Positions 1-64,000 of a stretch of 64,000 nt of DNA are shown here, piece by piece; the stretch's first letter is position 1; each line of letters begins with the position of its first letter. The stretch is from Candidatus Latescibacterota bacterium (GTDB lineage Bacteria > Latescibacterota > UBA2968), in NCBI GenBank assembly GCA_965198115.1, contig OZ240241.1, positions 32,001 through 96,000 on the forward strand. Reading direction: 5' to 3'. The notes under the pieces are model-generated. The model did no database searches. It saw nothing but the letters and a program-made list of their open reading frames with translations, and had not been told where the DNA came from. The position numbers and the translations under genes were made by a program.

Positions 1-2415
1 AATCCCGTTCGAGTGTTGCCACCGCCTTCGGGAACTCGTTGCGATATCGTGCGACGAACTGCTTGCGCAGCTTCTCCGCATCCTGACGCGTGCTGGCATA
101 GGGAATCTGGACGAGCAGTGCACGAGCTTGAGGCTGCTGACGTTTGTGGATCTGGTCCGAGACGTTGAGAATCTTGTGGTTCCAGCACCGCTGCTGACGG
201 GTGTGCGGCCAGACCTGATCGACGGCAGACCAGATGCCCATATTGCCATCGGCCGCCATCAGAATGGGGTGATCCAAGCCGCGATCCCGTAGGTCTCTAA
301 GGACAGCCAGCCAGGACTCGGTCGACTCGCGATACCCAGGCACCAGGCCCAGAACCTCTTTGCGGCCGTCACTCATGGCGCCGATCACGACAAGCAGACA
401 CGCCTTATCTTTCTCAAGTCCGGCTTTGACGTAGATCCCATCGGCCCAGGCATACACGAGCTCACGATCGTCCAGGCGTCGTTCCTGCCAGGTCTGGTAA
501 TCAACCTCCCATTGACCGCGGAGGCGAGCAATCGACGAGGGGGAGAGCGGAGCCCCATCACCGAGAAGCCCTCGCAGGGCCAACTCGAAGTCGCCCTGAG
601 ACAGACCGTGGAGATAGAGCTCCGGGAGCAGTTCCCCCACCTCTCTCGTGCGCCGAGCGAACAACGGCAGAATCCTGCTCTCGAAGCGCTCCTCCAAACC
701 GCGAACACGGGGCCGCTTGATCTGGATCGTGCCGCAAGAGGTCGACAATCGCCGCAGCTTCCCATAGCCGTTGCGATAACCGGATCCTGCATCTACGGCT
801 TCTTTGCGGCTCTATCCGGGTTTCTCAACGGTGAAACTATAGAATGACAAGGTCATAGATCGTTCCCTACGCTTGGTTGTGTGTGTAGGACAATCAAAGC
901 GAAGGGGGTGCGACCTATGACCGGGAGCAGATTACTATCGAAACTGCTGAGATTCAAGGGGTTCCGTGTTGTCAGCTGGTGGTTTGAGGGGAGAAGCTGT
1001 TTCGTCATCGCCGTAAAGCCACATAAGAATGGTTGTTGTTGTCCGGAGTGCGGCCGTCGAGGTAAAATCGTCCGCACAATGCCCCATCCGCGTCGGTGGC
1101 GTGACATTCCGGTGTGCGGGTGGAGGGTCTGGCTTCTCTACCATCCTCGGGAGATTCGGTGTCCTACCCACGGTCGTGTGGTCGAGGAGATTCCGTGGGC
1201 GGAGCGGTTCTCTCGGGTGACGTATCGCTTCGAGTATGCCATGCTGCGCTACTGCCAGACCATGACGCAGAAGGCGGCGTCCGAGTTACTGCGCATCTCT
1301 GCCTCGACGCTGTCGGATCTCCTTCACCGATCCATCACGCGGCTTCGTGAAGGTCATCGTATCCGAGGGCTCAAAACCATCGGGATCGACGAGATCTCCT
1401 ACGCCAAGCGTCACAGGTACGCCACGCTCGTTTACGATCTGGACCGCTCCTGCGTGGTGTGGGTTGGCCGCGGCAGGGCGCGTAAAACGATCGATCGGTT
1501 CTTCACAGAGGCTCTCAGTCCCTACCGGAGATCCAAGATCGAGTGGGCCTGCTGCGACATGAGCGAAGCTTACATCGGAGCCATCCAGGAACACTGTCCG
1601 AATGCCAAGCTGGTCCTCGATCGCTTTCACATCGTCAAGGCTCTCAATGCCGCCGTTGACGAGGTCCGTAAGGACCAGTGGCGTAAAGCTGCCCCGGATG
1701 AGCGCAAAGCCATGAAGGGCCTCCGATGGCTCCTCTACCGGCACTCAGCGACACGCTCCAGAGGGGATACTCGGACACTCAAAGCACTGGAGAAGGCGAA
1801 CTACCGAATCTATAGAGCCTGGAGACTCAAGGACGAGTTCGAGCAGTTCTGGGAATACAAAGCGCCCTGGGCTGCCGAACGCTTCCTGAAATGCTGGACG
1901 ACGTCCGCACTCAGAAAGTCGACTTGAACCCCTGCGAAAGTTCGTCAGGACCCTGCGACAGCACTTCTTCGGCGTCCTCGCATTCGTGAACACGCGTCTT
2001 ACCAACGCCATCGCCGAAGGCCTCAACCGAATCGTCCAAATCGTCAAGAACCGAGCCAGCGGATTCCGCACACTCTAACCGCGCCCCCATGCCAGGAACC
2101 ACGGCACCTTCACCCACTTCATCTCGTTGAGAGATCCGGATATAGCCTTCTTTGCGCTCATACCACCCGCGTCCGAGGAACTGGGTCACTTCCTCCTCAA
2201 CGATGGACTGAATGCGAACCTCGATTTCCTTACGCAACCACCCCTCAAGGGTTTCCCACGTCGGCATGGACAACGAGGGGGACTTCGACTTATGTTTTCC
2301 CACGGCGATCCTCCTTCCCACCGGGCCTGTGAACCCGGTATTTCGTGGATATTGTTATCTCACGGGAAGTGTAGGGTCGCCTTTTCTATTTTTCCACACC
2401 TATTGATTGTAGCTC
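1..2415 (-). mobile_element. IS256-family element (lineage A), runs off the window edge, interrupted by an ISL3 at 808-2147
   Basis: Minus-strand N-terminus MGRRIAVGKH...PTWETLEGWLRKEIE (up to 2321) and the continuation in 1-800 are homologous to the intact 416-aa transposase at 29269. Terminal sequence ...TTTCCACACCTATTGATTGTAGCTC ends at about 2415. Confidence 0.85.
808..2147 (+). mobile_element. ISL3-family element, copy 1 (defective: +1 frameshift near 1915 and an 81-bp internal deletion)
   Basis: GGCTCTATCCGG...CCGGATATAGCC termini with an 8-bp target duplication TTCTTTGC (800-807 / 2148-2155). Transposase has a CPECG zinc finger and IGIDE, CCDMS, LDRFH motifs. The deletion lies between TTCCGCACACTC direct repeats relative to the intact copies. 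Confidence 0.95.
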
Positions 2416-2433
2416 AAATGTGAGGGAGGCCGA

Positions 2434-4383
2434 ATGTTCCGCAGATTTTTGGAGGGAATCACCTCCAAAGAGCGCAGGTTAACTGTCAGCAGCGAGAACG
2501 TGGAACTACATCCTGGTCAAAACGGCGAGAAACTTGCGCTCATGAAAGCGGGGATAGGAGGAGAGTATGTTCCGGTGAGGCCTGCTGAGGCCAAACTCTT
2601 GCGCCGCGCTCAAGAGAGTGGCGGTGTCAGGGTGTCTGATTTAGTCTACTGGAAGTATAGCGACCTGTGGTGGCTAGTCAGCAAACCTTTTGCCTCTATA
2701 TCGACCGGGATGTTTAGAAGATTCGGGCAGTCCATCCAGCGGTACTTTGACAGAGTGTTGATGGTGAATCGTCTGCTCTTCTATCCGATTAGAAGGATGC
2801 TGAGGTTGGGCCCAAGGGGGAGTTGCTTTGATGCGGTTGTTGTCCTTTGGTCGGGATCAGACTGTTACCAACGGATTGTAAGCATTGGACGAGAGATGGC
2901 GGATTCTCTTAAGGATGAGGGACCACGAGCTTACTTGGTAGCAGATGAAGATGAGAGCTTGATGGTCAGAGATCTCTGTCACCTATATCAAACGCAGAAG
3001 CTTGACATCTTGTTGCAGACATTTGACCAGAAGAACTACAGAGTACTTCTGGTTGTCGACTTTAGACTCTTCTGGCGAACACTTCTTGCTATCGCACGGA
3101 TCAGACTCCGGGGACATAAAGTGTGGATAGCAAGCCTCTGTGCGAGATCCAGCGTATTCTCCTTCTATTTTCGTTTCTCTCCGTGGAATATGTCCGTTGT
3201 GATGGTCGACAGGGCGTTGAGCGCTGTGAAAAACATGATTGTCCGCACATTACTTTGCTTTTGGTCAGCCGGCAGGAAGCGGCAAGGGGGCACTGAGGGC
3301 ATCCTTGTAATAAACACTTGTACTAGTCTAGGCGACACGATCTTGAACATGCGGCTTGTGAAGCATGCGGGTGGAGAGCTTGATGCCAAGCCGTACGTTG
3401 GCGTTTTCGATCCTCGTAGCGAGATGTTATGGAAGGCCGTTCCAAACGTTGAGGTAATTCGATTCGAACGTAGTGGAACGGGCAAGGTGCTCTCAACCCT
3501 TATCAAGAACATTCGGACACTCGTGTCCCTGAGGAATCAAGTACGCTTTACTCATGCAGTCAATGCGTACGGCCATAGAGAAGACATGATGATGATAGAC
3601 TACTTGCTATGGTCCTCGGGTGCCCCGATTCGCGTGGGTGTCTGCTCACCTCCGTATCTCTTTGGATCGTTCTCAAGTTTACTTACACACCAAGTTAGCT
3701 TGGATTCCTACATAAAGTCTGGCAGATATGAATCTGTACTCTGTAGGCTCCATGAGAGCATTCTTGCTTGCCTGACTGGTGGGGGGCACCGCTCTGTTGA
3801 TCTCGACCTTCCCGAATTGATAATACCTGACCAGGCGGCTGCAAAGCGCGCTGAGGCCGCTATTCGGAAGTCGATCTCGACCGGCCGTGAGTTCATCCTG
3901 CTTGCCCCGACTTCCAAGAGAAACAAGATGATTCCACCATTGATAGCGAAGAAATTGGTTTCGCGCATCGTTGAGAGACTAGGAAGAGATGTTCTTGTGA
4001 CCTGTACGCAGAACGAACTGTGGCAGGTTAGGTCTCTACGGTCTCCTAACGTCCACATCATTGGTCCCCTTGATATTTACCAGCTCGCAGAGACGTGCCG
4101 GCGTGCATCTTGCGTTCTGGCTATTGACAATGGCTCCATGCACCTTGCGTGCTGGGCAGGTGCAAGAGTAGTAGGGATTTTCGGGCCGACGGATCCTCTG
4201 CTGTGGCTTCCACATAGAAGGTCCGGGGTTGAAGTAGTGCGCACGTCAGTTTGTGAACCTTGTGGAAACGTCTTCAGTTGTCATCTTGATGATGCTTCTG
4301 AGGTGAGAAGCTGCCTAAACACGCTGGACCCTGACGACGTGGTTGATGCTATCATCAGAACAGAAATCTGCACTAATATGTGA
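2434..4383 (+). CDS. Glycosyltransferase family 9 (heptosyltransferase-like) with a long N-terminal extension
   Basis: GT9 motifs SLGDTIL, IDNGSMHLA, GARVVGIFGPTDP and a C-terminal CEPC..C cluster. RBS GAGGGAGG before the ATG. Confidence 0.85.
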   Translation: MFRRFLEGITSKERRLTVSSENVELHPGQNGEKLALMKAGIGGEYVPVRPAEAKLLRRAQESGGVRVSDLVYWKYSDLWWLVSKPFASISTGMFRRFGQSIQRYFDRVLMVNRLLFYPIRRMLRLGPRGSCFDAVVVLWSGSDCYQRIVSIGREMADSLKDEGPRAYLVADEDESLMVRDLCHLYQTQKLDILLQTFDQKNYRVLLVVDFRLFWRTLLAIARIRLRGHKVWIASLCARSSVFSFYFRFSPWNMSVVMVDRALSAVKNMIVRTLLCFWSAGRKRQGGTEGILVINTCTSLGDTILNMRLVKHAGGELDAKPYVGVFDPRSEMLWKAVPNVEVIRFERSGTGKVLSTLIKNIRTLVSLRNQVRFTHAVNAYGHREDMMMIDYLLWSSGAPIRVGVCSPPYLFGSFSSLLTHQVSLDSYIKSGRYESVLCRLHESILACLTGGGHRSVDLDLPELIIPDQAAAKRAEAAIRKSISTGREFILLAPTSKRNKMIPPLIAKKLVSRIVERLGRDVLVTCTQNELWQVRSLRSPNVHIIGPLDIYQLAETCRRASCVLAIDNGSMHLACWAGARVVGIFGPTDPLLWLPHRRSGVEVVRTSVCEPCGNVFSCHLDDASEVRSCLNTLDPDDVVDAIIRTEICTNM

Positions 4384-4502
4384 GGTTGAATGGATTTCAT
4401 CTGGTTAAGAGTTGTCCAGTCAGTGGCACAAGCGCGAGAACGTCGTCAGCTACCTCCCGGAGAGGGAACGTCCAAGAGTTCGACGGAAGCTTCAGAAAGC
4501 CT

Positions 4503-5487
4503 TGATTAGCGACAATTAGAACTCCCACCCTCATTGCCTCACGAACAAATGTTACCATAGCGAGCCCCCATACCCAAGATCGTTGGTCCTCGATGTGTTG
4601 GTCCTGGTGGGGAGTCTTCCGTGAGCCAACAGAGAGAGGAGAGCCACCGAGGCAACGAGAGCTTCTTTGGATGCGCTGGTCGTGTGTCAGGACGACGGGG
4701 CTAGCAACTGTGCGCTCTGAGCGGCCTTAACTTCGGTGCTTTTCGGTTCGGGGCGTTGAACTGGCCCGGTCTCGTTGGTCTCTCCCTTATCGTCGATGCA
4801 AGCGTAGACAAGCTCCCTTGCCATGATCTGCCGCCATTCACGAATGCGACGCTGCATTGTCCTTAGTTGTCCGTCTGGAAAACGCCCGGGGTGCTGCTGC
4901 TGAAGACGCTGGAACAGTGTTTTTGCTGTGGCGTCAGGCTCGTCCTGTAACCAAGCTAGGACTTCCAATCAGACGTTCTCGAACGGATCCTCTCTGGTTC
5001 GCCAATGCCGTGGTTCAGTCGGATGGGCACGGTGAGTCGGGCGAACTTCGCCAGATCGCCACAGTTGTGGAAGCTGCGTAAGAAACTGATCGAGTGTCTT
5101 TCGACCGGTCCTTCGACGATGCTATCGGTCGAGACCAGGGCTGCCAGCGCAGCTTGGGCATCACGCAGCCGATGCAGAATCGCCACAGGGTCAAGCTGCA
5201 GACGCAGCTCTCGGAGGATCTCCTTGGTGTCATTCTGGACCGCGGGGTGATTTACAAGGCGCTCGCATGGCGTTCTCGGGCGATCGTAAGCCCTCTTTAC
5301 TTTGGCACCTTGACGCGTCTTACTGAGCAGTTTAGACGATTCAACGAGCTCCTGTCTGGTGTTCGTACTGATTCTTCTGCCCATCGCTTGCCTCCAATTT
5401 GGGTAACAATTCCTTTGAGGCAACAATCTTTGCTTGGTAACACAATCCCTGAGGCCATGGGGCGGGAAGAATGGTTGACGCCGGACA
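4503..5487 (-). mobile_element. Internally deleted rve/DDE-integrase-type IS (IS481/IS21-like, family uncertain), copy 1
   Basis: Termini TGATTAGCGACAATTAGAACTCCCACC and GGCGGGAAGAATGGTTGACGCCGGACA with a 6-bp target duplication AAGCCT. Remnant ORFs (YDRPRTPCERL; GQLRTMQRRIREWR) are homologous to 34453-36058. Confidence 0.8.
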
Positions 5488-5702
5488 AAGCCTATGACTG
5501 CGACACCTACGAGGAGGCAAAGGCCGCACTCGAATCACTTAAACCCGAACTGAAGCTGATGAATCAGTCTGCCGTGGCAAGCCTCGAGGAAGGACTGGAG
5601 GAAACCCTGACCCTCCACCGGCTGGGGATGCTCCCGTTCTTGAAGCGAGCTTCCGAACCACCAACTGCATCGAAGCCCTCAACAGCATGACCGGCGACCT
5701 CA

Positions 5703-7091
5703 GGTGATGTGCCCATCTTAGTTGAAATTTAGAGGGCTCCAGACTTACGTTGGGTACGTGTGTGTCGAGCACGTGTACCCGTAAGAAAGGAGCCCACGAT
5801 GGAGAAGCTATTTGTAGGAGATGGTGAAGTCAAGGTTGAGGCGAATGTCCTGGATCTGGATACGCGAGTTGCGATGATCCAGGCGTTGATTCCGATCGGT
5901 CTGGAGGCCGTGAGCGAGGTTCTGCAGCACGAGGTGCGAGAGCTGGCCGGCGGTCGGTATGCTCGGAAGAGCGTTGACCAGTCCCTCCGGCGCTGGGGCA
6001 AGCAGAAGGGGTGGGTGTATCTGGGCGACCAGAAGCTGCCGATTGGGGTGCCTCGTGTTCGAGACTCAGCAACGGGCGTTGAGGTGCCGCTGAACGTGTA
6101 TAAGGCACTCCAAAGTTCACAGGAGCTGGATGAGGGGATGTTGCTACGCGTGATCAAAGGAATCTCCTGTCGGAATTACCAGGCTTGTGCGCTCGCCGTC
6201 CCTGAGACCTTCGGTATTTCGGCTTCATCGGTCTCTCGGAGGTTCATCAAGGCCAGCGCCAAGAAGCTCAAGCAGTTCCAGGAACGCCCTCTCGACGACT
6301 ACGATTTCGTGGCTCTTTTCATTGACGGGAAGAGCTTCGCCGACGAGCAGATGGTGATCGCTCTGGGTGTCACGATGGATGGCCAGAAGATCCCCCTGGG
6401 CTTCGTCGAATCAGCGACGGAGAACGAACGGGTCTGCCGCCAGTTGATCCAGCATCTTATCCGTAGAGGCCTGCGCTATGATCAAGGCCTCCTCGTTGTA
6501 CTGGACGGCTCCAAGGGCCTCTACAGTGCGGTCACGAAAGCTCTGAAAGGGTATGTCCGAGTCCACCGCTGCCAGTGGCACAAGCGAGAGAATGCCGTCA
6601 GCTATCTTCCTGAGTCAGAACGCCCGAGAATCCGGCGCAAGCTCCAAAAAGCCTACGACTGCAACTCTTATAGAGAAGCAAAAGCTGCGCTCGAGGCCCT
6701 CAAGCCGGAACTCAAACTGATGAATCAATCTGCCCTGACGAGTCTCGAAGAAGGGTTGGAGGAAACCCTGACCCTCCACCGTCTGGGCATGATCCCCGTT
6801 CCTGAAGCGCAGCTTCAGGACCTCGAACTGTATCGAATCTCTCAACAGTATGGCCGGCGATCTCACCCGGAAGGTCAAACGTTGGACCCACTCTCCTCAG
6901 AGACACAGATGGATCGCCGCCGCACTCCTCGACATCGAACCTCGACTGCGTCGCGTGAAGGGATACAAACACCTACCGCTGCTCAGGCAGGCCTTGAAAA
7001 ACGACTTGGATCTCGATACACAGGATGCGCGGCAAAGCGCATGAGCAAATCTTGGAGCCCGATAAGTTTCAACTGAGAATGGGACTTGACC
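5703..7091 (+). mobile_element. IS256-family element (lineage B), transposase frameshifted near 6797
   Basis: 8-bp target duplication CGACCTCA (5695-5702 / 7092-7099). Mutator-type motifs FIDGK, VLDGSKGL, RCQWHK. Confidence 0.92.
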
Positions 7092-7349
7092 CGACCTCAC
7101 TCGGAAGGTCAGACGCTGGAACAACTCTCCCCAGAAACACAGATGGGTGGCGGCCGCACTCCTCGACATCGAACCACGCCTGCGACGCGTGAGCGGATAC
7201 AAACACCTCCCGCTGCTCAGGCAAGCACTGAAGAAAAACAACCTGAATCTCGGCGACAATCAAGATGGCTCGGCAGAGAGCATGAATACCACGGAGCCCG
7301 ATGAGTTTCAACTGACTATGGGACTTGACCCTAACCGGAGTGAAAAACA

Positions 7350-8996
7350 ATGAATCTGCTCGCAATTAACTTCAATCACGACGGATCTGCTGCTTTGATG
7401 TGCGATGGTGTGATAACCGGGTTTGTCAATACGGAGAGATTTTCGCGAAAGAAAAAGCAACCAGGAATCCGAGAATGTGATATAGATGAATTACTCGGGC
7501 AGGGAGGTATACGTATTGACGAGATTGACGGCGCCTTGATGTGCAACCTGAATAACATGGATTCCCCGGACATCCCTAGGCTGTACGGAACAGATCTCAA
7601 AGAAGAGTGGCTTGGATTCGAAGTGGATCCTGATCAACGACATGTGACGATAAGGGGAAACCGAATCCGCTGTAAAGTGAATCCAGATCACCACTTGCTC
7701 CATTGCGCCCTGGCGTTTTACACGTCACCGTTCGATTCTGCAATGGTCTTCTCATCGGATCCCGTGGGTTGGGCATCTTACGTGGGTAAAGGCCACGAGA
7801 TGAGAGGAGTCCAGAACGTCCCTGGTCAGTTCAACGCGCCAGAGCTTTATAGTAGGGTTGCCGAGTCCCTGTTTGGTACAGGGATTATGGGAGCAGGAAA
7901 GGTAATGGGGCTCGCCCCTTACGGGTTTCGAGAGTTGGATCTGGACTATGCTCAATTATCAGATGTCAGGACTACTATATCGCTTTATCGAGCCTTACGG
8001 AAACTTGGCATAGGCAGGGTGGTAGTCCAGGAAGATGAAAAAGCATATAATGCTAGTCTTGCATACCACACACAGGAGATTCTCGACTTTCAGTTAATCT
8101 CCATCCTCAAAGAGTTACACGAGGTTTCGGTGCAGGAAGGTGTTGATCCGAATCTATGCTTGGGAGGGGGAACGGCTCTCAATTCCGTCGCGAATCAGAA
8201 GGCGTTCAGCCACAGCCCGTTCACAGATCTTTTCTTGCATCCCGCGTGCGGAGATGACGGTACTACACTTGGGGCAGTTCTCTGGCACTGGCATCACGTG
8301 ATGAAGAATCCTAGGAGGAACTACTTAAACACCGACCTTATGTACACGAAAAAATGCTATCGAAGTGATCAGGTAGATGCCGTTCTGTTGTCAGGGAAGT
8401 ATCGAAACCATCTTACTGTCTGGAAGCATCCTGATCCTCTCCCGACGGTTGCTCGGATGATCAGCTCTGGCGCGATTGTAAGTCTGTTCGAGGGAGGAAG
8501 CGAAATTGGACCTCGTGCTCTTGGTCATAGAAGCATAATAGCAGATCCCCGTCGGCTGGGGATGCGGGATCAATTGAACGTAAAGGTAAAACATAGAGAA
8601 GCCTTTCGCCCGTTTGCCCCAGCAGTAATACAAGAACACTCCAGTTCGTGGTTTGATCTAAATTATAGCCCATTCATGTTACGGGTTGCGAATGTATTGA
8701 GGCCCAAAGAAGTCCCATCTATCACACACGTGGATGGCACCGCGCGCATCCAAACGGTCGGCCCTAATGACGATCAACGATTCCGAAAGTTGCTTGAACA
8801 CTTCTACTCAATGACGGGAGTTCCTGTTCTTCTCAATACGTCCTTCAACATTAGAGGTGAACCCATAGTAGAAACGCCTGAGGACGCAATAAGTGCGCTA
8901 CTACGGTCCGAAATGGACTGTGTCGTCTTTAGTGACTGCATCGTGCAAAAGAGAGACGGTGGTGATAAGTCCGCTTCCAGTTGTGTCGCCGATTGA
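7350..8996 (+). CDS. Carbamoyltransferase, CmcH/NodU family
   Basis: Motifs NHDGSAAL, HHLLH, GKVMGLAPYG, GGTALNSVAN, GPRALGHRS, HVDGTARIQTV, LNTSFN. RBS GGAG. Confidence 0.95.
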   Translation: MNLLAINFNHDGSAALMCDGVITGFVNTERFSRKKKQPGIRECDIDELLGQGGIRIDEIDGALMCNLNNMDSPDIPRLYGTDLKEEWLGFEVDPDQRHVTIRGNRIRCKVNPDHHLLHCALAFYTSPFDSAMVFSSDPVGWASYVGKGHEMRGVQNVPGQFNAPELYSRVAESLFGTGIMGAGKVMGLAPYGFRELDLDYAQLSDVRTTISLYRALRKLGIGRVVVQEDEKAYNASLAYHTQEILDFQLISILKELHEVSVQEGVDPNLCLGGGTALNSVANQKAFSHSPFTDLFLHPACGDDGTTLGAVLWHWHHVMKNPRRNYLNTDLMYTKKCYRSDQVDAVLLSGKYRNHLTVWKHPDPLPTVARMISSGAIVSLFEGGSEIGPRALGHRSIIADPRRLGMRDQLNVKVKHREAFRPFAPAVIQEHSSSWFDLNYSPFMLRVANVLRPKEVPSITHVDGTARIQTVGPNDDQRFRKLLEHFYSMTGVPVLLNTSFNIRGEPIVETPEDAISALLRSEMDCVVFSDCIVQKRDGGDKSASSCVAD

Positions 8997-9059
8997 GAAA
9001 GTACCTACCTTTGTCTCCTTTCTCCGATGCGGCTCTTTCGAATTTCTGGCGAAACGAGA

Positions 9060-9890
9060 TTAAGTTGAAGTCTCAAGAAGTTCTGGGATCTTAGTAGTTA
9101 GTCGGTCAAGGGGTTTCAAAAGGTTGGAGGCCTTTAGGAATTCAACGAATATAGTTCGGTTCACTGCGTTTACGAAGTTTTCGGTAACAGCCAGACTCGT
9201 TTCTAGATTCCGTACTTGGTGCCACCACAGACTTGGTATATATATGATCTCCCCTGGCAGCTGTTTGCAATAGTAGGGGTTGGCCTTCTCAATCCTCTCT
9301 GGGTTGGTATCGAAAGCGTCAATACATTCCAGTCCGAGGTGTTCAACCTTCCCTGGGGGAAAGATCATCCACTCCTTAGCACCGCTGATTAGCGCCAGCC
9401 ATGCAGCTGTGTGCCACACATCATTGTGAAGGGGGGAGCCTGAGCCGGCTGGACCTAAGAAGATCCATTTCCAGCTAGGTCGTCGGTCTAGTGGGTATAT
9501 GTCTAGCCAATTGCTCAAATAATGCGGAACCGTGTAGTGCTTCAGCAACTCAGGATGTCTCTTCTCAATGCTCCAATTTTTCAGATATAGTGTGCGACTG
9601 TCGGTCCTTTCCTCTATGTAGTCTATGTAATCGGCCACCGGCATTGTGGATGTTTCTTCCACCACGCCCATCCCTTGGGCCCCTGGCTTCTGATCTGTGA
9701 CATTAACAACGAAGCTGCCGAATTTATCCCTTAAGAAGTCAAGGCTCCAGGTCTGCATGGCTTGCCATTGTCCAGCCTCCCCTCGTATGATTGCAGGTTT
9801 CGAGGTATTTCCGAACCTGGCCATGAATTCCCCCGATGATTTTTTACCCTTACCCTCAAGGACCTCAACGGAATTGGGCTCTATCTCCAT
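9060..9890 (-). CDS. JmjC/cupin-8 Fe(II)/2-oxoglutarate oxygenase
   Basis: GPAGSGSPLHND, GAKEWMIFPP, PGEIIYIPSLWWHQV (HxD...H triad). Start placed at ATG 9890 after GGAGG. Confidence 0.92.
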   Translation of the reverse strand: MEIEPNSVEVLEGKGKKSSGEFMARFGNTSKPAIIRGEAGQWQAMQTWSLDFLRDKFGSFVVNVTDQKPGAQGMGVVEETSTMPVADYIDYIEERTDSRTLYLKNWSIEKRHPELLKHYTVPHYLSNWLDIYPLDRRPSWKWIFLGPAGSGSPLHNDVWHTAAWLALISGAKEWMIFPPGKVEHLGLECIDAFDTNPERIEKANPYYCKQLPGEIIYIPSLWWHQVRNLETSLAVTENFVNAVNRTIFVEFLKASNLLKPLDRLTTKIPELLETST

Positions 9891-9929
9891 GGTTACCTCC
9901 AATTCAGGGGCATTCACACCTTGCCCGGA

Positions 9930-12690
9930 GAGCTATGATTAATAGGGTGTGGAAAAAGAGAAAGGGCGACCCTGCACTTCCCGTGAGATAGTCCTATTCA
10001 CGAAACACCGGGTGTGAGGCGAAGGAGGATCGCCGTGAGAGAACATACGCATAAAGCCTCGATGAAGTCTATCCCGACGTGGGAGACGGTTGATGATTGG
10101 ATCCGTGAAGAGATCCAGGTCCGTTTCCAAGGGATTCTGGAAGAAGAAGCGACCGCGTTCTTGGGCCGGTCGTGGTATGAGCGACGACCGGAAGTCGATA
10201 GCCCTGGAGGTTACAGGAACGGCTACGGTAAGCCCCGGCGTCTCTCGACGAGTTGTGGGACGATCGAGGTCAGGCGTCCTCGGGTTCGGGGTCTGGAGGA
10301 GCGGTTTGAAAGCCGTATCCTCCCGCTGTTCGCTCGGAGAACCAAGGCGGTTGGGGATCTGCTTCCCGACCTCTACCTCCACGGACTGGCCCAAGGTGAT
10401 TTCGAGCTCTCCTTACGTGCCCTGCTCGGTGAAGGTGCACCGCTGTCGCCAACCTCGATCGCTCGTCTGCGCGGCAAATGGGAGACCGATTTCCAGGACT
10501 GGAAGGAACGACGTCTGGATGACCACGAACTGGTTGGTGTTGTGCCTATCGTAGTTGAAACTTAGAGGGCTCCAAACTTACGTTGGGTAGACGTGTAGGA
10601 GCGTATACCCGTAAGAAAGGAGCCCAGATGGAGAAGCTATTTGTAGGCGATGGTGAAGTCAAGGTTGAGGGCGATGTCATCGATTTGGAGACGCGTTTGT
10701 CGGTGATCCAGGCGTTGATCCCGTTGGGTCTGGAGGCAGTGGCAGACCTCCTCCAGCAGGAGGTCGAGCAGCTCGCAGGCGTTCGGTATGCGCGCAAAGG
10801 TTCGGAGCAGGCGCATCGTCGGTGGGGAAGCCATAAGGGATCCGTGTATCTGATGGACCAGAAGCTCCCGTTAGACGTTCCCCGGGTGCGCGACGTCGAG
10901 GCCGACGCAGAGGTTTCCCTGGCTGCACACCGGGCTCTACAGACGCCCAAGAAGACGGACGAGGGGCTGTTGCTTCGTGTTCTCAAAGGGGATCTCGTGC
11001 CGCAACTACAAGGCCTGTGCCGAATCGGTTCCAGAAGCGTTTGGTATCTCAGCGTCCTCCGTCTCGCGGCGGTTCATCAAAGCCACCGCGAAGAAGCTGA
11101 AGCAGTTCCAGGAGCGTCCCCTCGACGACTACGGCTTCGTGACCCTGTTCATTGACGGAAAGAGCTTTGCCGACGAAGAGATCGTGATCGCTCCGGGGGT
11201 CACGATGGACGGCCAGAAGATCCCCCTGGGCTTCGTCGAATCGGCGACGGAGAACGAACGGATCTGCCGCCAGCTGATCCAGGACCTCATCCGGAGAGGC
11301 CTGTGCTACGACCAGGGCCTTCTCGTTGTGCTTGACGGCTCAAAGGGACTCCGCAGTGCTGTCACCAAAGCCCTCAAAGGGTATGTGCGCGTGCATCGCT
11401 GTCAGTGGCACAAGCGCGAGAATGTCGTCAGCGATGTCGAGGAGTGCGGCCGCCACCCATCTGTGTTTCTGGGGAGAGTTGTTCCAGCGTCTGACCTTCC
11501 GAGTGAGCTCGCCGGTCATGCTGTTGAGGGCTTCGATGCAGTTGGTGGTTCGGAAGCTTCGTTTCAGGAATGGGAGCATACCCAGCCGGTGGAGGGTCAG
11601 GGTTTCCTCCAGGCCTTCCTCGAGGCTCGTTACGGCAGACTGATTCATCAGCTTCAGTTCGGGTTTAAGTGATTCGAGTGCAGCCTTTGCCTCCTCGTAG
11701 GTGTCGCAGTCATAGGCTTTCTGGAGCTTCCGTCGAACTCTTGGACGTTCCCTCTCCGGGAGATAGCGAACCTCGCCTGCGACGCGTGAGCGGATACAAA
11801 CATCTTCCCCTACTCAGGCAAGCACTGAACAAAGATCTGAATCTCGACAACGAACAGAATACTCGGCAGAGAGCCTGACCAAACTACGGGGCCCGATGAG
11901 TTTCAACTGACTATGGGACTTGACCAACTGGTTTACGCTTGCCCGATGGCATCTATGTCAAAGCCGGACTCGAGCGCGACAAGGCGTGTCTGCTGGTCGT
12001 TATCGGCGCGATGAGCGACGGCAGCAAGGAGATCCTCGCACTGGAACCGGGCTATCGAGAGTCCACCGAATCCTGGCTCTCGGTTCTTCGAGATCTCCGA
12101 GACCGTGGGCTTGAACATCCTGTTCTTATCGGACGGGAACATGGGCATCTGGGCCGCCATAGACCAGGTCTGGCCGGAGAGCCGACAGCAACGATGCTGG
12201 AACCACAAGATCCTTAACGTGCTCGACAAGATCGCCAAGCGCTCACAAGCCGAAGCCCGGGCGTTGCTTATACAGATCCCGTATGCGAATACGCGAAGAG
12301 ACGCCGAGAAACTCCGGGAAACGCTTTGCCGCACGATATCGCTCACAGTTTCCTGCTGCCGTGGACGCGCTCGAACGGGACTGGGATCGAATGGTCACGT
12401 TCTACGACTTCCCGAAGAAGCATTGGAAACACCTGAGAACCACAAACGTCGTCGAGAGCCCTTTTGCTTCCGTTCGACTCCGCACAAACGCCGCCAAGAG
12501 GTTCAAGAAAGTCACAAGCGCAACGGTTCTCATCTGGCGAACACTCTTGGTCGCAGAAAGCCAATTCAGGAAACTTGACGCCCCACACCTACTTCAAAAC
12601 ATCTATGATCAGAAACACGCAACCAATCCCCAGATCGCTACGGGAAAGCTGGCCGCCTGATTTCTTTTACACACCTCTTGACCTGAACTC
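9930..12690 (+). mobile_element. IS256-family element (lineage A), interrupted by a lineage-B IS256 and frameshifted
   Basis: Direct repeat TTGCCCGGA (9921-9929 / 12691-12699). ORF pieces 10014-10535 and 11934-12660 match the 416-aa transposase at 29269. Confidence 0.92.
10536..11925 (+). mobile_element. IS256-family element (lineage B) with an internal inversion at about 11432-11766
   Basis: 8-bp target duplication AACTGGTT (10528-10535 / 11926-11933). Near-identical to the reverse complement of 16800-18193 except for the inverted block. Confidence 0.92.
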
Positions 12691-12710
12691 TTGCCCGGAC
12701 GTATATTTTC

Positions 12711-14129
12711 GGCTATATCCGGATCTCTCAACGAGATGAAGTGGGTGAAGGTGCCGTGGTTCCTGGCATGGGGGCGCGGTTAGCGTGTGCGGAACCTCTT
12801 CGGAATCTGCTCAGGGATGTTTATGTCTCCGACGGTAAGGAAGATCATATCGTTGAATGCGTCGAGTGTGCGGAATCCGCTGGCTCGGTTCTTGACGATT
12901 TGGACGATTCGGTTGAGGCCTTCGGCGATGGCGTTGGTAAGACGCGTGTTCACGAATGCGAGGACGCCGAAGAAGTGCTGTCGCAGGGTCCTGACGAACT
13001 TTCGCAGGGGTTCAAGTCGACTTCTGAGTGCGGACGTCGTCCAGCATTTCAGGAAGCGTTCGGCAGCCCAGGGCGCTTTGTATTCCCAGAACTGCTCGAA
13101 CTCGTCCTTGAGTCTCCAGGCTCTATAGATTCGGTAGTTCGCCTTCTCCAGTGCTTTGAGTGTCCGAGTATCCCCTCTGGAGCGTGTCGCTGAGTGCCGG
13201 TAGAGGAGCCATCGGAGGCCCTTCATGGCTTTGCGCTCATCCGGGGCAGCTTTACGCCACTGGTCCTTACGGACCTCGTCAACGGCGGCATTGAGAGCCT
13301 TGACGATGTGAAAGCGATCGAGGACCAGCTTGGCATTCGGACAGTGTTCCTGGATGGCTCCGATGTAAGCTTCGCTCATGTCGCAGCAGGCCCACTCGAT
13401 CTTGGATCTCCGGTAGGGACTGAGAGCCTCTGTGAAGAACCGATCGATCGTTTTACGCGCCCTGCCGCGGCCAACCCACACCACGCAGGAGCGGTCCAGA
13501 TCGTAAACGAGCGTGGCGTACCTGTGACGCTTGGCGTAGGAGATCTCGTCGATCCCGATGGTTTTGAGCCCTCGGATACGATGACCTTCACGAAGCCGCG
13601 TGATGGATCGGTGAAGGAGATCCGACAGCGTCGAGGCAGAGATGCGCAGTAACTCGGACGCCGCCTTCTGCGTCATGGTCTGGCAGTAGCGCAGCATGGC
13701 ATACTCGAAGCGATACGTCACCCGAGAGAACCGCTCCGCCCACGGAATCTCCTCGACCACACGACCGTGGGTAGGACACCGAATCTCCCGAGGATGGTAG
13801 AGAAGCCAGACCCTCCACCCGCACACCGGAATGTCACGCCACCGACGCGGATGGGGCATTGTGCGGACGATTTTACCTCGACGGCCGCACTCCGGACAAC
13901 AACAACCATTCTTATGTGGCTTTACGGCGATGACAAACAGCTTCTCCCCTCAAACCACCAGCTGACAACACGGAACCCCTTGAATCTCAGCAGTTTCGAT
14001 AGTAATCTGCTCCCGGTCATAGGTCGCACCCCCTTCGCTTTGATTGTCCTACACACACAACCAAGCGTAGGGAACGATCTATGACCTTGTCATTCTATAG
14101 TTTCACCGTTGAGAAACCCGGATAGAGCC
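12711..14129 (-). mobile_element. ISL3-family element, copy 2 (1-bp deletion near 13934)
   Basis: Same termini as the other copies. 8-bp target duplication ATATTTTC (12703-12710 / 14130-14137). Confidence 0.95.
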
Positions 14130-14345
14130 ATATTTTCACTATGAGCTATACTTTGCTTGCGATGATGGCGGCACGTAGACCGTGGAATAGCATATGGCAA
14201 CAGGAGTGCACAAATAGCCAAAAGGACATCTCATTGTGAGCTGTATGATGGAACCTTGCTGGAGGGAGTCTGGTTCCAGCGAATCCTACCTTCAGGATTT
14301 CGACAAGGTTCTCAGGCGGCAGCAGTGCATAGGAATTAGAAATTC

Positions 14346-16727
14346 ATGATTAAAACATACTTTGCGCTGTGGATCCGAAACATTCGCAGGGACAGTCTGC
14401 AATCAGCAGTGAATATCTTCGGCTTATCGCTAGGAATGGCCTGCTGTATTCTGATTTTGTTGTACGTTCAGAGTGAGTCGAGCTACGATCAAAGTCACCA
14501 TAGTGGGGATAGGATTTTTCGTCTTGCGCAAGAGGTCGAGATTTCGGGAAGGACAAGATCTGTCGCTATTACGACCTATCCTATGGGCGAAGCATTAGTA
14601 GAAGAATACCCTGAGGTTTCAGAAATCGTCAGATTTAGAAAGGACGATGGAAGGACTCTTGTGGAGATCGGGAAAGACCGGTTCTTCGAGACAGGCGTAT
14701 TGTTTGTGGAGCCGAATGTCTTTAGAGTCTTCGACTTTCCTTTAGCAAGTGGGGATGCGCATGATGCGCTACGTAACCCGAGTTCCGTGGTCATTGCAGA
14801 ACACAGAGCTAAGAAGTACTTCGGGTCAACGAATGACGCATTGGGGCAGTCCCTAGTTATTGGCGGCGAATCCTACCAGATTTCAGGCGTAGCGGCGGAT
14901 ACGCCCGCGAAGAGCCACATCGAGTTTAATTTTCTGATTCCACTGTTGGAGGGTCGAGGGTGGTTGGATTTCAGGTACAAGTACTACACCTACATAGTCT
15001 TGGAGACGGAATCTTCGGATAAAGAGCTTAACGCAAAGCTGCCCGAATTCATCGAAAGACATCTTGGCGATCAACTACGAGCGGGGAGAATGGAACTTTC
15101 GCTCTTTCTGCAGAAGGTGACAGATATACATCTTCATTCGAACCTTGAGTACGAGATCAGCGGAAATGGTGACATACGTAGGCTTAGGATTTTTGCGGCT
15201 GTAGCAATCATGGTGCTTCTACTTGCTTGCTTCAACTATGTGAACCTATCAACTGCGCGCGCTGAGAGGCGTTTGAGAGAAATCGGGCTTCGAAAGACCG
15301 TAGGGGGAGGTCGTTCACAAATCTTTGGGCAGCTCCTTGGTGAGTCGTTCTTCCAGGCGTTGCTTGCTATGATGATCTCATTGCTATTGGTTGAGGGGGC
15401 AATTGGGGAATGGGGTGGTCTGCTTGATCTTAGGGTGACCTCTCCTTGGGGAGGGAGCTGGGCTGCGTGGCTAGTACCTCTTGGAGTTGGGCTGTTTTCG
15501 GGAATTCTCTCGGGAAGCTACCCAGCCGTTATCCTATCATCCGTTCGTCCCACCGAGGCTGTACTTGGATCATTTAAGACAAGATCAGCCTTACGCCGCA
15601 TTCTTGTTGTTTTTCAGTTTGTCATCTCTGGAGTCCTCATGATTTGCACTTGTGCGGTGTATAATCAGTGGGAATTCATGCGGACGAAATCTCCAGGATT
15701 TCAAAAGGAGAACATAGTTGTTATCCCTCTGGCAGGTAAAGATGACCGTGTAATTGATCAGTACAAGACAGCCATTCGAGCATACTCGCAGGTGATCAGC
15801 GCATCCGCATCCTCTATGGTTCCGGGTCGCGAGATTGCTAGTGGCCTTTTCCGGTCGTCCTCAGACAAGGAGAAGACCGAGCCACTCATGGTTAACTTGA
15901 TTAACGTCGTAGATCACGAGTTGGTCGATACATACCGCTTCAGCGTTTTAAAAGGGAGAACGATGCGCGACACCGACCAAGGAGTGGTCTTCTTGATCAA
16001 CGAATCTGCTCTGAGGATGTTTGGATGGAGTTCGATCGAAGGTCAGCAGCTGGAACAAGTCTATCCGGCGGGGGATGAGTTGAATGTCGAGGCTGTAGGG
16101 CCAGTGATAGGTGTTGTGGAGGATTTCCACTACCAATCCCTACATCATCTCGTCGAGCCCCTAGTTGTTGCGAATCTCCAGGAATGGGTCCAGTACCTCT
16201 CGATTCGAATTACAGGAGATGAGTTTGGGCGTACGCTGGTTTACCTTAGCGACCAGTGGCGCACCATCTCGCCTGAAACTCCATTTGAGTATTTTCTTCT
16301 TGATGCCGATCTGGAAAAACTATACCTCAAGGAGGAACGACAGAGCGCTATGCTCGGTGCATTCGCGGCAATTGCCATCATGTTGGCTGGCATGGGAATG
16401 TTCGGCCTAGTGTCGCAAACGACTCGACAGAGGATCAGGGAAATCGGAATGCGCAAGGTGCTTGGCGCGAAAAACTGGCAGTGCGCAACAGTCCTGCTTG
16501 GAAGACTCCTGCTGCTCTTGGGGATTTCGAACGTGATCGCATTGCCCATAGCATACATCGCATTCCGCCAATGGGTGCGTGATTTTCCATATCAGACGGA
16601 GATAGGTTCTCTCCCGTTCCTCATTGCGGCGGGTATGACTCTTCTAACCACGGTCGTCGCGATAGCCCACGAAATAAGCATTACCGCCCGAACAAGCCCG
16701 ATTGCAGTATTGCGGCGGGCCGATTGA
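14346..16727 (+). CDS. ABC transporter permease, MacB/FtsX family (duplicated architecture)
   Basis: 793 aa with NIFGLSLGMACC, LLACFNYVNLSTAR..R.REIGLRK and a second RIREIGMRKVLGA module. Confidence 0.93.
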   Translation: MIKTYFALWIRNIRRDSLQSAVNIFGLSLGMACCILILLYVQSESSYDQSHHSGDRIFRLAQEVEISGRTRSVAITTYPMGEALVEEYPEVSEIVRFRKDDGRTLVEIGKDRFFETGVLFVEPNVFRVFDFPLASGDAHDALRNPSSVVIAEHRAKKYFGSTNDALGQSLVIGGESYQISGVAADTPAKSHIEFNFLIPLLEGRGWLDFRYKYYTYIVLETESSDKELNAKLPEFIERHLGDQLRAGRMELSLFLQKVTDIHLHSNLEYEISGNGDIRRLRIFAAVAIMVLLLACFNYVNLSTARAERRLREIGLRKTVGGGRSQIFGQLLGESFFQALLAMMISLLLVEGAIGEWGGLLDLRVTSPWGGSWAAWLVPLGVGLFSGILSGSYPAVILSSVRPTEAVLGSFKTRSALRRILVVFQFVISGVLMICTCAVYNQWEFMRTKSPGFQKENIVVIPLAGKDDRVIDQYKTAIRAYSQVISASASSMVPGREIASGLFRSSSDKEKTEPLMVNLINVVDHELVDTYRFSVLKGRTMRDTDQGVVFLINESALRMFGWSSIEGQQLEQVYPAGDELNVEAVGPVIGVVEDFHYQSLHHLVEPLVVANLQEWVQYLSIRITGDEFGRTLVYLSDQWRTISPETPFEYFLLDADLEKLYLKEERQSAMLGAFAAIAIMLAGMGMFGLVSQTTRQRIREIGMRKVLGAKNWQCATVLLGRLLLLLGISNVIALPIAYIAFRQWVRDFPYQTEIGSLPFLIAAGMTLLTTVVAIAHEISITARTSPIAVLRRAD

Positions 16728-16799
16728 GGGCGACGCTGTTCCTCCCAAGCGCATCCAGGACCCGGTGAGCAGAGACTGATTGAGAGTTGCAAGCCTATA

Positions 16800-18193
16800 G
16801 GTCAAGTCCCATAGTCAGTTGAAACTCATCGGGCCCCGTAGTTTGGTCAGGCTCTCTGCCGAGCATTCTGTTCGTTGTCGAGATTCAGATCTTTGTTCAG
16901 TGCTTGCCTGAGTAGGGGAAGATGTTTGTATCCGCTCACGCGTCGCAGGCGAGGTTCGATGTCGAGGAGTGCGGCAGCCACCCATCTGTGTCTCTGGGGA
17001 GAGTTGTGTTCCAGCGTCTGACCTTCCGAGTGAGCTCGCCGGTCATGCTGTTGAGGGCTTCGATGCAGTAGTTGGTGGTTCGGAAGCTTCGTTTCAGGAA
17101 TGGGAGCATCCCCAGCCGGTGGAGGGTCAGGGTTTCCTCCTGGCCTTCCTCGAGGCTCGTTACGGCAGACTGATTCATCAGCCTCAGTTCGGGTTTAAGT
17201 GATTCGAGTGCGGCCTTTGCCTCCTCGTAGGTGTCGCAGTCATAGGCTTTCTGGAGCTTCCGTCGGATTCGCGGACGTTCTGGCCTCCGGGAGGTAGCTG
17301 ACGACATTCTCGCGCTTGTGCCACTGACAGCGATGCACGCGCACATATCCTTTGAGGGCTTTGGTGACGGCACTGCGGAGTCCCTTTGAGCCGTCAAGCA
17401 CAACGAGGAGGCCTTGATCGTAGCACAGGCCTCTCCGGATGAGGTCCTGGATCAGCTGGCGGCAGATCCGTTCGTTCTCCGTCGCCGATTCGACGAAGCC
17501 CAGGGGGATCTTCTGGCCGTCCATCGTGACCCCCAGAGCGATCACGATCTCTTCGTCGGCAAAGCTCTTTCCGTCAATGAACAGGGTCACGAAGCCGTAG
17601 TCGTCGAGGGGACGCTCCTGGAACTGCTTCAGCTTCTTCGCGGTGGCTTTGATGAACCGCCGCGAGACGGAGGACGCTGAGATACCAAACGCTTCTGGAA
17701 CCGATTCGGCACAGGCCTTGTAGTTGCGGCACGAGATCCCCTTTGAGAACACGAAGCAACAGCCCCTCGTCCGTCTTCTTGGGCGTCTGTAGAGCCCGGT
17801 GTGCAGCCAGGGAAACCTCTGCGTCGGCCTCGACGTCGCGCACCCGGGGAACGTCTAACGGGAGCTTCTGGTCCATCAGATACACGGATCCCTTATGGCT
17901 TCCCCACCGACGATGCGCCTGCTCCGAACCTTTGCGCGCATACCGAACGCCTGCGAGCTGCTCGACCTCCTGCTGGAGGAGGTCTGCCACTGCCTCCAGA
18001 CCCAACGGGATCAACGCCTGGATCACCGACAAACGCGTCTCCAAATCGATGACATCGCCCTCAACCTTGACTTCACCATCGCCTACAAATAGCTTCTCCA
18101 TCTGGGCTCCTTTCTTACGGGTATACGCTCCTACACGTCTACCCAACGTAAGTTTGGAGCCCTCTAAGTTTCAACTACGATAGGCACAACACC
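16800..18193 (-). mobile_element. IS256-family element (lineage B), multiply frameshifted
   Basis: Termini GGTCAAGTCCC...GGCACAACACC with near-duplicated flanks AGCCTATA / AGCCCTATA. Transposase is split over 17574-18146, 17240-17752 and 16936-17403. Confidence 0.92.
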
Positions 18194-18266
18194 AGCCCTA
18201 TAAAGAAGTTTGCAAAGTGACAGGCGCACCTTAGATTATAGCTGCATTTGCAATATGAAAATATAT

Positions 18267-19686
18267 GGCTATATTCGGATCTCTCAACTAGATGAAGTGG
18301 GTGAAGGTGCCGTGGTTCCTGGCATGGGGGCGCGGTTAGAGTGTGCGGAACCTCTTCGGAATCTGCTCAGGGATGTTTATGTCTCCGACGGTAAGGAAGA
18401 TCATATCGTTGAATGCGTCGAGTGTGCGGAATCCGCTGGCTCGGTTCTTGACGATTTGGACGATTCGGTTGAGGCCTTCGGCGATGGCGTTGGTAAGACG
18501 CGTGTTCACGAATGCGAGGACGCCGAAGAAGTGCTGTCGCAGGGTCCTGACGAACTTTCGCAGGGGTTCAAGTCGACTTCTGAGTGCGGACGTCGTCCAG
18601 CATTTCAGGAAGCGTTCGGCAGCCCAGGGCGCTTTGTATTCCCAGAACTGCTCGAACTCGTCCTTGAGTCTCCAGGCTCTATAGATTCGGTAGTTCGCCT
18701 TCTCCAGTGCTTCGAGTGTCCGAGTATCCCCTCTGGAGCGTGTCGCTGAGTGCCGGTAGAGGAGCCATCGGAGGCCCTTCATGGCTTTGCGCTCATCCGG
18801 GGCAGCTTTACGCCACTGGTCCTTACGGACCTCGTCAACGGCGGCATTGAGAGCCTTGACGATGTGAAAGCGATCGAGGACCAGCTTGGCATTCGGACAG
18901 TGTTCCTGGATGGCTCCGATGTAAGCTTCGCTCATGTCGCAGCAGGCCCACTCGATCTTGGATCTCCGGTAGGGACTGAGAGCCTCTGTGAAGAACCGAT
19001 CGATCGTTTTACGCGCCCTGCCGCGGCCAACCCACACCACGCAGGAGCGGTCCAGATCGTAAACGAGCGTGGCGTACCTGTGACGCTTGGCGTAGGAGAT
19101 CTCGTCGATCCCGATGGTTTTGAGCCCTCGGATACGATGACCTTCACGAAGCCGTGTGATGGATCGGTGAAGGAGATCCGACAGCGTCGAGGCAGAGATG
19201 CGCAGTAACTCGGACGCCGCCTTCTGCGTCATGGTCTGGCAGTAGCGCAGCATGGCATACTCGAAGCGATACGTCACCCGAGAGAACCGCTCCGCCCACG
19301 GAATCTCCTCGACCACACGACCGTGGGTAGGACACCGAATCTCCCGAGGATGGTAGAGAAGCCAGACCCTCCACCCGCACACCGGAATGTCACGCCACCG
19401 ACGCGGATGGGGCATTGTGCGGACGATTTTACCTCGACGGCCGCACTCCGGACAACAACAACCATTCTTATGTGGCTTTACGGCGATGACGAAACAGCTT
19501 CTCCCCTCAAACCACCAGCTGACAACACGGAACCCCTTGAATCTCAGCAGTTTCGATAGTAATCTGCTCCCGGTCATAGGTCGCACCCCCTTCGCTTTGA
19601 TTGTCCTACACACACAACCAAGCGTAGGGAACGATCTATGACCTTGTCATTCTATAGTTTCACCGTTGAGAAACCCGGATAGAGCC
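18267..19686 (-). mobile_element. ISL3-family element, copy 3, intact 425-aa transposase (18336-19613)
   Basis: 8-bp target duplication AAATATAT (18259-18266 / 19687-19694). 1420 bp. Confidence 0.97.
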
Positions 19687-19747
19687 AAATATATGTACCC
19701 TCCTTGTATCATTCGGTTGAAGGAGTAGATAGCAGAGCCGTACTTCC

Positions 19748-20209
19748 GTCCTGATCGAGCGGGGAGCTGTTTCACTCATTTCGTATCAAGGAGAGACCGG
19801 TATGAAAGTGCTCAAGAAGCCAGTAGTGGCGCCCAGTGAGCAGGAGCTGCTCTACGAGGCGCTGGATTGCACCGAGGAGTGCTGTAGAGGCGGATGTCGG
19901 GTCAGAATCTTCGACACCGATGATACAGACGACATCCTCTTCTAAAGAACGGCAGTCAAGTTAGGAGTGCCTGAAGTTAGGAGACTCGTAAGCTCTAAAG
20001 TTGTAGGCCACAAAGCGGATCTCCTGATTAGGACAGAATCACCAAGATCTCCAGTATGGGATCAACTGTAGTGAATTAGCTGTTCTCGTCTCATGGGCAG
20101 AATGCGACCTAAGCATGAGGTCGCTTCGTGTGAGGGTCATCCGTGCGGCGTAAGAACTCAGACGAATCTCCACTCTTGAAATGAGAGTAGTTCCCCGTTC
20201 GATCAGGAC
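19748..20209 (+). promoter_or_regulatory. Long-range inverted repeat (19748-19768 with 20189-20209) enclosing the precursor ORF
   Basis: GTCCTGATCGAGCGGGGAGCT pairs with AGTTCCCCGTTCGATCAGGAC over 21 contiguous bp with two G-U pairs. Extended by CTCATTTC / GAAATGAG. Confidence 0.8.
19802..19945 (+). CDS. Putative RiPP precursor peptide, 47 aa, not in the ORF track: MKVLKKPVVAPSEQELLYEALDCTEECCRGGCRVRIFDTDDTDDILF
   Basis: Translated by hand from ATG 19802 to TAA 19943-19945. Strong RBS AAGGAG upstream. Basic leader, C-x3-CC-x3-C core, acidic tail. First ORF upstream of the radical SAM/SPASM gene. Confidence 0.85.
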   Translation: MKVLKKPVVAPSEQELLYEALDCTEECCRGGCRVRIFDTDDTDDILF

Positions 20210-20240
20210 AATCAAATCAGTCGTGTAGGAGGACTCTACG

Positions 20241-21743
20241 ATGAAATGCAGTGTGTACAACCTCATTATAGACCTTGGAGAAGACGATCGATACTTGCTC
20301 TTTAATACGCTTTCGGGAGCGCTGATTGAAGCAGAAGCCGATGTAGCACATATGCTAAAGAGACATATTGAGCCGACCCCAACTCCGAGATTGCAGCAGA
20401 CCTTTTCAGAAAACAAACCAATTCCTGAAAATGCTATCGCAGGCATTGACGAAGAACGTAGAGGGGTTTTGTCAGACTGTGGATTCTTGGTAGAAGACCA
20501 GAAGGATGAAGTCGCTGAAGTGAGGGAACTGGATGTCACCCGATTTGCGGCTAATCGAGATGCTGATCGGGGAACACTCTCGCTCACGATCCTGCCCAGT
20601 ATTCGATGTAATTTCGAGTGCTTCTATTGCTTTGAACCGTTGTCCCTAAGGCAGCAAGATAGTTCGATGACTGAGGAGGTTCAGGACAAGCTATGTACAT
20701 ACGTTGCGGAGAAGCTTCCGCTGCCAGAAATCAGAAAACTTAGCACAACGTGGTACGGTGGAGAACCTCTTCTCTACCCTCAGATCGTCGATTCTCTGCA
20801 GCGACGGATGAACGCGATTGCGGATGCGGAAGGCGTAAATGTGAAGAGCTCCATCGTCACGAACGGGTTTCTCTTGAGCCGAGATAACAGCGATATGCTT
20901 GTGGAGAACGGCATCACGACCGCCCAGGTAACACTCGACGGCCCTGCCAAAATTCACAATAAGAGGCGGCTGTACACACCAGATAGAAACGCGAACTACG
21001 ACACAATCCTTACCAATCTCGCTAATGCAAACCCCGAGATGGATGTCATCATCCGCGTCAATGTCGGATCACACAATTCTGAGACAATAGAAGAATTGGT
21101 AAACGATCTCACCGAAGCTCGAATCTGGCCTTACCGACGGGGAATCGGTGTCTACTTGGCTCCCGTAACTGGAGGTAAAGACTCACTACCTCGAGGGGAA
21201 TATCTATCCCTTGAAGATGATTTCCGACTGGATATGGTCCGCAAATTCAACGAGTTGACCGATGGACCTAGAGCGAAGCTCGAGTTCAAACTTCCTTCGC
21301 TCACTAACATTTCTCAATGCGGTCACATAGTGGACGAAAAACACATCTGGGTGGTTGATCGTGTGGGGGATGTTTTCCGGTGCTGGGATGTTCCTGGCCA
21401 GGAGAGTCATTGTGTTGGCACGTTGGATGACCTGATTCACGATAGGATCAACGGGCTCAATCGTTGGGTCATGAATCCAGAAATACGTGAGGAGACGGGA
21501 TGCTATAAGTGCAAGATGGCCCCAGTATGTACTGTCCCCTGTCCCTCGCATTACTTCTCTGAATGGAAATCTGGCGAGTATCTCGGAAAATACGACGACG
21601 GAAATCCTTTTTGCTGCGATTGGAAATTCGGGATCGAGAACAGGCTAGCTTCCGAGTACAAGTTCTACTCTGAGTCTCCTGAGTTGGTCTATGGGTTTCC
21701 AGGTGAAGGTAGCACGGAGAACTTACTCCAGATTGCTGACTAA
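20241..21743 (+). CDS. Radical SAM/SPASM peptide maturase
   Basis: CNFECFYC motif, WYGGEPLL, VTNG, QVTLDG. SPASM cysteines (C..GDVFRC..CYKCKMAPVCTVPCP..C). RRE-like N-terminus (YLLFNTLSGALIE). RBS AGGAGG. Confidence 0.95.
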   Translation: MKCSVYNLIIDLGEDDRYLLFNTLSGALIEAEADVAHMLKRHIEPTPTPRLQQTFSENKPIPENAIAGIDEERRGVLSDCGFLVEDQKDEVAEVRELDVTRFAANRDADRGTLSLTILPSIRCNFECFYCFEPLSLRQQDSSMTEEVQDKLCTYVAEKLPLPEIRKLSTTWYGGEPLLYPQIVDSLQRRMNAIADAEGVNVKSSIVTNGFLLSRDNSDMLVENGITTAQVTLDGPAKIHNKRRLYTPDRNANYDTILTNLANANPEMDVIIRVNVGSHNSETIEELVNDLTEARIWPYRRGIGVYLAPVTGGKDSLPRGEYLSLEDDFRLDMVRKFNELTDGPRAKLEFKLPSLTNISQCGHIVDEKHIWVVDRVGDVFRCWDVPGQESHCVGTLDDLIHDRINGLNRWVMNPEIREETGCYKCKMAPVCTVPCPSHYFSEWKSGEYLGKYDDGNPFCCDWKFGIENRLASEYKFYSESPELVYGFPGEGSTENLLQIAD

Positions 21744-21807
21744 GGCTGAACTGATTTCGGACTTTATGAAGCTTCTGACGCCGATCTCTTTTCTGGGAAG
21801 CTGCGAA

Positions 21808-23679
21808 ATGAAATTGCTGGGTCTGAGGTTTGTGCTTGTAGTATGGATCACTACTGCTTGCACATACGACGTTACCGCAGCAGAACCGTACGACCTAAGC
21901 TACAGCGTATTCGCCCAGGACTCCGTGCTGTACAGATGGAACACGTCGGAAGGAGTGGTAGATGGTATGCTGGTCCGCCACAGATTCCCTCCCTTGGAAC
22001 TCTGGGAGACATACCTATCGGAGGGGCTAGAAGCTCAGGAATACACGGAGAACGTGGTCTTCGCCTCGCGGGATTCCTCTGTTTATGGATGTGGCTTTGG
22101 AATAGACTATCCAGTCCTCATACCCCGGAACGTACATCCGTACCTGACGGCACGCATATACGCTGATGGGCTTGGGCCCATTAAAGTCTGGATCCAGCTC
22201 CAGAACGATTGGATTTCCGTTCCCAAGGTAATCTCCGCCAAGGGCTACGACAAGATTGAGATAGGCCTAGGTAAACTGATAGGTTCTAGTAGGAAAATTT
22301 CCGGCGTGAAGATGATCGCTGAACGAAGGAGCTTGAATGGCAGACTCATCGTTGGGGCTGTTCAGGTGACGACGAGGAGATTCCTAAAATGGCGATTTGG
22401 GGATAGGAGACCCGTTCCTATCAGGGCCCCATTGGGTGGCAGAGGCCCATTCGAAAGCTGGCCTCAGTGGGTGGGGTCTTTCGGTGATGGACCGGCGTTG
22501 AGATTTGGTGGTGGAACTGTCCCGGCGATGGCCAACCTGATGTCTGATCTGTTAAGAAAGTATTCTCGATACAGCATGAAGGACGTTAGTGTGAGCCAGG
22601 TGCTACGCCAACACGAGCAGCTTCTGCGTCCAGATATTGGGATCATAGAGTATTTAGATGGGCTGGAAGAGATCCTCGTACCACTCGGTGATACTCATTT
22701 TCGAGTTAATAGACCGACCTACAGACACAGTACAACTCAACTCAATGATGTTGTGAAGTTCTATAGAATTGACGGACGTGTTATCGTTTCCGCTGTCTTC
22801 AGTCCTCGTCTTCAAAAGGTGATCTCGGAAGGCGACGAAGTCACTGCCGTTGACGAAATGCCCATTGAGGATCACATAACGACAAGAACTATGTCCCTGG
22901 CAGGATCTACGGATTGGATCCGGGACCGGATCGTGATCGAGCGGCTGCTGACCAAGGAGGACTCTGTCGCAACTACAAGGGTCACCTTTCGGCGACCAGA
23001 TGGACAAGAGTATTCGATTGAACACCATACGAGCGATAGTCTGATGAGAGTCATCCCAAAGAATTTTCTAAAGGGAAGGTTCCACTACAAAGAGTTGGGA
23101 GAGTTCGCATACATACGTATAGGCACCTGGAGCGAAAAGACCTGGCCGTTCTTCTACTCCTACATTGACCGACTGAAAGAGAGCAAGGGGCTAATTCTTG
23201 ATCTGCGGAGTAATGGTGGAGGAGACCTTTCCTTCTGTAGAATCGCTTCGTGCTTTGTAGACAAGCCATCAGTGATTTTCTCCGTTTGCAACATCGAAGG
23301 TGAGGGGGTCGAATCCATTCTTTTAAGACCAGATCCCTTCTTCTTCTATCGTGGCCCGGTTGCTGTCCTAGTGGATACAAGAACCGGCTGTGCTTCAGAG
23401 TTATTCGTGAGTGCGATCAAAAGGTATCACAAGGACACCATAGTAGTCGGTCAGAGCCCGACAAGTGGCGCAGTCGGTTTCATCAGAACGATATCGCTTC
23501 CGGGAGGGAACGAGATCACCTTTCCTGAACCCGTTTTGGACGCCTACAGTCGTGATCTCGAAGGAGTTGGTGTACAACCAGATATGAAAGCCAGCTTCGA
23601 ATCATACCGGGACCTTGCACCTTATGACGATTCGCTTCTCGATCTTGCTATAGAGGCTCTTGCTCATCGTGCTATGTGA
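21808..23679 (+). CDS. S41-family peptidase, probably exported (start uncertain: 21766 or 21808)
   Basis: LGDTHF, PDZ-like GDEVTAVD, YIRI, LILDLRSNGGG, VLVD..TGCASE, VVGQSPTSGA, EGVGVQPD. Hydrophobic N-terminus MKLLGLRFVLVVWITTAC. Confidence 0.88.
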   Translation: MKLLGLRFVLVVWITTACTYDVTAAEPYDLSYSVFAQDSVLYRWNTSEGVVDGMLVRHRFPPLELWETYLSEGLEAQEYTENVVFASRDSSVYGCGFGIDYPVLIPRNVHPYLTARIYADGLGPIKVWIQLQNDWISVPKVISAKGYDKIEIGLGKLIGSSRKISGVKMIAERRSLNGRLIVGAVQVTTRRFLKWRFGDRRPVPIRAPLGGRGPFESWPQWVGSFGDGPALRFGGGTVPAMANLMSDLLRKYSRYSMKDVSVSQVLRQHEQLLRPDIGIIEYLDGLEEILVPLGDTHFRVNRPTYRHSTTQLNDVVKFYRIDGRVIVSAVFSPRLQKVISEGDEVTAVDEMPIEDHITTRTMSLAGSTDWIRDRIVIERLLTKEDSVATTRVTFRRPDGQEYSIEHHTSDSLMRVIPKNFLKGRFHYKELGEFAYIRIGTWSEKTWPFFYSYIDRLKESKGLILDLRSNGGGDLSFCRIASCFVDKPSVIFSVCNIEGEGVESILLRPDPFFFYRGPVAVLVDTRTGCASELFVSAIKRYHKDTIVVGQSPTSGAVGFIRTISLPGGNEITFPEPVLDAYSRDLEGVGVQPDMKASFESYRDLAPYDDSLLDLAIEALAHRAM

Positions 23680-23736
23680 CATCGGGAAGTTAAGGGTTAC
23701 ACATAGTGAAAATCTCGGAGTCGAAGGGACCGGCAC

Positions 23737-24969
23737 GTGAGGTTTCTGTTTTGCCCTATGGCAACATATGGATTTGTCTATCCGGCCATCGGAATCGCGC
23801 TAGAACTGAGTCGAAGGGGGCATGACGTTGCTTTCGTGACCGATAAGTCGTTCGACCACGTTCTAGCAGGTGAGGGGTTGCGAAGGATTCCAAACGGACG
23901 AAGTGATAGAAGAAGCTTCATTATCGGGGACTGGGGCGAACCTGTCAGTGTCTGTTCTCAGGTTCGTCACATTCGATTCGCACTTGATGAATTTCGACCG
24001 GACGCGTGTGTGTCGTCGATTTTCTGTTTCGGAGCGCTGATAGCCAGGAAGTTATACGACCTACCCACGGCGGTGATAGGGCTTTGTACCTATATGTTTG
24101 CCCACCCGGATGACCTCAGGACCCAAAGCGAGATTACTCCCTCTACGCGATCACTACAGCTCTCTGATGGATTCAGAGAAACCTACAATACTACCGGTCG
24201 CCTGTTTAAGATACCGGAAATGGGGTTGTGCGAATTTATTGAAGAGATGCCGGTACTTGGAGACCTGTTTCTGCTTCAGAATCTTGATGATCTCATCGAA
24301 GATTCAGATAGGTTGCCGGGACGAGTGCATCTAGTAGGACCGTGTGGCTGGGATTCGCCAACCACAGATTCGGAGCTTGTCGACTGGATCAGGCAAGGAC
24401 CGGCAGCGGGAGATCCGATTATCTACGCGCAGCCGGGGGCACTCTTCGGGGCAAATTCGTTCTGGCCGGTCCTGACCAAGGCGCTGGAAGACGAAAGTGT
24501 GAGAGTAGTGGCCTCGGTTGGTAGGATGACGGGGAACGGTGATTACTCAAGCCTGCCTTCAAACTACTTCGTACGCGCACACGTGCCCCACCGACTCGTA
24601 CTCCAGGTTGCAGATGGCGTTGTAACAGAGGGGCACACCAGTATAGTTCTCGCAGCACTCTCAGCAGGAGTGCCTTTGATGCTCATTCCTCACGGCGGCG
24701 AGGAGTTTGATTGCGCTGAAATGTGTATCCGCGCGGGTGTCTGTGTCGGGATCAACCATGAGGAGTTGTCTCGTAACAATATGAAGCTGAAGCTGCGTGA
24801 TCTCCTTCAGAGGACTGATATCCGAGAGCGTTCTACGAGGATTAAAACACTCATCCAAAATAACAACGGCCACAGTCGCGCAACAGACTTGATCGAAATT
24901 TTAGGCATGGAAAGGAGACAGATCCTCCGCTCTTCGCTTTCGGCAAAGAATGTGCATTTGTCACCTTAG
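23737..24969 (+). CDS. Glycosyltransferase family 1 (MGT/macrolide-GT-like)
   Basis: N-terminal MRFLF...IALELSRRGHDVAFVT and a C-terminal NDP-sugar box (VPHRLVLQVADGVVT...ALSAGVPLMLIP). Confidence 0.88.
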   Translation: MRFLFCPMATYGFVYPAIGIALELSRRGHDVAFVTDKSFDHVLAGEGLRRIPNGRSDRRSFIIGDWGEPVSVCSQVRHIRFALDEFRPDACVSSIFCFGALIARKLYDLPTAVIGLCTYMFAHPDDLRTQSEITPSTRSLQLSDGFRETYNTTGRLFKIPEMGLCEFIEEMPVLGDLFLLQNLDDLIEDSDRLPGRVHLVGPCGWDSPTTDSELVDWIRQGPAAGDPIIYAQPGALFGANSFWPVLTKALEDESVRVVASVGRMTGNGDYSSLPSNYFVRAHVPHRLVLQVADGVVTEGHTSIVLAALSAGVPLMLIPHGGEEFDCAEMCIRAGVCVGINHEELSRNNMKLKLRDLLQRTDIRERSTRIKTLIQNNNGHSRATDLIEILGMERRQILRSSLSAKNVHLSP

Positions 24970-25040
24970 GAGTTGCTACAAAATACTAAACGATATCATT
25001 AGCTGAGAAGCTTGTCAGAGTGGCCCATCACGCGAATGAA

Positions 25041-25065
25041 GCTCGTCACTTATTTCGTGACGAGC
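25041..25065 (+). terminator. Hairpin downstream of the GT1 gene (possible terminator or processing site)
   Basis: GCTCGTCAC-N7-GTGACGAGC perfect 9-bp stem with only a weak U tail. Confidence 0.45.
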
Positions 25066-25093
25066 CCTTAGAGGTTAAGGTATTCAAAATTGA

Positions 25094-26513
25094 GGCTATA
25101 TCCGGATCTCTCAACGAGATGAAGTGGGTGAAGGTGCCGTGGTTCCTGGCATGGGGGCGCGGTTAGAGTGTGCGGAACCTCTTCGGAATCTGCTCAGGGA
25201 TGTTTATGTCTCCGACGGTAAGGAAGATCATATCGTTGAATGCGTCGAGTGTGCGGAATCCGCTGGCTCGGTTCTTGACGATTTGGACGATTCGGTTGAG
25301 GCCTTCGGCGATGGCGTTGGTAAGACGCGTGTTCACGAATGCGAGGACGCCGAAGAAGTGCTGTCGCAGGGTCCTGACGAACTTTCGCAGGGGTTCAAGT
25401 CGACTTCTGAGTGCGGACGTCGTCCAGCATTTCAGGAAGCGTTCGGCAGCCCAGGGCGCTTTGTATTCCCAGAACTGCTCGAACTCGTCCTTGAGTCTCC
25501 AGGCTCTATAGATTCGGTAGTTCGCCTTCTCCAGTGCTTCGAGTGTCCGAGTATCCCCTCTGGAGCGTGTCGCTGAGTGCCGGTAGAGGAGCCATCGGAG
25601 GCCCTTCATGGCTTTGCGCTCATCCGGGGCAGCTTTACGCCACTGGTCCTTACGGACCTCGTCAACGGCGGCATTGAGAGCCTTGACGATGTGAAAGCGA
25701 TCGAGGACCAGCTTGGCATTCGGACAGTGTTCCTGGATGGCTCCGATGTAAGCTTCGCTCATGTCGCAGCAGGCCCACTCGATCTTGGATCTCCGGTAGG
25801 GACTGAGAGCCTCTGTGAAGAACTGATCGATCGTTTTACGCGCCCTGCCGCGGCCAACCCACACCACGCAGGAGCGGTCCAGATCGTAAACGAGCGTGGC
25901 GTACCTGTGACGCTTGGCGTAGGAGATCTCGTCGATCCCGATGGTTTTGAGCCCTCGGATACGATGACCTTCACGAAGCCGCGTGATGGATCGGTGAAGG
26001 AGATCCGACAGCGTCGAGGCAGAGATGCGCAGTAACTCGGACGCCGCCTTCTGCGTCATGGTCTGGCAGTAGCGCAGCATGGCATACTCGAAGCGATACG
26101 TCACCCGAGAGAACCGCTCCGCCCACGGAATCTCCTCGACCACACGACCGTGGGTAGGACACCGAATCTCCCGAGGATGGTAGAGAAGCCAGACCCTCCA
26201 CCCGCACACCGGAATGTCACGCCACCGACGCGGATGGGGCATTGTGCGGACGATTTTACCTCGACGGCCGCACTCCGGACAACAACAACCATTCTTATGG
26301 GGCTTTACGGCGATGACGAAGCAGCTTCTCCCCTCAAACCACCAGCTGACAACACGGAACCCCTTGAATCTCAGCAGTTTCGATAGTAATCTGCTCCCGG
26401 TCATAGGTCGCACCCCCTTCGCTTTGATTGTCCTACACACACAACCAAGCGTAGGGAACGATCTATGACCTTGTCATTCTATAGTTTCACCGTTGAGAAA
26501 CCCGGATAGAGCC
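25094..26513 (-). mobile_element. ISL3-family element, copy 4, intact 425-aa transposase (25163-26440)
   Basis: 8-bp target duplication AAAATTGA (25086-25093 / 26514-26521). Confidence 0.97.
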
Positions 26514-26600
26514 AAAATTGAGACTTCAGCTCCCAGGAGTTGCTGCTATAACAAAGGAATCGGTTGGCCTTGCTGCTAACATAAGGAACATGGGGGAAAT

Positions 26601-28319
26601 TTGGAGGAAGATCAGACAGGTCTGATGAAGATGAGGCGAATGGCCGCGGGGGTTTACCCACACGCAATTGGCTTAGGAATCGTCTCAATAGTCGGTGTCT
26701 CGGTTGGGATCGCCAAGCCCGTGGTTTTTTCTAGAGTAATAGACCAGGGGCTTGTCGAAAACGACTGGGATACGACGTTTCGTCTTACGAAGTACCTTGG
26801 TCTAGTAGGTCTCTTTGGACTACTGACATCCTCCATCCACCGGATCCTCGCAAGTTACATTTCGAATAGAATCGTTGAGAATATGAGGAACTGGCTAGTA
26901 GCCAGAGTCTTCGTTCTACAGTATGAACACTTCGTCCAAACTCCCAGAGGGGAAATCCTGGCCACAATCGAGGACGATTGTGCCAACATAAGGGAATTCT
27001 CAGTTTCTACTCTGCAGTCAGCGATGAGAAGCTTCCTTAGCTTTGTCGCGGCCATATGCTATGTCGGGTGGGTGCAATGGAAGATGCTATTGGCTGGAGC
27101 CCTTGCCGTACCATTTATGGCCATCTGCATGAGATTGTTCCGAAGGGTTGTATATGAGTGCGGATCACAAGTGGCTGAAGCAAGAGCTGTGGCTAAGAAC
27201 TCTCTGGTGAATACTGTAGAGAGCATGAGTTCATTAAGGCAATTGGGCTTATCCGATTGGTCGCGTGATGTTATTCGAGGTGATCTTGGGAAGCTTCGGA
27301 GGAGTAGTATCCGTGAGCAAGTATGGGAGAGCCTGACCGAACTGTCCTCGGGTTCTGTCTCATTGTTTAGCTATTTGGTGATTCTGGGATACGGTGGGTT
27401 GCTGGTTTCAACTAATGAGATAGGAATAGGGCATCTACTTGCCTTCCTAACGATGAGGCAAAGTTTTTTTGCGCCATTGGATTTCGTTGATCGTGTCTAC
27501 AAAGGTTACTTCAAGGCCAAACGTTCTCGCGAACGGATTGATTCACTGTCCAGCCAGCCACTCGAGACCGGTTTCCACGGTGGGGATAGCATCCCCGACG
27601 ATTTCCATCCGCATTCCCTATCCATCGAAGACGTATCATTCTCGTTCGGAGACAAGGCTCTGCTATGCTCGGCCAATGCGACATTCACCACAGGGTGGAA
27701 CGAACTAAGAGGACCCAATGGATCAGGCAAGACAACACTCCTAGGAATCATTCTCAAAGTCCGTAACCCTCAACAGGGCCGGATCTTTGTGGACGGTTAC
27801 AATGTTGCGAACTTCAACAACCGCAGCTGGCGAAGCCACATTTCTGTTGTTGCACAGGAGCCCTTCATATTTCAAGGGACACTGAGGGAGAACCTTAGAC
27901 TTTTCGATGAGAACATTGATGACTCTATGATTGATAGCATGCTTGAGCAGGTAGGTCTTCGAAAGTGGTGCGAAGAGAGGGGGCTCGACACAGAACTATC
28001 CCAAGGCGGAAGCGAAATTTCAGGAGGACTTAAGCAACGTTTGGCGATTGCCAGAGCTCTTCTGAGAAGCTCCGCCGTCTACATTTTCGATGAGCCAGTT
28101 TCCCAGGTCGACTTGCTTACGAAAGGAGACTTGCTTCGCGTGATGAAGAGATACACTCGCGGCGCAATTGTGATAGTTATATCCCATAGCGATCTTAGAG
28201 ATGTAGCGGACCGGATCTTTCACGTGAAGGATGGCCGAGTCAAAGGCGAAGAGGTTAAGCCCGAAGCTCTGTGTGAGCTAGATCCGTCGGTGCAAGGCGT
28301 TGTCGGACATCCATCCTAA
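26601..28319 (+). CDS. ABC exporter, fused membrane and ATPase domains (no C39 peptidase domain)
   Basis: N-terminal transmembrane helices. Walker A GPNGSGKTT, signature ISGGLKQR, Walker B YIFDE. Start could be 26601 or a nearby ATG. Confidence 0.92.
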   Translation: MEEDQTGLMKMRRMAAGVYPHAIGLGIVSIVGVSVGIAKPVVFSRVIDQGLVENDWDTTFRLTKYLGLVGLFGLLTSSIHRILASYISNRIVENMRNWLVARVFVLQYEHFVQTPRGEILATIEDDCANIREFSVSTLQSAMRSFLSFVAAICYVGWVQWKMLLAGALAVPFMAICMRLFRRVVYECGSQVAEARAVAKNSLVNTVESMSSLRQLGLSDWSRDVIRGDLGKLRRSSIREQVWESLTELSSGSVSLFSYLVILGYGGLLVSTNEIGIGHLLAFLTMRQSFFAPLDFVDRVYKGYFKAKRSRERIDSLSSQPLETGFHGGDSIPDDFHPHSLSIEDVSFSFGDKALLCSANATFTTGWNELRGPNGSGKTTLLGIILKVRNPQQGRIFVDGYNVANFNNRSWRSHISVVAQEPFIFQGTLRENLRLFDENIDDSMIDSMLEQVGLRKWCEERGLDTELSQGGSEISGGLKQRLAIARALLRSSAVYIFDEPVSQVDLLTKGDLLRVMKRYTRGAIVIVISHSDLRDVADRIFHVKDGRVKGEEVKPEALCELDPSVQGVVGHPS

Positions 28320-28339
28320 AGGAACCGTGGAGGATAGGA

Positions 28340-29175
28340 TGGAAAACACATTAGATGTTGTTAGACGGCCAGACGTTTCGCCGGAAACATACTTGAAACT
28401 ATATGGGAAACCGAACAAACCATTTGTCATTGCGGATGGCGCAGAGGAATGGAAGGCCCGATCAACCTGGAACATGAGATTCTTTGAAGAGCGTTATGGA
28501 GATGTCAGACTGCAGGTGACACGGATAGCGAGAGGGAGAACGGAATCCGCTGGTGTAAAGACCATAGCTGAATACGCAGACTACCTCCGCACTCAGAACC
28601 ATGAAAAGGAGCCACTCTATCTCCGAGATTGGGTCCTGGAAGAGAAGTACCCTGAGCTTCTTTCTCACATCTCCGTGCCTTCCTATCTATGCAACTGGCT
28701 TGACCGTATCCCGATTAGCGGCAGTCGTAGACACTTCTGGCGAGGTTGGAAAGGTTGGATTTTCATCGGCCCAAAAGGAACTGGAACTGAGCTCCATACG
28801 GACGTTGTTAAATCCTCGGCCTGGCTGGCCCTCATAAGTGGACAAAAGGAGTGGGTATTAACCCCACCTAACGAACACGATCCAGCCACGTTTGCTAAAG
28901 TCGACCTGCTAAATCCTGACTATGAAGCCTATCCCTTCCTTCGGAATTCGAAGAGGATCTGCTACACCCAGCGTCCAGGAGAACTATTAGTCGTCCCGAG
29001 TGGATGGTGGCATCAGGTCTGTAACTCTGATGCCACCATCTCTGTTTCTGGGAACTTCATAAATGAATCCAACATACACTTCTTCTGTAAGGACTTGCTT
29101 GAGAACGGATCACTTGCTGAACTCAGAGACTACTCATGCTACATTCCAGAGATAGTCCCCTTTTTAGCATCCTAG
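28340..29175 (+). CDS. JmjC/cupin-8 Fe(II)/2-oxoglutarate oxygenase (second copy)
   Basis: YLRDW, GPKGTGTELHTD, GQKEWVL, PGELLVVPSGWWHQV. Paralog of 9060-9890. ATG 28340 follows GGAGG. Confidence 0.92.
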
Positions 29176-29176
29176 G

Positions 29177-30549
29177 GAGCTATAATCAAAAGGTGTGGAA
29201 AAGAGAAAGGGCGACCCTACCCTTCCCGTGAGATAGTTGATTCACACAAAACCGGGTGAGAGGCCCGGTTGGGAAGGAGGATCGCCGTGAAGGAACATAC
29301 GCATAGAGCCCCATTGAAGTCCATGCCGACGTGGGAGACGGTTGACGATTGGATCCGTGAAGAGATCCAGGGCCGGTTCCAGTCCATTCTGGAGGAGGAG
29401 GCGACCGCGTTCTTGGGCCGGTCGTGGTATGAGCGCCGAGCCGAGGTTGATAGCTCCAGGGGCTACAGGAACGGCTACGGCAAGCCCCGGCGTCTCTCGA
29501 CGAGCTGCGGAACGATCAAGGTCCGGCGTCCCCGGGTTCGTGGTCTGGAAGAGCGGTTTGAAAGCCGCATCCTCCCCCTGTTCGCCCGGAGAACCAGGGC
29601 CATTGGAGATCTGCTTCCCGACCTTTATCTCCACGGTCTCTCCCAGGGCGACTTCGAGTTGTCTTTGCGTGCGCTGCTCGGTGATGGCGCGCCGCTTTCG
29701 CCGACCTCGATCGCTCGTCTTCGAGGGAAGTGGGAGGTCGACTTCCAGGACTGGAAAGAAAGGCGTCTGGATAATCGCGAACTGGTCTACGCCTGGGCTG
29801 ATGGCATCTACGTCAAAGCCGGGCTCGAGCGCGAGAAGGCGTGTCTGCTGGTCGTGATCGGCGCGATGAGCGACGGCAGCAAGGAGATCCTGGCGATAGA
29901 ACCCGGTTATCGAGAGTCTACAGAATCCTGGCTCACGGTGCTCCGGGATCTCCGGGATCGCGGGCTCGAACATCCTGTCCTGATCGCCGCGGACGGGAAT
30001 ATGGGCATCTGGGCGGCCGTTGATCAGGTCTGGCCAGAGAGCCGGCAACAACGGTGCTGGAACCACAAGATCCTCAACGTGCTCGACAAGGTCGCCAAGC
30101 GTGCACAGGCTGAAGCCCGCGCACTGCTCGTCCAGATCCCCTATGCCGGCACGAAAAAGGAGGCCGAGAAGCTCCGGAAACGCTTTGCCGCACGGTATCG
30201 CTCACAGTTCCCTGCCGCCGTGGAGACGCTCGAAAGAGACTGGGATCGGATGGTCACGTTCTACGACTTCCCGAAGGAACACTGGAAACACCTGAGAACC
30301 ACGAACGTCGTCGAGAGCCCCTTTGCTTCCGTTCGGCTTCGCACAAACGCCACCAGGCGATTCAAGAAAGTCAGGAACGCCACGACTCTCATCTGGCGTA
30401 CGCTCAAGGTCGCAGAGAGCCGATTCAGGAAACTCACCGCGCCACACTTGCTACAACAAGTCTACGATCAGAAACACTCAACCGGACCGCAGGTCGAAGC
30501 CGGGAAGATGGCCGCCTGATTTCTTTTACACACCTATTGACCTGAGCTC
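29177..30549 (+). mobile_element. IS256-family element (lineage A), intact 416-aa transposase (29269-30519)
   Basis: 8-bp target duplication ATCCTAGG (29169-29176 / 30550-30557). Motifs YRNGY, WADG, QRCWNHK, LRTTNVVES. Confidence 0.96.
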
Positions 30550-30705
30550 ATCCTAGGATCGATCTGAGCCTACTGGATTCCGAAAGATCTCTACGTGAAG
30601 CGTCGATTGCATTTGTGTCCCACACGAGTCCAGAATCGGTTTCGTTCAGAGTCGAGGGCCAACGAGTTGGCGAGCATGTTGACCTTCTAACTCGAGAGTA
30701 TATTA

Positions 30706-32613
30706 GTGAGTGTCAAAGTAGCTGTCATAGACAGTGGGCTGTGCGAGTCCCATCCCAAGTTAAAAGGGGTACGCGTCACGGACCGCGTGTCGGTAGGAAG
30801 CGACGGGATTTCTCGAGGATGTACCAGCGATGTTTGGGGACACGGTACGGCCTGCACGCAGATAATTCACAGTGTTCTGGATAGAGAGCTTCGTAGGAGT
30901 TGTGAGTTCAAGATCGTAAAGGTTTTTGATCGCCAACTGGTGGTTAGTCAGGACATCCTTCTAAAAGCCCTCCTGTGGTGTATGGATTCGGGCGTAGACG
31001 TAATTAGTGTGAGTATCGGCGTTCGGGCGTCCTCGCCTCCCCAAGAGCTTGTGGACCTCTGTCTTGAGGCACATTCGAAAGGCATCATACTAGTAGCGCC
31101 AGACCACAACGAAGGGGATGGCCCATGCTACCCAGCGTCACTTTCGCATGTCTTTGGCGTTACAGGCGGAGTTTTGAGATCACGGCGTGAGTTTGGTGTT
31201 AACGAGGAGAGCGATATTGAGTTCGTTGGTCGGGGAACCAATCAACGTGTGGCGTGGATCAATGACTCCTACATCTTCGACAGCGGGACAAGCTTTGCCT
31301 CTGCGCAACTAGCAGGAATAGTGTGCAATGTAAGAGCGCAGTTTCCAGAATCTGATCCGTCAGAATTGAAAGCACACCTCATGTCAATTGGACTTAGAGG
31401 TGTGCCTATTACCAGCAGGTTTGTCTCTGCCGGAACAGGCACCGGCCGCTGGGCGCCCCAGGGGACAGACACGATTGAAGAGGTGGTCGAGCGGAATTTT
31501 TCACCCAAAAGATTCAGCTGGATGCGACGCGCTGCTCTCTATCCAGTATGTAACAAAGAATTTCACGCGATCGAGCACTTCAGTAGGCAATGCCAGTTTG
31601 AGCTTGTGGAAATTCTGGACTTTCCAAAGGGAGTGATTTCCCACCGAGATATTGAGATCGATGGAAGGAAATACACGAAAAAGTGGCGAGTAAGTGATAT
31701 TGAAAGGTCGTTTGATACCCTCATTGTTGGATATCCATACGAGACGCCCTTTGGCGCTGATCACAAGGCCTATAAAGACATCTTAGACCAGGCCTGGCAT
31801 ACGGAGTGCAACTTCTTTTGTCTTAGCGGCGATGTAGAGAAACAATTGCAAAAGGAAAGGGACAGCCTCGGTAAGGTGTCGTCACAGATTTACTGTCCAA
31901 GGGTTGACACAGCTGACCTTCAACGACTTGCGTGTCTCCAAAGTGAAGGTGAGACAACAAGACCGGTTCTCGCAGTAGTGGGGACAAATGAAAAGCAGGG
32001 CAAGTTCTCGCTTCAGTTGCGTATAAAGAAGGTCATGGAAGATGCAGGATATGAAGTAGGTTGGCTATCCACCGAGCCGCAAGGTGAGCTTTTCGGCGCC
32101 TCGTTTGCATTTCCGTATGGTTACAATGGAACGGTCGCTCTCAATCCGCACGACTGGCCCGTAGCCGTCTCGTGCGCGATTCGTGGGATAGAAATGGCCG
32201 GTAGCCCAGACATCATTATCACGGGCCATCAATCAGGTCTACTGCCCTACACCAGAGGAAATTTGGCGGACATCTATCTGCAACACTTGACATTCCTGAG
32301 TGGCTGTCGCGCTGATGCCGCTGCGTGCGTGATAAGTCCAGAAGATGACATCAGGACAGTCGAGGATGTTATTGGTGTCCTGCAACATCTCCTGCGAGTC
32401 CCGGTGCTCTTTTTCGCACTGCATCGAAACGTGAGATCACTTGGGACTCTGGACAGTGGGAAGAATTATGTAAAAGTAAGGAGATTGAAGGAGGCAGAGT
32501 GGCAGGAACGCGCGAGGGAACTTAGGTCTCGGTTCGGCATTCCTGTAATTGATTCTCACAGTGAACATTATGACAGTGACATACTTCGAGCAGTGGAGGA
32601 CTGTTTTGCCTGA
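30706..32613 (+). CDS. S8 (subtilisin-like) peptidase fused to a DUF1611-like P-loop domain (TIGR04066-like peptide maturation protein)
   Basis: Catalytic triad motifs VAVIDSG, GHGTAC, SGTSFA. C-terminal VLAVVGTNEKQGKFSLQL, STEPQGELFG, PDIIITGHQSG. Confidence 0.85.
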   Translation: MSVKVAVIDSGLCESHPKLKGVRVTDRVSVGSDGISRGCTSDVWGHGTACTQIIHSVLDRELRRSCEFKIVKVFDRQLVVSQDILLKALLWCMDSGVDVISVSIGVRASSPPQELVDLCLEAHSKGIILVAPDHNEGDGPCYPASLSHVFGVTGGVLRSRREFGVNEESDIEFVGRGTNQRVAWINDSYIFDSGTSFASAQLAGIVCNVRAQFPESDPSELKAHLMSIGLRGVPITSRFVSAGTGTGRWAPQGTDTIEEVVERNFSPKRFSWMRRAALYPVCNKEFHAIEHFSRQCQFELVEILDFPKGVISHRDIEIDGRKYTKKWRVSDIERSFDTLIVGYPYETPFGADHKAYKDILDQAWHTECNFFCLSGDVEKQLQKERDSLGKVSSQIYCPRVDTADLQRLACLQSEGETTRPVLAVVGTNEKQGKFSLQLRIKKVMEDAGYEVGWLSTEPQGELFGASFAFPYGYNGTVALNPHDWPVAVSCAIRGIEMAGSPDIIITGHQSGLLPYTRGNLADIYLQHLTFLSGCRADAAACVISPEDDIRTVEDVIGVLQHLLRVPVLFFALHRNVRSLGTLDSGKNYVKVRRLKEAEWQERARELRSRFGIPVIDSHSEHYDSDILRAVEDCFA

Positions 32614-32866
32614 TGGTACGGACAACATCAGGGGGAAGTTGGTCGAATTAAGCAAGGAGTTTATGCCTGACTCTTCGATTGTCGACGATACGGAGAGACT
32701 CATCGTAATTGGATCAGAATCTGTTAGGGCGATCGAGTTTCTCATGGCAATCGAGGATGAGTTCGAGATTGAGATAGAAGATGACGCGCTTACTCCCGAT
32801 TTTTTCTCCGACTACACATTTATCTGCAAGGCAGTGGAAGAAGCCCTCGAAGTCTCACCTGAGTGA
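32606..32866 (+). CDS. Acyl carrier protein-like
   Basis: Acidic 86-aa ORF with IG-S-ES-VRAIEFLMAIEDEFEIEIED (phosphopantetheine Ser in ES rather than DS). TTG start after GGAGGA overlaps the upstream stop. Confidence 0.85.
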   Translation: MPDGTDNIRGKLVELSKEFMPDSSIVDDTERLIVIGSESVRAIEFLMAIEDEFEIEIEDDALTPDFFSDYTFICKAVEEALEVSPE

Positions 32867-32881
32867 TAGGAAAGGCTGGTC

Positions 32882-33760
32882 ATGGTTCGGACATTTATTG
32901 TCGAAGAGCACAATGAGGCGTTCTTGGTTTGGAGTCGAGCAATTTCTGCTGGTCTCATACCAGCCACCGGGAACGAGCTAGTTCACGTTGACCAACATTC
33001 AGATCTTGATGCGCCAAGGCTAAAGAGATCTGTGAAAGACACTATGGATGACGATGAGCTACTGGAGTTTGTCTTTCGTGATCTAAGGATCGGAACCTTC
33101 ATCATTCCAGCTGTCTACCTGGGGTTGTTTAACTCGATTCAATGGGTCAAGAAACGCCACAATTTGGAGACCCAGAAAACGTTATTTGTCCGATCTTACA
33201 ACACTTCTGGAAAGAAACTCATCATACAAGATGAACTTCCACTAGGGATCGATCTCACAGATGATGACGTGCAGTCTTTTCAGCTTATTCGTCAGAATGT
33301 CGAGAACCTTGAGTGCACAAACGATGCCGTTCTAGACATAGACTTGGATTACTTCTCAGCCGAGGAAAACCCGGCGGAACGCACGGACTGCGTTGCCGAG
33401 ATAACTCGAGAAGAGTACTGGTCATTCCACAACGACAGATATCACCAGATTAACTATCTCGGACCAATCGTGGAAGCGGTAGAGAAGAACGGGAGATACT
33501 TTTACACCTTCAACATGTTCGATGAGATCTACCCCTCGCGTCTGGCTGTTGATGATGGGATCATTCAGCAGAGAGTTGAAGAACTCATCGAAGTACTCTC
33601 AAGAATCGAGCTTGTTCCTAAATTGATAACCATATGTCGTTCTGTGAAGAGCGGCCACACACCCTCCAGCCAGGGCCAACTGATTGAAACTATGGTGCTC
33701 AAAGGGCTTAGAGCATTGTACGAGATCGACCCACAGATGGTCGACGACTCACTCGCATAG
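32882..33760 (+). CDS. UPF0489-family metalloenzyme (arginase/deacetylase fold), candidate peptide arginase
   Basis: Motifs VEEHNEA, LVHVDQHSDL, IGTFIIPAVY, LDIDLDYFS, ITICRS..SGHTP. Confidence 0.8.
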   Translation: MVRTFIVEEHNEAFLVWSRAISAGLIPATGNELVHVDQHSDLDAPRLKRSVKDTMDDDELLEFVFRDLRIGTFIIPAVYLGLFNSIQWVKKRHNLETQKTLFVRSYNTSGKKLIIQDELPLGIDLTDDDVQSFQLIRQNVENLECTNDAVLDIDLDYFSAEENPAERTDCVAEITREEYWSFHNDRYHQINYLGPIVEAVEKNGRYFYTFNMFDEIYPSRLAVDDGIIQQRVEELIEVLSRIELVPKLITICRSVKSGHTPSSQGQLIETMVLKGLRALYEIDPQMVDDSLA

Positions 33761-33921
33761 CGTACTGAAGCTGGATCCCCGCATAGTCCATTTAGATGGT
33801 GCGCTTTGAGCGCATGTGCGAATCCGGTGACGATATTGACCTGCCCCCACTCCTCCGAAGATAGGGTTTAGCAAAAGGCACTACCGCTTGGATTAAGAGT
33901 TCAGCAGTCCTAACAGCTAAC

Positions 33922-36297
33922 GGTAAGCCCCCGGCTCTGCCGGGGAGACTCCCAGTGTTTGACAATTCCGGGAAATAGACAAGAGCCTTCCGATTCCGTG
34001 GACCGCTCAAAGCTCACGGAAGGAAGGCTCTCAATGAACGACCTTCAGAGTCTACGTCACACGGTATGGGAGTGCAAGTATCACGTTGTTTTGGGTTCCG
34101 AAGTATCGGAGAAAGTCTGTATGCGGAGCTTCGCCGGTATCTGGGAGAAGCTTTCCGCGATCTTGCCAAGGCAGAGGGAATCTCGTGTTGAAGAAGGTCA
34201 TCTGCGTCCGGATCACGTGCACATGTTGATTTCGATCCCGGCCGAAGCACTCAGTAGCTCAGACGGTAGGGTTCATCAAAGGAAAGAGTGCGATCCACAT
34301 TGCTCGGAACTACCTGGGACGTAGTTCGAACTTCACGGGGCAGCATTTCTGGGCAAGAGGCTACTGGGTCTCCACCGTTGGTAAGGATGAACAAATGGTT
34401 CGGGAGTTATATCCGGATGTCCGGCGTCAACCATTCTTCCCGCCGTGTTGCCTCACGTAGTAATGTTACCAGGTACAGAAGCTGCTGCATCAGACTCCGA
34501 TTTGCTGGTGTCGGAGAGAGTGTACTGGGGCGCCCCGGGTTCCAGATTGGCCCCACCGAAGATAAGTTTCCGGGCCATCGTACGGCGCCAGTCCCGTACC
34601 CGACGCTGTAGAGTGCGGAGTTGGCCGGGGGTGTACGTAGAGGGGTACTCCTGCTGAAGCCGCTCGAGGAGGGATTTGGCCGTTGCGTCGGGCTCCTCGA
34701 CTAACCACCCTTCCACCACGGGCCATACCGAGACGAAGGGATCCAGACGCGTACGCCAGTGACGGCCTGAGGCCGGGGGCAGTCGGTGTGTTGGCCGGGC
34801 TTCTCCCCCGCGCCACAGGGTGGGCAATTGTGATAGAAAGAGGGCAAGGTCGTCGTCGGTTGAGGACCCTTCAGTCGCTTCGTCCGGCGCAGAGAGCCGG
34901 GTTAGCGCGGACTGTGCTAAGCGGATCTCGTTAAGGAGCTGTAGGGGGTCCAACGAGGCCGAGAGTTCCTGAAGTCCTCGGATCTGGTCGTCCGCGATGT
35001 ATTCGGATGCCAACAATCGCTGGCAAGGGGTGGCCGGCGGATAGTAGTGCTTGATCACCTTGGCGCCCTGTCGGCTCTTCTCCTTGAGCTTGAAGGAGAG
35101 GGCTGGAAGCAGTTCACGCGTAGAGCCGGGAAACAGAGTAGAGACGGGACAGCGTCTGCGTGGCCTTGACCCCCTTCAAGCGCCCATACCCGACCAACCG
35201 CCGCACTACAGCCCCATTCTTCTGCTCGACCCAGGCCTGGTCATTCTTGCGATAGGGGCGCGAACGTGTCTGAGTGAGTCCTGCGTCTCTAGTGTACGTG
35301 AGCAGGCTATCGTTGATGAAGGCGCCGTCGTTGTCCGTATCCAGACCTATCAATGCGAAGGGAAGTTGGCCACGTACCATCTCCACGGCTTCTACGACCA
35401 AGCCCTGCTCTCGCACGAGCAGTGGCAGGCACTCCGTCCAGCCCGAAGCGATGTCGGTCAACACCAGAGTATGGACGCAACTGCCCTCGCTGTTGCCGCC
35501 GTTGTGGGCCACAAAGTCGGCTTCCATGAACCCAGGCCGTGGGTCGACCCAATCGCTGAAGGTGCGCACCGGAATCTGGCTACGCACAAGCCCATTGGAC
35601 TGACGGCGCCTGCGGCGGTCCGAGGTGGCAGCCCGCTGTGGCGCCAGGAGCCTATCGATCGTAGCCGCGCTGATGCTCAGCAGGAGCTCTCTCAGTTTGG
35701 CACCTAGAACCAGGTGACCATGCCGCTCCAAGGCCCCCACCAAGACCAGCATGAGGGCCTTGAGGCGCTTGCTGCAGATCCGGTCAGCTGACTCCCACAC
35801 GATGATGAGAGCCTCATGCACTGCCTCGTCGTAGATCCGAGAGCGAGGACGGCCCGAGCGGCGGTAGCACGTTTCACCACCGTTGAGAAGCCTCAGGGCG
35901 TGTTTGCGATGGTAGCCCGTCAGGGCCACGAACTCATCCAAAATCCTGCGCTTCTCGCCGCTTGAAGCCACCCGATATCGGCGTCCAACTTCCACCACGA
36001 GCTCCCGTTTGGTCGCCATGCTGATGCTCCTCGCCATTTCTGCTCCCGCGAAAGACAAAGGGGGTAGCAGAATATGTGAGGCAACGACCCCTCAGGGGTA
36101 GCAGAAACCCTGAGTCAATGCGGGTGGGAGTTCTAATTGTCGCTAATCAATCCAGAACCAGGAGCGGGAAGACCAGCGTCTCGACCAGTCTCAACATCTT
36201 CAGATAATCGCCCCCTTTAGGTGGCGCACACGGTCTTAAACCGCTTTGAGCGGTTCACAAGTTTTTCAAGCCTCCAGCTTTGCCGGAGGTCATGACT
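33922..36297 (+). mobile_element. tnpA: IS200/IS605-family element (tnpA pseudogene) interrupted by an rve-type IS
   Basis: Left hairpin CCCCGGCTCTGCCGGGG, HTVWECKYHVV, HUH motif PDHVHMLISIP, FWARGY. The tail (QEREDQRLDQ) and the right hairpin CCTCCAGCTTTGCCGGAGG resume after 36150. Confidence 0.88.
34418..36149 (-). mobile_element. rve/DDE-integrase-type IS, copy 2 (transposase 36058 to 34453, frameshift near 35110)
   Basis: GYHRKHALRLL, EADFVAH, LDTDNDGAF, SRPYRKNDQAWVEQKN. Same outer termini as 4503-5487. Flanks ATCCGGA / ATCCAGA. Confidence 0.85.
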
Positions 36298-36333
36298 ACA
36301 GTGAAAGTGGATGATGGGGGGGACATTTTGCAG

Positions 36334-37389
36334 GTGATGGTCGACATCCATTTAGATCCACCGATACGCACCTGGACCTACCACGCGTTTCGAATGTCAG
36401 TTTTAGGGAAGGGTCGTTTCTTTCGACCGTGGATCCTAAGCAATTTCATCCAGATGTGCTGTCGAGATTTGAGTGACTTCTCTTGGGAATCCTTAGAGGT
36501 GTACGAAGCCTATCTTGATGTACCGTATGGGTATAACTTCTTTTGTCCTGAAAAGTTCTACAATGCAGCGGGCTTGGTACAGCATTCAGTTGATAGAAAC
36601 CTGTTTAGCGAATGGACCGATGGAAGGCTGGCAGAATTCGTTTGTAGATCCATTGACCGCGGCTTCTGTTTTTACACATACCTCAACTATCAGTCCGTGC
36701 TCAGAGAGGGGAACACACCGATTCATCCATCGAAAAGTAACCATGGGACAATGATATGTGGCTATGATAAAAGTAAACGTGCATTCGCGATTTTGGGCTA
36801 TGAATCCGGGAGCTATGGTCTTTCTTGGGTGGACATTAACCTCGTAGAAAGCGCGTACCAAGAGACCTACCTTGAATCGATGAGCAGAGCCCATCAGACC
36901 ATCTGGCTATTGGGCAGAGACGATACTCCTTATTGGTTTAGCTTGGAAAAGGTGGCAGGACAGCTTCGTGACTATCTCGACTCTCAGAACAGGCTTGGAT
37001 TCGGAAGCCTTCTTGTTCAGCAGCCATCGTCACTATGTTATGGGTTGGAGACCTATGAGACGGGTCTCATTGGGCACTTAGGTGTAGTTCAGGAGAGGCC
37101 CAAACTCCTCTACTATCATCTTTTCCACGCTCTTAAGGAGCACAAGGCGCTGATGCTCGAAAGAATTCAACACCTCAATCATATGCGGATTGTTGATCAT
37201 AGGATAGTGGAGGAATACTCCTCGATCTTCAGATGGGCTGAAAATGTCAGAATGGTAATGCTAAAGTTCAGGATGAGACCAAGGAAAAAGACGCCAGATC
37301 GAATGATCAATAGATTGCGGGAAATGGCTGAGAAGGAGGCGGAGGTATTGGAAAAGACTTACCAAGCGATAAGTCAAGTGGGGGAATAA
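36334..37389 (+). CDS. Biosynthetic-cluster-associated protein, BtrH N-terminal-like (papain-like fold), start uncertain
   Basis: FVCRSIDRG..FYTYLN, HGTMICGYDKSKRAFAILGY, YGLETYE, LKEHKALMLERI resemble the BtrH-like proteins found beside ACP/NRPS genes. Recognised by eye. Confidence 0.5.
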   Translation: MMVDIHLDPPIRTWTYHAFRMSVLGKGRFFRPWILSNFIQMCCRDLSDFSWESLEVYEAYLDVPYGYNFFCPEKFYNAAGLVQHSVDRNLFSEWTDGRLAEFVCRSIDRGFCFYTYLNYQSVLREGNTPIHPSKSNHGTMICGYDKSKRAFAILGYESGSYGLSWVDINLVESAYQETYLESMSRAHQTIWLLGRDDTPYWFSLEKVAGQLRDYLDSQNRLGFGSLLVQQPSSLCYGLETYETGLIGHLGVVQERPKLLYYHLFHALKEHKALMLERIQHLNHMRIVDHRIVEEYSSIFRWAENVRMVMLKFRMRPRKKTPDRMINRLREMAEKEAEVLEKTYQAISQVGE

Positions 37390-37404
37390 GATTGATAGCA
37401 AAAT

Positions 37405-37945
37405 TCGGCGGAATGAGAATCGGGTGAAGTTCCGAACGGATTTGATCTGTCCAAACACGGGTTCGATGATCTGTTTTCTTTTCCAGTAGGTGCAGCGACC
37501 CTTCTGTGTGAGAAGCTTTCTCGCCATTTTGTCTTTCGTCGTTGCGCCCTTGGGGATCCGTCCCCTGGGGCAGGTCGCGATGGGCGTTCCATGTTTCTGT
37601 TTTGTCGTCGCCACATAGAGGTCGACGCCATCTGATTGAACCTGATCGACCTGACTTTGGTTGAAGTATCCGGTGTCGGCAGTGAGGTGCTTGGGTGTCG
37701 TGCCGCCCATATTCGCTCTGATCTGGTTGACCATAGGTGTCATCTGGTTCTTGTCATCAGCTTCTTGGGTGACGTCGGCAGCAACGACAATCTGGGCCTT
37801 GTCATCCACAGCAGCTTGGCAGTTGTAGGCTTGAAGGAATTGGCCCCCTGAGACCATGATCCGTGAGTCGGGATCGGTGAAGTTCAGTTGTTCCTTGGAG
37901 TCGGGCTCTTTCGATGGAGGCTTGGGCTTACGTCCACGACACGGG
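37405..37945 (-). pseudogene. IS1182-family transposase, C-terminal fragment
   Basis: NFTDPDSRIM, YNCQAAVD, TADTGY, RKQIIEPVFGQIK. Confidence 0.85.
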
Positions 37946-38189
37946 CACAACCCAAACGCCAGAGCTACGAAGAAAAATAACTTTGGCGACAGGACGTTGA
38001 CGAAATAATTTTTCCCATTCGGATAACTCCGCGCTTTTTCGTGCCCCCGGTTTCCCACCCCAAAGAACATCACAATAAACGCCCTATGTAACTGTTTATA
38101 AATAGGTTAACCGTTCTTCGTAGTCCATGATTTTCCAGAAAATGGGGTCAATTAGTGAGGAGCTGACGCTGGCTTCTCAAAACTCCACG

Positions 38190-38370
38190 CGTGCTGTAAG
38201 ATGTGGATCATCTCGAGCGAAACACCTTCCGCCTCGGCTTCCTCACGCTGCTTGACGATCTGATCGAGATCGTCCGGATCGATCTGCGTATCCATATTGT
38301 TGACACCGTGACGCGTGAGGAATTGCAGCTCCTTCTTCGAGGTCCCGATGCCCTGACAACCCACATACAT
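38190..38370 (-). pseudogene. N-terminal fragment, possibly of a mannonate dehydratase-like TIM-barrel gene
   Basis: MYVGCQ...LQFLTRHGVNNM...GVSLEMIH with RBS GGAG, truncated after about 60 codons. Confidence 0.4.
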
Positions 38371-38490
38371 AGCGCACTCCCTTTCTGTTGAGTTGCGAAA
38401 CCTGGAGAGCTTCGCTGGGAATCAAGTTAGAGCCGGGCGATAAGGTTGGAAAGTGTGTACGGCACAGGACACGATTGGTACGGGCAGGTC

Positions 38491-38518
38491 TTGACGACAA
38501 CGTCTACCCGTCTATATT
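38491..38518 (+). promoter_or_regulatory. Sigma70-type promoter
   Basis: TTGACG-N16-TATATT upstream of a structured leader and the ORF at 38656. Confidence 0.55.
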
Positions 38519-38655
38519 AACCAACGGCGTGAAGGACGCCGCCTGTCCGCGGAAAGGGACCGAGTCCCACCTTCCCTCTTGCAGAACCTACATCACAGTC
38601 TTCTTTCGGCCTGACCTGCGGACATCGGGCAAACGGTTCACGAAAGGAGATTGTC

Positions 38656-38903
38656 GTGGCTACGCAATCCTTCCCGCAGTCGCTCCCTGCTTCTCCGTCG
38701 CTGTCCCAACTCAAACTTCAGGCAAAAGAACTCCGTTCGGGCTATCAGTCCGGTGATGAGGACGCGGTCGCACGGGCGAAAGCGTCGCATCCAAAACCGG
38801 ACCAACTGAATGGATCGGGTCTTTCTCAAGCTGACACTCGTTACGGCCCGTGAATACGGGTTTCCCAGCTGGCCGCGTCTCAAACGTCACGTCGAGGAAT
38901 TTA
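38656..38903 (+). pseudogene. N-terminal domain typical of ankyrin-repeat and related proteins (LP..PSL.QLK.QAK.L...AREYGF.SW), frameshifted and truncated
   Basis: LPASPSLSQLKLQAKEL, then AREYGFPSWPRLKRHVEE in a shifted frame. RBS AAAGGAG. Confidence 0.7.
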
Positions 38904-38928
38904 GTCGCGCCAGCGGCTAACTAAACCT

Positions 38929-39091
38929 TGGTAAGCCCCCGGCTCTGCCGGGGAGACTCCCAGAGTTTGACAGTTCCAGAAATATGTAAGAGCCTCCCTT
39001 GCCGTGGACCGCTCAAAGCACACGGAAGGAAGGCTCTCTAATGAGCAACGTAAGGAGTCTACGTCACACGGTTTGGGAGTGCAAGTATCAC
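38929..39091 (+). mobile_element. IS200/IS605 left-end fragment
   Basis: Near copy of 33922-34085 (hairpin plus SLRHTVWECKYH), truncated. Confidence 0.8.
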
Positions 39092-39385
39092 GTACAATGT
39101 GCTGCTGGCACTCCGGATTTGCTTTTAAAAATTCACCGAAGCTGAAATCCTCGGAGTAGAACGCGTAGACCAGTTTCCGAATCGTTTCCATGCCTTGAAG
39201 ATACTCGGTCAGGAATCGGCCGAGACGCTCGCCCGAAAGGTCCCCCTCCCGAAGACCATCGACGATCGCATCGGCCGCCATTTCGCCCGACTCGAGCGCC
39301 AGAAAGATGCCGGATGAATAAACGGGGTCGAGGAATCCGAACGCGTCGCCCACGAGCACCCAGCCGTCTCCCGCAATACGGGCTT
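39092..39385 (-). pseudogene. Fragment of a flavin-dependent halogenase / GGR-like oxidoreductase
   Basis: GDGWVLVGDAFGFLDPVYSSGIFLA motif, no N-terminal half. Confidence 0.75.
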
Positions 39386-39470
39386 ATTCTCCCATGTTCC
39401 CCAGACAAGACAGGTCGGTACCCTGCCACGGCCGTCTGGGCGCGGTCGGCTCAAAATGATCGGATTCCGT

Positions 39471-39848
39471 TCAAACGCCTTTAAACCAATCCGATCGGAT
39501 CCGCACCCTCTCGATCATCTCAGTCTCAGTCTCCACACCAAGGGCATTTTCCTTGAGCAGGTTGCAAAGACGATCCCCGTCGATTAGATCGATTGCGATC
39601 GCACCGTCACGGGTGGCCTCTTCCGCCGCCTGACTGGTGAAAGTGCCCGTGGTGACGAACAGGCCTTTGTCGGCACGGCCCTGTAATGCCCCACGAAAAT
39701 CCCTAATATCCTTGGCACCTACGCTTCCCTTCCAACGCTTGCACTGGAAGTAGATCTGAAACGATACAAGGTTCACGCGTAGCACACCCACTCCGTCGAT
39801 CCCTCCGTCGCCGGATTTCCCACGCACTTCGACTTTGGTGAACCCCGC
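39471..39848 (-). pseudogene. mrr: Mrr-family restriction endonuclease, C-terminal catalytic fragment
   Basis: GKSGDGGIDG, FQCKRW, IRDFRGA, GLFVTTGTFT, LIDGDRL. 5' half absent. Confidence 0.85.
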
Positions 39849-39909
39849 TTGCCGAAGAACTCATCTCTTTCAGCCACAGCTAATCTCGCCCCCCAACAGG
39901 AGTATTCAA

Positions 39910-40017
39910 ATGAGCATTTTTCAGCGCGTCTTCAGACTCGGCAAGGCCGAGGTCCACTCGGCTATCGACAAGATCGAGGATCCGATCAGGATGACCGAGC
40001 AGGGTATTCGGGACCTC
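39910..40017 (+). pseudogene. pspA: PspA/IM30-family N-terminal fragment
   Basis: MSIFQRVFRLGKAEVHSAIDKIEDPIRMTEQGIRDL with RBS AGGAG, then homology stops abruptly. Confidence 0.8.
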
Positions 40018-40102
40018 CCGGTCGTCGCCCGCGCGATCGGAGAGACGGGTCTGCCGCGAAGAGCCTTGCGCGCATCGCGCATGCCTCCGTAAGGGCAACG
40101 GA

Positions 40103-41043
40103 ATGGTGAGAACGAGTGCCAACCCAAAGAAAAGGAGACGCACATCGGGTCTGCCGATTGCCGTCCCAAAGGACGTGGCCTCGATCCGGCTGTTGATCGA
40201 TACCGTTGCCCGGACGAACGAGTTGCCCCTTCCCGGTGTCGACTCTGTGCACGTCAGGAAAGCCCTCTTCGAGCGAGAGGACACTGGCCACGAGGAAAGC
40301 GGGTGGAGGGCCTGGACCCGATCGACTGGGCCAGACGGTTGGTCGCCGCTGAGCTCTACGCGCGGGAAGAGGACGTGGTCGGCATCGCGAGGGGGTTGGG
40401 GGTTGATGGGCCCGTCGTAAGGGACGACCTGGAGGTGATCTCGGTCTACCAGGTGCTCGCAGAGGGTGTTGGGCAAGCGCAGGCAGCACTCTCCCGGATA
40501 AGGAGGCGGTTTGAACGTCTCCAGGTGGCGGCTTTCGCCGACCTGCGTGAGGCCGAGAGCTTCCAGCTTCGGCGAAGAATCAGGACCGAAATCGGCCGTC
40601 GGGAGATGAGGCTCTGTAAGATGCTCCAGAAGGTCGGTTTCTATGGCCGGGTCACCGCCGGCTTACGCGTGGGCGAGCCCGTTGCTGACGAACGCGCGAT
40701 GGATGCCGTGAAGCATCTGCCAGATGAGGGGGTGCCCTATGTGGACCGAGGCCACATCGCCGCGATCCACCAGTTGGTGAATGCGGTCGTCCACCCGAAT
40801 CAACTGTCTCTGTTCGGCGCGGGATCTGTGCAGGCCCTGAAGATCCTGCGTGAGGGGAGGGGCACGTGGTCCGCTGGGAGGAAGAAGGAAGGGTCGGGTG
40901 AGCACGCGGCCGTGTGGGCCAGGCGGCTGCTGGTCGGCACGCTCCTGGCCAAAGGAGGACGACCTCTCCAGGTCGCAGAAGCTCTGGGCGTTGACAGATC
41001 GGTCGTCTACAATGATGCCAGAGAGGGTATTCCTCGAGAGTAG
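40103..41043 (+). CDS. Hypothetical protein with a C-terminal HTH, probably one frameshifted gene (40103-40420 plus 40303-41043)
   Basis: C-terminal LQVAEALGVDRSVVY helix-turn-helix. Overlapping GC-rich ORFs. Confidence 0.45.
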
Positions 41044-41219
41044 TCGGGATCAATCGAGGTTATGAAGCAGGGCTTTCGGGGTTATTCGTTCCAGGTTGTT
41101 GTTCTTGTTGCTTCGGTGAGCTCAGGGCTGAGAGAAACGGTGCTGTTCTGAATGGTGATTTGGCCACTATTGACCATCTCTCTCAACAAGCGTGAGATGC
41201 GTAAATTCGGAGGAAGGAG

Positions 41220-42593
41220 GAGCTATAATCAAAAGGTGTGGAAAAAGAGAAAGGGCGACCCTACCCTTCCCGTGAGATAGTTGATTCACACAAAACCGGG
41301 TGAGAGGCCCGGTTGGGAAGGAGGATCGCCGTGAAGGAACATACGCATAGAGCCCCATTGAAGTCCATGCCGACGTGGGAGACGGTTGACGATTGGATCC
41401 GTGAAGAGATCCAGGGCCGGTTCCAGTCCATTCCGGAGGAGGAGGCGACCGCGTTCTTGGGCCGGTCGTGGTATGAGCGCCGAGCCGAGGTCGATAGCTC
41501 CAGGGGCTACAGGAACGGCTACGGCAAGCCCCGGCGTCTCTCGACGAGCTGCGGAACGATCAAGGTCCGGCGTCCCCGGGCTCGTGGTCTGGAAGAGCGG
41601 TTTGAAAGCCGCATCCTCCCCCTGTTCGCCCGGAGAACCAGGGCCATTGGAGATCTGCTTCCCGACCTTTATCTCCACGGTCTCTCCCAGGGCGACTTCG
41701 AGTTGTCTTTGCGTGCGCTGCTCGGTGATGGCGCGCCGCTTTCGCCGACCTCGATCGCTCGTCTTCGAGGGAAGTGGGAGGTCGACTTCCAGGACTGGAA
41801 AGAAAGGCGTCTGGATAATCGCGAACTGGTCTACGCCTGGGCTGATGGCATCTACGTCAAAGCCGGGCTCGAGCGCGAGAAGGCGTGTCTGCTGGTCGTG
41901 ATCGGCGCGATGAGCGACGGCAGCAAGGAGATCCTGGCGATAGAACCCGGTTATCGAGAGTCTACAGAATCCTGGCTCACGGTGCTCCGGAATCTCCGGG
42001 ATCGCGGGCTCGAACATCCTGTCCTGATCGCCGCGGACGGGAATATGGGCATCTGGGCGGCCGTTGATCAGGTCTGGCCAGAGAGCCGGCAACAACGGTG
42101 CTGGAACCACAAGATCCTCAACGTGCTCGACAAGGTCGCCAAGCGTGCACAGGCTGAAGCCCGCGCACTGCTCGTCCAGATCCCCTATGCCGGCACGAAA
42201 AAGGAGGCCGAGAAGCTCCGGAAACGCTTTGCCGCACGGTATCGCTCACAGTTCCCTGCCGCCGTGGAGACGCTCGAAAGAGACTGGGATCGGATGGTCA
42301 CGTTCTACGACTTCCCGAAGGAACACTGGAAACACCTGAGAACCACGAACGTCGTCGAGAGCCCCTTTGCTTCCGTTCGGCTTCGCACAAACGCCGCCAG
42401 GCGATTCAAGAAAGTCAGGAACGCCACGACTCTCATCTGGCGTACGCTCAAGGTCGCAGAGAGCCGATTCAGGAAACTCACCGCGCCACACTTGCTACAA
42501 CAAGTCTACGATCAGAAACACTCAACCGGACCGCAGGTCGAAGCCGGGAAGATGGCCGCCTGATTTCTTTTACACACCTATTGACCTGAGCTC
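41220..42593 (+). mobile_element. IS256-family element (lineage A), 416-aa transposase (41313-42563), no matching target duplication
   Basis: Near-identical to 29177-30549. Flanks GGAAGGAG and AGGTAGAA differ. Confidence 0.95.
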
Positions 42594-42912
42594 AGGTAGA
42601 AGGCCTTCTATTAGTAAGGCATCAATTTCCCGACCAGATCCTCTAGGTAGATCCCTAGACTGAATAGACAAGGGCAGGATTCCTGCAATTCCCGATCTGA
42701 AGGACACCCTATCACCAACTTGCCAGCGACGCAAGATCGCGCTCATCTCCTTGGTGAGCTTCGCCGCTATGGGGGATAGGGCCGCCACCGTGCAACAGCA
42801 GCACTTGGCGGTTCGGGCCTTGACGGCCCTCGACCCAACTTGCCTGCGGCAAATTCGCAAGTGCGCGAAATTGTTAGGCGGCATTGAGACAAACCTTTGA
42901 AGGAGAGATAAG

Positions 42913-43836
42913 ATGGCCTACAAGTGGATGCCGATCATCGGTGGATTTGAGGAAGAAGACGGCGATCTGACTTTCAGGGGGGCAACCACAATTGTACAGA
43001 ACCAGGAGGCCGGCAAGGTAGGCCTCTTCGTGTGCGATCAGGTGTTCACTGGTGGTACCATCTCTGCGGAGATTGAGTTCAAGGGAGTCTCGGAAAGGTC
43101 CTCTTGTGACATTGTCATCTACTACGATCCTCAGAACCAATCGACCGTAAACGTCGGGTTGGCCGACGAATCGTTATTCGCCATTAGGCATTTTGCTGCA
43201 TCAAAGTGGACATTTCACGCGATAGCTGGTGGTCAGGGCAATCTACAAGCAGACAAGCCATACGCGGTGAGAGTGGAGCGGTATGGTTCTTTGGTGCGCC
43301 AATTAGTAGACGGAGTTGAAGTCCTTCGGACGACCCTCCCGTTCACACTTGGGCAGTCACAGGTTGGAGTGCAGTGCGTCGATCAGACGGACATTATGGT
43401 GAGAGACTTCAAAGTCGAGAACATCCGTCCAAAGGCTTTTGTGGTCATGCAATTCAGTGAACCCTACAACGACGTGTATTACGATGTAATCAAGAACGTC
43501 TGTGACGAACTGAACATCGAAGTTAACCGCATTGATGAGGCTGGCGGCCCAGGGATCATAATCTCAGACATAACGCGTGAAATCAATGAATCACACCTAG
43601 TCATTGCGGACATTACACCCAGAAACCCGAATGTGTTCTATGAAGTTGGTTACGCCCACGCGCTAAGCAAGCCGACGATCCTCATAGCAGAGAAGGGTAC
43701 TGATCTTCCTTTTGACGTTTCGCCTTTTCGAACTCTTTTCTATGAAAACTCCATCGGTGGCAAAGGTCGTCTTGAGGATGGGCTTCGAAAACACATTCAG
43801 GCCATCTTCTCTGAAAGAAGAGCTGCAGCCAGTTGA
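42913..43836 (+). CDS. Beta-sandwich domain fused to a nucleoside 2-deoxyribosyltransferase/TIR-like domain
   Basis: C-terminal AFVVMQF...RIDE...IADITPRNPNVFYEVGYAHALSKPTILI...LPFDV. Beta-rich N-terminal half. RBS AGGAG. Confidence 0.75.
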   Translation: MAYKWMPIIGGFEEEDGDLTFRGATTIVQNQEAGKVGLFVCDQVFTGGTISAEIEFKGVSERSSCDIVIYYDPQNQSTVNVGLADESLFAIRHFAASKWTFHAIAGGQGNLQADKPYAVRVERYGSLVRQLVDGVEVLRTTLPFTLGQSQVGVQCVDQTDIMVRDFKVENIRPKAFVVMQFSEPYNDVYYDVIKNVCDELNIEVNRIDEAGGPGIIISDITREINESHLVIADITPRNPNVFYEVGYAHALSKPTILIAEKGTDLPFDVSPFRTLFYENSIGGKGRLEDGLRKHIQAIFSERRAAAS

Positions 43837-43840
43837 GAGT

Positions 43841-44421
43841 CAATAGTGGCGTATCCGGCTTCGTGGGCGGACAAGTCGTGTGAAGGGCCGAAGACCTATC
43901 GCTGTAGCGACATCGCCTTGTTGTAAGCCATTCCCCTGCAACGACTTAACGCTCGCAGATTATATGTGGCGGCGGCCTGTTTCCGACGCGGATTGTATGT
44001 TGCGGCATACTTCTCCCGTCAGGCGCCGGGCCGCCGCTGCGGCATACTTCTTCCGTCAGATCGCATCACCGGCGCACAGGCCTCTCTGTCGGTGCTCCAG
44101 TCCGTCAGGCAGTGCGGCCCTTGCGGATTGTAGCCTGGACAGTGGTCCTGTGCGTCGGTGATGCAGTCTGACGGAAGAAGTATGCTCGCGGGGGGACATA
44201 GAATCCGCGTCAGGCGACCCCGCGGCCAGTCGCTGTGCCGGGGTGGTGCAGTCTGACGGAAGAAGTATGCCGCAGCATACAATCCGCGTCGGAAACAGGC
44301 CGCCGCCGCATATAATCCGCGTGGGATAAAGCGTTGCAGGGGAATGGCTTACAACAGGACGATGCCGCTACGGCGATAGGTCCGCACGGATACAATCCGC
44401 TGACGCCGCTGCGCCATACTG
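43841..44421. repeat. Non-coding element with long imperfect inverted repeats (MITE-like)
   Basis: 43894-44022 is an imperfect reverse complement of 44253-44381. GCATACTTCTYCCGTCAG occurs twice on each strand. Confidence 0.7.
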
Positions 44422-44794
44422 ACCTGAACAGACCTGAGAGGGCATCCAGATGCCGTTGACGAAAGGTCGATATCGTGTCGTGATCAGGATGCTGATCCAG
44501 GCTGAGCACACGGAAAGCAACGGAGTCATAGGTCGCACGCTCGATCTTGCGGGAACTCCTGATGCCTTCGCAGTAACCATACAGCAGTAGGCTCACCATC
44601 ATCCGGGGATCATACGGTGGCTGGCCACCTTGAGACCCATCGTAGGTCTCGTAGATCGCGGACAAATCAAGTTGTCCGACGATATCCAGAATGAAGTAGG
44701 TCGGATGACCCTTGGGAAGCCAACTCCAGAGATCCGGAGGTAGCAACATCAACTGAGCCGGATTATAGTCACGAAACCGAGTAGAAGTGCTCAA
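44422..44794 (-). pseudogene. IS1182-family transposase, N-terminal fragment
   Basis: LLPPDL..WLP.GHP, GQPPYDPRMMVSLLLYGY..GIRSSRKIE, PDHDTISTFR. Confidence 0.88.
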
Positions 44795-44834
44795 CGGAAA
44801 CCTCCAATTCAGAGTCGGAACCTTGGTCGCACTT

Positions 44835-47109
44835 CTACAATACGAAATCTTCCTCCGGCTGGGTACTCCGACAGGCTCCTAGGATAGGCACAACACCCGC
44901 GCTCGGGATGACCTGTTCTAGGATTCCAAGAGTTTTCTGTCTGAACTCCTTCGCCTCTGCTATAGTGATTGTTCGCGTACCGTGAGCTGAGAGGTTTCTC
45001 AGGAGCCCAAGTCTATTGAGGTCAGAGAAGACGAATGCGCTGAACGATCGACTGAAACAGTCTTTCGATAAGCTAAAGAAGAGATTGTGTTTCATTCCAT
45101 GCTTGAACGTTGTCAAGCTGAAGTTTTCGCGTTCTTTGCTATCCCTAAAGAGGTTCGTAAAAGGCTCTGCACACTCCTGTCTTGATTGCAGGAATTGCAC
45201 AAAGGGATCGTAGATATGCGTGCGCATTTCGCGAACAAGGACATTCCCGTAGGCAACGGGACACTCACCGAAGTCTTTGGAGTCGAGGCAGTTTGGGTAG
45301 GCCAATCTACGCTCACAATTGATCAGGTTTTCTCGCGAAGATGGGGCCAAGCAGGACCACACACTAAGCTCCTTGCTAAGTGCATGGTTTCATAAACATT
45401 ATTACGTATGTTCTGAACATTATTTGTAGCTTATGTTCTCCTTCAAAAGGAGGAGAACAATGCCAAGACGTTCGCCTTATGTGGTGCTACTGTCTGAGAA
45501 GGAACGGGTCGACCTCGAGCGAATGGCTGGACAATATACGTTACCGTATTATCAAGTGATCCGATCGAAAATCGTGCTTCTCGCCGCCGAGGGATTATCC
45601 AACAAGATTATCGCCCAACGGTTGGATGTCCCGCGTCCGATCGTAAGCAAATGGCGTAAGCGCTTTTTCGAAGAGCGTCTTTCGGGACTCGAAGATAGAT
45701 CTCGTCCCGGGCGCCCGCCCGGTTTTCCCCCCTCAGGTGGTCGTTCAGATCAAGGCGCTGGCGTGTGAACTACCGAGCGAGAGCGGGATACCGCTCTCGC
45801 GGTTCAGCTGTTCCGAGATTGCCGCCGAGGCAGTGCAAAGGGGCTTCGTTGCCAAGATCAGCGGCGCCACTGTCTGGCGCTGGTTGAACGAGGACGCGAT
45901 TCGTCCTTGGTATCATCGCTCCTGGATTTTCCCACGGGACCCGGACTTCCAAACCAAAGCAGGTAGAGTCCTTGATCTGTATCACCGCCAATGGCAAGGA
46001 AAGCCTTTAGGGCCGAGGGAATATGTACTTTCTGCCGACGAAAAGACCAGTATTCAAGCACGAGCTCGCAAGCACGTTACCCTACCGCCAGCCTCGAACA
46101 GAGCGGCACGCGTTGAACACGAATACGAGCGGAAAGGAGCCCTGGCCTATCTGGCTGCTCTCGACGTGCACAATGGTCGAATCTTCGGTCTCTGTGAGTC
46201 TTCTTCGGGTATCGAGCCCTTCAACCGGCTCCTGAGCCTGATCATGAGCCGGAAACCCTATTGCTCGGCAAAGAAAGTCTACCTCATCGTGGATAATGGC
46301 TCCTCGCACCGAGGGCAAACATGCATCGACCGTATCCGGGGGAAGTGGCCAAACATCCACCCCGTTCACCTTCCGATCCACGCAAGCTGGCTCAATCAGA
46401 TCGAGATCTACTTCTCGATCCTCAAACGCAAGGCTCTGACACCTATCGAATTTGCATCGCTCGAAGAGCTTGAGGCAAGAATCCTCGGTTTTCAGGAACG
46501 CTACGGACGTATCGCCACACCCTTCAAATGGAAGTTCACACGAACAGATCTCGCGGAGATGATCGACAAACTCAGGTTCTACGATACGCCCTTGGCAAAG
46601 TCTGCTTAGAATACGTCACCGTATTTGCGAACAGGAGTACTAAGTATGGCTACCGCAGCCTCCCTATCGATAGAAGACTGCGGCTGATTCTCCTTGATTC
46701 TCGTCTCGATCTCCTTTCGAGTAGTTTTATGCTCCTCTTGAATCGTCTGATTCTGCGCCGAGAAATGTTCAGCAAAGGACTCTGCCCACTTCTCGTCCAA
46801 AGGTTTGACTACATCGCGGCCGACAACCTCGGTCCGGTCTGACGAGGGCCCACTCTCCTCCGTTTCACCTCTCCATATACCATTAAATGCTTTGCCAACT
46901 CGTTCGATCGCGACCCGTATGACCTCAGACCCATACTGGTCTTCGAACTCTTGGACGCGGGCCTTCGCCTCACATCGAACAACATCCATATCTGGTCCTG
47001 TGCCAGTCGCCACTCGCTCCCAGTATTGCACTGCGTGGTAGTACCCGCCCGAGTCCTCATATCTATGTGCTAGTTCTGTCATCGCAGTTTGGTAGAACGG
47101 ATCATCTTC
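44835..47109 (-). pseudogene. TPR/coiled-coil protein with a C-terminal HEPN-like motif, split by IS630 and 5'-truncated by IS256
   Basis: Removing 45367-46642 joins ...AAVAIL to SVWSCLAP... in frame. C-terminal RNLSAH (R-x4-H). Confidence 0.65.
45367..46640 (+). mobile_element. IS630-family element with a two-frame transposase (45460-45768 / 45737-46609)
   Basis: TA duplication at both ends. HTH ORF (RPGRP) and DDE ORF (SADEKT, IVDNGSSH, SWLNQIE). Slippery TTTTCCCCCC at the frame overlap. Confidence 0.92.
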
Positions 47110-47540
47110 GAGCTCAGGTCAATAGGTGTGTAAAAGAAATCAGGCGGCCATCTTCCCGGCTTCGACCTGCGGTCCGGTTGAGTGTTTCTGATCGTAGACT
47201 TGTTGTAGCAAGTGTGGCGCGGTGAGTTTCCTGAATCGGCTCTCTGCGACCTTGAGCGTACGCCAGATGAGAGCCGTGGCGTTCCTGACTTTCTTGAATC
47301 GCCTGGCGGCGTTTGTGCGAAGCCGAACGGAAGCAAAGGGGCTCTCGACGACGTTCGTGGTTCTCAGGTGTTTCCAGTGTTCCTTCGGGAAGTCGTAGAA
47401 CGTGACCATCCGATCCCAGTTTCTTTCGAGCGTCTCCACGGCGGCAGGGAACTGTGAGCGATACCGTGCGGCAAAGCGTTTCCGGAGCTTCTCGGCCTCC
47501 TTTTTCGTGCCGGCATAGGGGATCTGGACGAGCAGTGCGG
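47110..47540 (-). mobile_element. IS256 (lineage A) right-end fragment
   Basis: Near-identical to the last ~430 bp of 29177-30549. Confidence 0.9.
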
Positions 47541-47886
47541 GAAGATAGGATTCGGCCTTGTCCAGTGCGGAGACGACCTCATCTCTCACTTCAGAGCCCC
47601 GGGCTTGGGTGAGCATCCCAAATGCTTTCTGTGAGCAATAGTAGCCCACGATGTCTGCAAGTCTGTTCCACAGGAGTTCCATTGGTTCAACCCCTGCCTC
47701 TTGTGCTTCATTCTCCGCTTCCTCAGTCCACCTGAATTTCCTTCCACTGAATACCCTTACGGTAGTTCCTCGCAATGATTGTATCTTAGCTATGCTGGTG
47801 TAAATCTTCTCGATCTTCTTAAGATCCTTCCCTATCTGGACCGCCTTGTCAGATCTACGTGTGAGGGCAGGGATTGTCTTCCGCAT
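47541..47886 (-). pseudogene. Hypothetical gene truncated by, and fused in frame to, the IS256 fragment
   Basis: MRKTIPALTRR...ALDKAESYL then switches to transposase sequence. Confidence 0.45.
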
Positions 47887-48403
47887 ATCGTTGCCTCTTT
47901 CTGGATCGATTCTATTGTGCGAGGTCGTCCCTTGGGCGCTGGTAATGCTTTCTCCTTTCATTGACTGGGGAGAGGAATGGTGTATCGTTTTCCCGTAAGC
48001 CCGCTGCAGTGCCTCGGCGGGAATGCCTTCCTGCCGGGGCCTTTCTTCTGTTTCTCCTTTTCTCGATATAGTTCTCCGCGGGTTTCTGATGAAAGTAGTC
48101 CTCAGAATCCATGGTGTCCGCGAGAATCTTCTTTTTTTCACCATTTTCTTGAGAAGAGTCACGTATTCGACGCTAAGTCAGACTTATCCCTGGACATATC
48201 TGTTGAGCTAAGTGAAAACACGATCTGACGTGGCAGATTCGAAGATGTTGCCGGGTCGGTTGGCTATCGGCTGAAGGTGTGGTGGTTAAGCTTTGACAGC
48301 CCGATCACAAGGGAGGTAGGTTCTCCCAAGGGGCACTTCCATTGAGCGCAGCTCAGACTGGAGTGCCCTGTTTTCTTGCGACCTATAGCTTGGTGGTGTT
48401 CCT

Positions 48404-48583
48404 ATGCCCGAGACGATACCAGGCCTGCTCAGCGATGTTTTCCTTGAGCAGGACAAGGTCCTATTTGAGGAGGTCCTTACGTGCTTTGAATCGGGAGCGT
48501 TGAGGGCAGCCTACATACTCACGTGGATTTGTATTGCTGAATCCATCAAGGCCAAGTTTAGAGATAATTACGATTTATTTTAA
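48404..48583 (+). pseudogene. N-terminal fragment of a HEPN/DUF4145-like protein (not in ORF track)
   Basis: MPETIPGLL...LFEEVLTCFESGALRAAYILTWICIAESI, ending in an AT-rich junction. Confidence 0.5.
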
Positions 48584-48903
48584 AATTATGAGTACTCATG
48601 TACTCAATTTCTAGTGGCCAAGCGACGACTGCCCTGTATCTGCGGCTCGCGGTGGAAGAACCCGGTCGAGAATCTGAGCAGCAACACGTGATGCCGGCCA
48701 GCCTCGTGGCCGGGACACACGCGCTCGACGTCTGCAAGACATAGAATCAGACACGGGATACGACACACGGCGGCGCTCACCGGAAGGCGCCCTCGCCGTC
48801 GTATCGTAAACGGCCGTTTGCGATACATGCGGATCGGCTCCTTCGACTTGCTGAGGCGTGGAATGAATAGACACCACCGGTCTTTTCGATAGGAGAACAG
48901 GTT

Positions 48904-49878
48904 ATGACGCGGACAACCCTCGGTCGCCTTGAGCCGGTCGAGTTGCGAAACATCTGGACGAGTGAGGCCGCAGACTTCACCCCCTGGCTAGCCCGTCCAG
49001 AGAATCTCTCCGTGCTTGGCGAAACGCTGGGTATCGACCTGGAGGTGGAAGCCCAGGAGCGTTCGGTGGGTCCGTTTCGGGCGGATATCCTCTGCAAGGA
49101 CATCGCGACCGACAGCTGGGTCCTGGTTGAGAATCAGTTGGAACGCACGGATCACAGTCACCTCGGCCAGCTGTTGACCTACGCCTCTGGCCTTGAAGCC
49201 GTCACCATCGTCTGGGTCGCAGCCCAGTTCACGGATGAGCATCGGTCGACGCTGGACTGGCTCAACAGGATCACGGATGCCAGATTTCGCTTCTTCGGCC
49301 TTGAGGTCCAGTTGTGGCGGATCGAGGATTCGCCGCCAGCGCCACGATTCAATGTGATCTCCAAGCCGAACGACTGGTCACAATCCGTCGCACAGGCCGC
49401 TCGGGCGATTGACGACACCGAGTTGTCTGAAACGCGAGTGGCTCAACGGGCATATTGGGCTGCCCTACACACGGTGCTCGACGCAGCGGGCGGTCCCGTC
49501 TCAGGAAACCAGAAACCACAGCCACAGTCCTGGATGGTGTATCCGATTGGTCGCTCCGGCTTCCATCTGAGTGCAGTGATGATTCGTCCGAAGAACCGGG
49601 TCCGCGCCGAACTCTATATCAAGGGAGAGGAGGCCAAGGGGTTTCTCGCGTCTCTGAAGGAGCAGCGTGAGGCACTCGAAGGGGAGCTGGGGTACCACCT
49701 CGAATGGGAAGAGTTACCGACGCGACGTGACTGCCGGGTCGCGTGCTACTTGAATGACGTAGATCCCGAGAACGAGGCGGACTGGGCGCACCAGCACGAA
49801 TGGCTAGCGCGGCACCTGAATGACCTACATCGTGTACTGGCGCCACGAGTAAGAACCCTGGAGGCGACGCAGATCTGA
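48904..49878 (+). CDS. PD-(D/E)xK nuclease-like domain plus DUF4268 domain protein
   Basis: EAADFTPWLA, RADILC, VENQLERTDHSHLGQLLTYA, LEWEELP. RBS AGGAG. Confidence 0.85.
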   Translation: MTRTTLGRLEPVELRNIWTSEAADFTPWLARPENLSVLGETLGIDLEVEAQERSVGPFRADILCKDIATDSWVLVENQLERTDHSHLGQLLTYASGLEAVTIVWVAAQFTDEHRSTLDWLNRITDARFRFFGLEVQLWRIEDSPPAPRFNVISKPNDWSQSVAQAARAIDDTELSETRVAQRAYWAALHTVLDAAGGPVSGNQKPQPQSWMVYPIGRSGFHLSAVMIRPKNRVRAELYIKGEEAKGFLASLKEQREALEGELGYHLEWEELPTRRDCRVACYLNDVDPENEADWAHQHEWLARHLNDLHRVLAPRVRTLEATQI

Positions 49879-49922
49879 AATCATATACATGGCCAACTCA
49901 GAATCCGGCCATCAATGCACTT

Positions 49923-50432
49923 TGAATCGCCCCGGACTTGCCGGAGACTCTATTTCTTGAGAGGATAGAGTCATGACAATCAGAAAGAGGTATTCTCCAG
50001 AGGTCCGCGAACTGTGCGGTTCGGTTGGTGTTCGAACACGTGAGTGATTACGACTCCGAGTGGGAGACCATCTGTTCGATTGCGGCCAAGATCGGTTGTA
50101 CTGCCGAGACGCTCCGCAAATGGGTGCGTAGGACCGAAGTGGACACGGGTCGTCGGGACGGCGTGACTAGCGATGAGCGGGCACAACTCAAGGAGCTGCA
50201 GCGTGAGAACCGAGAGTTGCGTCGTGCCAACGAGATCCTTCGCAAGGCATCGGCCTATTTCGCTCAGGCGGAGCTCGACCGCCCACCGAAACGTTAGTGG
50301 CCTGCATCGACGATCAACGTGACAACTACGGGGTCGAGCCGATCTGCAAGGTTCTGCCGATCGCACCGTCCACTTACTACGAGCAGAAGGCCCGGCAGGC
50401 CGATCCTGACCGTCTGCCGCCCCGTGTCCGCC
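49923..50432 (+). mobile_element. IS3-family element, left part (orfA and start of orfB), truncated
   Basis: TGAATCGCCCCGG terminus. [16 protein letters not shown]...[22 protein letters not shown]; YGVEPICKVLPIAPSTYY. Confidence 0.9.
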
Positions 50433-50640
50433 GGCGACAGGTGTACCGTCAGTTTGGCTTGCACCCCTCCAAAGACAGCGACAAGCGCACCGTCCAAAAC
50501 TTCCGCACCCAAGCTCTACGGGAGTTGAAGAAGATCAAGCTCGCTTGGCCGGAGTTGAACTACTCAACCGCTCCGGGCCTCCTGATCCTGCATCCCTCGA
50601 TCCCGGCCATCGCGCCGCTCAATCAAGGCCAGCTGACAAG
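50433..50640 (+). pseudogene. Plasmid RepA C-terminal fragment
   Basis: QVYRQFG...VQNFRTQALRELKKIKLAWPEL...LILHPS resembles the C-terminus of RepA_C-type plasmid replication proteins. Confidence 0.6.
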
Positions 50641-51178
50641 TACTGTCTCCGACTCCAGAATCCGTTGCGCCCACCGCCCATCATTTTTCTGCCATCACTC
50701 ATCGGCTCCAGTCGATATCGGGGACGCGGCTGGGGCGGTTCCGGTCCCACGTCTGCCGTGCCCGCTCCGCGATCCGCTCGGTGAGCTCGCGAAATTTGCT
50801 GGTCCACGAACGCCAGCGCCCCCTCGATCCACCCTGCGCGGTTGCGATACGCGACCGCGCCCGCATCTGCGACCCGACCGAATCAGGTCTGTTCAACACA
50901 ATACCGGACCTTCTCGACTCGTTAGCGTCTTCACTGTCGTTGTTATCTTCGCTCTCTGTCGCGGAGACCGAGTGAATGGATGTGGCCATGGTTTTCGATC
51001 CCGGCAAGATCCCGAACGTATACGACGAAGGACGGGCTGGCGCACGACCACGTGCGAGCTGTGGGCCCTCGCGTCCTTATCCCCCACGCACCGCGCCTAA
51101 TCTCAGAGCAATTTTGCAGGTCTCTGCTGGACTAGGTTCATTGTGAATGAAGCTAAGGACTCGATTGACAAATGCTCT

Positions 51179-51211
51179 TGTTAGCAATTCTGTTAGCAAT
51201 TCTGTTAGCAA
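51179..51211. repeat. Tandem 12-bp repeat TGTTAGCAATTC x2.75 (candidate integrase arm-type sites)
   Basis: TGTTAGCAA at 51179, 51191 and 51203. About 75 bp from the tRNA 3' end once the ISL3 is removed. Confidence 0.7.
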
Positions 51212-51217
51212 AATTGC

Positions 51218-51251
51218 AAAAGGGGCAATCCCCTAATGGGGTGCCCCTTTT
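51218..51251 (-). terminator. Intrinsic terminator hairpin, likely for tRNA-Val before ISL3 insertion
   Basis: AAAAGGGGCA-N14-TGCCCCTTTT. Confidence 0.65.
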
Positions 51252-51257
51252 AAATAT

Positions 51258-52684
51258 GGCTATATCCGGATCTCTCAACGAGATGAAGTGGGTGAAGGTG
51301 CCGTGGTTCCTGGCATGGGGGCGCGGTTAGAGTGTGCGGAACCTCTTCGGAATCTGCTCAGGGATGTTTATGTCTCCGACGGTAAGGAAGATCATATCGT
51401 TGAATGCGTCGAGTGTGCGGAATCCGCTGGCTCGGTTCTTGACGATTTGGACGATTCGGTTGAGGCCTTCGGCGATGGCGTTGGTAAGACGCGTGTTCAC
51501 GAATGCGAGGACGCCGAAGAAGTGCTGTCGCAGGGTCCTGACGAACTTTCGCAGGGGTTCAAGTCGACTTCTGAGTGCGGACGTCGTCCAGCATTTCAGG
51601 AAGCGTTCGGCAGCCCAGGGCGCTTTGTATTCCCAGAACTGCTCGAACTCGTCCTTGAGTCTCCAGGCTCTATAGATTCGGTAGTTCGCCTTCTCCAGTG
51701 CTTCGAGTGTCCGAGTATCCCCTCTGGAGCGTGTCGCTGAGTGCCGGTAGAGGAGCCATCGGAGGCCCTTCATGGCTTTGCGCTCATCCGGGGCAGCTTT
51801 ACGCCACTGGTCCTTACGGACCTCGTCAACGGCGGCATTGAGAGCCTTGACGATGTGAAAGCGATCGAGGACCAGCTTGGCATTCGGACAGTGTTCCTGG
51901 ATGGCTCCGATGTAAGCTTCAAGCTTCGCTCATGTCGCAGCAGGCCCACCCGATCTTGGATCTCCGGTAGGGACTGAGAGCCTCTGTGAAGAACCGATCG
52001 ATCGTTTTACGCGCCCTGCCGCGGCCAACCCACACCACGCAGGAGCGGTCCAGATCGTAAACGAGCGTGGCGTACCTGTGACGCTTGGCGTAGGAGATCT
52101 CGTCGATCCCGATGGTTTTGAGCCCTCGGATACGATGACCTTCACGAAGCCGCGTGATGGATCGGTGAAGGAGATCCGACAGCGTCGAGGCAGAGATGCG
52201 CAGTAACTCGGACGCCGCCTTCTGCGTCATGGTCTGGCAGTAGCGCAGCATGGCATACTCGAAGCGATACGTCACCCGAGAGAACCGCTCCGCCCACGGA
52301 ATCTCCTCGACCACACGACCGTGGGTAGGACACCGAATCTCCCGAGGATGGTAGAGAAGCCAGACCCTCCACCCGCACACCGGAATGTCACGCCACCGAC
52401 GCGGATGGGGCATTGTGCGGACGATTTTACCTCGACGGCCGCACTCCGGACAACAACAACCATTCTTATGTGGCTTTACGGCGATGACGAAGCAGCTTCT
52501 CCCCTCAAACCACCAGCTGACAACACGGAACCCCTTGAATCTCAGCAGTTTCGATAGTAATCTGCTCCCGGTCATAGGTCGCACCCCCTTCGCTTTGATT
52601 GTCCTACACACACAACCAAGCGTAGGGAACGATCTATGACCTTGTCATTCTATAGTTTCACCGTTGAGAAACCCGGATAGAGCC
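51258..52684 (-). mobile_element. ISL3-family element, copy 5 (frameshifted by a 7-bp duplication AAGCTTC at 51914-51927)
   Basis: 8-bp target duplication TTAAATAT (51250-51257 / 52685-52692). Confidence 0.96.
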
Positions 52685-52712
52685 TTAAATATCTGTTTCT
52701 GAGTGAGTTAAG

Positions 52713-52789
52713 TGGTGGGCGATACTGGACTTGAACCAGTGACCTCCTGCATGTCAAGCAGGCACTCTAACCACCTGAGCTAATCGCCC
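52713..52789 (-). tRNA. tRNA-Val (GAC)
   Basis: Reverse complement GGGCGATTAGCTCAGGTGGTTAGAGTGCCTGCTTGACATGCAGGAGGTCACTGGTTCAAGTCCAGTATCGCCCACCA folds as a cloverleaf with anticodon GAC and an encoded CCA. Confidence 0.98.
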
Positions 52790-52808
52790 ACTTCACTCAA
52801 TTCGGCGA

Positions 52809-52837
52809 AATATACCAAGAAGAATCAGGTGGTGCAA
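52809..52837 (-). promoter_or_regulatory. Sigma70-type promoter for tRNA-Val
   Basis: Minus strand TTGCAC-N17-TATATT. Confidence 0.65.
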
Positions 52838-52980
52838 GGACAATCCTGATCAGAAACCTTTGTAAAACCGATTGTTACGTCAGTTGTGTTCCAGATCACG
52901 CTCTTGGTGTGATCGCGCTTACGGCGGGGCTACCGGCTTGAGTCGATACTTGAATCATAGCGAAATCCCTTGGGAGGTAT

Positions 52981-53097
52981 GGGGAGACGGCTTGACGTCC
53001 GGACGACAGTGTAACCAAGCCCTGCACGACCCGATTCTACGAAGGCCCATTGGCCACGTCGGGTGTCGTTCGAATGACGAGGGTCGTCTCCCCTTTT
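52981..53097 (+). ncRNA. Candidate structured RNA of unknown family (~115 nt)
   Basis: Nested stems GGGGAGACGGC/GTCGTCTCCCC, CGGACGACA/TGTCGTTCG, inner hairpins GTGTA/TGCAC and GGCC/GGCC, followed by TTTT. Confidence 0.45.
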
Positions 53098-53195
53098 ATA
53101 TTCGAAGCGGTCAACGCAGAGAGCGCGAGAGACGCAGGGGAAGACTGGAACGGGGAGCGTGAAACAACACACAGGGGGCGATGGAAGGTCGGGGC

Positions 53196-53669
53196 ATGAA
53201 AACGTCGGATATGCATACGCTGGTTCGGAAGATTCCGCTGTTCCACGGCGTGGAGCCCGGATACATACGGGAACTGCTCGCCGATGTGGAGATCCAAAAC
53301 TTCAAAACCGGCGAGACACTGTGCGAGGAGGGTAACGACAGCCGGTTTCTATTCGTCGTACTGAGGGGAAAGCTGACAATCAAACGACAGGGGGTCGACC
53401 TGGCTCACGTGTCGGCCGTTGACATCGTTGGCGAGATGGGTGTGATCACGGATTCACCGCGGTGCGCAACGGTGACGGCTGAGGAGGAGGCGACCGTCGT
53501 CGTCATTCCGAAAAGTCGGTTCAGCTACGTGATCGGGCTCGATCACGAACTGGCGGCGACCGTTTACCGAAACGTCCTGACCGCCACCTTCGCGAAACTC
53601 CAATCGATGAATGATCACATGCACGACCATCTGTCGGGCGACGGGTTTGGTCTCGCGACATCGGTCTGA
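53196..53669 (+). CDS. Cyclic nucleotide-binding domain protein
   Basis: IPLF, GETLCEEG, LFVVLRGKL, VGEMGVI...PRCATVTA. No HTH. Start 53181 or 53196. Confidence 0.88.
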   Translation: MKTSDMHTLVRKIPLFHGVEPGYIRELLADVEIQNFKTGETLCEEGNDSRFLFVVLRGKLTIKRQGVDLAHVSAVDIVGEMGVITDSPRCATVTAEEEATVVVIPKSRFSYVIGLDHELAATVYRNVLTATFAKLQSMNDHMHDHLSGDGFGLATSV

Positions 53670-53910
53670 GAACAAGACTGCCTACCACGAAAAACACGAA
53701 ATAACGAACGGGGAGATTGGGCTACCACGGAGGCTCTATCGGGGGTCAGATCGAGGATGCCCGGAAAACCGAAGCTTGACATCGGCCGGATCAATCCGGC
53801 TATGCAGATATAGCTTGCGGCCCCAGCCCTACGTGAAGGTTGGGCTTGAGTTCGCGCGTGCGATGCCACATCTTGGTGTGTCCTTTCAACGAACAATGAG
53901 GAGACACGAG

Positions 53911-54591
53911 ATGGCAAGGTACACGGCATCCGTCGATAAACGATTCAAGAGTCCGGGCCCTCAGCCGAATGGCATTCAGGCCGCCGAAGACGCGCTCTGG
54001 ATCATCGATCAGGTCAATCTGAAGGTACACAAGGTGGATTGGGACAGCGGTGAGGTCCTGCACGAGTTCGATACGGAAACCGAACACTCGAGTGGCATTA
54101 CGCTCGGCGACGATGCCGTCTGGATTGCCTCGACTTACCAGCTCGAGATTGTCAAGATCGACCCGTCCGACGGAACGACCCTCGAGCGCTACCCGGACCC
54201 AGGGAGAGGGATCACTGCAGGTCGAGAGCTGATCGGCGATACGAAGGAGTCGGGCGCACACGGTCTCGAATTCCGAGACGGGAAAGTTTACGTCGCTTCG
54301 CCCCCCACCCAGGCGGTTCACGTGATGGATGTCAAGACTTGGGAGGAGGTTGCGACGTTTCCTTCAGGTGGCCTGCGGGCTCACGGAATAGGATGGAGTG
54401 ATTGTGGTCGACTGTGGGTGTCGGATACGTCGGCCGGAACAGTGATGCTGATGGATGCCGAGAACGGACGGGTCTACGACGTGTTCCGAGTCAACGAGCC
54501 GGAGGAGGTACACGGAATGACGGTTCGGGACAACGGTGAGATCTGGTATTGCGATGCGGGGCCAGGGGATATCGGGGTGCTCGTTCGGTAG
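53911..54591 (+). CDS. Beta-propeller protein (glutaminyl cyclase/Vgb/NHL-like repeats)
   Basis: Repeated blades PNGI, SSGI, AHGL, AHGI, VHGM. ATG 53911 follows GAGGAG. Confidence 0.75.
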   Translation: MARYTASVDKRFKSPGPQPNGIQAAEDALWIIDQVNLKVHKVDWDSGEVLHEFDTETEHSSGITLGDDAVWIASTYQLEIVKIDPSDGTTLERYPDPGRGITAGRELIGDTKESGAHGLEFRDGKVYVASPPTQAVHVMDVKTWEEVATFPSGGLRAHGIGWSDCGRLWVSDTSAGTVMLMDAENGRVYDVFRVNEPEEVHGMTVRDNGEIWYCDAGPGDIGVLVR

Positions 54592-54880
54592 GGTGGAGCC
54601 AGGAAGAAGGTCACGGCAGCGTCGGGGTGCGGAGGTTGAGGTAGGGTTGTGACGTGAACCGTTGTCCGTAATCTGTTGGCCGGGAAAACTCCCTCGGAGA
54701 GGTCTGGGAGTAGGACCTAGGACTGACATAGACCGGAATAGCTTGGGAACGAGAACGGCTCGAGTACCTCATGGTACTCAAGCCGTTTTGCATTTTGTCC
54801 ATACGTCGTAGGGACGGTTCGCGAACCGTATTTACCAGCGATTCGTGTTACGTCTTCTTGACCGTGCCGCCACGGACGTC

Positions 54881-55771
54881 CTAGCCGATGCGTTCGCCGG
54901 AGATCCAGGTTTTTACCCCGTTCGAGGCGAGATAGGGGAGCGGCTTGCCGGCGGTGTGGGTGCCTGGACCGTAGAGAACGGCTTGTTGTTCCGGGGTGAG
55001 CTCGTTGACCCAGTCGCCGTGACGTTCTTGAGGCGTGAAATAGCGGCCCACGTCCCTGCAGGCGGCTCTTTCGGTGTACTTGTAGAGGACGGATCGCCGG
55101 TCGTGATCGGCGATCCATTGCCAAGGTGCCGTGTGTGGCGTTCTCGGTAAAGAAGACGACGTCTCCGGCTTTCATTTCGGGCTGAACGACGAGGCCCATG
55201 TCGTCTTCCACCGTGTCGAGTCCGTCGGGTTTGGGTTCGTTGGACTTGTGGCTGCCAGGTACGATGCAGAAGCCGCAGCTCCCGCCGGCGCATCTGTGAA
55301 CTGCCAGGTCACAGTCACTGCGCGGGCGAAAATCTGTCCATTCTGGTGGTGATACCAGTCCCTTGGACTGAAGGGCTCGCCCGCACAGTGCAGCGTGCCC
55401 CCGTCGGTCCCTTTCTGTCCACTGATGAGCCAGGGACCGTGGTCGAGGCGGAAGCCCTTGCCACAGAATGCGGTCAGTCGGGCGACGACGACGGGATGGA
55501 CGAGTAGCTTCCGGAACGGTTTACGATACTCGTCGGGCCACTCGAGGATGCCCCACAGTTCGCTGCGTCCAGCCTTCCCGACGGTCAGCGCTTTCGACCC
55601 CCTGGTCTGGGATCCCTGTGGACGTACGGCGAGTTGGTTCGCGTGGTGGTCAATGGCGTCGTTGCATGCCTTGATTTTCTCGTCGGTCAGGACGTTGTGG
55701 ACGACGAGGTAGCCGCGAAGGTCGAAGTAATAGAGCTCTTCATCGGTGACGACATGTTTTGGCGTTGCCAC
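54881..55771 (-). pseudogene. PhyH-family dioxygenase paralog 6 (frameshifts near 55265 and 55120)
   Basis: FDLRGYLVV, FRLDHGP, then PGSHKSN and AGDVVFF..THGTL in shifted frames. Stop at 54881. Confidence 0.85.
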
Positions 55772-55774
55772 GGT

Positions 55775-56635
55775 TCAGTCCTCGATCTTGACGACACCGT
55801 CGTCGTCGATGGTGAGGATGGGAAGCTCGTCGCTGTAATTGGAATACGAACCCCACATGACGGCTTTTTCTTCGGGCGTCATCGTGCCGACGATGTGCTC
55901 ACCCCAGTAGGTTTCGGGCGGCGCAAACTCGAAGGCAGGACCTGTGCGCGATGAGTAGCGTCCGGCGAACTTGAACAGGATCGTGCGGCGGGGGTGGTCG
56001 GCGTGCCAGGGAAGCGTGCCGTGCGTCTGAGCGCCGTCCATGAAGAAGAGGACGTCGCCGGCCTTCATCGGAACCTGGGCGACGGCGCCCACGTGATCTT
56101 CGAGATCACGAACGCCTTGCGGCATGCGAAACTTGGATTTGTGGCTGCCGCGAACACAGCCGAATCCACCTTTGCCGGGATCCGCGTCAGTCAAGTTCCA
56201 GGTGACCGTCACGCCTCCCGTGTGAAAACTTCCGTTCTGGTGCTTGTATCCGACGCCGGGCTTGTGCGGGTCACCCGATCCGTGTTGGGTTCCACCCTGC
56301 GTGCCCTTGACCGCGCCGATGAACTGGGGGCCATGGTCGAGCCGGAACCCCTCCCCGCACATCACGTTGAGACGCGGCACAACCTGGGGGTGAGCCAGCA
56401 TGTTACGGAAGGGATCGCAGTGGGGCTTTTCGAACTGAAGGACGTTGATGCCTCTCAGGCCGAGCCTTCCCGTGCCTATGAGGGCGGGGTTGTTGTGCCG
56501 TCGTTTGCCGGCCACGATGTGGTCTTGGTAACGATCTAGTGCGTCGTTGGCTGCCTTCAGTTCCTTCTTGCTGAGCACATTTCGGACAACGAGAAACCCG
56601 GTCAGGTCCCAATAGTAACGTTCTTTCGCATCCAA
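55775..56635 (-). CDS. PhyH-family (phytanoyl-CoA dioxygenase-like) paralog 5
   Basis: WDLTGFLVV, FRLDHGP, GSHKS, KAGDVLFF, HGTLPW, RRTILFK. Confidence 0.92.
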   Translation of the reverse strand: MDAKERYYWDLTGFLVVRNVLSKKELKAANDALDRYQDHIVAGKRRHNNPALIGTGRLGLRGINVLQFEKPHCDPFRNMLAHPQVVPRLNVMCGEGFRLDHGPQFIGAVKGTQGGTQHGSGDPHKPGVGYKHQNGSFHTGGVTVTWNLTDADPGKGGFGCVRGSHKSKFRMPQGVRDLEDHVGAVAQVPMKAGDVLFFMDGAQTHGTLPWHADHPRRTILFKFAGRYSSRTGPAFEFAPPETYWGEHIVGTMTPEEKAVMWGSYSNYSDELPILTIDDDGVVKIED

Positions 56636-56655
56636 ATCGGTGGCCTCCTACGAAC

Positions 56656-57543
56656 TCAGGCTACACGCCTGTTCTGACGTCCGTCCCCGTTCGTGACTTC
56701 GACGCGACCGTCTTCGGTGACTTCAAGCATAGGGAGCTCGCTTCCAAAGTTGGAATAGGGTCCCCACATGACGGCCTTTTGCTCAGGGGACATGTTGTCG
56801 ACCTCGTCGCCCCAGTATGTGTCTGGTGGAGCGACCTGTCTTGCCGCTCCGGTTCTGGAGGAGCAGCGGCCAGCGAATTTGAAGAGGATCGTGCGTCGAG
56901 GATGGTTGGCGTGCCACGGGAGGGTCCCGTGCGTCTGCGCGCCGTCCATGAAAAAGAGCACGTCACCCGCCTTCATGGGGACCTGTGCAACGGCCCCCAG
57001 GTGATCCTCGAGGTTACGTACGCCGCGTGGCATTCGATACTTGGACTTGTGGCTCCCACGTACGCACCCGAAGCCGCCCTTGCCCGGATCGGCATCCGTC
57101 AGATTCCACGTGACGGTCACGCCACCAACGAATGAAGTCCCGCTTACGTGGTGATACCTTACACCGTCCTTGCTAGGCTCGCCCGATCCGTGTTGGTGGC
57201 CGCCCTGGGTACCCTGGACCGCCCCGATGAACTGTGGACCGTGATCGAGCCGAAACCCACGCCCGCACATCACCTTCAGACGGGACACGATCTGGGGGTG
57301 GGCCAGCATGCTTCGGAAAGGATCGCAGTAGGGTTTTTCGAATTGGAGGACGTTGGTGCCGCGTAGACCGAGTCGGCCGGTTCCCTTGAGGGCGGGATTG
57401 TCGGGTCCGGGTCTGCCGGGTTGGATCTGATCTTCGTAGTGATCGAGGGCGTCGTTGGCCGCCTCGAGCTCATCTTTGGTGAGCACGCTGCGGGCAACGA
57501 GAAATCCCGTCAGGTCCCAGAAGTAACGTTCTGTTTGATCCAT
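56656..57543 (-). CDS. PhyH-family paralog 4
   Basis: Same motifs. Very similar to 55775-56635. Confidence 0.92.
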   Translation of the reverse strand: MDQTERYFWDLTGFLVARSVLTKDELEAANDALDHYEDQIQPGRPGPDNPALKGTGRLGLRGTNVLQFEKPYCDPFRSMLAHPQIVSRLKVMCGRGFRLDHGPQFIGAVQGTQGGHQHGSGEPSKDGVRYHHVSGTSFVGGVTVTWNLTDADPGKGGFGCVRGSHKSKYRMPRGVRNLEDHLGAVAQVPMKAGDVLFFMDGAQTHGTLPWHANHPRRTILFKFAGRCSSRTGAARQVAPPDTYWGDEVDNMSPEQKAVMWGPYSNFGSELPMLEVTEDGRVEVTNGDGRQNRRVA

Positions 57544-58474
57544 CGCGTCGTCTCCTTTGGCAAATCGCTACCTTGCTTCGATGGGGCCGCGACCTGTCCC
57601 TGCGGTTTCTGACGGGAGTTCTTCCTTTCGATCCGGACCTCTCCCTGCTCGGTCACATTCAACAGCGGAAGTTCACCGCCGTGGTTCGAGTAGGGGCCCC
57701 ACATGACGGCTCGTTGTTCCTCCGACATCTCTTCAACGAGGTGCTCATCCCAATACGCCTCGGGGACCGCGGCTGCTCTGCCAACGCTGCGAGCACTCGT
57801 GCGTGACGCGTATTTCAAGAGGATGGAACGACGTCCCGAGTCGAGCTTCCACGGCCACGCGCCGTGGGCTGCGCGCTGTCCATGAAGAAGAGGACGTCAC
57901 CGGCTTCGACTGACGGCTGAACTTGGACGCCCATGTCCGCGTCACCCGTGCGAACACCGTTGGGCGTTCGGTAATTCGACTTATGGCTCGCGGGGACACA
58001 CGCGAAGCCGCCCGTCCCCGGTTTGCAGTCTGTGAGCTGCCAGGCGACGGTAACGCCGCCGACGTAGGGCGACCCGTTTTGATGATTGTATGCGACGTGT
58101 GGACGATGGGGTTCCCCATTCCCGTGGCATTGTGTGGCCGGCCGTGCCCTTGACGCTGACGATGAACATGGGGCCGTGGTCGAGTCGGAATCCCGGACCG
58201 CACATGACACGTAAGCGGGAGACCACGGCGGGGTGGGCGAGGAGTCTGCGGAAGGGATCGGAGTCAGGCTTGGGGAATTCGAGAATCCCGGGGAGTTCGG
58301 GCGCCCGGTGCCCGCAAAGGCTTGCGAGTTGCCGCCCGTATTGCTGCCGACCCGAATCCGGCTACTGTAGCGTTCGACGACGTCGTTCGCCCCGTCGATC
58401 TCTCGCTGGCTGAGAGCACCCTTGACGACGAGGTACCCATTCAGATCCCAGAAATATCGTTCTCGTGCATCCAT
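57510..58474 (-). pseudogene. PhyH-family paralog 3 (several frameshifts)
   Basis: MDARERYFWDLNGY start. Motifs are spread over ORFs 57815-58474, 57981-58226 and 57510-57818. Confidence 0.85.
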
Positions 58475-58501
58475 CGATGAGGTTTCCTTCGCTTAGGAGG
58501 A

Positions 58502-59401
58502 TCAGGCGACGCGTCTCTTTTCCCGTCTCCCGTTCACGTAGTCCTTGTTTGTGACTTCGACATCGCCATCGTCGGTGACGTCAAGCATGGGGACTTCGCC
58601 CCGGTGATTCGAATAGGGCCCATACATCACGGCAAGCTGCTCTTCGGTCATCTCATCGACGATGTTTTCGTCCCAGTATGTCTGTGGCTGTGCGAGGGCG
58701 TGCGAAGAACGTACGGAAGTACGAGAGGCGTATTTGAAAAGGATGGATCGGCGTCCAGTGTCCAGTTTCCACGGCCATGCGCCGTGTGATTGTGCACTGT
58801 CCATGAAGAAGACGATGTCCCCGGCTTCGACGACGGGCTGGGTGGTGACGTCCATGTCATTGTCGCCGGTTCGGACGCCGTCGGGCATTCGATAGTTCGC
58901 CTTGTGGCTGGCAGAGACACAGGCGAACCCACCCATGTTGGGTTTACAATCGTGTAGCTGCCAGGCCACGGTGACGCCGCCTGTGTAGGTGACCCCGTTC
59001 TGATGGGTGTATGCGACGTGTGGTCTGTGTGGCTCGCCGTTCCCGTGCATGGTGTGCCCGGCCGTTCCTTTAACGCTGACGATAAACATTGGGCCGTGGT
59101 CGAGCCGGAAGCCAGGCCCGCACATGACCCTGAGTCTCGATACAACGGCGGCGTGGGCGAGCATGTTTCGGAAGGGGAGGCAGTCGGGTTGAGGATATTC
59201 CAGGACACCGGGCAGCATGGGACGTCCCGTGCCGGCGAATGTTTTTGAGTCTCTGGCGGTGGAACCGCCAACCCGGATGGTGTGACTGTATTTTTCGACA
59301 ATTTCGTTGGCTTCGGCGATTTCGTCTGCCGACATCACGCCCTTGGCGACGACGTAGCCGTTTAGGTCCCAGAAATAGCGTTCGCGCGCATCCATGGCCA
59401 T
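58502..59401 (-). CDS. PhyH-family paralog 2
   Basis: Intact 299 aa with FRLDHGP, ASHKAN, AGDIVFF, HGAWPW, RRSILFKY. Confidence 0.92.
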   Translation of the reverse strand: MAMDARERYFWDLNGYVVAKGVMSADEIAEANEIVEKYSHTIRVGGSTARDSKTFAGTGRPMLPGVLEYPQPDCLPFRNMLAHAAVVSRLRVMCGPGFRLDHGPMFIVSVKGTAGHTMHGNGEPHRPHVAYTHQNGVTYTGGVTVAWQLHDCKPNMGGFACVSASHKANYRMPDGVRTGDNDMDVTTQPVVEAGDIVFFMDSAQSHGAWPWKLDTGRRSILFKYASRTSVRSSHALAQPQTYWDENIVDEMTEEQLAVMYGPYSNHRGEVPMLDVTDDGDVEVTNKDYVNGRREKRRVA

Positions 59402-59426
59402 CCTCCGGAAGTGGCGTGCAAAGCAG

Positions 59427-60292
59427 CTATTCGATGCCTACGATGCTGACATTGCCTGACTCGTCCACATCGAGGTAGGGCACTGTGCCCCCTGTGCCCG
59501 CTGTAAGGACCCCACATGACCGCGAGCTGTTCGTCGCTCATGTCGTCGACGGTTTCGGTATCCCAGAAAACATTCGGCGGAGAGACGATATTGCCAGATC
59601 TGACTGACCTTCGGTTGGCGAACTTGTAGAGGATCGAGCGGCGCTCGTGGTCGTTTCGCCACGGGAAGGTACCGTGCGTCTGGGCACCATCCATGAAAAA
59701 TAAAACATCGCCCGGCATGGCAGCGGGCTGGATCACCGTGCCCATGTGATCGTCGCAACTCGTGACCCCGTCGGGCGGATCGAAGTCCGACTTGGCTACC
59801 TGGCACGCACGCGAAACCGCCCTGACCTTCGATCACCTCAGCAAGCTGCCAGGAGACCGTCACGCCTCCAACGTAAGGTTCGCCCTGATGATGGTAACCG
59901 ACGTAGGGCTTGTGAGGTGCGCCAGAGCCGTGCAGCCGATGTCCCGATGTGCCTTTGACGCCGCCGATAAACTGAGGCCCGTGGTCAAGACGGAAACCGG
60001 GTCCACACATCACGCGAAGCCGGTCTACGACAGCGGGGTGAACAAGCATCCTCCTAAAGATGTCGCAGTGCGGCTTATCGAGGTTGAGCAGTTGCGTACC
60101 ACCCATGCTTGGGCGTCCTATGCCTTGCAAACTCTGAGAACCGCGTGAGAGCCGGTTGGGTTCACCGGGGTTGATACGGTCCGAATAGGCATCGATGGCG
60201 GTGTTGGCCGCGTCCAATTCGTCTTTCGTGAGAACGCCTCGCAGGATGAGATGCCCGCTCAGGTCCCAGAAGTAGCGTTCTTTCGATGTCAT
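59427..60292 (-). pseudogene. PhyH-family paralog 1 (frameshifts near 59800 and 59490)
   Basis: MTSKERYFWDLSG start at 60292. C-terminal half lies in ORF 59362-59745, with the stop at 59427 in a third frame. Confidence 0.85.
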
Positions 60293-60380
60293 GCCGTCGG
60301 TCCTATCCGGCTTTCGTTCTGTTGGCGTGAGTCGTCTGGTACCAAGCCAAAATGTAGGCCAGATCGGTCCCGTCTGGGTG

Positions 60381-61205
60381 TCAGTTTCCGAGTCCCTCGA
60401 TGATGCCCCTGAGGTAGCCAATGCTTCGAGCCGCGATGGTCTGGGGATCGGGTTTGAAGTCGAATACTTCGACCGACACGTAACCATCGTAATGGCGATC
60501 CTTCAGTGCACGTAGAATCGAGCCGAACTGCAGATCCCCGAAACCGGGTCCCTTCAAGTTGGGGTCGTTGACGTGAACGTGACGCATCGCTTTTCCGGCC
60601 TGGGCAATGACGTCGACGTGGGGTCTGTTCTCTGCTGTCGCGGCCTTGGTGTCGACCATCGTTTGAAAATTCGGATGGCCGACGGCGTCAACGAACTGAA
60701 GGGCCTCGCCGATTGAATTGAGGATGTTGGTCTCTTTCGTGGTCAAGGCTTCAATGCAGTAGGTGACATCATTCCTTTCGAGCTCTCTCGTCACGCCGGA
60801 AAACACGTCGACCGCATGGTTCCAGCAGGATTCTCGATCCCAGCCCTTTTGGATGTTTCGTTGAGCAGGTGACCCGTGGATCATCACTTTTCCGCCGAGG
60901 TCGCCGCAGAAGTTGATCAGGGCTTTGATATAATCTCGCGTTTTCTTTCTAATGGCGTTGTCTGGATGCGTCAGGTAAAGACCCTTGGGGCTCGCGAGCA
61001 GCCAGTGTAGTCCGACGATCTCGACGCCTGCCCTTTCAGCAGCACGCCGGATGTTCCGTCGACGGGTGGCGCTGATTCGGGTCACGCTCTGAGCGAGCGT
61101 GAAAGGGGCGATTTCGACCCCTTCGCAACCGATCTCAGCTGCATAGTTGAAGACTTTTTCGATCCGCCAACCCTCGAAGAATTCGTTACAGACAGCCAGT
61201 TTCAT
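60381..61205 (-). CDS. Sugar phosphate isomerase/epimerase (xylose isomerase-like TIM barrel; ketose 3-epimerase-like)
   Basis: GVEIAPF, HGSP, CIEAL, MVDT, HVHVND, VSVEVF. Confidence 0.9.
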   Translation of the reverse strand: MKLAVCNEFFEGWRIEKVFNYAAEIGCEGVEIAPFTLAQSVTRISATRRRNIRRAAERAGVEIVGLHWLLASPKGLYLTHPDNAIRKKTRDYIKALINFCGDLGGKVMIHGSPAQRNIQKGWDRESCWNHAVDVFSGVTRELERNDVTYCIEALTTKETNILNSIGEALQFVDAVGHPNFQTMVDTKAATAENRPHVDVIAQAGKAMRHVHVNDPNLKGPGFGDLQFGSILRALKDRHYDGYVSVEVFDFKPDPQTIAARSIGYLRGIIEGLGN

Positions 61206-61442
61206 CAGAGTGCTTCCTTTCATTGACTCGGGCGTTCTGCCTTGTTCGGGCTCGCCGACCGCATCCTATCCGAGGGTGTTCAGATCTGACTCGCCGGTTT
61301 GGTTACCTCGATCAATACTCTGCCAGAGGGTTGGCCGACGATGAAGGACTTCGTAAGGGTGGGAGTTGGATCTGGGGGGAGCTGATCGTGTTCCCCGAGC
61401 CACACGAGCTCGTGGCTTCGCGCCCTGCGATTTCTAAACCGC

Positions 61443-61471
61443 TTGACAGCTCAATTTCGATTCGATAAGAT
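61443..61471 (+). promoter_or_regulatory. Sigma70-type promoter
   Basis: TTGACA-N17-TAAGAT, 60 bp upstream of the ABC ATPase gene. Confidence 0.7.
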
Positions 61472-61531
61472 AAGTTGCACATTTTGATAGGCTTGGCAAG
61501 TCTTACACGTGGTGCTGAAAGGCTGTAACCC

Positions 61532-62299
61532 ATGGCAGACGAAACACCGACGAGCAGTTCAGACCATATCATCGAGATTCGTGAGGTCTGGAAAACGTAC
61601 CGCATGGGGGATCAGGAGGTCCACGCGCTTCGAGGCGTTACGCTCGATGTGATTCGCGGTGAGTACCTCTCGATTATGGGTCCGTCGGGGAGTGGGAAGA
61701 CCACTCTCTTCAACATGATTGGCGCACTGGACAAGCCGACCAAGGGGCACGTTCTGGTAAACGGCGCAGACATGGGTTCGCTCAGCCAGGAGCAGGTGGC
61801 CTACTTGCGATGTCACAACGTGGGTTACATTTTCCAGTCGTTCAACCTCATCCCGGTCATGACGGCCCTCGAGAACGTGTCCCTCCCGATGGTTTTCTCG
61901 GGAATGGGAAGGAAGGAATACGAGGATAAGGCCGAGTCCAAGCTCGAACTCGTGGGCCTACAAGATCGGCTCAGCCACAAACCGTTCGAACTCTCAGGGG
62001 GTCAGCAACAGCGTGTCGCGATTGCTAGAGCGATGGCCAACGATCCGGGATTGATCCTCGCGGACGAGCCCACCGGTAACCTGGACCTGAAGACCGGTCA
62101 GGATATTATCGAACTGTGTGTTAGGCTTCGTGAAGAATCGGGCGTCACCATCGTGAGCAACACCCACGACCACAAGATGCTGACCGCATCCGATCGAGTG
62201 GTCGACCTGAGAGACGGCCAGGTGGAGAGGATCCGACTTCGCGATGAGATCGAGATCCAAGAAGGGACGATCGAAGGTATCGAGGGCGTGGAAGTGTAG
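61532..62299 (+). CDS. ABC transporter ATP-binding protein (LolD/MacB-type)
   Basis: [40 protein letters not shown]. Confidence 0.95.
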
Positions 62300-62347
62300 G
62301 GCTCGGTTGGCGCGGAGCAGTTGTCCTTCACCGAACTGGGTATAATG

Positions 62348-62378
62348 AAGGCCGGTCAGTAATCTGACCGGCCTTTCT
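62348..62378. terminator. Intrinsic terminator between convergent genes
   Basis: AAGGCCGGTCAG-TAAT-CTGACCGGCCTT followed by TCT. Confidence 0.8.
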
Positions 62379-62402
62379 CGTGTTTGGCAAGGTTCGGAAT
62401 GG

Positions 62403-62588
62403 CTATTTCTGAGGGTGCAGAAGATCGTAATAGCCGTTTTGTTCAAGGCGGTGGATCATGTCTCGTATGATCGACCCATCAACCCTGAAGATCTCCGAGA
62501 TCTGTTCCGGCGTGTTGCCTTGACGCACGAGTTCGATCAAGCGATCCCTGTCGACAACCTTCTCTGGCACTGACATTTCTCTGTCCAT
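62403..62588 (-). CDS. Small helix-turn-helix protein
   Basis: LVRQGNTPEQISEIFRVDGSIIRDMIHRL. Confidence 0.65.
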   Translation of the reverse strand: MDREMSVPEKVVDRDRLIELVRQGNTPEQISEIFRVDGSIIRDMIHRLEQNGYYDLLHPQK

Positions 62589-62662
62589 CCTGTTCGTTTA
62601 TCATTCGCTGCGAGTCCCAACTCCGCACAAGAAAGCCTCTTGGCGATTCTGCGTCAACCGTA

Positions 62663-62711
62663 CTCAAGCCAAAGGGCCACCGGCAATGCGCCGGTGGCCC
62701 TTTGGCTTGAG
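62663..62711. terminator. Long perfect hairpin downstream of the secreted-protein gene
   Basis: CTCAAGCCAAAGGGCCACCGGC-N5-GCCGGTGGCCCTTTGGCTTGAG (22-bp stem). Confidence 0.7.
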
Positions 62712-62741
62712 GTTTCGCTTTCGGGTTGCCCCTGCGTGCGA

Positions 62742-63849
62742 TCAGTGAGCGGGGGGAGGACCCGGCGGCGTGTTGGTCGAAAGTGCGTGCTGTAGCCTCT
62801 CGATCTCCATTCTCGAATCTTCGATCCCCTTGTCGGCAAGCGCCATAGCATCCATGGTGCCTGGCTCGGGAGCGGGTGCAGCACCAGGGCCGTGTTCGGG
62901 AGCATCGAAGAAATGGAGGACTTCCGCGACCGTGCCGGAATGCTCGGGAGCCGTACCGAGGAAGGCCTTCGTCTGCTCGAGCGTCACGATCGCATTCTCG
63001 TGGGCTCGGATGCCGGCTTCGGCACCCTGTCGCCAGTCACCCGTGCCGAATGCGCCCTCGATTTGCTTCATCATCTCGAGAGTACCGCTGAACGCAGGCT
63101 GAAGCGCTTCGGGGAGTCTGCCGATCATCTCTTCCGCCATTGCCCACCACTCGGGACCCGGGGCGTTATCGGGTCCACCCTCGTGATGACCGGGTTCCCC
63201 ACCCATCATGCCGGGATCGTGCCCCGGAGGTGGCATGTGACCTGGGTCGCCGCCAGGAGGCGGCATATGACCTGGGTCGCCGCCAGGAGGCGGCATGTGT
63301 GCCGGATCGTGGCCGCCCGGAGGTGGCATATGACCTGGGTCGCCACCTGGAGGCGGCATGTGCGCTGGATCGTGGCCGCCTGGCATTTGGCCAGACCTGA
63401 CCATCTCGAGTTCTGCCTTCGCCTCGTCCAGCATCATCTGGCAGAGTCCGATTGGATCCGACGGAGCCGGCATCGGGGCCTCACCAGGCATGGGCTGGTT
63501 GAAGAAGCTCAGAACGCCGTGCACCTTCTGTGCATCGTCGGGCGTAGCCCCGTTGAGGAAAGCGAGGGTCTGTTCAAGCGTTCCAACGATCGACTCGTGC
63601 AGCTGAATGGCCATTGGTTGCATCGATGCGGGATCTGCGCCCGTGCCGTGCGTTTCCCTCAACTGTCGCCAGATAGGTGGGCTGCAAGGCAGCTGGCAAT
63701 GTCTGCGCCTGCTGCACGGCCTCCTCGATCGTCCACGGGGGCATGTGATCCCCCGGTGGCGGGCCCTCGTGATGAGCGGCCTGGCTAACGGCTACCGGCA
63801 GCGCGACCAGGGCCACGAGCAGTAGACCGATAAACGGCGAGCGGTTCAT
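62742..63849 (-). CDS. Secreted protein with two helical repeats and a central His/Met/Pro/Gly repeat, frameshifted near 63660
   Basis: Signal peptide MNRSPFIGLLLVALVALPVAVSQA with RBS GGAGG. Duplicated LP.ALQP...TLEQT.AFL...VL.FF module. GG(H)DP(A/G)HMPPP repeats. Confidence 0.75.
63211..63386 (-). repeat. Coding tandem repeat of 30/33-bp units
   Basis: Five to six units encoding GGHDPAHMPPP / GGDPGHMPPP with synonymous variation. Confidence 0.9.
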
Positions 63850-64000
63850 GGATTGATCTCCTCCGTTTGGAGTTGAGTGATGCCATCCCGGCGGAACATC
63901 ACGACGTGGGGTCGTGATATCACCGCTCCTGTTCCAGATGGCGGATTTCTTCTTCCACCTCCTGGATCATTCTCCTCACCATCTGTTCGACATCCATATT

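Follow-up and report, generated by a model that had tools for sequence, protein, structure and literature searches.

A candidate peptide arginase in an IS-interrupted DD(I/V)LF-type cluster of a Candidatus Latescibacterota bacterium

We found that the gene at 32882–33760 (+ strand) of the window, i.e., of the whole 64,000-nucleotide stretch of Candidatus Latescibacterota DNA analyzed here, encodes, judging from its sequence, a new representative of an enzyme family already known, and that its cluster, of a known orphan type, carries unusual extra tailoring genes. The reading that we favor, at a probability of roughly 0.6, is that a two-manganese arginase makes ornithine from arginine residues of a precursor peptide ending in DDILF as a tailoring step, and that the ornithine side chains are probably left as free amines. 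The enzyme would hydrolyze arginines of the precursor encoded at 19802–19945 to ornithine and urea, an activity ascribed to it by analogy with FlmR and OhkR; a radical SAM enzyme would cross-link the conserved cysteines, and S8 and S41 proteases would trim the peptide. An acyl carrier-like protein (ACP), an S8-DUF1611 fusion and a CtaG-fold protein may act on a group common to all such clusters, while a BlmD-type enzyme would O-carbamoylate a sugar or hydroxyl supplied by glycosyltransferases and JmjC enzymes. The proposal that a radical SAM-cyclized ornithine peptide either receives an acyl group of the ACP through a CtaG/BtrH-fold transferase that lacks the cysteine or is converted to citrulline in two steps is tentative, and we think it rather improbable.

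The arginase and its relatives

The arginase gene is a single open frame of 292 aa with the motifs EEHNEAF (from residue 8), HVDQHSD (residue 35) and LDIDLDYFS (residue 151). Alignment with OspR, the peptide arginase of landornamide biosynthesis, gives an intact set of six predicted Mn ligands (H10, D37, H39, D41, D152 and D154), the counterparts of which in OspR are His12, Asp39, His41, Asp43, Asp165 and Asp167 (numbering of PMC10028609); the glutamate beside the first ligand histidine is also conserved between the two proteins. All three family motifs, EEH(N/H)EAF, DXHXD and LDIDLDYFSC, are present, with the last cysteine of the third replaced by alanine at a position that is not a ligand. 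The first-pass annotation had recognized a UPF0489 arginase-like enzyme from the EEH, HVDQHSD and DIDLDYF motifs, had named OspR as belonging to this family and had suggested a PF12640 profile search as a check. The reading of the open frame agrees with this, the PF12640 profile scores 67 bits (gathering cut-off 27), and the OspR structure 8BRP, which shares the six ligands, is the sole PDB relative (E = 4e-50). The only NCBIfam family matched is NF052474 (FlmR/OhkR peptide arginase), over the full length and with 311.9 bits (E = 4e-93), a score that does not reach the cut-off of 350; other DD(I/V)LF arginases score 296–356 bits, two of them below this cut-off (333 and 296.5). Identity to OhkR, confirmed as WP_159453773.1, is 42%. 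No other PF12640 gene was found in the genome. A public contig spans 30562–33951 with no letter differences, and it may come from the source sample and is thus not independent.

Both arginase trees were built as quick searches. The second comprised 42 rows, i.e., 40 full-length locus rows together with OhkR and the arginase of genome G132, after duplicates, fragments and long branches had been dropped; OspR, FlmR and eukaryotic UPF0489 members are absent from the rows. In this tree, the window arginase joins two DD(I/V)LF arginases of the same class (SH-aLRT 86), and this group of three sits in a larger one with OhkR (support 88). It falls outside the clade linked to NHLP/Nif11 precursors (99) and apart from the distant homologs (100), and the earlier tree was similar. 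A grouping with UPF0489 proteins from outside biosynthetic gene clusters, which had been named beforehand as speaking against a role in peptide tailoring, was not seen, as a branch with support of 100 separates the distant group. The DD(I/V)LF arginases do not form one supported clade (two changes on the 42-row tree). Full-length arginases occur in 3 of the 168 genomes of the phylum; 400 sampled Bacteroidota genomes yielded no new full-length arginase, and plasmids no arginase match.

OspR thus shares family and metal ligands with the window enzyme, yet it acts on an NHLP precursor with lanthionine-forming and epimerase partners (PMC10028609), whereas the window arginase lies outside the NHLP/Nif11-linked clade of a tree from which OspR itself is absent. 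Among the loci collected, L039 and L048 are selidamide-like metagenome clusters with an NHLP-like precursor, a GNAT gene and an arginase in succession. In turn, a Moorena locus (L005:8308-10963) has two tandem UPF0489 genes beside LanM and a Nif11 precursor, one of which has altered motifs and is joined to a 2OG-Fe(II) oxygenase.

The DDILF precursor and the IS-interrupted island

The RGGCRVR stretch that had been pointed out as the core in which ornithines might be made lies within a 47-aa open frame (19802–19945, +), 13 kb upstream of the arginase. The peptide has cysteines at positions 23, 27, 28 and 32, arginines at 29, 33 and 35, and lysines only at 2, 5 and 6, so that its core is free of lysine. 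It ends in DDILF, and the cluster therefore belongs to the published orphan DD(I/V)LF family. For the defining members of this family, FlmR and OhkR were reported to turn core arginines into ornithine both in vivo and in vitro, at sites that include Cys-Arg and Arg-x-Arg contexts, while the final products are described there as unknown (PMC12703449). The contexts of Arg29, Arg33 and Arg35 resemble these modified sites. Of the eight arginase clusters in which a precursor was detected among the loci fetched, seven have an arginine-bearing core; locus L015 (8736–9571) encodes four Cys-rich precursors in tandem, each with ELLF as its end, and three of them have no core arginine. The idea of Arg-to-Orn conversion on the RGGCRVR precursor is well supported, and this chemistry is already published for FlmR/OhkR precursors of the same family (PMC12703449), and we regard the conversion, by analogy, as very likely here.

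With the multi-copy IS elements set aside, the region 2417–37402 has the following gene order, all on the + strand unless stated. It opens with a GT9-like glycosyltransferase (2434–4383), the ~285 N-terminal residues of which have no counterpart among Pfam families or Atlas clusters, a NodU/CmcH carbamoyltransferase of the BlmD subfamily (7350–8996), a JmjC hydroxylase on the opposite strand (9060–9917, −; 35% identical to the one mentioned below) and a MacB/FtsX ABC permease resembling flm orf2 and ohkJ (14346–16727). These are followed by the precursor, a radical SAM/SPASM maturase (20241–21743; best NCBIfam match FlmE/OhkG, 220 bits with a cut-off of 500), the flmF/ohkF-like S41 peptidase, a core gene of the family (21691–23679), and an MGT/EryCIII-like glycosyltransferase not found in the other clusters examined (23737–24969). 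Further downstream are an ABC exporter (26601–28319), a flmI/ohkL-like JmjC/cupin hydroxylase (28300–29175), a fusion of an S8 protease with a DUF1611 domain (30706–32613), the ACP (32549–32866; the longest open frame, with the true start probably later), the arginase and, beyond IS-derived DNA (33922–36125), a 362–369-aa frame at 36280–37389. GC3 of the cluster genes, except for the short precursor, is 0.50–0.58 against 0.66–0.74 for four flanking genes; this contrast fits a single foreign island, within which contiguity across the IS blocks is putative. Target-site duplications are unclear at most of these blocks and none clearly marks former contiguity, no IS-free joint between the arginase and the frame at 36280–37389 was found among the contigs, and scans for promoters and terminators gave no more matches than expected by chance.

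The IS load of window positions 1–48000 is extreme (ISL3, Mutator, IS200-like and others, with many copies in the genome), and the elements fall between the listed cluster genes, not inside them. Elsewhere in the window, repeat DNA holds a fragment of a flavin-dependent halogenase/reductase-like gene (38901–39359), and 54717–59401 contains tandem similar frames that look by eye like phytanoyl-CoA dioxygenases, with one weak NCBIfam match.

The radical SAM, S41, S8, cupin and ABC genes common to flm and ohk were all found here, and the likeness to these clusters extends to the PF12640 motifs, the DD(I/V)LF precursor with its conserved proline and two cysteines, the ACP-like gene, the exporter and the permease (PMC12703449). 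No counterpart of the hypothetical gene flmG/ohkH was recognized in the window cluster. In contrast to flm and ohk, the window has a single Cys-rich precursor with three core arginines, its arginase follows the ACP instead of preceding S41, and it adds two glycosyltransferases, the BlmD-type carbamoyltransferase and the CtaG-fold gene, while an ACP synthase, an LPLAT and a condensation domain were not found in the cluster. The host lineage also lies outside Bacteroidota, whereas the precursors of Table S5 in PMC12703449 are all from Bacteroidetes.

The ACP module and the CtaG-fold protein

The arginase was correctly described as the gene immediately after the ACP, since only 15 bp separate the ACP-like stop from the arginase start. 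The ACP scores 21.2 bits with PF00550 (cut-off 20.8), and its attachment serine is conserved in all eight aligned homologs. We determined, however, that the ACP is associated with the S8-DUF1611 gene rather than with the arginase. It is found in all nine clusters in which the region downstream of S8-DUF1611 is covered (the window, L002, L003, L004, L013, L015/L023, L072, G132 and G109; L014 and L018 end too early to be counted), and directly after S8-DUF1611 in seven of them. Among the eight arginase clusters with a visible ACP, in turn, the arginase follows it in two only, the window and L004, the latter being a locus of the Latescibacterota genome G058, which belongs to the same class as the window's genome. 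The usual position of the arginase is directly before S41, as in seven fetched loci as well as in flm and ohk. Neither an ACP loader nor a phosphopantetheinyl transferase was identified within the window.

The frame at 36280–37389, separated from the arginase solely by IS DNA, has no Pfam or NCBIfam match, and a PDB profile search was also empty. It resembles Atlas BtrH_N clusters (0.98; the family is present on 10–33% of their members), and its relatives score just below the PF14399 cut-off. A fold predicted from the single sequence had a pLDDT of 33.6, which rose to 85.7 with a 31-row alignment. The latter model superposes on CcbD and CtaG with Z of 17.7–18.8 (rmsd 3.6–3.9, 285–299 residues aligned), the best being CcbD (Z 18.8, rmsd 3.6, 297 aligned), while unrelated rows stay below Z 10, which points to a papain-like plus helical fold. 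CtaG/CcbD-type enzymes move carrier-bound acyl groups to amines by means of a Cys-His-Asp triad (PMC12865890). The predicted fold, an invariant histidine (His148, in 31 of 31 rows) and the ACP linkage are shared with these ligases; in contrast, sequence identity is only 6–14%, and cysteine is missing from the likely nucleophile site, which was placed by helix position and not by residue-level superposition (a cysteine at residues 19–35 occurs in 1 of the 31 rows and not in the window protein), so that the triad is incomplete. We refer to it as a candidate carrier-dependent transferase. When the other arginase loci were searched with a profile of this family, none gave a match, so that the search lends no support to a BtrH likeness of the flmG/ohkH-like frames.

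The CtaG-fold family is present in 38 of the 168 phylum genomes and overlaps with the three that encode full-length arginases only in the window's genome. Within 1.5 kb of 29 CtaG-fold loci, we found the ACP at 17, S8-DUF1611 at 18 and both at 15. S8-DUF1611, the ACP and a Cys-less CtaG-fold protein constitute a recurring triad in the phylum (L094–L122; L153–L159), the neighbors of which are often ABC/HlyD exporters, TPR proteins or CAAX proteases; seven 20-kb triad regions gave no radical SAM match. Peptide candidates with a shared leader were noted in L155 (13807 and 17199) and L159 (5658). The window's genome carries a second copy of the triad (G000:C1:3220837-3223816), in which S8-DUF1611 is split over at least two frames.

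In a rival reading, which builds on the acylation proposed in the first-pass annotation, the ornithines are acyl acceptors: the CtaG-fold protein or the DUF1611 domain would transfer an acyl group from the ACP to an ornithine side-chain amine, and the product would be a lipopeptide of the selidamide kind, made with no GNAT. There is precedent for such a reaction in the selidamides (KspR/KspN and PhaR/PhaN), where arginase-made ornithine is the acceptor (PMC8784127, PMC13647313) and acylation requires the earlier Arg-to-Orn conversion (PMC8784127). Moreover, ornithine would be the only core side-chain amine of a precursor with no core lysine, the ACP, arginase and CtaG-fold genes are consecutive once IS DNA is ignored, and the CtaG-fold model matches the carrier-dependent amide ligases. 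Genes of an acyl-transfer type seem interchangeable elsewhere, including condensation domains in flm orf3, L013 and L072, the LPLAT-like ohkE and a thioesterase in L003. DUF1611 we take to be a possible acyltransferase through its link to DgcN; paper searches gave nothing relevant to such a role, and its PDB search no convincing match (2G0T at E = 0.068). Yet selidamides need a GNAT, a LanM and an NHLP/Nif11 leader, none of which was found in the Pfam/NCBIfam scan of the cluster frames, and acyl-CoAs are regarded as the donors in their case (PMC13647313). The likely nucleophile cysteine is missing from the CtaG-fold protein, and the arginase tends to precede S41 rather than follow the ACP. The 15 loci with the complete triad belong to genomes with no arginase match. 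The clearest control is the sister cluster in G109 (G109:C1:520591-533813, L160), which retains the same module of S8-DUF1611, ACP and Cys-less CtaG-fold genes, together with S41, precursor, radical SAM and ABC genes, next to a core with neither arginine nor lysine; no arginase match was found in this genome, which is 93% complete, so its absence is not proven. As the module persists there in the absence of an arginase match and of core Arg or Lys, it does not need ornithine, and the freed N-terminus would most plausibly be its target. Acylation of ornithine from the ACP, although possible, is thus disfavored and in our view unlikely.

The carbamoyltransferase and the question of citrulline

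The remaining suggestion for the ornithines was a two-step route to citrulline, in which the arginase makes ornithine and the NodU/CmcH enzyme, encoded ~24 kb away, carbamoylates its side-chain amine. A related reaction is known for StdF, a NodU-like RiPP enzyme that carbamoylates a lysine side chain to homocitrulline (PMC13174530), and with which the window enzyme was compared by description. StdF carries a fused S8 domain (PMC13174530), whereas the window enzyme is a stand-alone, BlmD-like protein encoded far from the arginase. The window enzyme shares 48% identity over 539 aa (508 bits) with BlmD (Q9FB12) and scores only 163–193 bits with TobZ, GdmN and other solved members; the 90% cluster containing BlmD is among its best 120 relatives. 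BlmD is placed in bleomycin glycosylation (PMC7017467), and glycosyltransferases and hydroxylases are found among its neighbors, as in the window. Bleomycin itself is NRPS/PKS-made, and no sugar-nucleotide genes were identified in the window island. Among 104 genomes of one genus, two close relatives of the window enzyme were found, one encoded downstream of a JmjC gene and the other downstream of three glycosyltransferases, in either case with no arginase. At a strict E-value, no BlmD-type enzyme was found in 301 family-level genomes or in the 167 other genomes of the phylum, and viral contigs gave no match to the carbamoyltransferase pattern.

In favor of the two-step route, the gene shares the low-GC3 island with the cluster, its GC3 of 0.50 being close to the 0.51–0.58 of the other enzyme, transporter and ACP genes and unlike that of the flanking ones, and, with seven copies in the genome, the chance of one lying within 25 kb is ~4% if they are randomly placed. 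Against this, three IS blocks, with no clear target-site duplication, intervene between it and the precursor, and no tblastn match was found in 92 fetched loci, many of them duplicates, short stretches or loci of a type other than DD(I/V)LF, nor in 16 further 20-kb regions. The gene is absent or unlinked in five of five other whole-genome clusters. Where looked up in genomes, it lies 369 kb away in G168, on other contigs in G169, and at ~1.95 Mb and ~2.7 Mb in G132 and G109, with none in G058 and G170. The flm and ohk gene tables (PMC12703449) contain no carbamoyltransferase. The two-step route thus finds weak support, the enzyme being glycosylation-associated and unlinked to any other cluster examined, and we consider it quite improbable. 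As the island encodes a pair of glycosyltransferases and a pair of JmjC enzymes, O-carbamoylation of a sugar or hydroxyl is more likely than citrulline formation, and the carbamoyltransferase is predicted, from its subfamily, likely to act on such an oxygen rather than on ornithine.

Even less probable seems the view that the window arginase is merely carried along as a passenger, in an island that is decaying and has been reshuffled by IS elements, or that its substrate is not the window precursor. In favor of this view, G132 (G132:C1:698590-706086; L162, L163) pairs an intact-motif arginase with a precursor, the sole one found genome-wide, that has no arginine; this pairing also speaks against our favored reading, and the enzyme may sometimes be a passenger or serve a different substrate. 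The six IS blocks in the window island and the related G058 cluster, with its truncated radical SAM gene and no precursor detected, would fit as well. Against it, the listed cluster frames of the window read through at lengths usual for the family, the arginase ligands are intact, and the three core arginines stand in contexts like those modified by FlmR and OhkR. The G058 cluster (L004, G058:C2:637187-641600) appears to be a decayed sister that retains S8-DUF1611, ACP and arginase genes, and in G132 a Cys-bearing BtrH_N gene and a 370-aa frame were noted downstream.

As the arginase chemistry is already published for this precursor family, the enzyme of our favored reading, which forms ornithines that probably stay free, represents a useful extra catalyst and not a surprise. 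Among the papers searched, we found none that describes the final product of a DD(I/V)LF cluster, or an ornithine of this family bearing an acyl or carbamoyl group; relative to these papers, an acylated or citrulline route, if true, would be new for DD(I/V)LF peptides. The same peptide may additionally carry a bleomycin-style carbamoylated sugar. A carbamoyltransferase in the pathway, whether acting on a sugar or on ornithine, would be a rare case if true, StdF having been called only the second RiPP-associated example (PMC13174530). The G109 and G132 clusters represent naturally occurring knock-outs with which the function of the ACP can be probed, and the comparison supplies a candidate transferase and extends the DD(I/V)LF family beyond Bacteroidota.
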